Positions 1-64,000 of a DNA stretch of 64,000 bases are shown in pieces. The notes below the pieces were generated by a model. That model was not told where the DNA came from and searched no databases. It saw only the letters and a list, made by a program, of their open reading frames with translations. The stretch's first letter is position 1. The number at the start of each line of letters is the position of its first letter. Source of the DNA: Dictyostelium discoideum (taxonomy: Eukaryota); the NCBI GenBank assembly GCA_000004695.1, contig CM000151.3, positions 1,856,001-1,920,000 on the forward strand, read 5' to 3'. The position numbers and the translations under genes are program-made.

Positions 1-366
1 CACCCCAAAAGAAATATAATTGTTTGTTCAAAATAAATTTAAAAGTGGTGCCTAGTAATATTAAAAAATAATAGATAAATATTGCAAATTACAAATAAAA
101 AAAATGATATCATTTTAATCTAGATTAAATAAACAAATAAAATTTATTTATTATAATGTAATATTTATTTAATTTTATATTTAATTTTATTTTTATTTTT
201 ATTTTGTTTTTTTAATCCCAAAAATTATTTTTTTATAGAAAAAAAAAAAAAGTTTTATTTTTAAAACTTAAAAAAGTATCATTTAAGAATGAGATAATTC
301 TAAAATTTTAAAAATAAAAAAATTAAAAAAATACTTATAATAATAATAATAATTTAAAGATAAATA

Positions 367-894
367 ATGAATATTAAAAATAAAAAAAAATTATTAATAT
401 GTCATTTTATATTAATATTATTTTGTTTGGGAATTATTATTAATTTTATTAATTTTAATTTTGATTCCAATCCAATTTTAAAAATTCATACTATAAATTA
501 TACAATACCTCATTTAAATGGTACAATTTTAAATGATGAATTTAAATATATTAATGAAATATATTATGATTTACATTTTCAATATATTGATATCAAAGAG
601 AGTAAATCATTACTAATAAATCCAAACTATACAATTCCACCAACTTTTGCAACACCCAAATCAATACCAAATAAATTACCATTATCAAAAGTATTAAATG
701 TTCAAAGATTATATTTTAATAAAAATTCTGATCAAATTTATTTATATTATAAAACTTATTTAATTATTCATATAATTACAATATTTTCAACATTTTTTTT
801 AATTTCAATTTCAACATTTTATTTTATTTATTATTCAAATAATAATAATTATTATAAAGAAATTTATGATGATTTTATTTTAAATAGAATTAAA

Positions 895-964
<70 letters not shown>

Positions 965-1630
965 TCGAAAGTCAAAATAATAATAATAATAATAATATTG
1001 TTGAAAAAAGAAATAAAATTTTTAATGCATTTTTTAAAATTGGATTATTGGTTATTATAATTCCAATGATTGGATTTTCAATGTATTTGGTATTTAACCC
1101 AGTTGATAGTGGTTTCAAAGAATCATTTAGAATTCAAGTAAAACAAACTCCAATTTTAAATTCATTATGTTTTGATGCAAATGGTACCTATTTTGGTATT
1201 TGTGAGATTTATTCGAATCAAAATCAAGTAAATTTAGTAAAATTAGATTTAAATTTAAAAGATAAAAATGAAAAGGATGATCAATATTTATATATTTGGG
1301 TAAGTATTTAAAAAAAAAAAATTTATTATAACAAAACAAAAAAAAAAAAAAAAGAAATTTATTAATATAATTGTTTTTTGAAATTATTTGAAAACTAACA
1401 CAACCACAAATTTTATTATTTTTTTAAAAAAAATTTATTTATTTTATATTATTCTCTTTTCATTAAATTTGATTTTATAGGAAAAATATGAAGTGACCAT
1501 GAACCTATTTTATTATAAAACTTATACATTAGCTGGATTAGTATTACTAACATCAACGATGATGTCAGTTTTATTTGCTTTAATTGATAAAAAGAAAATA
1601 AAATTAGGTAGAATACCAATTTCATAAAAA
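367..1630 (+). CDS. Predicted multi-pass membrane protein with a long internal poly-Asn tract; two exons join(367..1299,1481..1630).
   Basis: ORF 367..1311 ends at a GTAAGT donor (1300..1305) right after codon TGG. An AT-rich intron ends TTTTATAG at 1480. Exon 2 reads in frame EKYEVTMNLFYYKTYTLAGLVLLTSTMMSVLFALIDKKKIKLGRIPIS*. There are several hydrophobic helices; the (AAT)n tract encodes poly-N. Confidence 0.5.
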
Positions 1631-1692
1631 TGAGATGAATATATAAATATATATATTTATCCATCTCATAAAAATGAGATGAATATAAATTC
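1615..1692. repeat. Two copies of a short hairpin-forming element (stem catctca / tgagatg, loop taaaaa) directly downstream of the stop codon of the preceding gene.
   Basis: The string ccatctcataaaaatgagatgaatata occurs twice about 45 bp apart. Each copy contains a 7-bp inverted repeat. Confidence 0.4.
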
Positions 1693-1748
1693 ATATCACA
1701 TAAAAAAAAGAGAAGTTAGATTTAACTGCAGTACCTACCACTCTCCCC

Positions 1749-1797
<49 letters not shown>

Positions 1798-2372
1798 GAA
1801 TATTCTCACAAATTTGTGAACATTGCCAAGAATTTGAATTTTTTTTCTAATTTTCAAAAAAAAAAAAACCATTGTAATTTTTATATGATAATGTGATATT
1901 GGAAAAAAAAAAAAAAAAAAAAAAAACAATACATCTATGCAATTTACATATTGGTAAAATTTTATTTAGATTTATTGATTTTCTGTATGTGTGTGTGGGG
2001 TATATCTGGAAAAAATATTTAAATTTTTAATTAATTAAAATATTAAAAAAATAACTTGTTTTTTTATATGATCACTTAATTTTTTAGTGAGCTAAAAATA
2101 AATTTATTTTTAATTTTTTCTTTTTTATTTTTTGTTTTTTTTTTTTTTTTTTTTTTATAAAATTGGATTTTTTTTTTTTTTATTTATAAAATCATTTGCA
2201 TGTAACAAAATAATTATAATAAAATTATTTTTATTTATTTTAAAATTATTTTTTTTTTTTTTTTCAAAAAAATAAAAAATAAAAAAATAAAATAAAACTT
2301 TTTTTTTTAACACAATAATTTAAAAATAATAAATAAATAAAAATAAATAAAATAAATAAATAAATAAATAAA

Positions 2373-6398
<4,026 letters not shown>

Positions 6399-6712
6399 TA
6401 ATAATAATAGTAATAATAATGAAATATAGTTTAAAAAATAAAAATAAACAAAACCTTTTTTGTTAAAATTAAAAAAAGAAATAATAATTGGAAACACAAT
6501 TTTTTATTTATTTTTTTTTTTAAAAAAAAAAATTTCTATAAAAATAAATATATATATTAATATAAAATTATTATTATTATTATTATTATTATTATTTTAA
6601 AATATTATTATTATTATTATTGTTGTTGTTATTATTATTATTATTATTAAAACATACTCTATTTTATTTATTTTTCCTTTTTCCTTTTTTATTTTTATTT
6701 TTTTTTTATTTA

Positions 6713-6746
<34 letters not shown>

Positions 6747-6766
6747 TTATATTTTGAAAGTTTATT

Positions 6767-7021
6767 TTAAAACATTCCTTCATTAGATAATTTCATGAAA
6801 TGGTTATTTAAAGCTGAAGTGAAAAACATATTCTTTTCAACACATTTGTAAACACAGAGTTGTTCTTCATCATCTAATTTTCTAATTCTGAAATTGGTGA
6901 TACAGGATTGGAAACATTTGTTGGTAAGATTAACTGATGTATCAACCATTTCAATCATTTGTAATTTATTTAATTCATTTACAATTCTTTCTTCTTCTTT
7001 TTTGCTTAATCTTCTATCCAT
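6767..7021 (-). CDS. Small mitochondrial intermembrane-space Tim protein (Tim10/DDP zinc-finger family, Tim8/Tim13-like).
   Basis: 84-aa ORF with a twin CX3C motif (CFQSC ... CVYKC) about 15 residues apart. Size and charge distribution are typical of the small Tims. Confidence 0.75.
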   Translation of the reverse strand: MDRRLSKKEEERIVNELNKLQMIEMVDTSVNLTNKCFQSCITNFRIRKLDDEEQLCVYKCVEKNMFFTSALNNHFMKLSNEGMF

Positions 7022-7091
7022 CTTGATTTATTATTTTGATTTCCTATAAATAAGTTGAGGCAAAACGAAAATGAAAAATTTCGTTTAAAAA

Positions 7092-7142
<51 letters not shown>

Positions 7143-7338
7143 AAAAAAAAATTAAAAATTAATTTCACAGCACATAATTTGTTTTCATAAGGTAATAAAT
7201 TAATTTAATTTATTTGTGAAAAATAAAACATATCCTAAATTAGTTTTTGTTTTTATTTTTATATTTTTATTATTAAATGTTTTTATTAGTGTTATGATAT
7301 TTTTATCCATTAGATATATATATATATATAAATATGAG

Positions 7339-7371
<33 letters not shown>

Positions 7372-7482
7372 AAAATTTTAATTTTATTAACACAATTTTT
7401 CTTTTTTTTCTTTTTTTTCTCACAAATGATTCATGAATATTATTTAAAGGTATAAAAAGAAAAACAAATAAATAAATAATAA

Positions 7483-8072
7483 ATGAGTCATTTTCAAAAT
7501 AATCCTTTTTCAAATAATAGTAGAGGAAGTTCAGGTAGTTATGGTAGTTTAAATAATAATTATAATAATAATAATAATAACAGAAGGACTATCATTCAAA
7601 ATGGACAAGTTAGACAAATAAATACAACACATAGAAGTAATGAACCAAAGGATGATGTAGATATACAATTTCTTACATTTTTTACAGTTGATAGTTTTAA
7701 AAGAATGGGAAAAAATTATTGGAAATTATTAGTAAAAGTGCTACTTTGGATGGCAATTCAATATTATTTCATTAAAATAGAATTTGGTGCAGTTTTTTTT
7801 GTTTTTTCTTGTTTTGCATTAATATTATTGAATCTTGGTAAAAGAGATAAAGTAAGTTTAATTTAAGGATATCCTGCGTATATATATTTATTTATTTTTT
7901 TATTTTTTTATTTTTCATTTTTTTTTTAAAAATCATAACTAATTATATTTAATAACTATTTATATAGAATTCATTAAGTGCATACAATGTTTTCAATAAA
8001 AACTTTGAAAATATTTTATTAAGTAAGAGTAAAGAAAGTTTGGAAAGGGATTTAGGTAGAAATACGATGTAA
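7483..8072 (+). CDS. SAYSvFN-domain membrane protein, paralogue 1; join(7483..7851,7968..8072).
   Basis: Exon 1 ends GKRDK at a GTAAGT donor (7852). The acceptor is TATATAG at 7967. Exon 2 encodes NSLSAYNVFNKNFENILLSKSKESLERDLGRNTM*, which contains the eponymous SAYSvFN motif. Upstream hydrophobic segments read WMAIQYYFIKIEFGAVFFVFSCFALILLNLG. Confidence 0.6.
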
Positions 8073-8112
8073 AATTGAAATGGTTTATAAATAAAGCTTT
8101 AATAACCCATTC

Positions 8113-8157
<45 letters not shown>

Positions 8158-8269
8158 AACTTTATATTCAGATGCACACTATTAATAGTAAAAGCAAAAA
8201 ATAAATAGGAATAATTTAATATATATGTATTATTTCATTTATTTATTTATTCATTAAGATTATAGGTAA

Positions 8270-8901
8270 TTGATAATGTTTTATGATAATATAAAATATT
8301 ACCAATATTCATTTAGGGAAGGATTTTGTAGTGGAAATGGAATAAATAAAATAAGTTGCATTTTTGGTAGTAGTATATTTGATGGTGTGGGTGGCATTGG
8401 TAGAAATGGAGATGATAATGGTGGTGGTGGTGGTAGAGTATTAAGAAGAAGAAGGGATAATAATGATATTAATAGAATTATTGGTGATGGTGGTGGTGGT
8501 GATGGTGATTTAATTTTAAATGAAGAGGATGAATTTATTGATGAAGTGGATATTATGTGTATTAACTTTTTTAATTTAAAAAATTTTAAAAAGTTAATAA
8601 AACATAATATTCATTTTATCATTAGATTTTTTGCTTTAATAATATTACAGTATTTATTTGTTAAATTTTTTGGTCCAGTTTGTTTTGTTTTTACTAGTTT
8701 TTTTTTAATATTTAATAATCTTGGAAAAAAAAAATCAAAGGTAAAAAAAAACAAAAAAAAAAAAAAAAAGTTTTGTTTAGAAAATCTAATTAAAAAAATT
8801 ATTATTAATAACAGGATGAAATTAGTGCATATAGTGTTTTTAATAAAAATCATTCAAATCTTGTCAAAGGGCCAAATTTGATTGCCATAAATTTTGTTTA
8901 A
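8270..8901 (+). CDS. SAYSvFN-domain membrane protein, paralogue 2 (tandem duplicate of the preceding gene); join(8270..8740,8815..8901).
   Basis: Same architecture as paralogue 1: FGPVCFVFTSFFLIFNNLGKKKSK then a GTAAAA donor (8741). The acceptor is ..AACAG at 8814. Exon 2 reads DEISAYSVFNKNHSNLVKGPNLIAINFV*. The N-terminus is Gly/Asp/Arg-rich. The true start codon is uncertain. Confidence 0.55.
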
Positions 8902-9231
8902 CATTAAAAATTGGGACACTCAAATTATATAAAAAAAAAAAATGAAAAAAGGTGAAAATAAAAAATTCTTTTTTTAAACCTTTTTTTTTTTTTTTTTGTG
9001 GTTTTTAAAAACAGATATTTTTTTCAATTGTTTTTTTTTTTTTTTTTTTTAATTTCAAATTAAAAATGATTTTTAATTTTTTAATTTTTTAATATTTTAA
9101 TTTTTTTTCATTTATTTATATTAAAATATTTTCATTTATATAATTTGTATTTATTTAAATGTATTATAATTTATAAATATATAATTTTAATTAAGTAATA
9201 ACAATTAATAATAATAATAATAATAGTAATA

Positions 9232-9334
9232 ATGTTAATATTTATAATATCAATAATAATTACTATTGCCTCAATAATATTTTTATTTGAAACTGTATTT
9301 AATAAAAATAGTAATACTATAAATAATAATAATA

Positions 9335-9395
<61 letters not shown>

Positions 9396-9588
9396 TAATA
9401 TAAAAGAAAACAACATAGACAAAAATAAAGAAATTAAAATAAAAGAAAAATTAATTTTAAATAATAATGACCCAAAAGAGAACGATTTAAAATATAAAGA
9501 AGAATTTAATAATTTTTTAAATAAATTTTCAAAAAATCAAGAATATGGTTATAAAGATAATTTAATTGATAATGAATTAAGAAATCAT

Positions 9589-9636
<48 letters not shown>

Positions 9637-12255
9637 GATGATCAATTTCCAAAATTAAAAGACATAGTTTATTTAGATCATGCAGCGAGTACATTAGCAT
9701 CAATGAATCAAATTGAAGAGATATCAAAAGAGTTAAAGAATTCAATGTTTTGTAATCCACATAGTGTTAATCCAATTGGACTAAAAACCAAAGAAGAGGT
9801 TGATTCAATTAGAGAGAACATATTAAACTATTTCAATGCACCCTATAGACAATATAGTGTAATATTTACAAGTGGTTGTACTGATAGTTTAAAAAAAGTT
9901 GGTGAATATTTTGCATGGACTAAAAATAGTAAATTCTATTATTCATTAGAATCTCATAATTCATTATTGGGTATAAGAGAATATGCATGTGAATCAATTG
10001 GTGGAAGTTCAACCACCTCATTTCAACCAATACCCTCATTATATTTTAAATGTAATAATAATCAATTTAACGATATTTTAGAGATTATTGGTAATAATGA
10101 TGATAATAATAATGAATCATATAGTTTATTTGGATATCCAGGACAATGTAATTATTCAGGTACGAAATATCCATTAGAATTAATAAATAGAATTCAAAAG
10201 AAGTATCCAAAATGTAAGGTGTTACTTGATGCAGCGAGTTTAGTATCAACATCATCATTTGATTTAACAAAGTATCCAGTTGATTTTATGACAATTTCAT
10301 TCTATAAAATGTTTGGTTATCCAACTGGTATTGGCGCATTAATTGTAAAGAATGATAGTGGTGAGAAATGTTTAATCAATAAAAAGTATTTTAGTGGTGG
10401 TACAGTTAATGTTTCAATGGCACAGGAAAGATTTCATGTTGATAGACCCTCATTAAGTGAAAGATTAGAAGATGGTACTATTAATTTCATGAATATAATT
10501 TCATTAAAACATGGTTTCAATATTATAAATAATCAATTAGGTGGTATTGATAATGTTAAATTACACACATTTTCATTGACTCAATATTGTAAAGAGGAAA
10601 TGTTGAAATTGTATCATAGTGATAATTCAAAACAACAACAACTTTGTATAATCTATTCAGATAATCATTTTAAAGATTCAAGTAAACAAGGTTCAATTAT
10701 TAATTTCAATATATTTAGATCAAATGGTGAATTATTTGGATATAATCAAGTTGAAAAGTTAGCATCATTATCATCGATTTATTTAAGAACTGGTTGTTTT
10801 TGTAATCCTGGTGCATGTCATGGTTATTTAAATCTATCAAAAAAAGATATTGAACAACATTTAAAAGATGGTCATGTTTGTTGGGATTCAAAAGATATAT
10901 TAAATGGTAAACCAACTGGTTCAGTTAGAATCTCATTTGGTTATATGAATAATTTTAATGATGTTTATAAATTCATTAATTTCTTAAAATCAAATTTTAT
11001 AAATGATCATAAATTTGAAAAAGAAGTTATAAAATCAAATAAAAAAATTAATAATAATCTTTGTGATATTAGTGATAATATTAGTTGTAGTGGAAGTTGT
11101 GGTGGAAGTTGTGGTAGTAGTGGAAGTGGTATTGAGGATTACCAAGTTCAATATAGTAATAATATAAAAGAAGAAAAAGAAGAAGAAGAAAAAGAAGAAA
11201 TTGAAAATTTAAAAAATGAAAAAGATAATGATGAAGTTTTATTATCAGAAATTTATATTTATCCAGTTAAATCATGTTCAGGACATAAAGTTGTAAATGA
11301 TAAATGGGAATTAGTACCATCAGGATTAAAATATGATAGAGAGTGGACAATTATTGATCAAAGTGGAAATTATATAAATCAAAAAAAGTTACCAATTTTA
11401 GCATTAATTCAAACTGAAATCGATTTAATTAATGATAAATTAATTTTAACAGCACCAGAGATGAAAGTTTTATCAATACCATTATCTTATTATCCAATAT
11501 CTGCTTTTGATCAAATTCAAGTTTGTGGTGATAAAGTTGATGGTTTATTATATGGAGATAAAGATTTCTCAAATACTAGTGGTAGTAGTGCTGGTAGTGG
11601 TGGTGGTGGTGGAGGTAATATTGATAATATTAGTGAATGGTTATATCAATTTATAGGTAAAAGATGTTATTTAGTTAGAAAATCACCAGAATCACATAGA
11701 AAATCAAAAGTTGACTCATCAAATGAAATTTCATTTGCAAATGAATCACCATATCTTTTAATTAATGAAGAGAGTGTATCAGATTTAAAAAAGAGAATTA
11801 TAAAGGATAACCCTGATAGCGTACCTTCTGATTGGAATTGGATAAGTAAACATAGTTTTAGAGCAAACTTTATCATCACTGGTGGTAAGGCTTATCAAGA
11901 AGATCTATGGTCACAATTTCAATTAATTAGTAAACAACAAAATGATACCACTCAATCATCATCGTCACCGTTAGTATTTAATTCAGTTGGTGATTGCAAT
12001 AGATGTAAAATGATATGTATTAATCAAAAGATGGGTATTGAAGAAAGAGAGCCATTATCAACTTTAGCATCCTATAGAAGATCAGGTGGTAAAATTATAT
12101 TTGGCCAACATTTAAATTTTGCTGATTCAATCAAAAGAAATAATTCTCATACAAATGATACAGCTTTAAGTAGTAATGAATCTTCAATCTCATCTTCAAA
12201 TCCAATATTTTTACATGTTCCAAGTAAATTAAAAGTTTTATCAGAGAGATATTAA
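9232..12255 (+). CDS. mocos: Molybdenum cofactor sulfurase (MOCOS/ABA3/HMCS-like): class V aminotransferase (NifS-like) domain plus C-terminal MOSC domain.
   Basis: YLDHAASTL near the start of the catalytic domain. The PLP-lysine motif [18 protein letters not shown] is present. The C-terminal half has MOSC beta-barrel features ([45 protein letters not shown]). The low-complexity TM/poly-N N-terminal 140 aa mean the start codon may be further downstream. Confidence 0.85.
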
Positions 12256-12896
12256 TAAAAATTGTGATATTGTAATTTCAAAAATAATTACATTTATTTG
12301 GTTTTTTTTTATTATTTTTATTATTTTTATTATTATTATTATTATTGATCTGAAGTTTCAAAAGTAATTCCAAAAAAAAAAAAATAAAATAAAATAAAAT
12401 AAAATAAAATAAAAAAAAAAAAATAAAAAAAACAATAAATCTTTAATTCTATGTACAATTTTAATTACAACTGATTTTTGATATTATTTTTTAACTGGGG
12501 TTTCTTGAACAATTGCTCTTTTCTTGATTTGTTTTAAATTGAAAGGTTCTTTTGTTTTGATATCTAATTTTATTTCTTTTCCCTCAGTCGAATTGATTGA
12601 TAAAGGTACGACAAATCTTGTTTGTATATAAACTTATATTTTACAATTTTTTTTTTATAATTATTAAATAGTTGGATATATAAAAGATTGAAGTGCAAAA
12701 TTATTATTAAAAAAAAAAGATAATAAAACTTTTTAGGTCAAAGAAAAAAAAAAAAAAAAAAAAAAAATTTATAAAAATTTAATGAATCATTACAAAACAT
12801 CTGTCTGGACAACAAAATTGACCGATTTTAATTTAGTGAGAACCTTTTGTTTTATTTTCAATAATTTCTTTTTTTTAAAATTATATAATTATTCAC

Positions 12897-12945
12897 TTAA
12901 TTAATTAATTAATTAATTAATTAATTAATTAATTATTTAATAAAA
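12897..12945. repeat. (TTAA)n microsatellite in an intergenic region flanked by long poly(dT).
   Basis: ttaattaattaattaattaattaattaattaatt. Confidence 0.8.
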
Positions 12946-12983
12946 AAATTATTTAATTAATTATTTAATATTTAAATTTTTTA

Positions 12984-13035
<52 letters not shown>

Positions 13036-13110
13036 CACTTCCCAAAATTTTTTATTTTTTTTCTTTTTTTTTTATCAATTTTTTTTTTTTTTAATAATAT
13101 ATTTTTATAA

Positions 13111-17250
<4,140 letters not shown>

Positions 17251-17626
17251 TAAAAATTAAATAAAAAAAAAAAATAAAAAAATTAAAAATTAAAAAATCT
17301 AAAAATAAAAAAAAAAAAAAACTCCATCTTTTAAAACACCAAAAGATTTCGTCAAAGATATTTTTTTTTTTTTTTTTTTCGTGCAATCTTAAGTCAAAAC
17401 ACCCAATAATTTTATTTTTAATATTTTATATGTAACTTTCAAATTTTTTTTTTTTTTGAAAAAAAAAAAAAAAATAAAAATAAAAAAAAAAAAATAATAA
17501 ACAAAAAAAAAAATAAATAAAAAATATTGGGCTCGAAATCAAACTTTACTCGAAAAACATTTCACTAAGTCGAAAATTATCCTATCTTACTCTGAATTTA
17601 ATTTTTTTAAAACAAAAATTAAAAAG

Positions 17627-17657
<31 letters not shown>

Positions 17658-17660
<3 letters not shown>

Positions 17661-18892
17661 TTTGGCTCGAAATCGAACTTTATTTTATTAATAATAACAA
17701 CATTAATTTGTATTTCATTGACTCACTGTAAATCATTCACACCTTCGTTACTATCCTCTTCTTCATCATCATTTTCTTCTTCTTCTTCTTCAAAAAATAA
17801 ATATTTATATTCAATTTCAAGTGTAAACCCAAATATAGAATCAGGTCAAATTGTTTTAGTTATAGACCCATTAACAAATGAAGTTATTAAAAATAAAACA
17901 GTTTATATACCCTATCGTATAATAGATTTATTAGATGTTGATGAGAGTTCAAATAGTGTAAATTTTATTTTTTTTTATTTTTATTTTTTTTTATTTTTTT
18001 ACTTCTCAAAAATTTTACTGACCTTATTTTTTTTTTATTTTTTTATTTTTTTTTTTAGTTATTATTTTTTTGTTTAATTAATGATGCAAAAAATTTATTA
18101 TTATCATTAAATTTAGATACATTTGAATTTAAAGAGATTGGTGGAACTTATGGTGGATGGGATTATACATATGCTAGACAACCTTATATCTTTGTAAATG
18201 ATAATGTATTCTTACCAGCGAAATTATCATTTTATAATGCTACAGGTTTAACAGTACTTCATTGGGATTTCACAGATAAGAATTCAAAGGGTGGATCATT
18301 TAAAGTCATTGAGATTCCAATCGATGATTTCGATGTAGAATCTGGAATTCCATCAATGGGTGGATACGATTATGTGAATGATTTATTATATGTAACTTAT
18401 CAATCTTTAAATGACCTTTCAGAGAATAACTCAACATCAATTGTTTGCTTTAACCCATTCTCAAGTGACACAAATTCAACTCATAAAATTCATACTGGTA
18501 TTACCGATTTAATTCCAGGTTATATTCATTTACTTTTCACTGATCAAAATGAAGGTGGTTCTCTTTATGCTCTTTCAAAATCATTCAATACTCAAAGTTC
18601 AATTGAAGTTTGTAAAATCAATTTCCAAACTAATAATTGTGATCAAATTTTATCAAAAGAAATGGGTGCCTATTATAATAGTTTCGATTATAGACCTTAT
18701 TTCATTGGTGGTCCCCAAAATTCTGATTTAATCCTTTTGGAATTCACTGAAAAAAATGCAAAACCTTTTATAAACTTTCAATCTGTAAATTTATTAACTT
18801 GGAATGAATCTTCTCCAACTTTACTTTCAAATTATTGGACCTCAACTTTTGGTCCAACTTATTTAACTTTTACTTTTTTCGCTTATATTTAA
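17658..18892 (+). CDS. Predicted secreted protein (signal peptide, Ser-rich linker); join(17658..17957,18059..18892).
   Basis: N-terminal signal peptide MFGSKSNFILLIITTLICISLTHC. Exon 1 ends ...ESSNS at a GTAAAT donor (17958). A 101-nt intron ends TTTTTTAG at 18058, immediately followed by an in-frame ORF that continues into track ORF 18356..18892. No family assigned. Confidence 0.5.
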
Positions 18893-19233
18893 AATAATAA
18901 CAATAATAATAATTATATAAATAAAACAAAAAAACAAAAAATAAAAAACCACCAAATTTATTTATATGTTTAAAAAATAAAAAAAACTCTTTTTTTAATT
19001 ATCTTTTATAATATTTTAAATTTAAATTAAAAAGTAAAAACAATTTTTTATTTATTTATTTTAATTTTTTTTTTTAGAAATATATATTTTACAGTTTTTT
19101 TTTTTTTTTTTTTTTATTTATTTTTTTTGTTTTTTTTGTTTTTTTTTTTTTGTTTAGTTCATAATACAGTTTTAATTGTATATATGTAATAATACTATAT
19201 ATAATCTATTTGATTTCTTGATAGCTAAACTAT

Positions 19234-19548
19234 TTAAAAGAAGTGACCATGGTGATGACCGTGGTGGTGACCGTGGTGGTGATGGTGACCAGTTTCATAG
19301 ACGACTGTGGTAGTTGGATAAACCATTGGTTGTGGGACCATAACTGGAGCGCCCATCATTGGTGGTGGGACCATAACTGGAGCACCCATCATTGGTGGTT
19401 GACCGTAGATTGGCATTGGTTGAACCATTGGTTGGACCATTGGTTGGACCATTGGGACGACTGGAGCACCATAAACGCCGGTGGTGTAGGTAATGGTATC
19501 ATGATGGTGATGACCGTGATGACCGTGATGATGATGATGATGACCCAT
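19234..19548 (-). CDS. His-rich small protein with (P-M-V-Q)/(PPMMGAPVMV) repeats; member 1 of a 4-member paralogue set in this window.
   Basis: MGHHHHHHGHHGHHHH ... PMVQPMVQPMVQPM ... PPMMGAPVMVPPPMMGAPVMV ... HHHHHGHHHGHHHGHFF*. The architecture (His blocks at both ends, Pro/Val/Gln core, GHFF terminus) is shared with 30873..31127, 31722..31991 and 32648..32929. Confidence 0.5.
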   Translation of the reverse strand: MGHHHHHHGHHGHHHHDTITYTTGVYGAPVVPMVQPMVQPMVQPMPIYGQPPMMGAPVMVPPPMMGAPVMVPQPMVYPTTTVVYETGHHHHHGHHHGHHHGHFF

Positions 19549-20170
19549 TTTGTATATATTTATATGTGTAAAATTTTATTTGTTTAAATAATGTGAAAGA
19601 AAAAAAAAAAAATTGAAAAAAAAAAAAAAATTGTTTTTATATTTATTTTATTTTTTTTTTATTTTTTCTATTTTTTTTTGAGAAATTAAAAAAAAAAAAA
19701 ATAAAAAAAAATAAAAAAAAAAAAATATTTTTAACGCCCTTAGCGATCTCTTGTTTTTTCTGGTGACTTGTAAAATTAAACAAAAAATAAAACTTATCTT
19801 TATTTTTCATTATTTTTTATTTTTTTTCCCATATTTTTTAAAAATAATTCGAAAAAAATAATTATTACATATTATAATAATATGTAGTAAAAAGAAAAAA
19901 AAAAAAAAAAAAAATTGATGTTTTTTAAAAAGTGGTAAAATTTTGTGTGGTTTGAATTATTACCACTTTTAAAATAAAAATAAACTTAAATTTAGTTTTT
20001 ATTTTTCAAATAATAAAATAAAATGAAATAAAATAAAATGAAAAAAACAATAAAATAAATAATAAAATTATAAAGGTAATTTTAGATGCAATATAAAATT
20101 TATTTTATTTTAATACATTTTATTACATTATATTTTAATTTATTATTTGTTTTATTTTATTATTTTTTTT

Positions 20171-20422
20171 TTAATTACTTTCAATATTATGATATCCTCC
20201 ATTGCCATTAATTTTTTTGATGGATTTACTAAATTCAATATTTAATGTTAGATTTGAAAATTCATAAAAGAATGTCACCATATATGCAAATATAGATAAT
20301 GCCGACATAATTTCAAAAATTGCTGCCAAGTTATCGATAAAAAATTGTGTAATAATATCTTAAATAAAAAATAAAATTAAATATTAATATATTTATATAA
20401 AAAAAAGAAAAGAGAAAACAGG

Positions 20423-20466
<44 letters not shown>

Positions 20467-21131
20467 AATATAAAAATTAAAACTTACAACCAATAAATAA
20501 ACAAGATATACAAATTAATATTTTTCTAATTATTAAAACTTTCAAAGGAATATCACTTGAATTTTTAATATCTAGTATAGTTTGAGTTAATAAATAAATA
20601 AAACCACATAAAAAAAACAATGCTGCAAAGATAACATGAACAAGGTTTGCGTTATGAAATTGAAAAGATGATACACCATGCATTGATAAACCACTAATGA
20701 ATCCCATTGATGTTGAAAATCTATTGAATCTTAATTCTTTTTTCTCTTTTTTATCATCAAAATATTCCTTTTCAATTATATTATTCTTTATAATTAAATG
20801 TTTAATAAATACCACAATAATCATTAAAAATGCTATAATTGATAATCCAAATGTTCCAATACAACTTTCTTTTTTTTTTTTTAAAAAAAATAAAAAAAAA
20901 AACAATTAGAATTTTTGTTTAATGATAACTCAATGATTAAATTATATTTCATTTATATATATACATACCTGGGGCAAAATCGATTGTATCACTTATATAT
21001 GGAATAATTTGATCATCATCTCCACGTACTTCAGTTATAGCATATGTGGTGATGAATGTAATCGGAACAATTAAAGATATTATACATAATATATAAAAAG
21101 GTTTTATTTGTGTAGTTTTTGATGAAATCAT
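20171..21131 (-). CDS. DRAM / Frag1 / Sfk1 (TMEM150-like) family multi-pass membrane protein; three exons, approximately join(21131..20969,20868..20488,20351..20171) on the minus strand.
   Basis: Exon 1 encodes MISSKTTQIKPFYILCIISLIVPITFITTYAITEVRGDDDQIIPYISDTIDFAP, containing the family PYISDT motif. Its donor is GTATGT. Exon 2 encodes ESCIGTFGLSIIAF ... HNANLVHVIFAALFFLCGFIYLLTQTILDIKNS (compare DRAM [22 protein letters not shown]). Its donor is GTAAGT at 20487..20482. Exon 3 follows a TTTAAG acceptor: YIITQFFIDNLAAIFEIMSALSIFAYMVTFFYEF ... ESN*. Exon 2 boundaries are uncertain by 1 nt. Confidence 0.6.
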
Positions 21132-21237
21132 GAAAAAAAAAAAATAATTAATTAAGCATTTGAAAAAAAAAAAAAAAAATTAACTAAAAAAAAAAAAAAT
21201 TGAAACAGAGTTCCACCTTTTCAACAAATTTTGAAAA

Positions 21238-21420
21238 AAAAAAAAAAAAATTAAAATCCAATTCCACCGAGTATTATTTAATTATTTAATTATTTAATTA
21301 ATTATTCTGGTAATTCAAATAAAAATTAAAATACAATTACACCGAGTATTATTTAATTATTTAATTATTTAATTGTTTATTCTGGTAATTCAAATAAAAA
21401 TACAATTGATGATGACAAAC
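21238..21420. repeat. Two tandem copies of an approximately 85-bp AT-rich unit in the 5' flank of the DRAM-like gene.
   Basis: The string ccaccgagtattatttaattatttaattatttaatt..attctggtaattcaaataaaaat occurs twice in direct orientation. Confidence 0.6.
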
Positions 21421-22127
21421 CAATAATGAAATCAAAAATGAATCCAAAAAGAATAATATAAATTTTATTTTATTTATAATTTTATTCTCAAACAATTTTA
21501 ATTATTTAGATTAATCTATTATTTTAGATCTAAAATAAAAATAACATTCCCACCAAAAACAATGATTGAGTATGTATAAAAATGATTATTTTGAGTGGAT
21601 TTGTGTTTAAAATATAATATAATAAATTTTGTACTTGTTTTTAATAATCATTTTTAAAAAATATATTTTTTTTTTTCTTTTATTATATTATTATTTATTT
21701 TTTTAATATTTTTTTTATTTTTTAATTTTTTATATAATAATAAATATTTTTGTTTTTTTTATTAAGTGTGTGATTGGGAATTTAAATTATAATTTAAATT
21801 ATATATAAATTAAAAATATAAACACTTCTCATAAACTACTTTTTATGGCAATGGGTGAAAAAAAAAAATAATATTCATTTAATTAAAAAAAAACACACCC
21901 TAAAAAAGTTTAATATGAATAAATAGTATTTCAATATGATGAAAGAAACATCGAGTGGTGAGTGTGGTAAACTTAACACAGTGTTTAATAAACATGATGA
22001 GAAATATTGAAAATCATACAACAAAACTGATAAATTACTAGGATGTGTGAGTGTGTTGAAAAACATTTTCAATAAATAATGTGATTATTTTTTAATTCAA
22101 TATTGAAGCATTACCTTATTATTATTA

Positions 22128-22158
<31 letters not shown>

Positions 22159-22398
22159 CAATATTGAAGCATTACCTTATTATTATTATTTTTTTTTTTT
22201 TTATTTATAATTTTTTTTTATTTATTCCTAATCATAACACTATAAATATTTATATTTTTTTTATTATTGAAGCTTTACATTATTATTTTAAATATATTTT
22301 TTTTTAATTGATTTTTATTTTAAATCATAAACATTAATAATAAATTAATAAACACATTCTCAAAAAAAAAAAATTTTAATATTAAAAAAAAATCAAAA

Positions 22399-24672
22399 AT
22401 GAAAATTATTATATTATTTTTTATATTATATTTAGTTTCTGTTACGCTCGGAGTTTTAATTGAACCAGTTTTCAAGGGCAAATATTTAATATTTAAAAAT
22501 AATTTTAAAAATTCTTTTGATGGCAATCTAATTCACCATTATTATCAGATACACATGCCAACACTTGACCATGTAAATTTTTAGCAATATCAATTGTCAT
22601 GACAGCAGCGCATGTTCTTGTTGTGCTATTATTTTTACATTCAAAAACCAAGTCATAGATAAAATCTTGAAAATTTCATTTTTGAAAATATGTACTATCA
22701 ATATCATATGTATATTCCAATGATTGTTTTGTAATTTTAAAATCTGAAATTAAAATAAAATTATTAGAAAAAATTAGTGTTGGAGATATCGATATCTTTT
22801 AAAAAAACACAATGTATCGACAAATGATTTATCCTATTTAGTTTTTTATCGACTCAATTTTTAAAAACAAATAAAATGAGGTAGTTATTAATTTTAAATT
22901 ATTTTGTTAAAAAAATGCAACTCTTTTTTTTTTTTTTAGGTAATCCTTTAGGTGACTCAATAGATGCTACAAATTTATTACTCGATTATAAAGGTGGTTG
23001 TGGTACGAGAATAATTCAGTGGCCAAACGGTTATAAATATAGCTTTAATCATTCTAATCCAGTAATTGATAATATCTCTATTGAAAGCTCATCTTTTATA
23101 TCACTTGGTCATAATTTTTGTAATAGTCCCGAGTCAATTCAAGTTTATTTAGATGGTGTTCAAATTGATAAATCAAAAATAAAATAAAATCAATTGATCA
23201 TGAACAATTTGAAATTATTTACAGTCAAGAACATTCAAAATCCATCATTGTGAAAATTGTCTCTGGTGGACTTGAATCAAACAAATTCAAATTAGACTAC
23301 AAACCAATGCCATTAAAAATTAATAGTGTTCCAAGATTAAAAGGTGGTTCAATTACAATAATTGGTGAAAGATTATCATCACAAGTAAATAATTCAACAA
23401 TCATTGTTAAAATTGGTCAATATGATTGTAAAAATGTAATCTCATCAAAAAATGAAATTCTATGTAATTTAGAATCGGTTTCAAATGTTGAAAAAGTCAA
23501 ATTGGTAGATTTACCAGTTAATATCTCAATAAATGGCATTTTTAATGAAAATAATTTATTATTCTCATTCGATACTCCAATAATATCAGATTTTATACTT
23601 CCTCAAGGTGAAGTTAAATTAGTTGGCCATTGTTTTGGTTATTCACAAATAACTCAAATTAATATTGACAATGTATTACAATCCAACATAACAATTAATA
23701 TAAATGAAAAAGAAACAACACTTTTATTTAAGCCAATTCTTCCAATTAAAAAATCAAAGTTATATATAATTGTCAATGGTACAAAATCAAATACTATTGA
23801 AATTGATTCATCATTTTTTGTAAAAAGTGTTCCATCATCACCTTCAGTAAATGGCCAAACTGTAAACTTTACACTTTTCAATATAAACACAAATAATTTT
23901 AATGCAACACCAATTATGACTTTTCAAGATAATAGTTCAATTAAATCAACTGATTATAAAAATTCAAATGAATATTCCACTCATATATACTCTTTTGAAA
24001 TTCCAAAAAGTTGTGGTAGAAATGAAATTACAATAAACAAGTTTACAATTGTTCATTTATAAAATATAAATCTATCTCTTGTGATATTAAATTAGAAGGT
24101 CCGTTTGATCAACTTTGTAAAATCAAATTTAATGGTAAAGATGAGGAGAACAACATTTCAATATCATATTATCCTCCATTAGTATTAAATTCAACAACGA
24201 TTTCAAATTCATCGATTGGTGGAATTATTACAATTTTTGGTAATGAATTTTATAATGAAATTGATTTAATTACAGTTGGTAAAAGCAAATGTTTAAACTC
24301 TACATTTATAAATTCAACATCAATTTCATGTTTTGTGGAACCTTCAAATTTTATTATTAATCAAGCCAAACAACAACAACAACAACAATATGTTAACATT
24401 ACAATTAATGGTAAAAGTGGTGGCAATAATTTAAATATTTATTTTGATAATTCATTTATTGAAGTTAAAAATTAATCAAGCGAAAATGATAAAAACAACA
24501 ACAACAACAACAATGGTAGAAATAAAATTAATGATGATAGTAAAACTGATGGTAGAAGTTTGTATGAAAAATATAAAAAATATTTTATAGCACCTATAAT
24601 AATCGTTAGTTTGTCATTAATTATAGTTGCCTTTAAACTTATACTTTACTTTAATAGAAAAAATGGGCTGTA
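22399..24672 (+). pseudogene. IPT/TIG-repeat type I membrane protein (Tgr / LagC-like cell-surface family) carrying disabling lesions; probable pseudogene or a gene with sequence errors.
   Basis: Signal peptide MKIIILFFILYLVSVTLG at 22399. A possible 366-nt intron (GTAAAT at 22573 ... TTTTTTAG at 22938) joins in frame to GNPLGDSIDATNLLLDYKGG. There are at least three IPT-like repeats (PMPLKINSVPRLKGGSITIIGERL..IIVKIGQYDCKNV..ILCNLE; [48 protein letters not shown]). The reading frame is broken in A-runs near 23180 and 24050. There is an in-frame TAA at 24474. A TM segment FIAPIIIVSLSLIIVAFKLILYF and the short tail NRKNGL* end at 24672. Confidence 0.4.
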
Positions 24673-24747
24673 GTCTATTGGAAATATATTATAAAAGAGA
24701 AAATAAAAAAATTTAAAAATAGAAAAGAGCAAAAATGTATAGATGGT

Positions 24748-25083
24748 ATGAGAGAAATATTAAATAATGCAGAGAAAAATTTTCCTGACATAAAATTAGA
24801 TAATGTAATAACTTATAAAAAGTATAAAATGCCACAAGAAAAAAGTGTAGAAGGAGAACTAAAAGAACAAGCACCTCCTCTAAGTGAATATGACCAATTT
24901 CCAAGTTATTATTTACATTCACCAAAAGATTCACAACCTTCAAATCAAATTGAAACTTTACCAAAAGATTCACCTCCTCCAAATCAAAATGAAAAATTAA
25001 CAGAAGATTCATTACCACCTTCAAATCAAATTGAAACGTTACCAGAAGATTCATCACCACCTCCAAATCAAACTGAAAAATAA
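24748..25083 (+). CDS. Short ORF encoding a Pro-rich 12-aa tandem repeat (SPPPNQ-I/N-E-T/K-L-P/T-E/K-D); a separate small gene or an out-of-frame tail of the preceding Tgr-like locus.
   Basis: Track ORF 24748..25083. The repeats are visible in both nucleotide and protein sequence. The antisense ORF 24713..25090 mirrors the same repeat. Coding status is uncertain. Confidence 0.25.
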   Translation: MREILNNAEKNFPDIKLDNVITYKKYKMPQEKSVEGELKEQAPPLSEYDQFPSYYLHSPKDSQPSNQIETLPKDSPPPNQNEKLTEDSLPPSNQIETLPEDSSPPPNQTEK

Positions 25084-25293
25084 CAGACAATTCATCATCT
25101 CGAGATGGACCATCAAGCTCTTCATAATTTCTTTTTTTTCTTTACTGGACCACTTTCTGTATTTTTAATAATTACAGATTGGAACCCACCAAAGCTATTA
25201 CTATTATTATTATTGTTGTTGTTGTTGTTATTATTTGTAGTATTCATACCACTTGCAAGATCTGCTAATGGGTCAAATACCATTGGTTTATTA

Positions 25294-25531
25294 TTAATCG
25301 ATTAAAGTTGGTTGTTGTTGTTGGGATGATTGGAAATTTGGTGTTGCTGGTGAAGGTCCACTTCCACTTGCTGCTCTTGGTCTACTTCTTTCGCCAGATG
25401 CTGCATTTGGATTATTTTGGATATGTATTATATAATCCAAAAGCCATAAAAAAAAAATAAAACTCACCTGCTCTATTACTATAATTTTCATATTCTGCTC
25501 TAGTATTACTATATGGATCCGAATCATATGA

Positions 25532-25581
<50 letters not shown>

Positions 25582-25884
25582 AACCTTCATCTCTACCATT
25601 GAAAGAGTCTCTTCTGGTTGTTTCTCTTTGGTTACCACCATATGAATATCTTTGGTTACCACCATATGAATCTCTTTGATTACCACCATATGAATCTCTT
25701 TGATTACTACCATATGAATCTGAATCATAACCACCACCATATGAGCCACCTCCATAACCAAAGTCACTGTTATCATTACCAATACCAACATATTTATTTT
25801 GGTTAGTCTTTGCTTTATCTCTTTCCTCTTTAATTCTTTGATCATCTTGTAATAAATCAATAACTTGTTTTGCTCTTTCACGAA
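25294..25884 (-). CDS. C-terminal two exons of an epsin/ENTH-like protein (last ENTH helix plus Gly/Tyr/Asn/Gln-rich tail); join(25884..25459,25400..25294) on the minus strand; 5' exons not found.
   Basis: The minus strand reads VRERAKQVIDLLQDDQRIKEERDKAKTNQNKYVGIG, which is close to the final ENTH helix of epsins (VREKAKQLVALLRDEDRLREERAHALKTKEKL). It is followed by SYGGNQRD repeats and poly-N. A GTGAGT donor lies at 25458..25453. A 58-nt intron ends AAATGCAG. The last exon reads ASGERSRPRAASGSGPSPATPNFQSSQQQQPTLID*. The exon begins at a TTTTAAAAG acceptor (25885/25886) with no ATG in the 175 bp before the neighbouring gene. Confidence 0.5.
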
Positions 25885-26059
25885 CTTTTAAAATAAATTG
25901 TTTATTTAAAAAAATATTTTGTTATTATGTGAATTCAATTTTTAAAAAATAATGAAAAAAAAAAAAAAAGGATGTAAATATTGATGATAATACTAAACTT
26001 TAAACAAAGGATCTTTTAATAAAAAAAAAGACACAAACCACTTTTTTTGTTTTTTTAAT

Positions 26060-27429
26060 TTATTTTGAATTAATTAAAAGATTATAAACTACAAATGATT
26101 TGGTTTGATCTTTTTTAAAATTAGGAATACTTTCAATTGCTTTTACGATTTGAGCTTCAGATATTTTAAAACCCATTTGATTAATAAAGAATTCGACAAT
26201 ATAAAATTGATCCCAACTAATAGCATGTTCCAATAATAAAGATAATTCTTTTTGAGTGTAAATTGAATTATTATTTGAAAGTTTCTTTGTTAAAACTCTA
26301 CGATATTGTTGATCATAAAATAAATGTTGAATTATTCTTAACCAACCATTTTTAATTACACCCTTTAAAAATTCGAATAGAGTTTCTTTGGCACTTTCAA
26401 TACTCACTTCAAAATCGGTACCATCAAATATTGGAAAATAAAATTCATTTAATAGTTTACATAATAAATTGATATCACCACTTTTTTTTACCCAATCTAA
26501 TAATTCCAAAATAACTTGATAATAGGGAGATGGATAACGTGGAATTCGATAATTATTTTCAAAAATCCATTTATTATTAATTTTATCATTTGAGAATATT
26601 GATTTTATACTATTATTATTATTATTATCTAATTTATTTGATATGAATAAACCAATATAATAACCTTTTGAAATTGTAAATCTACCAGATATTAAATCTT
26701 CATATCTAAAATTAAACATCCAATCAAGTAATTTAATTTTATTTGAATTCATATAATTATCATTTAAATGATCATTAAATTCCATTCTATTATTAGTTTT
26801 ACTAAGGATGGTTATTATATCATCAATATCTAATCTTGGATTTCTATTGATTTCTAAATAATGTGTAATTGCATCTTCTGTATATTTATAAATTCCAATT
26901 GGTTTATTAATTATATATGCTGCTGTTTTAATTAAATTTGATCTTTCAAAATTACTGTTATTTTCTTCAAGAATATTTTTTGAAAATGGTAATAATAAAT
27001 CTATATTACTATTGCTATTATTATTATTATTATTATTATTATCACTACTATTACTATTATTATTATTAGTAATTCCTAATAATTGTTCAAATCTTTCTAA
27101 TAAATCAATTCTACCTAGTGAATACCATGATACCATATCTTGAACTCTTTTAAAGAAACTATTTAAATGGTGAAAACAATAATCTAACATTTTAATTGAT
27201 TTAATATGTCTATGAAAATATGAAAATGATGAAAGGTATCCCTGATGTAATGCCATCATTGACTCTTTTTCAAGTACTTTTATTATATTAGAACAATTAT
27301 TATTAACAATACTATCCTCACCACCATATCCTTTAATTGCGATTTCAAGTAACTCTAAATCATCATATGATATTAATAAATGAAATATTGTGAATACTGA
27401 TAAATTTGACCATTCCTTATTCTTATTAT

Positions 27430-27525
<96 letters not shown>

Positions 27526-28034
27526 GATCATTTATTGCATTATTTATAAATTGAATTCTTTGTTTTTTACTATGACAATTTGAAAATAAAATATATGGAT
27601 ATTCTTCACCATGATTACTAACAGATTTGAAATTTTTAAAAATAGGTGGTAACACTTTTGAATCACCATAATGGTTAACTATAAATTTAAATAATTCGTA
27701 ATTTCCATACTCTAATGAAATAATTAAAAAGTATTCCCTTGGATATGGACTAGATGGAAGATGTGCTTTAAATATATCTTTATCAAAATCTAAATTAAAT
27801 ACTATTCTAATTTCAATTTGTTGAATAATTGTTCTACGAATTGGACTTTTTTCTTCACAAAAATCAATTAACTTTTTAATATTTGCTGTAGTTTGTTGAT
27901 AATTATTATTATTACTATCTTCATCATTTATTAACTTTGGTATTATTGATTTTATTTGAAGTTTAAGTTGAGAATTTGATAATTTTGATTTAATTTCATT
28001 AATTAATGGTACAATCAAATTTAAATCATCATTG

Positions 28035-28075
<41 letters not shown>

Positions 28076-28567
28076 TATATATGAAATTGAATAACAATAA
28101 TTTATTAAATCATTAATTGTAAATTTAGTTATATTAGTGGTACTTTTAATATTTATTTTAATTAAATCATCAAAAAGATTTTTTGTAACTACAGAAGATT
28201 GTAAAAAAAGGTAATTTAAAAATTTATATCTTTTTGGCGGATTTGAACGATGAGAATTTCCATTTGATTGGTTTATTAATAAATTTGTTAATAAACCTTT
28301 AATAATACAATTAGTTTTATCAGTATAAGTTTCCCAAAAATATTTAAACATTTTTAAATGTGAATGTATATTTATTAAATTTAAAATGTTTACCAACGAT
28401 TGTTCTTTTATTTTCCCATTTTTAGGTCCAAATTTACAATAGTTAAAATAATTATCTAATAAAACTTGAAATCCTTGAAAATTACCCACCTCTATTAATT
28501 CTTTTAAAACTTTTTTAAAACTAATAAAATATTTACCATAATTTCTAAATAACAATTCAAAGAATTC

Positions 28568-28666
<99 letters not shown>

Positions 28667-29245
28667 TGTTGGTGCATTTGTTTCTTTTTTATTTGATTTA
28701 TATTCTTTTTGAATATTAATAAATATATTTAAATACCATTCGGATTGTGGACAACGACCATCATAATAATAATTTCCAATTATTGGTTCATTTCTTTTGA
28801 TTTTATCTTTTAATAAATTTAAATAACCATTATTTAAAATCCAATCAATGTAAATTAAATCATCATATGAGTGATATTTACAATTTAAATTACCAAATAT
28901 GGTTTTAAATAAGATTTTATTTTTAAAAACTCTCCAAAATAATTGTTCATGTTTTTCAATATCTTTGATTGGTAATTGATAAATGCTACTATTAAATTTA
29001 TTAATTAATTTCTCTTTTGTTAATTCTTGTTTAATATTTCTTGAATCGTTCACAAATTTCTTTATTCTTTCAATTATTTCACTTTTTCTACCATTTGCTT
29101 TTAATTTTAATGTTTTTGCAACTTTTATTAATTCTCTACTTGATTTTGATTCTAATGATTCCATATCAATATCTTCTTTATTAGTGTCTAAATTATTTAT
29201 ACTATCATTCTCTTTTTTAAATTCATCTGTCTCATTATTTATCAT
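26060..29245 (-). CDS. Second member of the lineage-specific LFWK/RVxKNKxLF family (1061 aa), with poly-Asn tracts.
   Basis: Uninterrupted 3.2-kb ORF. The N-terminal region EQLFWRVFKNKILFKTIFGNL ... WILNNGYLNLLKDKIKRNE is paralogous to 13111..17250. A degenerate partial copy lies immediately upstream (29687..30390). Confidence 0.6.
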
Positions 29246-29686
29246 TTCAATTCAAAGTTTATTTGGGGTGGAATTGAAAAAAAAAAAAATGATCAAAAAA
29301 AAAAAAAAAAAGTAAAATAAAAAAAAAAAAAAATAATGAAAATAAAAAAAATTTAAGAATTAATTTAAAAAAAAAAAAATATTAAAGATCTAAAATAACC
29401 ACGATATTAAAAACACCCGACGATAACCCATACTGCCATCTCTTCATTTACTGTACCAAAATCAGACACATTATAATATTCCGATTCTCTCTGAAAACAT
29501 TTGTAACAATACCCGCAATCCTCATTTACCATCCACAACACATTAAAACAAAAGTGGAGCTCTCTACACATTAACACTTCCTTCTCCCTCATTAACTACA
29601 AACTAAAACATTACACTCTAAAACAAAAATTAAATAACAAACAATAAGCAAAGGAATATTACCTTACATTAGAAATTTATTTATTT

Positions 29687-30390
29687 TTTATTAATTAAAA
29701 GATTATAAACTACAAATGGTTTAGCTTCATCTTTTTCAGAATTTATAATTGCCTTTGCGATTTGAGGTTCAGTTATTTTAAACCCATTTGATCAACAAAG
29801 AATTCGGCAATATAAAATTGATCCCAACTAATAGCATGTCTCAATAATAAAGATAATTCTGTTTGAGTGTAAATTGAATTATTACTTGAAAGTTTCTTTG
29901 TTAAAACTCTACGATATTGTTGATCATAAAATAAATGTTGAATTATTCTTAACCAACCATTTTTAATTACACCCTTTAAAAATTCGAATAGAGTTTCTTT
30001 GGCACTTTCAATACTCACTTCAAAATCGGTACCATCAAATATTGGAAAATAAAATTCATTTAATAGTTTACATAATAAATTGATATCACCACTTTTAAAA
30101 GCCAATCGATGTCATTTATATCATCATATGAGTGATATTTACAATTTAAATAATTAAATATGGTTTTAAATAAAATTTTATTTTTAAAAACTCTCCAAAT
30201 TCTTTCAATTATTTCACTTTTTCTACCATTTGCTTTTAATTATAAAGTTTTTGCTACTTTTGTTAATTATTAACCAGATTTTGATTCTAATGATTCCATA
30301 TCAATATCTTCTTCATTATTATTATAATCTGTCTCATTATTTATCATTTAAGTTCAAAGTTTATTTGGTTTGTGGAATTAAAAAAAAAAA
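29687..30390 (-). pseudogene. Decayed, internally deleted tandem copy of the gene at 26060..29245 (3' 450 bp plus short internal pieces plus 5' end).
   Basis: 29690..30100 matches about 26070..26480 at 90% identity or better, with a 1-nt deletion (ttttaaaaccc vs ttttaaaccc) causing a frameshift. 30100..30180 matches about 28860..28930. 30185..30245 matches about 29060..29110. 30290..30385 matches 29160..29270 (the 5' end, start codon and upstream AAAGTTTATTTGG box). The 110-aa ORF 29773..30105 is 95% identical to the parent C-terminus. Confidence 0.7.
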
Positions 30391-30872
30391 AAAAAAAAAA
30401 AAATTTTATGTTTTGGTGGAAATAAAAAAAAAATAATTAAAGCCCCAAGAAACTCAAAAGCGCCAAAAGTTAACTTGGTGTATTAATGAAAAAAAACCAT
30501 GATATTTAATAAGGGGAGTCGAATAGAAAATAAAAAAATATAAGTAAAAAAAATAAAAAAAAAGAGGCGACAAACCAACCAGCGTCGCATAAAATTACTT
30601 TTCACCACTTTAATGCTGAAATTTTTACATTCAACCTTAATATTTAAACAAACAAAAATTGAAAAACAGAGCGGTTATTTTGATTTGAATAAGAAAATTA
30701 TGACCAAAAATAAATAGATAAATATTTTATTAAACATAAAAAAAAAAAGTAAAAAAAAAAAGTAAAAAAAAATAAAAATAAAGATAATAATAAATAGAAA
30801 AAATAAATTACAAGATTGTTTTTTTTTTTTTTTTTTTTTATTTGTTGAGTAACTTTTAAAACTTCAAACTAT

Positions 30873-31127
30873 TTAAAAGAAATGACCATGATGTCCGTGG
30901 TGTCCATGGTGACCATGATGACCATGATGGTGGCTAGTTTCGATGACAACATTGGTTGGTGGATAAACTACTGGAGCACCCATAACGACTTGTGGTTGAA
31001 CCATCATTGGTGGTTGACCATAAACTGGCATTGGTTGAACCATTGGTTGGACAATTGGGGTAGTTGTGTAAGTAACGTGTTCGTGGTGACCGTGATGACC
31101 GTGATGATGATGACCGTGTGGAGGCAT
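30873..31127 (-). CDS. His-rich small protein, paralogue 2 (MPPHGHHHHGHHGHHEH ... PIVQPMVQPMPVYGQPPMMVQPQVVMGAPVVYPP ... HHHGHHGHHGHHGHHGHFF).
   Basis: Same architecture as 19234..19548. The Dictyostelium start context is an A-rich 5' flank. Confidence 0.5.
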   Translation of the reverse strand: MPPHGHHHHGHHGHHEHVTYTTTPIVQPMVQPMPVYGQPPMMVQPQVVMGAPVVYPPTNVVIETSHHHGHHGHHGHHGHHGHFF

Positions 31128-31721
31128 TTTGTTTTATATTATATTTATTTAATGTTTGAAAAAATTTAATGAATGAATGAAAAAAAAAAAAATAAGTTTT
31201 TATATTGTTTTTTTTATTTTATTATTTTTTTTTTTTAATAATTTTTTTTTTTTTTTCAAAAAATCAAGTGACGTCAAAAAAAGATTTTTTTAATATTTCG
31301 AAAGAAAATTAAAAATTTGGGAGTTTAAAAAAAAACAAAAATTCGAAAATAAAAAGATATTTTTTTTTGTTTTTTATTTCACAATTATTTTTTCTCAAAA
31401 TTAAATTATCAAAATGTTATAACTTTAATTTTTGACCTGATTAAAATTAATTTTATTATATTTTATTTTATTTTTAGAATTTTTTAAAAAAAAAAAAAAA
31501 AAAAAAGTTTAATTTTTACCAATTTTCTCAATTTCTCTTTTTTTGTTTAGGAATATAGGGTTTTAGATTTCATTTAATATAACAATAAATATAAAAATTA
31601 AAAAATAAAATAATAGGTTTTTTTTATTATTATTTTTTTATTTTAGGTAATAATTAATTATAATACAAAGTTTTTTTTTTTTATTTTTGTTTTTGTTGAA
31701 AACTTTTGTTATTTGAATAAT

Positions 31722-31991
31722 TTAGTGGTGACCATGATGACCGTGGTGGTGATGATCATGATGACCATGATGGCCATGGTGATGATGATGTCCATGGTGG
31801 TGACCAGTTTCTAAGACAATTGTAGCTTGTGGATAAACTACTGGTGGTTGAACATAAACTGGTTGGACAACTGGTGGTGGTGCATAAATTGGTTGAACAA
31901 CTTGTGGTGGTGCATAAACTGGAGTGATTGTAATATGTTCATGGTGACCATGGTGACCATGGTGATGATGATGATGACCGTGTGGAGGCAT
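31722..31991 (-). CDS. His-rich small protein, paralogue 3 (core repeats PVYAPPQVVQPIYAPPPVVQPVYVQPPVVYPQ).
   Basis: MPPHGHHHHHHGHHGHHEH ... GHHHGHHHHHGHHGHHDHHHHGHHGHH*. Confidence 0.5.
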   Translation of the reverse strand: MPPHGHHHHHHGHHGHHEHITITPVYAPPQVVQPIYAPPPVVQPVYVQPPVVYPQATIVLETGHHHGHHHHHGHHGHHDHHHHGHHGHH

Positions 31992-32567
31992 TATGTTGTT
32001 TTTTCTTTTTTTTTAAACTAAATTGAAAAATTATTTATTTATATCTTTGTTATTTGTTGTTTGTTTATTTTTTTTTTTAAAAAAGCTAATTGAAATAATA
32101 AAAAAAAAAAAAAGTTTTTATAACCGTTTATTTTTTATTTTTATTTTTTTTTTTTTTTTTTTTTTTTTTTTGTAACTTTCAGATTTTTAAATAAAAATTC
32201 AAATAAAACAGTAGTCTGAAATTAAAAGAAATTTGGTAAAAGGCTGTTTTTTTTATTGGCGTCCTTATGTCGCCAATGTTAAAAGTAATTCTTGTTTGGA
32301 TTCAATTATTAAAAAAAAAAAAAAAACATCAACTTCTTTTTGAAAAAAAAAAACAAAAATTACCAGTGTTGTTTCACTGATTCCAAACCAAAAAAAGGAA
32401 TTATTATAAATTACAAGTATAAATAAATATTATTTTATTGATTATTAAAATAATTACCCAAATCTTAAATTAAAAAAAAATAGTTATTTAAATTTTAATA
32501 ATTTTCCATTTTTTTTTTAAATTTAATTAAAAATAATTTACAATATGTTTGATTTATATTCTTTATT

Positions 32568-32632
<65 letters not shown>

Positions 32633-32647
32633 GGATATTTTATCTAT

Positions 32648-32929
32648 TTAAAAGAAATGACCATGGTGGTGATGGTGATGGCCATGATGGTGGTTATCAG
32701 TTTCATAGACAATAGTTGTGGTTTGTGGATAAACTACTGGTGGTTGACCATAAATTGGTTGAACTACTGGAGGTTGGCCATAAATTGGTTGAACTATTGG
32801 AGGTTGACCATAAATTGGTTGAATACCTACTACTGGAGAAATTGGTTGAACAACTTGAGCTCCATAAACTGGGGTTGTAGTATAAGTAATTTCTTCATAA
32901 TGACCGTGATGATGATGATGATGACCCAT
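32648..32929 (-). CDS. His-rich small protein, paralogue 4 (core repeats PIYGQPPIVQPIYGQPPVVQPIYGQPPVVYPQ).
   Basis: MGHHHHHHGHYEE ... DNHHHGHHHHHHGHFF*. The nucleotide-level repeats of ccataaattggttgaac are obvious on the plus strand. Confidence 0.5.
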   Translation of the reverse strand: MGHHHHHHGHYEEITYTTTPVYGAQVVQPISPVVGIQPIYGQPPIVQPIYGQPPVVQPIYGQPPVVYPQTTTIVYETDNHHHGHHHHHHGHFF

Positions 32930-33670
32930 TTTTATTATTGTATTTATATTTATTTATTTATTTATTTATTTATATATATTAATTTATTTATTTATATTTA
33001 TTAATTTAATATTTTAATATTTTTGATTTAATTATTTTATTGGTTTTATATTTTTTTTTTTATTTTAATATTTATACCCCAATTTTAAAAATAAAATAAA
33101 TAATTAAAATAAAATTAAATAAAAAAAAAATTAATTTTTAATTTCAGATTTTTCAATTTCTTTGAAAAAAAGGTCTGAAATTAAAAATTTTTTAACCAAA
33201 CTAATCAGAATATAAAATAACAATCAATTAACAATATAAAAAAGAAGCCAACTGAAAGGGGTCTAAAATTTAAATAATAGTTACAATTAATCAAACTCAA
33301 AATCTCTTAAATAAATTTTATTTGAAAAAAAAAAAAATAAATAATGTAGAAATTGTTGAAATAAATTAAATAAAAAATAAATATTAATAATGTAGAAATT
33401 TAATATATTTTGGAAACATATTTAATTAAAATAACTATTAAAGTTAAATAATAATTTTAAAATAAAAAAAAAAAAAAAAAAAAAAAAAAAGTGATTTAAT
33501 GAGTGTTGTTGATTTAGGTTTTATTACCAAAAAAAAAAAAAAAAAAAAAAACTAATTTGAATTATAAAAAAAAATATAATTTTATTTGAAGTTGTTTTAG
33601 GGAAAAAAAAAAAAAAATTTTTTTAATCGTTTAAATTATTATAATTACTATTATTTTTATATGTTTTTGA

Positions 33671-34563
33671 TTATTTTCTAGATTTCTTTGAGGAACCTTT
33701 TGGAGGTGAAGATAAGTTTGGTTTTGGTGAAGTTGGTGAGGTGGCTGATTGAGTTGAAGAGCTTGATGAATAACTAGATGATAAATTATCTTCGAGATTT
33801 TTTTCTTTTGGTGATTTCTTGGCTATTGGGATTGGAATTGAAGCAGATGGAGAGGTAGTTGTAGTGGTGGTGGTGGTAGTAGTTGGAGTAACTGGAGGTG
33901 GTGGTAAAGAATCACCATCATTGTTAATAATTGGTGGATTACTATTTGAAGATGATTTTAAAGTTGGTAATGAGCTACTACTAGTATTTGGTAAAACTGG
34001 AATTGGAGCTGGTGTAGAAGAAATTGGTCTAGGATTATTACTTCCTAAACCGTTATTATTATTGTTGTGGTTGTTACTACTAACTAAAGGAATTGGGATT
34101 CCATTTGTTGATGAAATTGGGAATTTATTATTATTATTATTATTATCATTATTACCTAAATGTGGATAAGCTGGAAAATCATCCTCATCACCTAAACCTG
34201 TGAATTTATCAATACCACCATCATCATCTTCTTCATCTTCATCATCAAAATGTTTTAAACCACTTTCCCTAGTGACCATTGGGTTTGGAATTAAATCTTT
34301 TTCTAAATTCTTATTACTATTTTTAAAAAATTGTTGTTGTTGTTGTTGATGAGGTGGTTGTTGGTGATTTGGTGAACCAAAATCTTCTATACCTTTTTTC
34401 ATTAAAAATCCTCCTGTTTCTGGGCTATTATTAAAATTGTTATTATTGAATCCATTATTGGTATTAAAATTTTTATTATTATTATTATTATTACTATTAA
34501 AACCGTTACCGTTATTTATAGTTATAGGTTGACCAACTCTATTACCAAAACTACCACTATTAC

Positions 34564-34602
<39 letters not shown>

Positions 34603-37522
34603 AACTATTATTATTGCTACTATTGTTGTTGCTACCAAAACTATTGCCACTATTATTATTATTAATTGGGATTGGAATAGTTGATTTTGAAATTGGAGTT
34701 TTCATTGCATCATTTAATTTTTCAATAATTTCAATATCATCTTCATCTTTGATATTTACAAAGTAAGAACCTGGATTATCAAAAGAGGAACCAGATTTAT
34801 ATTCACCATCCATACCAATACCATTAGAGGGAGAGGTACTAAAACCACCACTACCATAACCATCTTGAATTCTTGGGGAGATATTTTTTCTTTTTTCAAA
34901 TTTAATAACCTCACCTACTGGGTAATCTTGATCGAAAAAGTTAATTTCACTACCACCCTCCATAGAGTTTGAAGAGACAGCGGGTGAAACTGAATTTGAA
35001 GATCTAAATGTAAATTGAGGTACACCCCAGATTGCACGAATCTCTTGACTATGTGTTGTAATTTCAACATTATATAACCATCTTGCTTCTTGATCTTTTG
35101 ACATGTGATGTTGGAGTTGTTGTTTATTAATCTCTGTTAAACTATATGGAATGAATTGACTTTTGTATTCTGGTGATCTAGTTTTTCTACAAACATCCCA
35201 TTCAGCCACTGGTGTGATTGAAAGGCAAAGAGTATTTTCGGCCATTTCTGATGAGATTGGTGGACGTAGTGGTCTAAGTTCATAGAGAATCAATTGACCA
35301 GTTGGAGAGCAAACGAATAAATTCTCTAAATTTGGTTGATTAGATTCAATGAAACAAGCATTACCACCAGACATTAAACAACCTTGTACAACACTACCCA
35401 AGGTTGAAGAGGATGCTTCATCATTATCATTTCCTAATTTAATTCTATCCATTGCATTAATGGTTAGCAATGATGGAGTTAGGTTATTAACCGATGAATA
35501 ATAATCAATTGGTCTCTTACTATTTGGACTACGAGTTATATGAGAATGAATATCAACTTCACCACCTAATGGATTAATTGCAAATATATGTGTTGTACCT
35601 CTAGATGTTGTTAATGCTACCCATTTACTATTTTCACTTGTTGTAATACCTTGAATCGATGCATTTGTAATACCACGTTTTAAAATATAAATATGTCTAT
35701 ATGATTGTTCAAAATTCATTGAACTATTATTATTATTATTATTATTACTACTAATGATTATACCATTACTGTTATTACCACCATTATTATTTATTATATT
35801 ATTATTTGTATTATTATTTGTGTTATTATTACTATTACCGCTAACTATAATACTATTATTATTTGTTGTATTATTGCTATTATTTGTATTATTATTTGTA
35901 TTATTATTATTATTATTATTACTATTTAAACTTAAACTATTATTAATTATAATACCACTATTATTACTATTATTTATATTATTGTTATTATTGTTATTAT
36001 TACTATTTACACTTGTTGATAATGGAGATGATATAGTTAAAGAATTTGTAAATGGTATAATTTGATAAGTGTTTACTTTTGTACCTTCGGTTGTACTTGT
36101 AAACAAAAGTGTACCAGTTGGATCAAAAGCCAAATAAGAGATTGGATGAGTATGAGGTGGTTTAATGAGTGAAACTATTCTTTGTTTCACAAAATCAAAA
36201 ACAACAATAACACTTGCTGCATCTGGTTTATCGTTCATTCCACCACTACCACCACCACCCAATTGGGGTGCATTACCCATTGCCAACGATGATGTAGAGT
36301 TTGGACTTGTACCTAAAATTGATTGCTCATGATTTTCTGGATATAAATAACTTGATACTTTTTTTCTACCAATATCACCAAAATAATATAATTTCTGTGC
36401 TACCTCTTTTGCAATATCACTGGCAACATCGACTGCTGTATCACTAAAGGTTTGATTTTGTGGTACTGATGGATTACGATTTTGACTATATCCAATACCA
36501 CCACCACCACCGCCACTACTACCACTACCATTACTACTACCACCACCAAAGTAATGACTTGAGTGATGATGACCACCAATGAATGAATAGGATGATTCAT
36601 AATCTGTATATGCAATCCAACGAGATCCCAATGCAATTACACCCAATGATGTTACACTTGGATAACAAGGTAATGATAATCCTTTGATTTTACTCATATC
36701 ATTGGCATTAAATCCTACAATTCTCTCTTTTAACACCACCAATATAATTTGTTGATTCGATAATACATTATAAATTGGTGACTTAAATTTGTACATACTA
36801 ATTAATTCTGTTGTTTGTAATGAAAATATTCTAACCATATTTTTTGTAACTTTTGGATTATCTTCACCTGAACTAAAAAAAATTAAATAATAAAAATAAA
36901 AAAAATAAAAAAAAAAGATTAGTATTTTTTTAATATATATATATATATATATATAAAACAAAAATTAACACATACACAACAGCTAATAATGGTCTTTTAC
37001 CATAAAATGATGATGATTCATTATCAGGTTCTAAAGGATTTGTTAAAACCTTACAAAATTTTGTAAGTCCATCTCTACATGATAACAATTCCTTAACTCC
37101 ATCTGTATGATTTAAATCCCAAACTTGAAAACCATTATTATAACAATTTATTAAAATTTTATGTCTTAAAAATGAATAATTTTTTTTTTTTTTTTTTTTT
37201 TGTATTTAATAAAAGAAATAAAATAAAATAATTAATATCCTCCTTTTTTTTAAAAAAAAATATATATATAATTTTATATTTACTTTTCACCTTGAATAAA
37301 ACATTCATCAAAATAAGTACCAACTATAGTATCTTTTTCTTCAAATGTTACAGGTGAATTCATAATTTGTTTCTTTATTGATGATTTAATACTACTTGGA
37401 ATGTAGGATGAAATACCTTTAATATAACCTGTAATTACGGATTGATTAAGATAATTGGTTTTCTCCTCTGCTTTCATTCCTCCATAACCTGAATTTGTAT
37501 GATTTAATGCATTTTGGTACAT
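33671..37522 (-). CDS. BCAS3-like WD40/beta-propeller protein (PROPPIN-related) with a long low-complexity Asn/Ser/Gly-rich C-terminal half; join(37522..37284,37164..36976,36872..33671) on the minus strand.
   Basis: Exon 1 (MYQNALNHTNSGYGG ... FIQGEK) ends at a GTAAAT donor. Exon 2 (HKILINCYNNGFQVWDLNHTDGVKELLSCRDG ... FYGKRPLLAVV) ends at a GTATGT donor. Exon 3 follows a TTTTTTTTAG acceptor. The motifs FKSPIYNVLSNQQIILVVLKERIVGF, VIALGSRWIAYTDYE and YLAFDPTGTLLFTSTTEGTKVNTYQIIP match BCAS3 (FKTPIYDL..ILVVVLQEKIAAF, ALGSRWLAYAENK, TDTLGHDFHVFQI). Confidence 0.75.
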
Positions 37523-38597
37523 TGTTTTTATTATACTTTTGTTGTTATTATTGTTGCTGCTGCTGCTGCTTTATTATTATATTATTACTGTGGCGCTACT
37601 ACTACTACTACTAAACTAAACTAATCTAACCAAACTACAACTAAATTTTATTTCCTTCTGTTGGATTTTGGAGTGAGTGACCTATTTGTTTGTTTGTAGT
37701 ATGAGAGTGAGTTGATATTTTTTTTTTTTTTTTTTTTTTTTAATTTAAAAAATAGTGTTATTTATTTGACTGTTTTTTATTACTATATTATTAATTGTGT
37801 GTGTGTGAAAATTTAAAGAATTGAAAAAATAAAAAAAAATTAAAAAAGAAAAAAAAAAAAAAAGAAAAAAATAAAATTAAAAAAAATAAAAAAAAAAAAG
37901 AAAAAAAATTGAAAAAATGTTTTTAAGATAATGTGAGTTTATTATTATATAATTAACACTATATACGTGTATTACTATTATTATATTGTTTTTATTTTAT
38001 ATGAAGTCCAAAAAAATTAAGTTTGGAAATTTAAGAAATTTAATTAAAAAATAAAAAAAAAATAAGAGGAAAAATAAAAAAAAAATTATAAAAAATTTTT
38101 TTTTGAAAAAATAAAAAAAAAAAAAAATTAAAAAATTAAAGAAAATATCAAAACAATCCAATCAATGATTGGGTTGCCACCTCTTTTAAAGTTTTGTAGA
38201 AAAAAAATAAAAAAAAAAAAAACAATAAAAAATAATAAAAAAAAATAATAAAAAAAACAATAAAAAATAAAAAAACAAAAAGAAAAAAAAGGCAAAATGA
38301 AAATTTTTATTTTTTTTCAAATAATTTAATTTAATTTAACACCTGTTGTGTAGTTAATATGAAAATATTAATTATTTTTATTTTTATTTTTATTTTTTTT
38401 TCAAATAATTTAATTTTTTTTTATTTTATTTGGGTTTAATTTAATTTTTAAATAAAAAAAAAAAAGGCATGAAATTTTTAAGGTTTGAATTAGAAATTAA
38501 TTTGGGTAAACCCAGATTATAATTTTTTTTTTTTTTTTTATATATATTATTTTTTATTTTTATTATTTTTTTTTTTTTTTTTTTATTATTATTTTTT

Positions 38598-40277
38598 TTA
38601 ACCCTGGAATTCATTTTCTATTTTCGTAATTGATTCATATGGAATGAAATGAATTCCTTTCTTTAAATAAGATTCCATTTGATGATATCTATCTCTCCAT
38701 TCAGAACTTGAAGTGAATAAATCTTTATGTTGATTTACAAGTGTTTGAATGATACAAAATTTCCATTCCTTTGCCAATTTTGTAGATTCATTTTGTCTAT
38801 TCATCAAGTATTCAAAGAAACCAGCCATTTTAATGACTTCAGAAGCACCCCATGAATGAACACATAATGCTTGAATTAATGAAAAGCTTGCCATTTTTAT
38901 ATCCTCAATTGGTGAGTTATAATTCTTTGTCATCTTTGACATTAGTAAACCATCTGGTAGGGATCGATAAATTTGATAAAGTTTATCAGACACTAAATAA
39001 ATCTTGTCATTTGGTTTCAACATTATTGAGAATGAATTATAACTTGTCACGATTGTCTCTTGATCATTTGATAAAAAGAATTCAGTATATGATCTAACAA
39101 ATGATTCATCCCTAATTATTAAATCCAATCCTTTAGAATTCTTACCAATGATACCAATTGATGCTAAAATTGTCATTTTCAACTTTCTAGATAATTCATT
39201 CTCTGAATGATTCAAATGATATTTAAATATCTCTATAAACTTTTTACCATATTCACCATTAATAAAGAATAACATCTCTGTCTTTTCATTTGATAATTGT
39301 GATACATTTGCTAAAAATGATATAATTTTATTTAAAATTGGTGATTCTGATAAAATATCACTACTACCACTACCATCATCATTGGTGGTGGTCGTTGTTG
39401 TTTTCTTAAAAATTTCATATAATGAATTTATCATACCAGAATTAATAATTGATTGTAATGCAACAGTGTATTTACACGATTCTTGAATGATTTCTAATAT
39501 ATTCATTTGAGTGATTTGATCTTTACCTGTAGAATCATTGAAAGCTGATACTAGTATACTTATGAATGGTTCTCTATATTTTTTAAAAACTTGTTCATTA
39601 TATTCCTCCTCTTCTTTTGAGATTGATTTTGTATTTGAATTAATAATTGATGGATCTATTGAACTGTTACCAATTGAATGATTTGGTTTGAGTGTTTCAA
39701 TTTGTGGTACACCAACACCTAAACTATTATTTGTATTCGACTCTTCCAAATTCAAATTTAAATTCAATAATAGTGAACCAATTACAAGAATTCTAAAAAA
39801 TATAACCTTATTTGAATTTGCTAATGAATATTGTAATACTAATTTTTTAAATGTTTCATTAAACCAATCGCTTTTCTCATCATTATTCAATAGGATAGGT
39901 TTATTGTATTTTTTATTTGATATTATTGTTGTGAATAAATCTATTACTGCTTGTGAGATACTGATAGAGTCAGAGGTGATTTGAGTGAAAACTAATTGTA
40001 AAATACCAGTCTCATTGAAATGTTGCATTGTAATCTCTGGATTCTTCTTTATTGCCATATTTAACATTTTAATTGTAACTAATGCAACCTCGGTATGTAC
40101 TTCGCTACTACCACTTAAAGCAATCTTTAAATAAGGTTCTATCTCTTTAGTTACTAATAATTTATAACTATTAATATTATTTGTTAATGTTTTTTTAATA
40201 TTATAACAACAATCTAATAATTCATCTTCATTTTTACTATTTTTTAATTCTTCAAATGATTTAATTAATTCATTCAT
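38598..40277 (-). CDS. 26S proteasome non-ATPase regulatory subunit 5 (PSMD5/S5b, Hsm3-like assembly chaperone) homologue; ARM/HEAT-like repeats.
   Basis: 559-aa single-exon ORF. The C-terminal block EDIKMASFSLIQALCVHSWGASEVIKMAGFFEYLMNRQNESTKLAKEWKFCIIQTLVN resembles the PSMD5 C-terminus ([56 protein letters not shown]). Assignment is from memory of the family and needs a profile search. Confidence 0.55.
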   Translation of the reverse strand: MNELIKSFEELKNSKNEDELLDCCYNIKKTLTNNINSYKLLVTKEIEPYLKIALSGSSEVHTEVALVTIKMLNMAIKKNPEITMQHFNETGILQLVFTQITSDSISISQAVIDLFTTIISNKKYNKPILLNNDEKSDWFNETFKKLVLQYSLANSNKVIFFRILVIGSLLLNLNLNLEESNTNNSLGVGVPQIETLKPNHSIGNSSIDPSIINSNTKSISKEEEEYNEQVFKKYREPFISILVSAFNDSTGKDQITQMNILEIIQESCKYTVALQSIINSGMINSLYEIFKKTTTTTTNDDGSGSSDILSESPILNKIISFLANVSQLSNEKTEMLFFINGEYGKKFIEIFKYHLNHSENELSRKLKMTILASIGIIGKNSKGLDLIIRDESFVRSYTEFFLSNDQETIVTSYNSFSIMLKPNDKIYLVSDKLYQIYRSLPDGLLMSKMTKNYNSPIEDIKMASFSLIQALCVHSWGASEVIKMAGFFEYLMNRQNESTKLAKEWKFCIIQTLVNQHKDLFTSSSEWRDRYHQMESYLKKGIHFIPYESITKIENEFQG

Positions 40278-40678
40278 TTCTTTATTTCTTTATTTAAATT
40301 ATTATGAATATAAATATAAAAAAAATAATAAAAAAAAAAAAAAGAAAAATATAAAGTTTTAGAAAGAAATTAGAAAAACAAATTTTCAAAAATATAAAAA
40401 AAAATTTTAAAAAAAAAAATAAATTTTAATTAAAAAAAAAAAAAATTAAAAAATATAAAATTTTTGCATTTTGTTGAAGTTGAATTTTTTTAATTTTTTT
40501 TTTAATTTATTTTTTTTTTTTTTTTTTTTTTTTAATTTTTTTTAATTTTTTTTTTTGACCATCACACTTTTAATATATTTTTTTATTTTTATTAATTATT
40601 TACTTTTTTTTCTTTTATTTATTTTGTACAATATAAATATATATATATATATATATACACCCACACACATACATAAAA

Positions 40679-41200
40679 ATGAATCGTTCATTAATGTCAT
40701 TATTAGGTCGTGAAGGTTTAGGTGAAAAGATTACAGACGCTACACCTTTACCAGATACAGCAGAAACAATTCATATCTCTTCATTAGCTTTATTAAAAAT
40801 GTTACAACATGGTAAGAATATTCTATTTATTATTATTTTTAATATTGTATAAAATTAACATTTTTTTTTTTATTTTTTTTATTTTTTTTTTTTTTTATTT
40901 TTATATAGCAAGAGCTGGTGTACCATTAGAAGTTATGGGTTTAATGTTAGGTGAATTAATTGATGAATATACAATTAGAGTTATTGATGTATTTGCAATG
41001 CCACAAAGTGGTACATCAGTTAGTGTAGAAGCAATTGATCCAGTATTCCAAACTAAAATGCTTGATATGTTAAAACAAACTGGTAGAGATGAAATTGTTA
41101 TTGGTTGGTATCACAGTCATCCTGGCTTTGGTTGTTGGTTATCAAGTGTTGATGTCAATACTCAACAAGTATGTATACAATTTAAACAAAAATATATAAA

Positions 41201-41231
<31 letters not shown>

Positions 41232-41925
41232 CACTTTATTAATAAAATTTTGAAATAAATAAATAAATAAATAAATAAAAGAGTTTTGAACAATTACAAT
41301 CAAGAGCAGTTGCAGTTGTAGTTGATCCATTACAATCAGTTCGTGGTAAAGTTGTAATTGATGCATTCAGAACCATTAAAACTTCACCAACAGCAGAACC
41401 AAGACAAATTACAAGTAATCTTGGTCATTTACAAGATCCATCCATTCAAGCATTAATTCATGGTCTCAATAGAAATTATTATTCCATTGCTATCAATTAT
41501 CGTAAGAATGAATTGGAACAAAAAATGTTATTAAATCTTCATAAAAAGAAATGGACTGAAGGTTTAATCGTTGATAAATTTGATACTCATGAACAATCAA
41601 ATGAAAAACAAATTAATGTAATTATTATTTAAAATCTATATATAAATATATATATATTTAATTATTGACTTAACTTTAATATTAACATTTTTATTTTCAT
41701 TTTTTTATTTTATTTATTTTTATCTTAAAATAGAATTTATTGGAATTAACTAAACAATATCAAAAATCAATTCAAGATGAAGATAAGATTGAACCAGAAA
41801 AGAAGGAAGTTTCAGCAGTTGGTAAATTAGATCCAAAGAGACATTTAATCTCTGATGTTCACACATTAATGGCCAACAACGTTGTTAGAGTGTTAACTGT
41901 TATGCTTGACACTGTAACTTTCTAA
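40679..41925 (+). CDS. psmD14: 26S proteasome lid deubiquitinase Rpn11/PSMD14 (JAMM/MPN+ metalloprotease); join(40679..40811,40909..41168,41282..41617,41734..41925).
   Basis: Near-identity to Rpn11 across its length: [63 protein letters not shown], the JAMM motif [69 protein letters not shown], and MLDTVTF*. Three short introns with GTAAGA/GTATGT/GTAATT donors and AG acceptors keep the frame. Confidence 0.9.
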
Positions 41926-42277
41926 AAAAAAAAAACTAAAAAACTAAAAAAAGAACTAAAAAAAAAAAAAAACAAATAAAAAAAAAAAAAAAAACAAATA
42001 AAATAAAAAAAAAAAAAAAACAAATAATTAAATTTTTTATTACTTTTTTTCAATCACCCCTTTTTAAAACCGATTTTTCAGTTGGAATTCAATTTATTTT
42101 AATTTAAAATTTGAATTTTTTTTTTTTTTTTTTTTTATTTTTTTATTTTCTAAAAAAAAAAAAAAATAAAAAACGAAAATAAAAAGTTTCAAATTTTTTT
42201 TATTTTCTTTTTTTATTCTTTAATCGTTCATACCCACTATCTCTTCTATATTCACATATATACATATACATAAAAAA

Positions 42278-43240
42278 ATGATGCAATTTTTTGGTACTAT
42301 CGTAACTAAAGAAGAACCAGTAAATCTTGAATTAGATGAAGGTGATATTTTCCATTTAACTAAAGTATGTAAAATAACTATTATACAATTATATATATTT
42401 TTTAAAAAGAAGAATTATTAACCAAACCTAATTTTCATTTTATTTTGTTTTTTTTATTTTACTTATTTATTTTTTTAATAGGCTATTATTCATCCAAAAT
42501 CTCAAGGTAAAGGTAAAGTTTATTTAACTGCAGTTATTAGTTTAATGGAAGAAGATGAAATGGAAGAAGATGATGTTGATGATGAAGAAGAATCACCAAG
42601 AGAAGATATAGTTGAAATTCCAATTGGTATTTTAGAAGCTGGTAAAATTGATCAAATCGATCTCAATTTACATTATAATTTTGGACAAATCGTTAGATTT
42701 GAACTCCAAGCTGAAAATGGTGCTGGTTATGTTGTTGCTCTTTCTGGTTCAGTTATCACCATGGAACAAGGTGGTTGTGATGATGAAGATTGTGATGATG
42801 AACACTGCATCAATCATGAAGATGATGAAGAAATCGATAGTGATGAAGAGTTCGGTGACTCTGATCAAGATGAAGAAGATTCCGATGATGAAGAAATCCC
42901 ACAATTAATTGCACCAGCCACTAAAAAAGGTAAAATCACAGAAATCTCAGAAGTCCCAGAATCAAAGAAAGAAAAAACTCCAGAACCAAAGAAAGTTCCA
43001 GAACCAAAGAAAGAACAAGTTAAACAACCAACCCAACCACAACAAAAGAAAGCTGCTGCTCAACAACCAGAAAAAGCCAACAATAAACCAGCCGCTGCTT
43101 CACCAGCTAAACCACAAAACAATCAATCTAAAAATGCACCAAAACAACCACAACAACAACAACAATCACCAGCCAAAAATAATAACAACAAAAGACCACA
43201 AAACCAAAACGAAAACAACAAAAAGAAACAAAAAAACTAA
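42278..43240 (+). CDS. Nucleoplasmin-like (HD2/FKBP-N-terminal type NPL fold) acidic nuclear protein with a Lys/Pro/Gln-rich C-terminal tail; join(42278..42364,42482..43240).
   Basis: Exon 1 MMQFFGTIVTKEEPVNLELDEGDIFHLTK ends at a GTATGT donor. Exon 2 AIIHPKSQGKGKVYLTAVISLMEEDEMEEDD continues the FWG-type NPL beta-barrel start. Long D/E tracts follow, then a basic KKxPEPKK/Q-rich tail with NLS-like patches. Confidence 0.45.
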
Positions 43241-43838
43241 ATAGTCAATAAATTTATTCTTTTAATATAACTTTTTTTTTTATTTTATTATTTTTTCCTA
43301 AATTAATAGATTAAATTGTTATAACCATTTAGATTTTATAAACATATCATCTTTTTATTCTTTTATTAAATTTTAATAACCTTTTTTATTTTTTTTTATT
43401 TTCCATTATTTTTTTGTCGGGAAAAACTAAAAATAAAAATATATTAAAAAACTATTTTTTTTTTTTTTTTTTTTTTTTAAAAAATATATCCCATAACCAT
43501 TTGAAAAGGAAAAGTACTTTAAGAAAGATTAATTTTCATATGAAAAAATTAACTTTTAATAATCGTGTTTTTGTGTACGGGCGTCTTGGGTACTAACTTG
43601 ACCTCCAAAGAAAAACACTAAGACCAAATCCTTTGGCTGATCATTTTGACTTTTTAATTGTCATTTGTTAAAACTCGTTGAAGGTATATTTTAAAAAATA
43701 AATTTTAAAAAAAAAATGTAATTGTTTATGTTATTATATTTAAACATTATCAAAATTATTACTTTTAAGAAATTCATTTTCTGGGTGATTGGAAAAAATT
43801 AAGAAGAATAACATGTTTATTCAATCAATAATGGTAAA

Positions 43839-43875
<37 letters not shown>

Positions 43876-43909
43876 AATAAATAAAAGATTCATTTTTAAA
43901 ATTTTATTT

Positions 43910-44961
43910 CTATTTTTTATTTATTGTTTTATTTTTTAGAGATTTTTTTTTTAATTTTTGACATTCTTGGATTAAATCTAATTGATAATTTGCAATTTCT
44001 TCAACTTTGTCTTTAATTAAATTTTGTTTTGAAGTAATTGATTTAAATTGATCTTTGATAGGAGATAAATCAAAATCAATTTTTAAATTTGCTTCCAACT
44101 TTTTGAATTCAAGAACCTTCTCTTTTAATTCATGATATATTAATTTTGTTGTTTCATCAGTTACTTGGGAGATTAGTTCTATATTTTCCATATAATAGGA
44201 AAGAAGAGATTTTAAAGTTTTCAATTTTTTATCTCTTGCTACTGATTGCTTGTAAAATGAAATAAAAGCACCAACAAGGCAACCAAATGTTAAAAGTACT
44301 GGAGCACAAATAGGCGCAACAACTGATAGTGAAGTGGCTCCTACAGCGATCAGAGACGTGACACCAACAGCTTCAGTAGCTCCAATCGCAGTTACACTAC
44401 CAATTCCTAAAAATCCTGATATTACCCCAAACAAAGATGAGAACTTGGTAAGAAATTGAGACTTTTCTGCTTTATCAATTCCTTGAAATAGTTTTTTGGA
44501 GTTTTCAAAAAAAACATCGATTTTCTTTTTTAATTCTTCATCATTAACATTTTTTTCAGTAAATTTATTTGTTAACCCATCTATATTTTTCAATAAGGGG
44601 TCGATAAGTTTATCAATCATTGAACTTATCTCTTTTATTTTCTCTTGGTCATTTGATTGAATTTCTTTTTTATTCTCCAAAGTTAGTCTTTCAATTGTAC
44701 TAATTTGAGATTCTAATACAATTATTTCCACATCAATTATATTAACCCTTGTACTAAAGCTTGTTAATAATTCATTTAATAAACTATTGTTTATTGACAT
44801 TTCGATCATTAATTTTTTTAAAACCAATTTTTCTTTATCATTTTGTTGAGTTAACATTGTTTTGATTTTATCCATTGAATCAAATGCGATTTGAAAAGCT
44901 TCTCCATTACTTTTTGTTTTGGGATCTGCTTTTTTAATAATTGTTAAAGAATTATTATTTT

Positions 44962-44965
<4 letters not shown>
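43910..44965 (-). CDS. Coiled-coil protein with a central 50-aa Gly/Ala/Val-rich hydrophobic hairpin (predicted membrane-inserting); divergent paralogue of 45589..46665.
   Basis: 351 aa. K/E/L/I-rich heptad-like N-terminal and C-terminal halves. The centre reads FSSLFGVISGFLGIGSVTAIGATEAVGVTSLIAVGATSLSVVAPICAPVLLTFGCLVGAFISFY. The start codon abuts a 91-nt poly(dT). Confidence 0.5.
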
Positions 44966-45047
<82 letters not shown>

Positions 45048-45055
45048 TTGTTTAT
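44965..45055. repeat. 91-nt uninterrupted poly(dT) on the plus strand (poly(dA) in the 5' leader sense of the minus-strand gene), lying between two divergently transcribed paralogues.
   Basis: Direct reading of the sequence. Further A/T homopolymers lie at 45121..45150. Confidence 0.9.
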
Positions 45056-45119
45056 ATAGTTATAATTTTTTATTTTTGAAAATTATAATTTAATTGTTTT
45101 GGTTGTTTGTATAGCAAAA

Positions 45120-45152
<33 letters not shown>

Positions 45153-45588
45153 TAAAAATTAATAAAAATAATTCAACACAATTTTGAGGAAAATTTATTT
45201 TTTGTAAAATACATTGACCTACCAAAATACCCAAAAAATAAATTGATGAGTTAAAAATAAAATTTTACCCACATATTCAAAATAAATAAATAAATATATT
45301 GTATGTTTTGTAAAATCCAACCAATAAAAAACATTTGCTAAGCAGAATACACAAAGTAAAAAAATAATTTGATAAGTTAAAAATAAAAATTCACCCACAT
45401 GCATTGTATTTTTTTTTTCAAGGCAAAATAACTTATTATTTTAAGAAATTTATAAATTTTACATTTATGTTATAATTGTTTTTGTTTTTATTTTTAATTT
45501 TATTTTTATTTTTTAATTTTTACATATTTTCATTAATATATTAATATAAAAATATATTTTTATAACAAGTAATTTCCTTTTTTATAAA

Positions 45589-64000: not shown

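What the first reader, a model, noticed from the sequence alone, without database searches (positions are those of the whole stretch)
19234..32929. Family of four His-rich, Pro/Val/Gln-repeat small proteins, three of them in a tight same-strand cluster
Four minus-strand ORFs share an unusual architecture. Each starts with M(G/PP)H(G)HHHH, has a core of short proline-containing repeats that differ between copies, and ends with a (GHH)n-GHFF tail. The four are 19234..19548, 30873..31127, 31722..31991 and 32648..32929. The core repeats are PMVQ, PIYGQPPVVQ and PVYAPPQVVQ. Terminal HG-rich blocks suggest divalent metal (Zn/Ni/Cu) binding. The rapidly diverging repeat cores suggest concerted or adaptive evolution. 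I cannot place them in a named family.
Basis: seen in the sequence. Interest (0 to 1): 0.6.

Follow-up and report, generated by a model that had tools for sequence, protein, structure and literature searches.

The report
Four small histidine-capped amoeba proteins
Four small, conserved genes on Dictyostelium discoideum chromosome 2 encode disordered proteins with a histidine-rich block at each end, which most likely bind metal ions or sense acidity in an organism with no detected classical metallothionein activity; no experiment has tested their function.

Summary
Four minus-strand ORFs lie at exactly the stated coordinates in D. discoideum AX4 chromosome 2. All share one plan: a His/Gly block, an (I/V)TYTTT motif, a His-free Pro/Val/Gln/Met/Tyr tandem-repeat core, a VVYP..TT.V.ET motif and a second His/Gly block. 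One detail is wrong: 31722-31991 ends GHHGHH, not GHFF.

They are real genes.
- All ORFs recovered in two other D. discoideum-type assemblies and in D. citrinum are intact, and every indel is a multiple of 3.
- pN/pS is 0.11-0.17 in the minus frame and 1.2-1.7 in the antisense frame.
- The His blocks are almost invariant (pN/pS 0.02).
- They have single exons, AAAATG starts and TATA plus oligo-T promoters.
- Two assemblies annotate one copy each.

No His-block ORF lies beside bcas3 in D. purpureum, T. lacteum or H. album. AlphaFold predicts disorder. There is no Lys, Arg or Cys. Net charge goes from about 0 at pH 7.4 to +13 to +28 at pH 5.

My best reading (about 0.4) is high-capacity cytosolic Zn/Cu/Ni buffers, like Hpn. 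Rivals are a pH switch and metal-bridged self-assembly. Adaptive evolution is not supported. The protein databases appear to lack this family, so its absence elsewhere is weak evidence.

The parts
19234..19548 (-). hrp1: single-exon gene, 104 aa, 11.7 kDa. It has 24 His, 12 Met, 16 Pro and no Lys, Arg or Cys. It is the Met-rich paralogue and has the highest GC3 (0.41).
   Evidence: ORF. Codon usage CCA 16/16, CAA 5/5, CAC 12/24, GTC 8/13. The D. citrinum orthologue starts at L008:23661 and is annotated there as a 100-aa product.
19498..19548 (-). hrp1 N-terminal His/Gly block, MGHHHHHHGHHGHHHHD (12 His)
19237..19290 (-). hrp1 C-terminal His/Gly block, GHHHHHGHHHGHHHGHFF (12 His)
19324..19455 (-). 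hrp1 core tandem repeats: 33 nt x 2.3 (PPMMGAPVMVP) at 19324-19399 and 12 nt x 3.5 (PMVQ) at 19414-19455
30873..31127 (-). hrp2: single-exon gene, 84 aa. N-block MPPHGHHHHGHHGHHEH (31077-31127); C-block HHHGHHGHHGHHGHHGHFF (30876-30932); PMVQ-type 12-nt repeat at 31029-31058.
   Evidence: Orthologues of 83 aa in L006, L007 and L008. pN/pS 0.04-0.07.
31722..31991 (-). hrp3: single-exon gene, 89 aa, 36% His. N-block MPPHGHHHHHHGHHGHHEH (31935-31991); long C-block ending GHHGHH (31725-31805); 30-nt x 2.9 repeat at 31836-31922.
   Evidence: Orthologues of 83, 90 and 82 aa.
32648..32929 (-). hrp4: single-exon gene, 93 aa. N-block MGHHHHHHGHYEE (32891-32929); C-block DNHHHGHHHHHHGHFF (32651-32698); 30-nt x 3.1 PIYGQPPVVQ repeat at 32732-32823.
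   Evidence: Orthologues of 91, 102 and 89 aa. The 102-aa form has one extra repeat unit and is an annotated gene in GCA_054859385.1.
33142..33180 (-). hrp4 promoter dyad TTTCAGAC-N23-ATCTGAAA, 213-251 nt upstream of the ATG
   Evidence: This dyad occurs only twice in the 64-kb window, and no shuffle produced a match. It is conserved in AX4, L006, L007 and D. citrinum.
32177..32221 (-). hrp3 promoter dyad TTTCAGAC-N29-ATCTGAAA, 186-230 nt upstream of the ATG
31269..31276 (.). TGACGTCA palindrome inside a conserved block of the hrp2 promoter, about 142-149 nt upstream of the ATG
   Evidence: It is the only TGACGTCA in the window. The block TCTTTT.T.GACGTCACTTGATTTTTTGAAAAAAAAAAA is conserved in all four taxa.
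19636..19641 (-). hrp1 TATAAA at -93, followed by two oligo-dT runs. This is the usual Dictyostelium core-promoter layout. hrp2 has TATAAA at 31199-31204 and hrp3 at 32117-32122, each followed by T13-14.
   Evidence: The promoter layout itself is from general knowledge of Dictyostelium promoters.

Best explanation
The four ORFs are real, single-exon, paralogous genes. So far they have been seen only in the D. discoideum / D. citrinum lineage. Each encodes a 9-12 kDa intrinsically disordered cytosolic protein built in three blocks. A His/Gly block of 7-20 His sits at each end. Between them is an uncharged Pro/Val/Gln/Met/Tyr tandem-repeat spacer with no His. These points are shown.

The mechanism is inferred. 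I think the terminal imidazole clusters reversibly chelate several divalent transition-metal ions per chain (Zn2+, Cu2+, Ni2+, Co2+). In hrp1 and hrp2 the Met-rich core could add Cu(I) binding. After removal of the initiator Met, the GHH- N-terminus of hrp1 and hrp4 would form an ATCUN-type Cu(II)/Ni(II) site. The proteins would then act as high-capacity, moderate-affinity cytosolic metal buffers or stores that release metal on acidification. That is the job of Hpn/Hpn-2 in Helicobacter and of metallothionein elsewhere, done here without any cysteine. Dictyostelium is reported to have no detectable classical metallothionein activity and to tolerate 50-500 times the physiological level of Zn and Cu.

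My confidence that these are real, selected protein-coding genes is about 0.9. My confidence that metal buffering is their main role is about 0.4.
For: Real genes:
- The ORFs are intact in three further assemblies: hrp2-4 complete in all three, and the N-terminal 31 codons of hrp1 in D. citrinum, where the locus ends.
- Every CDS indel is a multiple of 3, while 10-38% of alignment columns in the flanking intergenic DNA are gaps.
- pN/pS is 0.17 against the two other isolates (28 synonymous and 17 non-synonymous changes, p = 4e-9) and 0.11 against D. citrinum (p = 8e-21). The antisense frame gives 1.72 and 1.20.
- The start context is AAAATG, with TATA plus oligo-T upstream. hrp1, hrp2 and hrp4 have no AG within 100 nt upstream of the ATG, so there is no hidden upstream exon or signal peptide.
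- Codon choice is typical of Dictyostelium coding sequence: CCA, GGT and CAA throughout. hrp1 has GC3 0.41 with CAC/GTC/ACC, against 0.09 in the neighbouring 1061-aa ORF.
- One copy is annotated on this strand in each of two assemblies.

The His blocks are the functional part. Their pN/pS is 0.02 (29 synonymous, 3 non-synonymous changes), against 0.26 in the core. All His lie in the two terminal blocks.

Disorder and location. AlphaFold2 gives mean pLDDT 44 and no secondary structure. There is no hydrophobic N-terminus, no Cys and no Pfam domain.

Metal context. [quoted passage not shown] A native Dictyostelium poly-His domain, the AdcA H domain, binds Ni2+ resin without a tag (PMC3001460). 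The PDB profile search matched only engineered His-tags, which shows that the N-termini are effectively natural His-tags. His tracts as Cu, Zn and Ni ligands are established chemistry (for example PMC5756558, PMC8704837; titles and abstracts only).
Against: - I found no expression, localisation or metal-binding data for these genes. No Logan or NCBI gene call has exactly these products.
- No paper in the library prints these sequences.
- Nothing in the promoters identifies a metal-responsive element, and the conserved dyad is of unknown specificity.
- His clusters equally suit pH sensing, polyanion or polyphosphate binding, and self-assembly. The sequence alone cannot separate these.
- hrp2 and hrp3 start PPH after Met removal, which cannot form an ATCUN site.
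- The family is absent from the syntenic site in D. purpureum, T. lacteum and H. album. It therefore cannot explain metal tolerance across dictyostelids in general.
- The synonymous rate in the His blocks (pS 0.60) may be inflated by ambiguous alignment of CAT/CAC runs.
Confidence: 0.4

Rival explanations
1. They are a pH-operated electrostatic switch or proton buffer. The proteins carry almost no charge at cytosolic pH 7.4 and become strong polycations (+13 to +28) as pH falls towards 5-6.5. On acidification they would bind anionic partners such as membranes, actin, nucleic acids or polyphosphate. This is how the Dictyostelium His-rich protein hisactophilin works. It could feed into the known dependence of cell fate on pH.
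For: - Calculated charges are about 0 at pH 7.4, +4.5 to +13 at pH 6.5 and +13 to +28 at pH 5, with no Lys or Arg and only 2-4 acidic residues per protein.
- Selection is concentrated on the His residues.
- Another D. discoideum gene described as resembling histidine-rich glycoprotein, rigA (DDB_G0274655), changes expression with growth pH and influences prestalk/prespore bias (PMC6251973; PMC11379915).
- Its published qPCR reverse primer reverse-complements to a sequence that would encode HHGHHF in one frame, which resembles the GHFF tail here (my translation).
- Binding of His-rich proteins to polyphosphate is documented (PMC11352482).
Against: - There is no fold like hisactophilin's and no predicted structure.
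- Only two of the four start with Met-Gly, so a myristoyl membrane anchor cannot be a general feature.
- No partner is known.
- rigA is not in this window and I could not test whether it is related.
- pH switching and metal binding are not exclusive, because protonation is also how metal would be released.
Confidence: 0.2
2. They are linkers with two sticky ends. The two His blocks, joined by a flexible Pro-rich spacer, bridge metal ions between chains. Zn or Cu, or a pH shift, would then drive reversible condensates or gels. This is the principle of the His-rich ends of mussel byssal collagens (general knowledge). The material could be intracellular, or exported unconventionally into matrix, stalk or spore structures.
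For: - The three-block layout, with every His at the two ends and a Pro/Val/Gln/Tyr repeat spacer, is conserved in all four paralogues and all taxa.
- The proteins are predicted to be disordered.
- Spacer length varies through repeat number while the ends are fixed.
- Metal coordination by His-rich peptides is known to build protein assemblies (PMC8955739 and PMC10382482; abstracts only).
Against: - There is no signal peptide, so a matrix role needs unconventional export.
- There is no evidence of assembly.
- The conserved TYTTT and VVYET motifs next to the His blocks are not explained.
- The Pfam Extensin_1 match is only 18 bits against a cut-off of 105.
Confidence: 0.15
3. The ORFs are not functional protein genes. 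Either they are neutral by-products of CAT/CAC and CCA-rich microsatellite expansion, or the real genes are the plus-strand antisense ORFs (19243-19587, 30882-31169, 32657-33004).
For: - Both strands are open, and the antisense ORFs are slightly longer.
- Two of the four fetched assemblies call none of the copies, and the other two call one each.
- The exact proteins are missing from the protein collection.
- I found no transcript evidence.
Against: - pN/pS is 0.11-0.17 in the minus frame and 1.2-1.7 in the antisense frame, and 73% (58 of 79) of AX4 versus D. citrinum differences fall on the sense third position.
- Across pS = 0.35 of divergence, all indels keep the frame and the start and stop codons are retained.
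- The antisense products would be Trp/Met/Val-rich nonsense with no conserved start.
- Promoter and start-codon features lie on the minus strand.
- The two gene calls that do exist are on the minus strand.
Confidence: 0.03

Closest known systems
Hpn and Hpn-2 (Hpn-like) of Helicobacter pylori
   Same: Both are small cytosolic proteins dominated by His runs. Hpn and Hpn-2 store and buffer Ni and other divalent metals (PMC4671568 abstract; PMC8704837). Like them, this family is lineage-restricted and paralogous, and could have an N-terminal Cu/Ni site. This is the closest match for how the proteins probably work.
   Different: There is no sequence relationship: the profile search of 1.84 billion representatives returned no Helicobacter protein. 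The hrp proteins are eukaryotic and have no Cys pairs. Their His is confined to two terminal blocks around a 43-69 residue Pro-rich repeat core. They also carry the TYTTT and VVYET motifs.
Hisactophilin I/II of D. discoideum
   Same: Same organism, similar size (about 118 aa) and about a quarter His. Its HHGH-type motifs act as a pH sensor near pH 6.5-7 (general knowledge). hrp1 and hrp4 also begin Met-Gly.
   Different: Hisactophilin is a folded beta-trefoil with His spread over its loops, and it contains Lys and Arg. The hrp proteins are predicted to be disordered and have clustered His. The profile search of all PDB chains at E <= 10 listed no chain named hisactophilin.
His-rich region of vertebrate histidine-rich glycoprotein (tandem GHHPH), and D. 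discoideum rigA (DDB_G0274655), described as similar to it
   Same: Both have Gly/His/Pro-rich tandem repeats that bind Zn and gain charge at low pH. rigA is a Dictyostelium gene with an expression link to pH and cell fate (PMC6251973), and its qPCR primer would encode HHGHHF (PMC11379915).
   Different: HRG is a large secreted glycoprotein with cystatin-like domains. The hrp proteins have no signal peptide and no domain. In hrp, Pro and His are segregated rather than interleaved. I could not obtain the rigA sequence, so a relationship to it is untested.
Metallothioneins
   Same: Both are small, low-complexity, multi-site metal buffers. Dictyostelium is reported to lack a classical metallothionein activity (10.1101/356949), which leaves that role open.
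   Different: Metallothioneins bind metal through Cys thiolates. The hrp proteins contain no Cys. They would bind more weakly and release metal at mildly acidic pH.
sigN / hssA-2C-7E family of small Dictyostelium proteins
   Same: Both are clustered families of proteins under 100 aa on chromosome 2 of D. discoideum (PMC2257962).
   Different: sigN genes have a 13-nt first exon and an intron, encode 87-89 aa proteins with a predicted transmembrane segment (PMC2257962), and are Gly/Ser-rich (my recollection). The hrp genes are single-exon and unrelated in composition and sequence.

Membership tests
Hisactophilin | Folded beta-trefoil domain of about 118 aa | tested here: not met
   AlphaFold2 gives mean pLDDT 44 and no secondary structure. 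The profile search of all PDB chains at E <= 10 returned mostly N-terminal matches of the engineered His-tag type and listed no chain named hisactophilin.
Hisactophilin | N-terminal Met-Gly for myristoylation | tested here: inconclusive
   hrp1 and hrp4 start MG; hrp2 and hrp3 start MPP. Whether GHHHHH is a substrate for the myristoyl transferase cannot be decided from the sequence.
Hisactophilin | pH-dependent binding to actin and membranes | not testable with these tools
   Only the calculated charge switch is available: about 0 at pH 7.4 and +13 to +28 at pH 5.
Hpn / Hpn-2 (Helicobacter Ni-binding proteins) | Detectable sequence homology | tested here: not met
   The profile HMM against 1.84 billion representatives gave one hit, a bacterial Arg-rich protein matched on composition. 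The word-seeded searches gave only bacterial lipoprotein-like compositional matches.
Hpn / Hpn-2 (Helicobacter Ni-binding proteins) | Small cytosolic protein, His-dominated, binding several Ni/Zn/Cu ions per chain | not testable with these tools
   Composition fits: 18-36% His and no signal peptide. Binding has not been measured.
Metallothionein | Cys-rich protein with CxC/CxxC metal-thiolate clusters | tested here: not met
   None of the four proteins contains any Cys.
Histidine-rich glycoprotein type | Secreted protein with cystatin-like domains and interleaved GHHPH repeats | tested here: not met
   No Pfam domain. There is no hydrophobic N-terminus, and hrp1, hrp2 and hrp4 have no splice acceptor upstream that could add one. 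His and Pro occupy separate blocks.
sigN / hssA-2C-7E small-protein family | Two exons (13-nt first exon) encoding an 87-89 aa protein with a predicted transmembrane segment | tested here: not met
   The hrp genes are single uninterrupted ORFs starting at AAAATG. The family description is from PMC2257962.
Extensin-like proteins (Pfam PF02095) | Score at or above the Pfam gathering cut-off of 105 bits | tested here: not met
   hrp4 scores 18.1 bits, E = 0.0025; the other three give no hit.

The most novel reading that the evidence does not exclude
These proteins could be the cytosolic metal 'muffler' that Dictyostelium has seemed to lack: a cysteine-free counterpart of metallothionein. In this reading the two His-tag-like ends, plus a Met-rich core in hrp1 and hrp2, capture Zn and Cu. 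Because each chain has two binding ends, the loaded proteins would cross-link into reversible, pH-dissolvable condensates. Those condensates would hand metal to the contractile vacuole or to phagosomes used to poison bacteria. With no Lys or Arg, the proteins would yield no tryptic peptides, which would explain why standard tryptic proteomics has not reported them.
Probability: 0.15. Interest if true: 0.7.

Novelty: new variant of a known kind. Interest (0 to 1): 0.45.

Why it matters
Dictyostelium is a standard model for how phagocytes use zinc and copper against bacteria and protect themselves from those metals. [quoted passage not shown] A conserved four-gene family of His-capped disordered proteins is a concrete, easily deleted candidate for the missing cytosolic buffer. 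Three copies lie within 2.1 kb. The family could alternatively be a pH-sensing element in cell-fate choice.

There are also practical consequences:
- The proteins begin with what is effectively a natural His6-tag. They should therefore co-purify on Ni-NTA and may react with anti-His antibodies in Dictyostelium lysates.
- They have no Lys or Arg and so yield no tryptic peptides.
- Most of the recent genome annotations I could see do not call them.
- The terminal-block layout is a natural example of a design used in metal-crosslinked protein materials.

Tried and rejected
Searches that found nothing useful:
- Pfam scan of all four proteins. Only sub-threshold compositional matches came back: Extensin_1, DUF7157 and ORF29.
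- Exact-sequence look-ups and gene-position look-ups for the proteins, their orthologues and the antisense ORFs.
- Word-seeded homology searches with hrp4 and with the four-sequence profile. These gave only bacterial lipoprotein-like proteins matched on composition.
- Exhaustive profile search of 1.84 billion representatives. It gave one bacterial compositional hit.
- JGI metagenome scan. 600 pattern matches, none confirmed.
- PDB profile search. It found only engineered His-tags.
- Full-text search for six signature peptides, for Dictyostelium His-rich proteins, and for neighbouring dictyBase IDs in text and supplements. I could not establish the dictyBase IDs or any expression values for these genes. 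DDB_G0272947, DDB_G0272945 and DDB_G0272943 are a guess from the numbering next to bcas3 (DDB_G0272949).

Caveat on the negative searches. The 102-aa hrp4 orthologue is a called gene in GCA_054859385.1 but is missing from the protein collection, while its neighbours are present. The protein databases therefore seem not to hold this family, so 'no homologues' is weak evidence.

Ideas rejected or left unsupported:
- The sigN/hssA family has a different gene structure.
- A beta-hairpin clamp, in which TYTTT pairs with VVYET to bring the two His tails together, got no support from AlphaFold2. The alignment had only four sequences, so this is not a strong test.
- A hidden upstream signal-peptide exon is unlikely, because hrp1, hrp2 and hrp4 have no AG within 100 nt upstream of the ATG.
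- rigA being one of these genes is excluded, because its primers do not match the window.
- Similarity between paralogues does not extend beyond the coding sequence apart from A/T low-complexity matches, so these are not recent segmental duplicates.

Full report
**1. What is there**

The window is very A+T-rich (16-28% G+C in 2-kb bins). It comes from Dictyostelium discoideum AX4 chromosome 2. Four neighbouring ORFs are exact matches to DDB_G0272951, DDB_G0272716, DDB_G0272714 and terpene synthase 3, DDB_G0272706.

The gene directly upstream of the three-gene cluster is bcas3. Its translation finds BCAS3 WD40 proteins, and the Bcas3 paper gives the ID DDB_G0272949 (PMC8032249).

The four minus-strand ORFs are at exactly the coordinates given. 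I call them hrp1 (19234-19548, 104 aa), hrp2 (30873-31127, 84 aa), hrp3 (31722-31991, 89 aa) and hrp4 (32648-32929, 93 aa). A six-frame scan for His/Gly runs finds no further copy in the window.

**2. Anatomy**

The alignment and a block analysis show one shared plan, in this order:
- An N-terminal His/Gly block: MGHHHHHHG... in hrp1 and hrp4, MPPHGHHHH...GHHEH in hrp2 and hrp3.
- A short (I/V)TYTTT motif.
- A core of 43-69 residues made only of Pro, Val, Gln, Met, Tyr, Ile, Gly, Ala and Thr, apart from single Asn, Ser, Leu and Glu residues, with no His at all.
- A conserved VVYP(Q/P/T)TT.V.ET motif.
- A C-terminal (GHH)n block.

The C-terminal block ends GHFF in hrp1, hrp2 and hrp4. In those three the DNA at and after the stop reads TAAATAG.

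The cores are tandem DNA repeats:
- hrp1: 12 nt x 3.5 (PMVQ) and 33 nt x 2.3.
- hrp2: 12 nt x 2.5.
- hrp3: 30 nt x 2.9.
- hrp4: 30 nt x 3.1 (PIYGQPPVVQ).

The proteins contain no Lys, Arg, Cys or Trp, and almost no Leu, Ser, Asn or Asp. His makes up 18-36% of residues. Calculated net charge is about 0 at pH 7.4 and +13 to +28 at pH 5.

The features are mixed between paralogues. hrp1 and hrp2 share the Met-rich core, and hrp3 and hrp4 share the PxYxxPPVVQ core. By N-terminus, however, hrp1 groups with hrp4 and hrp2 with hrp3. Similarity between paralogues stops at the ends of the coding sequence.

**3. Are they genes, and on which strand?**

I fetched the orthologous region from other assemblies by anchoring on the neighbouring genes:
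- L001: GCA_054883475.1, identical to AX4 across the genes compared.
- L007: GCA_054859385.1, another D. discoideum isolate.
- L006: GCA_054859205.1, labelled D. cf. discoideum.
- L008: GCA_054859145.1, D. citrinum.

hrp2, hrp3 and hrp4 are intact in all of them, in the same order downstream of bcas3. In D. citrinum the start of hrp1 also lies beyond the Frag1-family gene, as in AX4. It is annotated there as a 100-aa product.

Substitution rates are 1.6-4.4% in the coding sequences and 4.5-22% in the intergenic DNA. Every coding indel is a multiple of three (3, 6, 18 or 27 nt), whereas 10-38% of intergenic alignment columns are gaps.

| Comparison | Frame or region | Changes | pN/pS |
|---|---|---|---|
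| AX4 vs the two isolates | minus (sense) | 28 synonymous, 17 non-synonymous | 0.17 (binomial p = 4e-9) |
| AX4 vs the two isolates | codon-aligned antisense | | 1.72 |
| AX4 vs D. citrinum (pS 0.35) | minus (sense) | | 0.11 (p = 8e-21) |
| AX4 vs D. citrinum | antisense | | 1.20 |
| AX4 vs D. citrinum | His blocks | 29 synonymous, 3 non-synonymous | 0.02 |
| AX4 vs D. citrinum | core | | 0.26 |

In the comparison with the isolates, 31 of 45 differences lie at the sense third codon position. In the comparison with D. citrinum, 58 of 79 do. The synonymous rate in the His blocks may be somewhat inflated by ambiguous alignment of CAT/CAC runs.

The genes also carry the usual local signals:
- The start context is AAAATG.
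- A TATAAA lies 77-131 nt upstream of hrp1, hrp2 and hrp3, followed by an oligo-dT run.
- hrp1, hrp2 and hrp4 have no AG within 100 nt upstream of the ATG, which excludes a hidden upstream exon.
- Pro, Gly and Gln are encoded almost only by CCA, GGT and CAA. hrp1 is enriched in C-ending codons (GC3 0.41, against 0.09 in the adjacent 1061-aa ORF). From published work on Dictyostelium codon bias, as I recall it, that is typical of well-expressed genes.

The minus-strand ORFs are therefore protein-coding genes under purifying selection. The plus-strand ORFs are mirror images: His CAT/CAC reads as ATG/GTG, and Pro CCA reads as TGG.

**4. Distribution**

No His-block ORF lies within 10 kb of bcas3 in D. 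purpureum (L009), Tieghemostelium lacteum (L010) or Heterostelium album (L011).

All protein-level searches were negative or returned only compositional matches.

These negatives need caution. The 102-aa hrp4 orthologue is a called gene in GCA_054859385.1, yet it is not in the protein collection, while its neighbours are. The databases available here therefore seem not to contain this family. I can say that the family is present in D. discoideum and D. citrinum and absent from the syntenic site in three more distant dictyostelids. I cannot say that it is absent from their genomes.

I also could not establish whether AX4/dictyBase annotates these genes. Of the four assemblies whose gene calls I could see, two call none of the copies and two call one each.

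**5. Structure**

AlphaFold2 on the four-sequence alignment gives mean pLDDT 44, pTM 0.14 and no secondary structure. That fits an intrinsically disordered protein, although the alignment is shallow.

I had considered that TYTTT and VVYET might pair as a beta-hairpin and bring the two His tails together. This got no support, but it is not excluded either.

**6. Function**

Nothing here measures function, so this section is inference from the anatomy and from what selection preserves. Selection acts most strongly on the two terminal imidazole clusters. That points to whatever clustered His does: coordinate Zn, Cu, Ni or Co, and titrate near pH 6-7.

My preferred reading (about 0.4) is a high-capacity cytosolic metal buffer or store that releases metal on acidification, working like Hpn/Hpn-2 of Helicobacter. 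The arguments are:
- Dictyostelium is reported to have no detectable classical metallothionein activity and to tolerate 50-500 times physiological Zn and Cu (10.1101/356949).
- hrp1 and hrp2 add 6-12 Met in M-x3-M and MM arrangements, which could bind Cu(I).
- After Met removal, hrp1 and hrp4 would begin GHH, an ATCUN-type Cu(II)/Ni(II) site. This rests on the established chemistry of that motif.
- A native Dictyostelium poly-His domain, the AdcA H domain, binds Ni resin without a tag (PMC3001460).

The rivals are:
- A hisactophilin-like pH switch (about 0.2). The charge jump supports it. So does rigA, a gene described as resembling histidine-rich glycoprotein, whose expression responds to pH and which affects cell fate (PMC6251973; PMC11379915).
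- Metal-bridged self-assembly through the two sticky ends (about 0.15).
- A non-gene or antisense-gene reading, now contradicted (about 0.03).

The remaining probability covers other roles, such as polyphosphate binding or nuclear-speckle targeting by His repeats (PMC11352482; PMC2644819). The three main readings share the same chemistry and are not mutually exclusive.

**7. Regulation**

Alignment of the promoters across the four taxa shows conserved blocks.

hrp3 and hrp4 share an inverted dyad, TTTCAGAC-N23/29-ATCTGAAA, about 190-250 nt upstream of the ATG. This dyad occurs nowhere else in the 64-kb window, which suggests the two genes are co-regulated by an unknown factor.

The hrp2 promoter has a conserved TGACGTCA palindrome, the only one in the window. 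hrp1 has its own conserved blocks.

**8. Evolutionary mode**

What changes between taxa is repeat number and His-run length, always in frame:
- hrp4 is 93, 91, 102 and 89 aa in AX4, L006, L007 and D. citrinum.
- hrp3 is 89, 83, 90 and 82 aa.

Repeat units within a gene are 84-96% matched at DNA level. That fits replication slippage and recent expansion, under a constraint that keeps the composition and the terminal blocks.

**9. Verdict**

The strand assignment and the reality of the genes are now well supported. Metal binding remains a reasonable but untested inference.

I rate this a new variant of a known kind. It is a natural His-rich, probably metal- or proton-binding disordered protein, with a distinctive terminal-block layout and no detectable relatives. 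It is moderately interesting because it is a cheap, testable candidate for a known gap in Dictyostelium metal homeostasis, and because it matters in practice for IMAC, anti-His detection and tryptic proteomics.

Noticed in passing
window 29700-30150 compared with 26165-26464: A partial duplicate of the 3' end of the SAP-domain 1061-aa gene (300 nt, 97% identical) lies between that gene and hrp2. It is annotated as a 144-aa gene in the AX4-identical assembly. The extra copy is absent from the other D. discoideum isolate, from D. cf. discoideum and from D. citrinum, so it is specific to the AX4 lineage.
   Followed up: partly
window 32177-32221 and 33142-33180 (minus strand): The inverted dyad TTTCAGAC-N23/29-ATCTGAAA occurs only in the hrp3 and hrp4 promoters within the 64 kb. 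It is conserved in four taxa. The factor that binds it is unknown.
   Followed up: partly
window 31269-31276: The only TGACGTCA palindrome (CRE/bZIP type) in the window sits in a conserved block of the hrp2 promoter.
   Followed up: partly
window 9232-12252 (+) compared with L008:939-3947: The molybdenum-cofactor-sulfurase-like gene (Aminotran_5 + MOSC_N + MOSC) lies beyond hrp1 in AX4. In D. citrinum it lies on the opposite side of the block, next to the NPL-domain (PF17800) gene beside the RPN11 and PSMB genes. There has been a rearrangement between the two species around the conserved bcas3-hrp segment.
   Followed up: no
L007:17400-17708; protein collection: The 102-aa hrp4 orthologue is a called gene in GCA_054859385.1 but is not in the 15-billion-protein collection, although neighbouring proteins of the same assembly are. 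Negative homology searches for this family are therefore unreliable.
   Followed up: yes
window 22915-24062 (+): ORFs with IPT/TIG and TgrO1-like immunoglobulin-like domains (Tgr/Tiger family), split over two frames. This may be a pseudogene or a multi-exon gene lying between the Frag1-family gene next to hrp1 and the SAP-domain gene.
   Followed up: no
window 24713-25881: A repeat-rich stretch is open on both strands. The plus frame gives PPSNQIETLPEDS-type repeats and the minus frame gives IHMVVIKE-type repeats, next to long AAT/ATT runs. Which strand codes, if either, was not examined.
   Followed up: no
window 8484-8507 (-) and 60882-60899 (+): Two further runs of 6-8 His codons. Both lie in frames broken by stop codons and are unrelated to the hrp family.
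   Followed up: yes
not in this window (rigA, DDB_G0274655, chromosome 2): The published rigA qPCR reverse primer (ccgaaatggtgaccatggtg) reverse-complements to a sequence that would encode HHGHHF in one frame. The gene is described as similar to histidine-rich glycoprotein. It could be a distant relative carrying the same GH...F tail. Its primers do not match this window.
   Followed up: partly

Follow-up and report, generated by a model that had tools for sequence, protein, structure and literature searches.

The locus described here raises the question of how the end of an ENTH-domain gene can stand without its beginning. Within the window, the 64-kb stretch of Dictyostelium discoideum DNA that was analyzed as a whole, the minus-strand segments 25884..25468 and 25400..25294 code solely for the last helix of an ENTH domain, followed by a low-complexity tail. 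That an ENTH/epsin gene is represented here by its 3′ part alone had been recognized in the preliminary description, and tblastn, a custom ENTH HMM and a PDB sequence search agree on this point. The orphan exons are most likely a non-functional internal piece of an epsin/EpsinR-type gene, carried together with a decayed tgr gene in a ~4.6-kb insertion of the AX4 lineage. The fragment and its immediate surroundings comprise the following features:

25885..26009, minus strand: putative intron remnant, 125 nt, AT-rich, between the insertion boundary and the acceptor, without donor, ATG or upstream exon
25468..25884, minus strand: exon-like segment 1, with a phase-1 acceptor; encodes the last ENTH helix (VRERAKQVIDLLQDDQRIKEERDKAKTNQNKY) and, after it, a tail rich in G/Y/S/N
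25401..25467, minus strand: intron, 67 nt, GTGAGT...TGCAG, 24% GC
25294..25400, minus strand: exon-like segment 2; ASGERSRPRAASGSGPSPATPNFQSSQQQQPTLID, ending in TAA TAA TAA
25122..25283, minus strand: out-of-frame tail continuation, VFDPLADLASGMNTT-N(n)-SFGGFQS, which aligns colinearly with a full-length amoebozoan-type epsin in its tail

A complete ENTH domain comprises ~150 residues arranged in stacked alpha-helices, with a lipid-binding N-terminal region. When the ENTH domains of human CLINT1 and EPN1 (epsin-1) were compared with the window by tblastn, both matched only at 25891..25769 (E=3e-9 and 3e-5), and the match corresponds to the last about 40 residues of the queries (query residues ~123-166). 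A custom HMM of eleven ENTH domains was applied, unfiltered, to each fragment of the six-frame translation of the 64-kb window and gave a single significant match, at 25921..25415 on the minus strand, covering profile positions 118-164 of about 165 (E=1e-12); no second ENTH segment was found in any of the six frames of the 64 kb, the next best match having E=5. In the PDB sequence search the fragment gave 12 matches, all of them to ENTH proteins and each lying where the crystallized domain has its C-terminal end, with CLINT1/EpsinR at the top (E=2.4e-7), and among the matches listed in the search of representative proteins the top ones mostly start at query residue 1 of the fragment product. 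The similarity to ENTH, which was to be judged by a profile search, thus held up in the custom HMM. The Pfam ENTH profile (PF01417) gave nothing at E<=1 with the 176-aa conceptual product, as is expected because only one helix out of eight or nine remains. The surviving segment is therefore homologous to the last ENTH helix, and ~117 of the ~150 residues of a full domain, helix 0 and the phosphoinositide-binding core among them, are absent. Its 38 residues VRERAKQ...KYVGIGND correspond to the C-terminal ENTH helix of the epsin/EpsinR proteins (CLINT1, yeast Ent3/Ent5), with the best match to CLINT1/EpsinR.

The fragment had been described as beginning at a splice acceptor and hence as needing upstream exons, and this reading is correct. 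An AG at 25886-25885 on the minus strand, preceded by a T-rich tract, opens the frame VRERAKQVIDLLQDDQRIKEERDKAKTNQNKYVGIGNDN, which runs on into the G/Y/S/N-rich tail; within the tail of segment 1 (25468..25884), SYGGNQRD is encoded by four 24-bp tandem repeats. The closest match of the conceptual product, P0001, lies on a 3.4-kb contig of 47% GC (L001), which carries an intact homologue with the ENTH exons directly upstream of the helix exon and a phase-1 intron in the same Val codon (VRERAKQ); P0019 confirms the spliced form of this gene. The fragment thus starts at a genuine, conserved exon boundary and derives from genomic DNA rather than mRNA, because the intron position is common to the fragment and L001. 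Outside the ENTH helix no similarity between L001 and the window was detectable. As in an unprocessed pseudogene, the introns and exon boundaries of the parent are kept, namely the phase-1 acceptor shared with L001 and the 67-nt GT-AG intron.

At the 3′ side, the start at 25884 and the second exon at 25400..25294 stand as first described, but the end of the first exon had been placed at 25459, which is 9 nt too far, since the sole canonical donor is the GTGAGT at 25467 and segment 1 accordingly spans 25884..25468. The frame reaches ...SGERSRPRAASGSG only after the 67-nt intron (25401..25467) has been removed, and SGERSRPRAASGSG aligns with NRPRAATGN of P0064, the best full-length relative of the fragment (672 aa). 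Together with the out-of-frame ORF 25283..25122, the conceptual product aligns colinearly to residues 132-371 of P0064, RPRAASGSG of the fragment pairing with RPRAATGN and PTLID with PSLLD. The order of elements in the tail is that of the amoebozoan-type epsin represented by P0064 and P0019: a stretch rich in G and Y comes first, RPRAA(S/T)G and then P(T/S)L(I/L)D follow, and FG motifs within an N-rich stretch come last. The three stops behind PTLID would most simply reflect a frameshift lesion, because the out-of-frame ORF continues the colinear alignment with the epsin tail, an alignment of low-complexity sequence that provides moderate evidence. The tail homology stops about 40-80 bp short of the stop of the convergent tgr gene, and ~300 further residues of P0064 have no counterpart ahead of the 3′ end of that gene. 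The 3′ truncation and the frameshift had both been overlooked in the preliminary description.

The 175 nt between the acceptor and the stop of the neighboring gene (26059..25885) contain no ATG on the minus strand, as had been noted, and the custom HMM found no ENTH N-terminal exon on either strand in the 38 kb upstream within the window. Compared with the working ENTH clathrin adaptors of the epsin/EpsinR type, which combine a start codon, an ENTH domain and an unstructured tail with motifs for clathrin/adaptor binding, the fragment is without the start codon, ~117 of the ~150 ENTH residues and the last ~300 residues of the tail, and is frameshifted. Because start codon, promoter and 5′ exons are lacking along with most of the domain, including its lipid-binding part, the fragment is probably not expressed as an ENTH protein; nor could it act as one, the lipid-binding bulk of the domain being absent.

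The wider locus probably explains why the 5′ half is missing. Its features in the window are as follows:

17658..18892, plus strand: DDB_G0272726, exact AX4 protein match
21131..20171, minus strand: Frag1/CWH43-like gene DDB_G0272939, exact AX4 protein match of the spliced model or ORF
21242..21391, no strand assigned: junction duplication, two tandem 75-bp copies (21242-21316 and 21317-21391), 93% identical
21392..26009, no strand assigned: putative insertion (~4.6 kb), apparently specific to the AX4 lineage and absent in ACTFIR, ACTFIW, ACTFIY and D. citrinum
22399..25083, plus strand: tgr-family pseudogene, convergent to the epsin fragment; it encodes Ig (TgrO1-like) and IPT/TIG domains plus a TM segment and a cytoplasmic tail
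26060..29245, minus strand: LFWKV/LFWRV-family gene, a 1061-codon ORF with a weak SAP domain match, the probable ancestral resident
38598..40277, minus strand: DDB_G0272951, exact AX4 protein match

Exact AX4 protein matches were also obtained in the window for DDB_G0272716, DDB_G0272714 and TPS3/DDB_G0272706 (window ORFs and two spliced models), and together these matches assign the window to chromosome 2 of AX4 (8.48-Mb record); DDB_G0272949 is Bcas3 (PMC8032249). A relation of the window to the boundary of the known duplication on AX4 chromosome 2 was also considered, but the data contain nothing that speaks to it and the idea was dropped. That the next 4.3 kb upstream of the fragment are occupied by an LFWKV-family gene and a degenerate copy of it had been stated before and is borne out, the former being the LFWRV-motif ORF at 26060..29245 and the latter a 3′ remnant at ~29676..30105, which is 93% identical to 26055..26485.

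For the orthologous site, D. citrinum was compared along with the three isolates ACTFIR, ACTFIY and ACTFIW, which carry the label D. discoideum or D. cf. discoideum. The alignments delimit the flanks, in window coordinates, as follows:

D. citrinum (L009): left flank to 26056, right flank from 21145, just before the Frag1-like gene
ACTFIR (L011): left flank to 26010, right flank from 21304
ACTFIY (L012): left flank to 26010, right flank from 21381
ACTFIW (L013): left flank to 26010, right flank from 21304

In D. citrinum and the three isolates alike, the block is absent at the orthologous site and the flanks are contiguous: the LFWKV 3′ flank (...ATTAAAAGATC) passes directly into the AAT-rich spacer and the Frag1-like promoter, and tblastn detected no ENTH-like sequence at any of these loci. 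Because the LFWKV gene abuts DDB_G0272939 in the four block-less genomes, this gene is taken to be ancestral at the site and the ENTH piece to be the newcomer, and parsimony across the four genomes points to an insertion rather than to repeated deletion. The orphan acceptor lies 125 nt inside the edge of the insertion, so that the breakpoint fell within an intron. At the right junction, the 75-bp tandem duplication spans insert and target. Of the hallmarks of mobile elements, no TSD and no tRNA genes nearby were found for the block; apart from low-complexity matches and the 75-bp duplication it has no terminal repeats in inverted or direct orientation, and no second copy of 21392..26009 is present in the window or the comparison loci. 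In this region AX4 differs from the other isolates by 6-15%; the insertion thus appears to be younger than the split from isolates at this divergence, is not necessarily very recent and is only loosely dated.

The other occupant of the block belongs to the tgr (tiger) family of Dictyostelium, which is polymorphic and rich in pseudogenes. Like members of this family, the companion at 22399..25083 encodes a signal peptide, a TgrO1-like Ig domain (Pfam Ig_TgrO1, E=1.8e-12), an IPT/TIG domain (TIG, E=8e-6), a TM segment and a repeat-rich cytoplasmic tail. Unlike working members, in which Ig and IPT/TIG domains lie in one intact ORF, it has the domains in a broken frame: there are at least four switches, some of them without room for an intron, and for this reason the companion is read as a tgr-family pseudogene.

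Other explanations of the orphan exons have to be weighed against this one. An assembly artefact, which the preliminary description had considered, would mean that the 5′ half was lost or misplaced in AT-rich repeated sequence; the gene copies in tandem and the long tracts of AAT and of single nucleotides in the region could favor it. However, a 3.6 Mb contig of the separately deposited assembly GCA_054883475.1 (L010, L002) is colinear with window positions 10147..31133 at 99.63% identity (99.8% within the block ~21392..26009); the order is unchanged there, and the orphan helix exon is again present with no further ENTH sequence. The 36 mismatches and 6 gaps over 21 kb show that this assembly was not copied from the reference, and an assembly error is extremely unlikely. 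An intact gene whose first intron is exceptionally long, or whose 5′ exon is trans-located, with nested genes in between, would account for a canonical acceptor at a conserved intron position, but its probability is close to negligible: the custom HMM found no ENTH N-terminal coding sequence on either strand anywhere in the 64 kb, of which 38 kb lie upstream, the fragment is frameshifted and without its 3′ half, and the locus appears to be a recent insertion with no resident ENTH gene in its history. The proposal that a resident ENTH gene was cut in situ by insertion of the LFWKV gene and its partial copy draws on the short distance of the acceptor from the LFWKV stop (175 bp) and on the variable copy number of the LFWKV region: ACTFIR has three tandem copies, ACTFIW two to three, and AX4 one plus the 3′ remnant (~29676..30105). 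It is highly implausible, because the LFWKV gene adjoins DDB_G0272939 without any ENTH sequence in D. citrinum and the three isolates, and the custom HMM found no ENTH 5′ exons past the LFWKV block in the window; the polarity of the event would thus be the reverse of that first suggested.

The block might instead be ancestral and deleted in other lineages, the ENTH fragment then being part of an old, decayed resident pair of epsin and tgr genes. Both block genes are heavily decayed, the junction duplication is 7% diverged, and on L001 a weak TIG match occurs in an ORF that begins no more than 2 kb downstream of the intact ENTH gene, which could hint at an old linkage. This explanation is nevertheless unlikely, because D. 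citrinum and three lineages of the D. discoideum complex would all have to have lost the block by the same deletion, with matching junction coordinates; L001, moreover, resembles the window in nothing but the ENTH helix, and the weak TIG linkage is discounted because TIG domains are very common in dictyostelids. Exonization, by which the orphan exons would be spliced to LFWKV transcripts to give a lineage-specific chimeric protein, is suggested by the strength of the acceptor and by the annotation of GCA_054883475.1, in which a single 1212-aa gene runs from window position 29243 to 25292 and appears to fuse the orphan exons to the upstream gene (the tgr-like gene is annotated there as a 605-aa model). 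The simplest splice model that yields 1212 aa, however, joins a weak GTCGAA donor at 26197 to the 25885 acceptor and reads the exon in a non-ENTH frame straight through the 67-nt intron, so that the annotation looks like an ab initio fusion artefact. HMMER found no protein like either product among assembly-predicted proteins, those from RNA-derived contigs included, and the three wild isolates and D. citrinum make a normal LFWKV protein of 1024-1078 aa. In view of the annotation, some read-through or splicing into the acceptor may occur, but we regard exonization as quite unlikely.

If the orphan exons are a non-functional piece of an epsin/EpsinR-type gene, a parent gene is to be sought. The preliminary description had allowed that the sequence could be a remnant of a paralogue, which comes close to the truth as far as the remnant is concerned; the intact parent gene was not located. 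An exhaustive HMMER search of 1.84 billion representatives with the 176-aa product gave 427 relatives at E<=0.001 and no close protein among them (best score 59.6 bits, none with E<1e-30), and it returned no D. discoideum ENTH protein. Word-indexed searches with the 176-aa product, with the 1061-aa neighbor and with a reconstructed full ENTH domain likewise yielded no D. discoideum ENTH protein, but all three also missed the known close relative P0064; in the search with the neighbor, scoring was confined to the 8000 candidates with the most shared words, probably owing to the poly-N runs. The silence of the word-indexed searches is therefore weak evidence against the existence of a parent gene. 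On the ENTH repertoire of D. discoideum, the literature consulted yielded only the general statement that, in non-opisthokonts, EpsinR-type proteins are the sole representatives of this ENTH family (PMC4450294). For this reason the known D. discoideum epsin gene would be the obvious candidate donor, and the fragment is probably a copy or relocated piece of the epsin gene of this genome. Alternatively, a second ENTH gene may have existed, of which the fragment would be all that is left.

In its structure the fragment resembles the unprocessed partial pseudogenes that arise by segmental duplication or DNA capture, in that it keeps introns, has an intron-internal breakpoint, is cut at both ends and broken in frame, and lies in a lineage-specific insertion beside another pseudogene. 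It differs from such fragments in that only the 75-bp tandem duplication at one junction, and no TSD or mobile-element hallmark, was found. According to the model favored here, the captured sequence would start within the intron before the last ENTH helix and continue into the first part of the disordered tail, where it is apparently frameshifted past PTLID, and would end well short of the end of the full-length relative. The ~4.6-kb piece (~21392..26009), with the epsin fragment at one edge and a decayed tgr-family gene (allorecognition-type Ig/TIG) making up the remainder, would have entered the intergenic spacer that separates the LFWKV-family gene from the Frag1-like DDB_G0272939. This event probably took place in the lineage leading to AX4, after its separation from the other sequenced isolates of the D. 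discoideum complex.

A more far-reaching interpretation, that the epsin tail exons have been recruited as 3′ exons of the LFWKV gene or that tgr-family DNA mobilizes pieces of neighboring genes around the genome, is very unlikely. If the former were true, the AX4 lineage would hold a very young chimeric gene in which a tail with clathrin/adaptor motifs, or a novel frame, has been added to an unrelated protein. As a relic of the ordinary pseudogene kind, whose missing 5′ half is not to be expected at this locus, the fragment offers nothing new for epsin biology. For annotation, the orphan exon is best labelled a pseudogene fragment and should be neither extended into a gene nor fused with the upstream gene. 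What the locus provides is a small, dated case of structural turnover on D. discoideum chromosome 2, in a variable region where copy change in the LFWKV tandem array, a tgr pseudogene and a 4.6-kb insertion that separates the laboratory lineage from other isolates occur together.

Several features lie within or at the edge of the insertion that carries the orphan epsin exons in AX4:

21242-21391: tandem duplication of 75 bp, 93% identical, placed precisely on the insertion's right-hand junction
22399-25083 (+): tgr-family gene with signal peptide, Ig_TgrO1 domain, TIG domain, transmembrane segment and PPxNQ-repeat tail, interrupted by at least four frame switches
25599-25760 (-): 4-5 tandem 24-bp repeats coding SYGGNQRD, in the surviving epsin tail

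The junction duplication is made up of 12 bp of insert and 63 bp of target, and may be repair-associated. The tgr-family gene is probably a pseudogene, and is nonetheless carried as a 605-aa protein in the annotation of an independent assembly (GCA_054883475.1). The repeat units of the epsin tail are 92-94% identical among themselves.

In the same annotation, the orphan epsin exons are joined to the LFWKV gene in one 1212-aa model (window 29243-25292; positions 1889-5840 of L010, the corresponding region of that assembly). The simplest splice model that fits 1212 aa places the epsin exon in the wrong frame and reads through the small intron, and the fusion is a probable annotation artefact. 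An intact epsin-type gene with at least four short introns is found on L001, a contig of SRR30000138 with 47% GC; there the helix matches the window fragment at 76% identity, in an alignment that takes in approximately 22% of the query, and about 1.5 kb downstream comes an ORF that gives a weak TIG hit.

The LFWKV/LFWRV-motif gene adjoining the epsin fragment forms a tandem array of variable copy number (window 26060-30105; 1-9798 of the ACTFIR locus, L011; 2939-9732 of the ACTFIW locus, L013). One full copy is present in AX4, together with a 3′ remnant at 29676-30105 that shares 93% identity with 26055-26485; there are three copies in ACTFIR and two to three in ACTFIW, while a single copy is found in ACTFIY and in D. 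citrinum. Another member of this family is found among other genes of the window:

2667-6398 (+): ankyrin-repeat protein
9232-12255 (+): aminotransferase class-V, MOSC_N and MOSC protein (molybdenum cofactor sulfurase type)
13111-17250: LFWKV-family member with an ELLFWKV motif, 1379 aa
19234-19548, 30873-31127 and 31722-31991 (all -): three small paralogous ORFs
33671-~37500 (-): large gene encoding BCAS3_WD40 and BCAS3 C-terminal domains

The first two are ordinary neighbours. The proteins of the small ORFs have a P/V/Q-rich core flanked by His/Gly-rich ends (MPPHGHHHHGHHGHH... / ...HHHGHHGHFF); their exact translations are absent from the protein collection, and such ORFs also occur in the wild isolates and D. 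citrinum, as genes of 100-106 aa. Judging from gene-ID order, the BCAS3-domain gene is probably DDB_G0272949, the Dictyostelium Bcas3, which is an interactor of KinkyA (PMC8032249).

ACTFIR and ACTFIW, deposited as D. discoideum, and ACTFIY, deposited as D. cf. discoideum, share no more than about 84-95% identity with AX4 across this region (loci L007, L011, L012 and L013 against the window). Divergence of this order is far above the usual diversity within a species, and reflects either fast evolution of the region or the existence of cryptic lineages.

Follow-up and report, generated by a model that had tools for sequence, protein, structure and literature searches.

Duplicated pseudogenes that have later been subject to gene conversion lie next to their parent gene in the same orientation and keep the parental leader. 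They carry nonsense and frameshift lesions, internal deletions at short homologies, neutral substitutions and a conversion tract. The locus described here shows all of these features. It consists of an intact gene (hereafter gene A) and a 728-bp mosaic of the same gene (29676..30403) that lies on the same strand, about 370 bp upstream of gene A, in a 64,000-nucleotide stretch of DNA (the window) that is part of Dictyostelium discoideum chromosome 2. No essential difference separates this copy from the duplicated pseudogenes, and the comparison fails to account only for the 370 bp of unique sequence that form the spacer at the junction.

On the protein level, the closest described relatives of the gene A product are the Dictyostelid proteins that combine a SAP domain with an LFWKVFKNK motif, such as DDB_G0285087 (a 'SAP domain-containing protein' in UniRef), ACTFIR_002419 and ACTFIR_000616. 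These are paralogues of gene A at 22-45% identity, none of them characterized, and gene A resembles them in its N-terminal architecture, which comprises a SAP-like helix pair, a linker, a module of the form LFWKVFKNK..IF..Y..LLKDKV and a helical body. The features of the locus, together with a more distant gene that shares the module (gene C), are as follows.

13111..17250, plus strand: gene C, an ORF of 1379 aa with the LFWKV module at its start
26060..29245, minus strand: gene A, the intact parent, one uninterrupted ORF of 1061 aa
29246..29304, minus strand: proximal 5' leader and T-run of gene A, which the alignment shows to be common to the copy, upstream of the copy's ATG
29305..29675, no strand: spacer between the copy and gene A, with an A/T-run segment (29305..29395), a core that is C-rich and G-poor on the plus strand (29400..29620) and a short A-rich tail
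29676..30096, minus strand: 3' block of the copy, the last approximately 140 codons of gene A, the stop codon and about 8 nt past it
29886..30096, minus strand: tract of 211 bp, 100% identical to gene A 26275..26485, abutting the deletion junction
30073..30199, minus strand: middle block of the copy, the LFWRV module (gene A aa ~103-145)
30199..30403, minus strand: 5' block of the copy, with the leader, the ATG (30345..30347), the N-terminus and the SAP remnant
30404..30766, no strand: unique sequence beyond the 5' end of the copy, up to the point (30766) from which the D. citrinum locus is again homologous

The parent gene and its family

A weak SAP domain was detected in gene A at aa 32-65; its score against Pfam PF02037 (21.2 bits) is below the gathering cut-off of 23.9, as are the scores of the D. 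citrinum orthologue P0001 (22.0) and of the paralogue P0002 (21.1), and the sub-threshold match occupies the same N-terminal position in all three proteins. The SAP-like region is followed, from about aa 100, by the LFWRVFKNKILF module, which is covered by no Pfam family; the protein also contains poly-Asn tracts and is elsewhere predicted to be all-helical. The AlphaFold model is all-alpha, with a mean pLDDT of 61.6, and its best-predicted part comprises residues ~910-1040 (block-mean pLDDT ~71-91). All-helical structure is the property of alpha-solenoid repeat proteins (HEAT/ARM/PPR-like scaffolds), and the top PDB matches of the model in a Foldseek search are indeed solenoids, e.g., Pds5B, CRM1 and PPR10, although with all E-values above 1e-3 and TM-scores of 0.1-0.2 these matches indicate likeness of fold class only, not membership. 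The gene A product is probably confined to Dictyostelids and would consist of a SAP-like N-terminal part followed by a long body of alpha-helical repeats. Judging only from the predicted fold and from a SAP score under the cut-off, its likeliest role would be that of a nuclear scaffold tethered to nucleic acid or chromatin. Neither exact look-ups nor word-indexed searches for the name of gene A in the reference annotation returned a match. A pattern search located the heptanucleotide CCACCCC within the gene A leader, at 29265..29271.

The original prediction listed gene C as a third, intact family member. The ORF is there and the module is common to both genes: a comparison of the gene C N-terminus with the family module profile yields an hhalign probability of 98% (E = 1.9e-13, 58 columns). 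The kinship is nevertheless confined to this N-terminal module of about 60 aa, beyond which neither BLASTP nor tblastn found similarity between the two proteins; in gene C, 11 residues precede the module, and no SAP domain was matched. Even within the module region of gene A, the direct comparison gives only E = 26 in BLASTP and E = 0.004 in tblastn (over aa 100-153).

Structure and divergence of the copy

When the segment 29400..30800 was compared with 25900..29400 using blastn, three collinear same-strand blocks with 78-93% identity were recovered. The 3' block of the copy (29676..30096) aligns with gene A 26055..26485 (92.8% identity, E = 0), the middle block (30073..30199) with 28811..28938 (89%, E = 8e-44), and the 5' block (30199..30403) with 29064..29304 (77.8%, 40 gap columns, E = 7e-57). 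A tblastn search with the gene A product recovered the same pieces and no further piece in the window. The copy thus retains the 5' leader, the start codon, a remnant of the SAP domain, the LFWRV module and the last ~140 codons. Together with the base-level alignments and the stop codons, these matches bear out the original proposal of a same-strand copy of gene A in which large internal segments are deleted and the reading frame is lost; the limits proposed then, 29687..30390, are within about 12 bp of those obtained with blastn.

Relative to gene A, the copy has deletions of 2.3 kb, 126 bp and ~33 bp. The largest joins two similar 'DW..G..NLL' repeats that are internal to gene A; at the junction there is an imperfect homology of about 24 bp (GATTGG...AATTTATTA), seen as the overlap of the blocks at 30073..30096, as well as a 1-bp frameshift. 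The 126-bp deletion, between the 5' and middle blocks, is in frame, and the indels between the 5' block and gene A, which add up to about 33 nt, are net in frame; these two features could hint at a past period as a coding gene. The loss of frame had originally been attributed to a single frameshift, whereas there are two, of 1 bp each, near 30090 (the large-deletion junction) and near 29782, and in addition three nonsense codons. The latter, in-frame TAA triplets at codons 26, 27 and 36 (30270..30272, 30267..30269 and 30240..30242), fall in the region of the SAP remnant. In the 3' block, the 1-bp deletion near 29782 results in a premature TAA and is followed by a 9-bp deletion.

The copy differs from gene A by about 10%, with the exception of the identical 211-bp tract, a run that was reached in 0 of 20000 permutations. 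Given that gene A differs from D. citrinum by 0.204 in this tract (the rest of the 3' block differs from gene A by 0.105), conservation alone is insufficient to account for the identity, which points to a recent gene conversion between the copy and gene A. Since gene conversion may have erased older divergence, the duplication could predate its apparent age. Three-way polarization against D. citrinum assigns 105 changes as shared-derived, 29 as specific to the copy and 16 as specific to gene A; the N-terminal difference between the copy and gene A is in part a change in gene A rather than a loss in the copy. Among the 107 codons compared in the C-terminal ORF of the copy, there are 8 non-synonymous and 0 synonymous substitutions, a pattern with P ~0.002 under omega = 0.2 and ~0.2 under neutrality. 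Accordingly, neither these substitutions nor the 29 vs 16 lineage-specific changes show a sign of purifying selection on the remaining ORF, although the numbers are small.

P0001, the orthologue in D. citrinum, is syntenic and shares 57% identity with the gene A product over 100% of the query. The syntenic D. citrinum locus is single-copy, and therefore the duplication looks lineage-specific, although loss of a second copy in D. citrinum is a formal possibility. A second D. discoideum strain has the same structure, with 1 SNP in ~1475 bp and an identical spacer.

Alternative readings of the copy and the spacer

The databases treat the copy as protein-coding: it is annotated in strain AX4 as DDB_G0272722 (UniProt Q86IJ7), a hypothetical protein of 105 aa, and in the second strain as ACTFIT_002625, of 144 aa, and both products were exactly reproduced from window positions 29773..30347. 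If these models were correct, the copy would be a live spliced small gene encoding 105-144 aa, in which the first 24 residues of gene A are joined to its C-terminal helical unit, possibly yielding a truncated competitor. The retained proximal leader and ATG, the two in-frame deletions and a 110-codon C-terminal ORF that is still open (29773..30105) and corresponds to the best-predicted part of gene A are all in line with such a gene. The two pipelines disagree on the exon structure, however, and the introns that their models require, either a single one of 257 nt (AT 0.80, GTTAAT...TTGAAG) or a pair of 42 nt and 98 nt (AT 0.83 and 0.73), are exon-like in composition and homologous to gene A coding sequence. 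D. discoideum introns are much more AT-rich than these segments. Furthermore, every substitution in the ORF is non-synonymous, and the ORF is ended by the stop that a frameshift created, with the loss of the last ~35 residues. Literature searches on DDB_G0272722, DDB_G0285087 and related terms returned nothing specific, and DDB_G0272722 appeared in no paper found. We consider a live spliced gene improbable; both models probably arose as artefacts of annotation, with 'introns' placed so as to bypass the lesions. The copy, which is the same DNA as DDB_G0272722 and ACTFIT_002625, is by the present evidence a pseudogene of its downstream neighbor. It may still be transcribed or translated into a short product. 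A more elaborate version, to which we give very little credence, would have the copy transcribed from the kept leader into a C-terminal helical micro-protein of ~100 aa, or into a non-coding RNA that runs through the spacer into the gene A promoter; the product would modulate gene A in cis or as a truncated competitor, and the spacer would then be a recent acquisition with the role of a regulatory or RNA element. Less credible again is the reading of the copy as a processed pseudogene, a retrocopy of gene A mRNA inserted beside its source. Homology to gene A extends from the T-run ~57 bp upstream of the ATG to ~8 bp after the stop codon and ends within AATAAA-like sequence, and therefore the copy roughly spans the extent of the transcript, as a retrocopy would. 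Against this reading, there is no poly(A) tail and no target site duplication (TSD): the homology ends with ...AATAAATAAA, followed by TTTCTAATG, and the only repeats are A/T runs. The placement 370 bp upstream of gene A in the same orientation fits tandem duplication rather than random reinsertion, and internal deletions at microhomologies are no hallmark of retrocopies; the loss of introns cannot be scored because gene A has none.

The spacer raises a separate alternative, namely that it is independently functional or mobile, whether as a piece of a Dictyostelium repeat or transposon, as a gene for a non-coding RNA or as a short Cys-rich ORF, and that the duplication junction formed around it. 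Its composition is coding- or element-like and unlike that of intergenic DNA, with GC of 0.32-0.40 and a skew of about -0.6: the 200-nt window from 29401 has a GC content of 0.365 and a GC skew of -0.62, and summed 50-nt counts for 29400..29599 give 60 C and 14 G on the plus strand, compared with a GC content of 0.18 +/- 0.075 in the non-ORF DNA of the window. No other GC-rich non-ORF segment of the window is as skewed. The minus strand contains an ORF of 61 aa (29407..29592) with a CxxCxxC motif, and the sequence is perfectly conserved in the second strain, although everything nearby is conserved likewise. On the other side, neither blastn nor tblastx found a second copy in the 64-kb window or in the D. 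citrinum locus (A/T runs only), and there are no terminal repeats or TSD at the spacer beyond A/T runs. Rfam searches, of the whole window at gathering scores and of 29250..29750 at E<=10, produced no match, predicted folding of the two strands is no better than that of shuffles (z-scores +0.93 and +0.60), and there is no DUSE promoter motif nearby. The six reading frames match none of 5.8 billion proteins at E<=10, and the ORF is rich in G-ending codons, which are atypical for the D. discoideum genome, as read from the sequence. A search for an exact 21-mer in JGI metagenomes and blastn against plasmids were negative, and the window contains no tRNA genes that could attract tRNA-targeted elements. 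The atypical composition originally ascribed to 29400..29680 holds, but none of the results identifies the segment as a repeat, as an RNA gene or as coding sequence; an entity of this kind seems unlikely, if somewhat less so than the live-gene and retrocopy readings of the copy.

Two further candidates for the spacer were rejected. A regulatory island of the GBF/G-box type is not indicated, with no KGKGKGK half-site in 29400..29680. When the spacer was aligned locally, with GC weighting, to the sequence upstream in D. citrinum as a test for ancestral flanking sequence, only a 12-nt match was obtained, which was equalled in 6 of 300 shuffles and is too weak. The spacer matches neither the present 3' flank of gene A nor the region upstream of the copy. 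We infer that it is unique non-coding DNA, either a diverged gene A promoter region or filler captured at the duplication junction. Simple tandem duplication gives no account of the 370-bp spacer.

Origin and significance of the locus

The 728-bp mosaic is very probably a non-processed (duplicated) pseudogene, that is, a dead partial tandem duplicate of the adjacent gene A. Under this scenario, once the D. citrinum lineage had split off, a tandem duplication would have copied a segment of approximately one transcription unit. Recombination between the two homeologous repeats, or slippage between them, would have removed the middle of the upstream copy, and the remainder would then have undergone neutral decay, with a later gene conversion re-homogenizing the 211 bp beside the junction.

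In practical terms, the annotation needs a correction: DDB_G0272722 (Q86IJ7) and the 144-aa product in the more recent strain annotation should be marked as a fragmentary pseudogene of the SAP-domain gene that lies downstream. As a duplicate pseudogene the locus is ordinary and raises no wider question. On a small scale, it offers a clear illustration of how lineage-specific tandem duplication, deletion between homeologous repeats within a gene, and gene conversion look in a genome of extreme AT richness.

An internally deleted copy of the SAP-domain gene

When the 1.4 kb upstream of the intact SAP-domain gene was compared with this gene by blastn, three blocks were recovered that are collinear between copy and gene, lie on the same strand and match far beyond chance (E 1e-44 to 0). 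The mosaic copy of the neighboring gene that had been proposed in the original prediction is thus real, with coordinates correct within ~12 bp.

Parent gene and the blocks of its copy
26060..29245, minus strand, parent ORF, 1061 aa
copy 30403..30199 = gene 29304..29064, minus strand, 5' block, 77.8% identity, 40 gap columns
copy 30199..30073 = gene 28938..28811, minus strand, middle block, 89% identity
copy 30096..29676 = gene 26485..26055, minus strand, 3' block, 92.8% identity

The homology extends from a T-run ~57 bp upstream of the ATG (30345..30347 in the copy) to ~8 bp past the stop codon, and a tblastn search of the window found no further pieces of the parent except for a match of its N-terminal LFWKV/LFWRV module at 13138..13341. 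The large internal deletions proposed previously are present, but the lesions are more numerous than the single frameshift then noted, including two frameshifts and, within the SAP remnant, three in-frame TAA codons. Translated from the ATG, the copy reads MINNETDYNNNEEDIDMESLESKSG, two stops, LTKVAKTL, one stop and LKANGRKSEIIERIWRVFKNKILFKTIF...DIDWLLK, and it lacks the linker that connects the SAP remnant with the LFWRV module (126-bp deletion, in frame). The large deletion spans 2.3 kb (gene 28811 to 26485); at this site, copy 30073..30096 matches both parental sites, where the N-terminal 'IDWILNNGYLNLL' and the C-terminal 'LDWVKKSGDINLL' are encoded by similar stretches. One base is absent at the junction (the first frameshift), the C-terminal part is open for 107 parental codons, and a T-run contraction near 29782 (the second frameshift) leads to GLK-stop, followed by a 9-bp deletion. 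The TATAATAATAATGAAGAAGAT of the copy is closer to the GTTATGATGATGAAGATGAAGAT of Dictyostelium citrinum than is the version in the parent, and the N-terminal indel pattern stems partly from alteration of the parent and not from sequence lost by the copy. A G-box/CA-element-like CCACCCC is located at 29265..29271, 20-26 nt upstream of the parental ATG; its counterpart in the copy (30371..30379) has decayed to CCACAAACC.

The window exactly encodes two proteins found in the databases, namely XP_644857.1/Q86IJ7 ('hypothetical protein DDB_G0272722 [Dictyostelium discoideum AX4]') and KAM9951938.1 from another D. discoideum assembly. The 105-aa AX4 product requires one 257-nt 'intron' (30274..30018, GTTAAT...TTGAAG, 80% AT), and the product from the other strain (144 aa) requires two, of 42 nt (83% AT) and 98 nt (73% AT). 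Genuine D. discoideum introns are far richer in AT, and 42 nt is implausibly short for an intron in this species. Given that, in addition, every 'intron' in both models excises exactly the stops or a frameshift and is homologous to parental coding sequence, and that the two annotation pipelines disagree on the exon structure of the remnant, we conclude that both gene models are artefacts. No paper mentioning DDB_G0272722 was found in the literature.

Age of the duplication and probable gene conversion

The syntenic D. citrinum locus, which shows 72-86% DNA identity to the window across most of 16000..40000, contains one gene in the interval from the His-rich cluster to Frag1; neither a second copy nor a spacer-like sequence was found there. 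In three-way alignments, copy and gene share a state that is absent from D. citrinum at 105 sites, whereas 29 changes are specific to the copy and 16 to the gene. Accordingly, the duplication, or the last homogenization, appears to postdate the split of the two species, and the copy has evolved ~1.8 times faster than the gene.

The divergence between copy and gene is 0.105 in the 5' block, 0.102 in the middle block and 0.105 in the distal half of the 3' block, but drops to 0.000 across 29886..30096 (211 bp), a tract in which gene and D. citrinum diverge by 0.204; an identical run of this length was obtained in none of 20000 permutations. This pattern is typical of a recent gene-conversion tract that is delimited by the deletion junction. 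All 8 differences from the gene within the 107-codon ORF are non-synonymous (by our own calculation, P ~0.2 under neutrality and ~0.002 under purifying selection at omega=0.2), so this ORF looks compatible with neutrality and not with purifying selection of that strength. The locus of a second D. discoideum strain differs from window 29246..30718 by 1 SNP in ~1475 bp.

The parent gene, its flank and its relatives

The homology between copy and gene and that between D. discoideum and D. citrinum end at the same point, 26055/26056, beyond which 4.9 kb (21145..26056) have no counterpart in the syntenic locus (~480 bp there, between 13086 and 13564). Therefore the original 3' flank of the parent has been replaced, which explains why a simple 'd-prime/u-prime' junction is no longer recognizable.

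ORFs in the 4.9-kb block and the neighborhood
22915..23187 and 23250..24062, plus strand, Tgr-like ORFs (Pfam Ig_TgrO1 1.8e-12, TIG 8e-6)
~25300..25890, minus strand, ENTH-like gene fragment (VRERAKQVIDLLQDDQRIKEERDKAK, then GYGG/NQR repeats)
19234..19548, 30873..31127, 31722..31991 and 32648..32929, minus strand, small His/Pro-rich ORFs (MPPHGHHHH...HGHFF, 84-104 aa)

The ENTH-like fragment, which probably contains an intron near 25470, matches the last ENTH helix only (profile positions 103-124 of 124, E=0.11) and looks like an epsin-like gene devoid of its ENTH domain. In the automated annotation of GCA_054883475.1 (second-strain locus 11103..15054, window ~29245..25300), the parent is a 1212-aa product; this model apparently skips the conserved stop by splicing and runs on into the fragment, and it is doubtful because the D. 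citrinum orthologue ends where the 1061-aa ORF does. The window has a GC content of ~20%, with ORFs rich in poly-Asn. The His/Pro-rich ORFs, to which the region at 31-34 kb owes its strong positive GC skew, have no Pfam match, and they are arranged differently in D. citrinum. Of five complete ORFs of the window, the 1061-aa and 1379-aa genes among them, none was present in the protein collection by exact-sequence look-up, and word-indexed searches returned no reference protein of the parent, both pseudogene models being present there; probably, the reference models differ from the plain ORFs or are absent from the index.

The SAP match of the parent (aa 32-65) scores 21.2 bits, under the cut-off of 23.9, and sub-threshold matches also occur in its orthologue and one paralogue. 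In an exhaustive scan of 1.84 billion representatives by HMMER, 21 proteins reached E<=1e-3; those among the strongest whose origin was looked up come from Dictyostelium, and most are confined in their match to the N-terminal ~150 aa, i.e., SAP and the LFWKVFKNK..IF..Y..LLKDKV module, for which no Pfam family was found. The AlphaFold model, built on an 11-sequence alignment, is all-helical, with a mean pLDDT of 61.6 and block means of ~71-91 over residues ~910-1040, and its resemblance in Foldseek is to generic alpha-solenoids alone, at E > 1e-3. Our best guess is that the parent might be a nuclear, SAP-tethered helical-repeat scaffold. The ORF at 13111..17250 (plus strand), previously considered a third, intact family member, carries the module at its very start (hhalign probability 98%, E 1.9e-13 against the module profile), which upholds a relationship at this level; no SAP domain and no similarity to the parent beyond the module were found, so that this gene is related at the module level and does not belong to the close family.

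The spacer

The 370 bp from the copy end (29676) to the parent leader (29304) consist of an A/T-run part and a core (29400..29620) with a GC content of 0.32-0.40, compared to 0.18 +/- 0.075 for non-ORF DNA of the window, and with 60 C and 14 G per 200 nt on the plus strand. Its strand skew is the strongest among the GC-rich non-ORF segments of the window, which bears out the atypical character originally ascribed to it. No second copy exists in the window or the D. citrinum locus, and, other than A/T runs, neither terminal repeats nor duplications flank the spacer.

A known RNA family (no Rfam match at E<=10), a structured RNA (folding no better than shuffles on both strands) and coding sequence (no match of six frames to 5.8 billion proteins) were rejected as identities of the spacer; neither a DUSE motif, a G-box half-site nor a nearby tRNA gene was found, and there was no exact 21-mer match in metagenomes and no blastn match to plasmids. 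The 61-codon ORF within it (29407..29592, minus strand; from ATG, with the Cys-rich stretch EDCGYCYKCF) has G-ending codons atypical of the D. discoideum genome and no homologue among the 5.8 billion proteins, and is probably a chance ORF. The only lead is the 12-nt ATCGTCG(T)GGTG in common with the D. citrinum upstream region, equalled in 6 of 300 shuffles. The spacer could be either the diverged promoter of the parent or filler DNA at the duplication junction.

Altogether, the copy represents a duplicated pseudogene of the ordinary kind, specific to this lineage and carrying a conversion tract, which has been mis-annotated as a small gene and is accompanied by one compositionally odd spacer.
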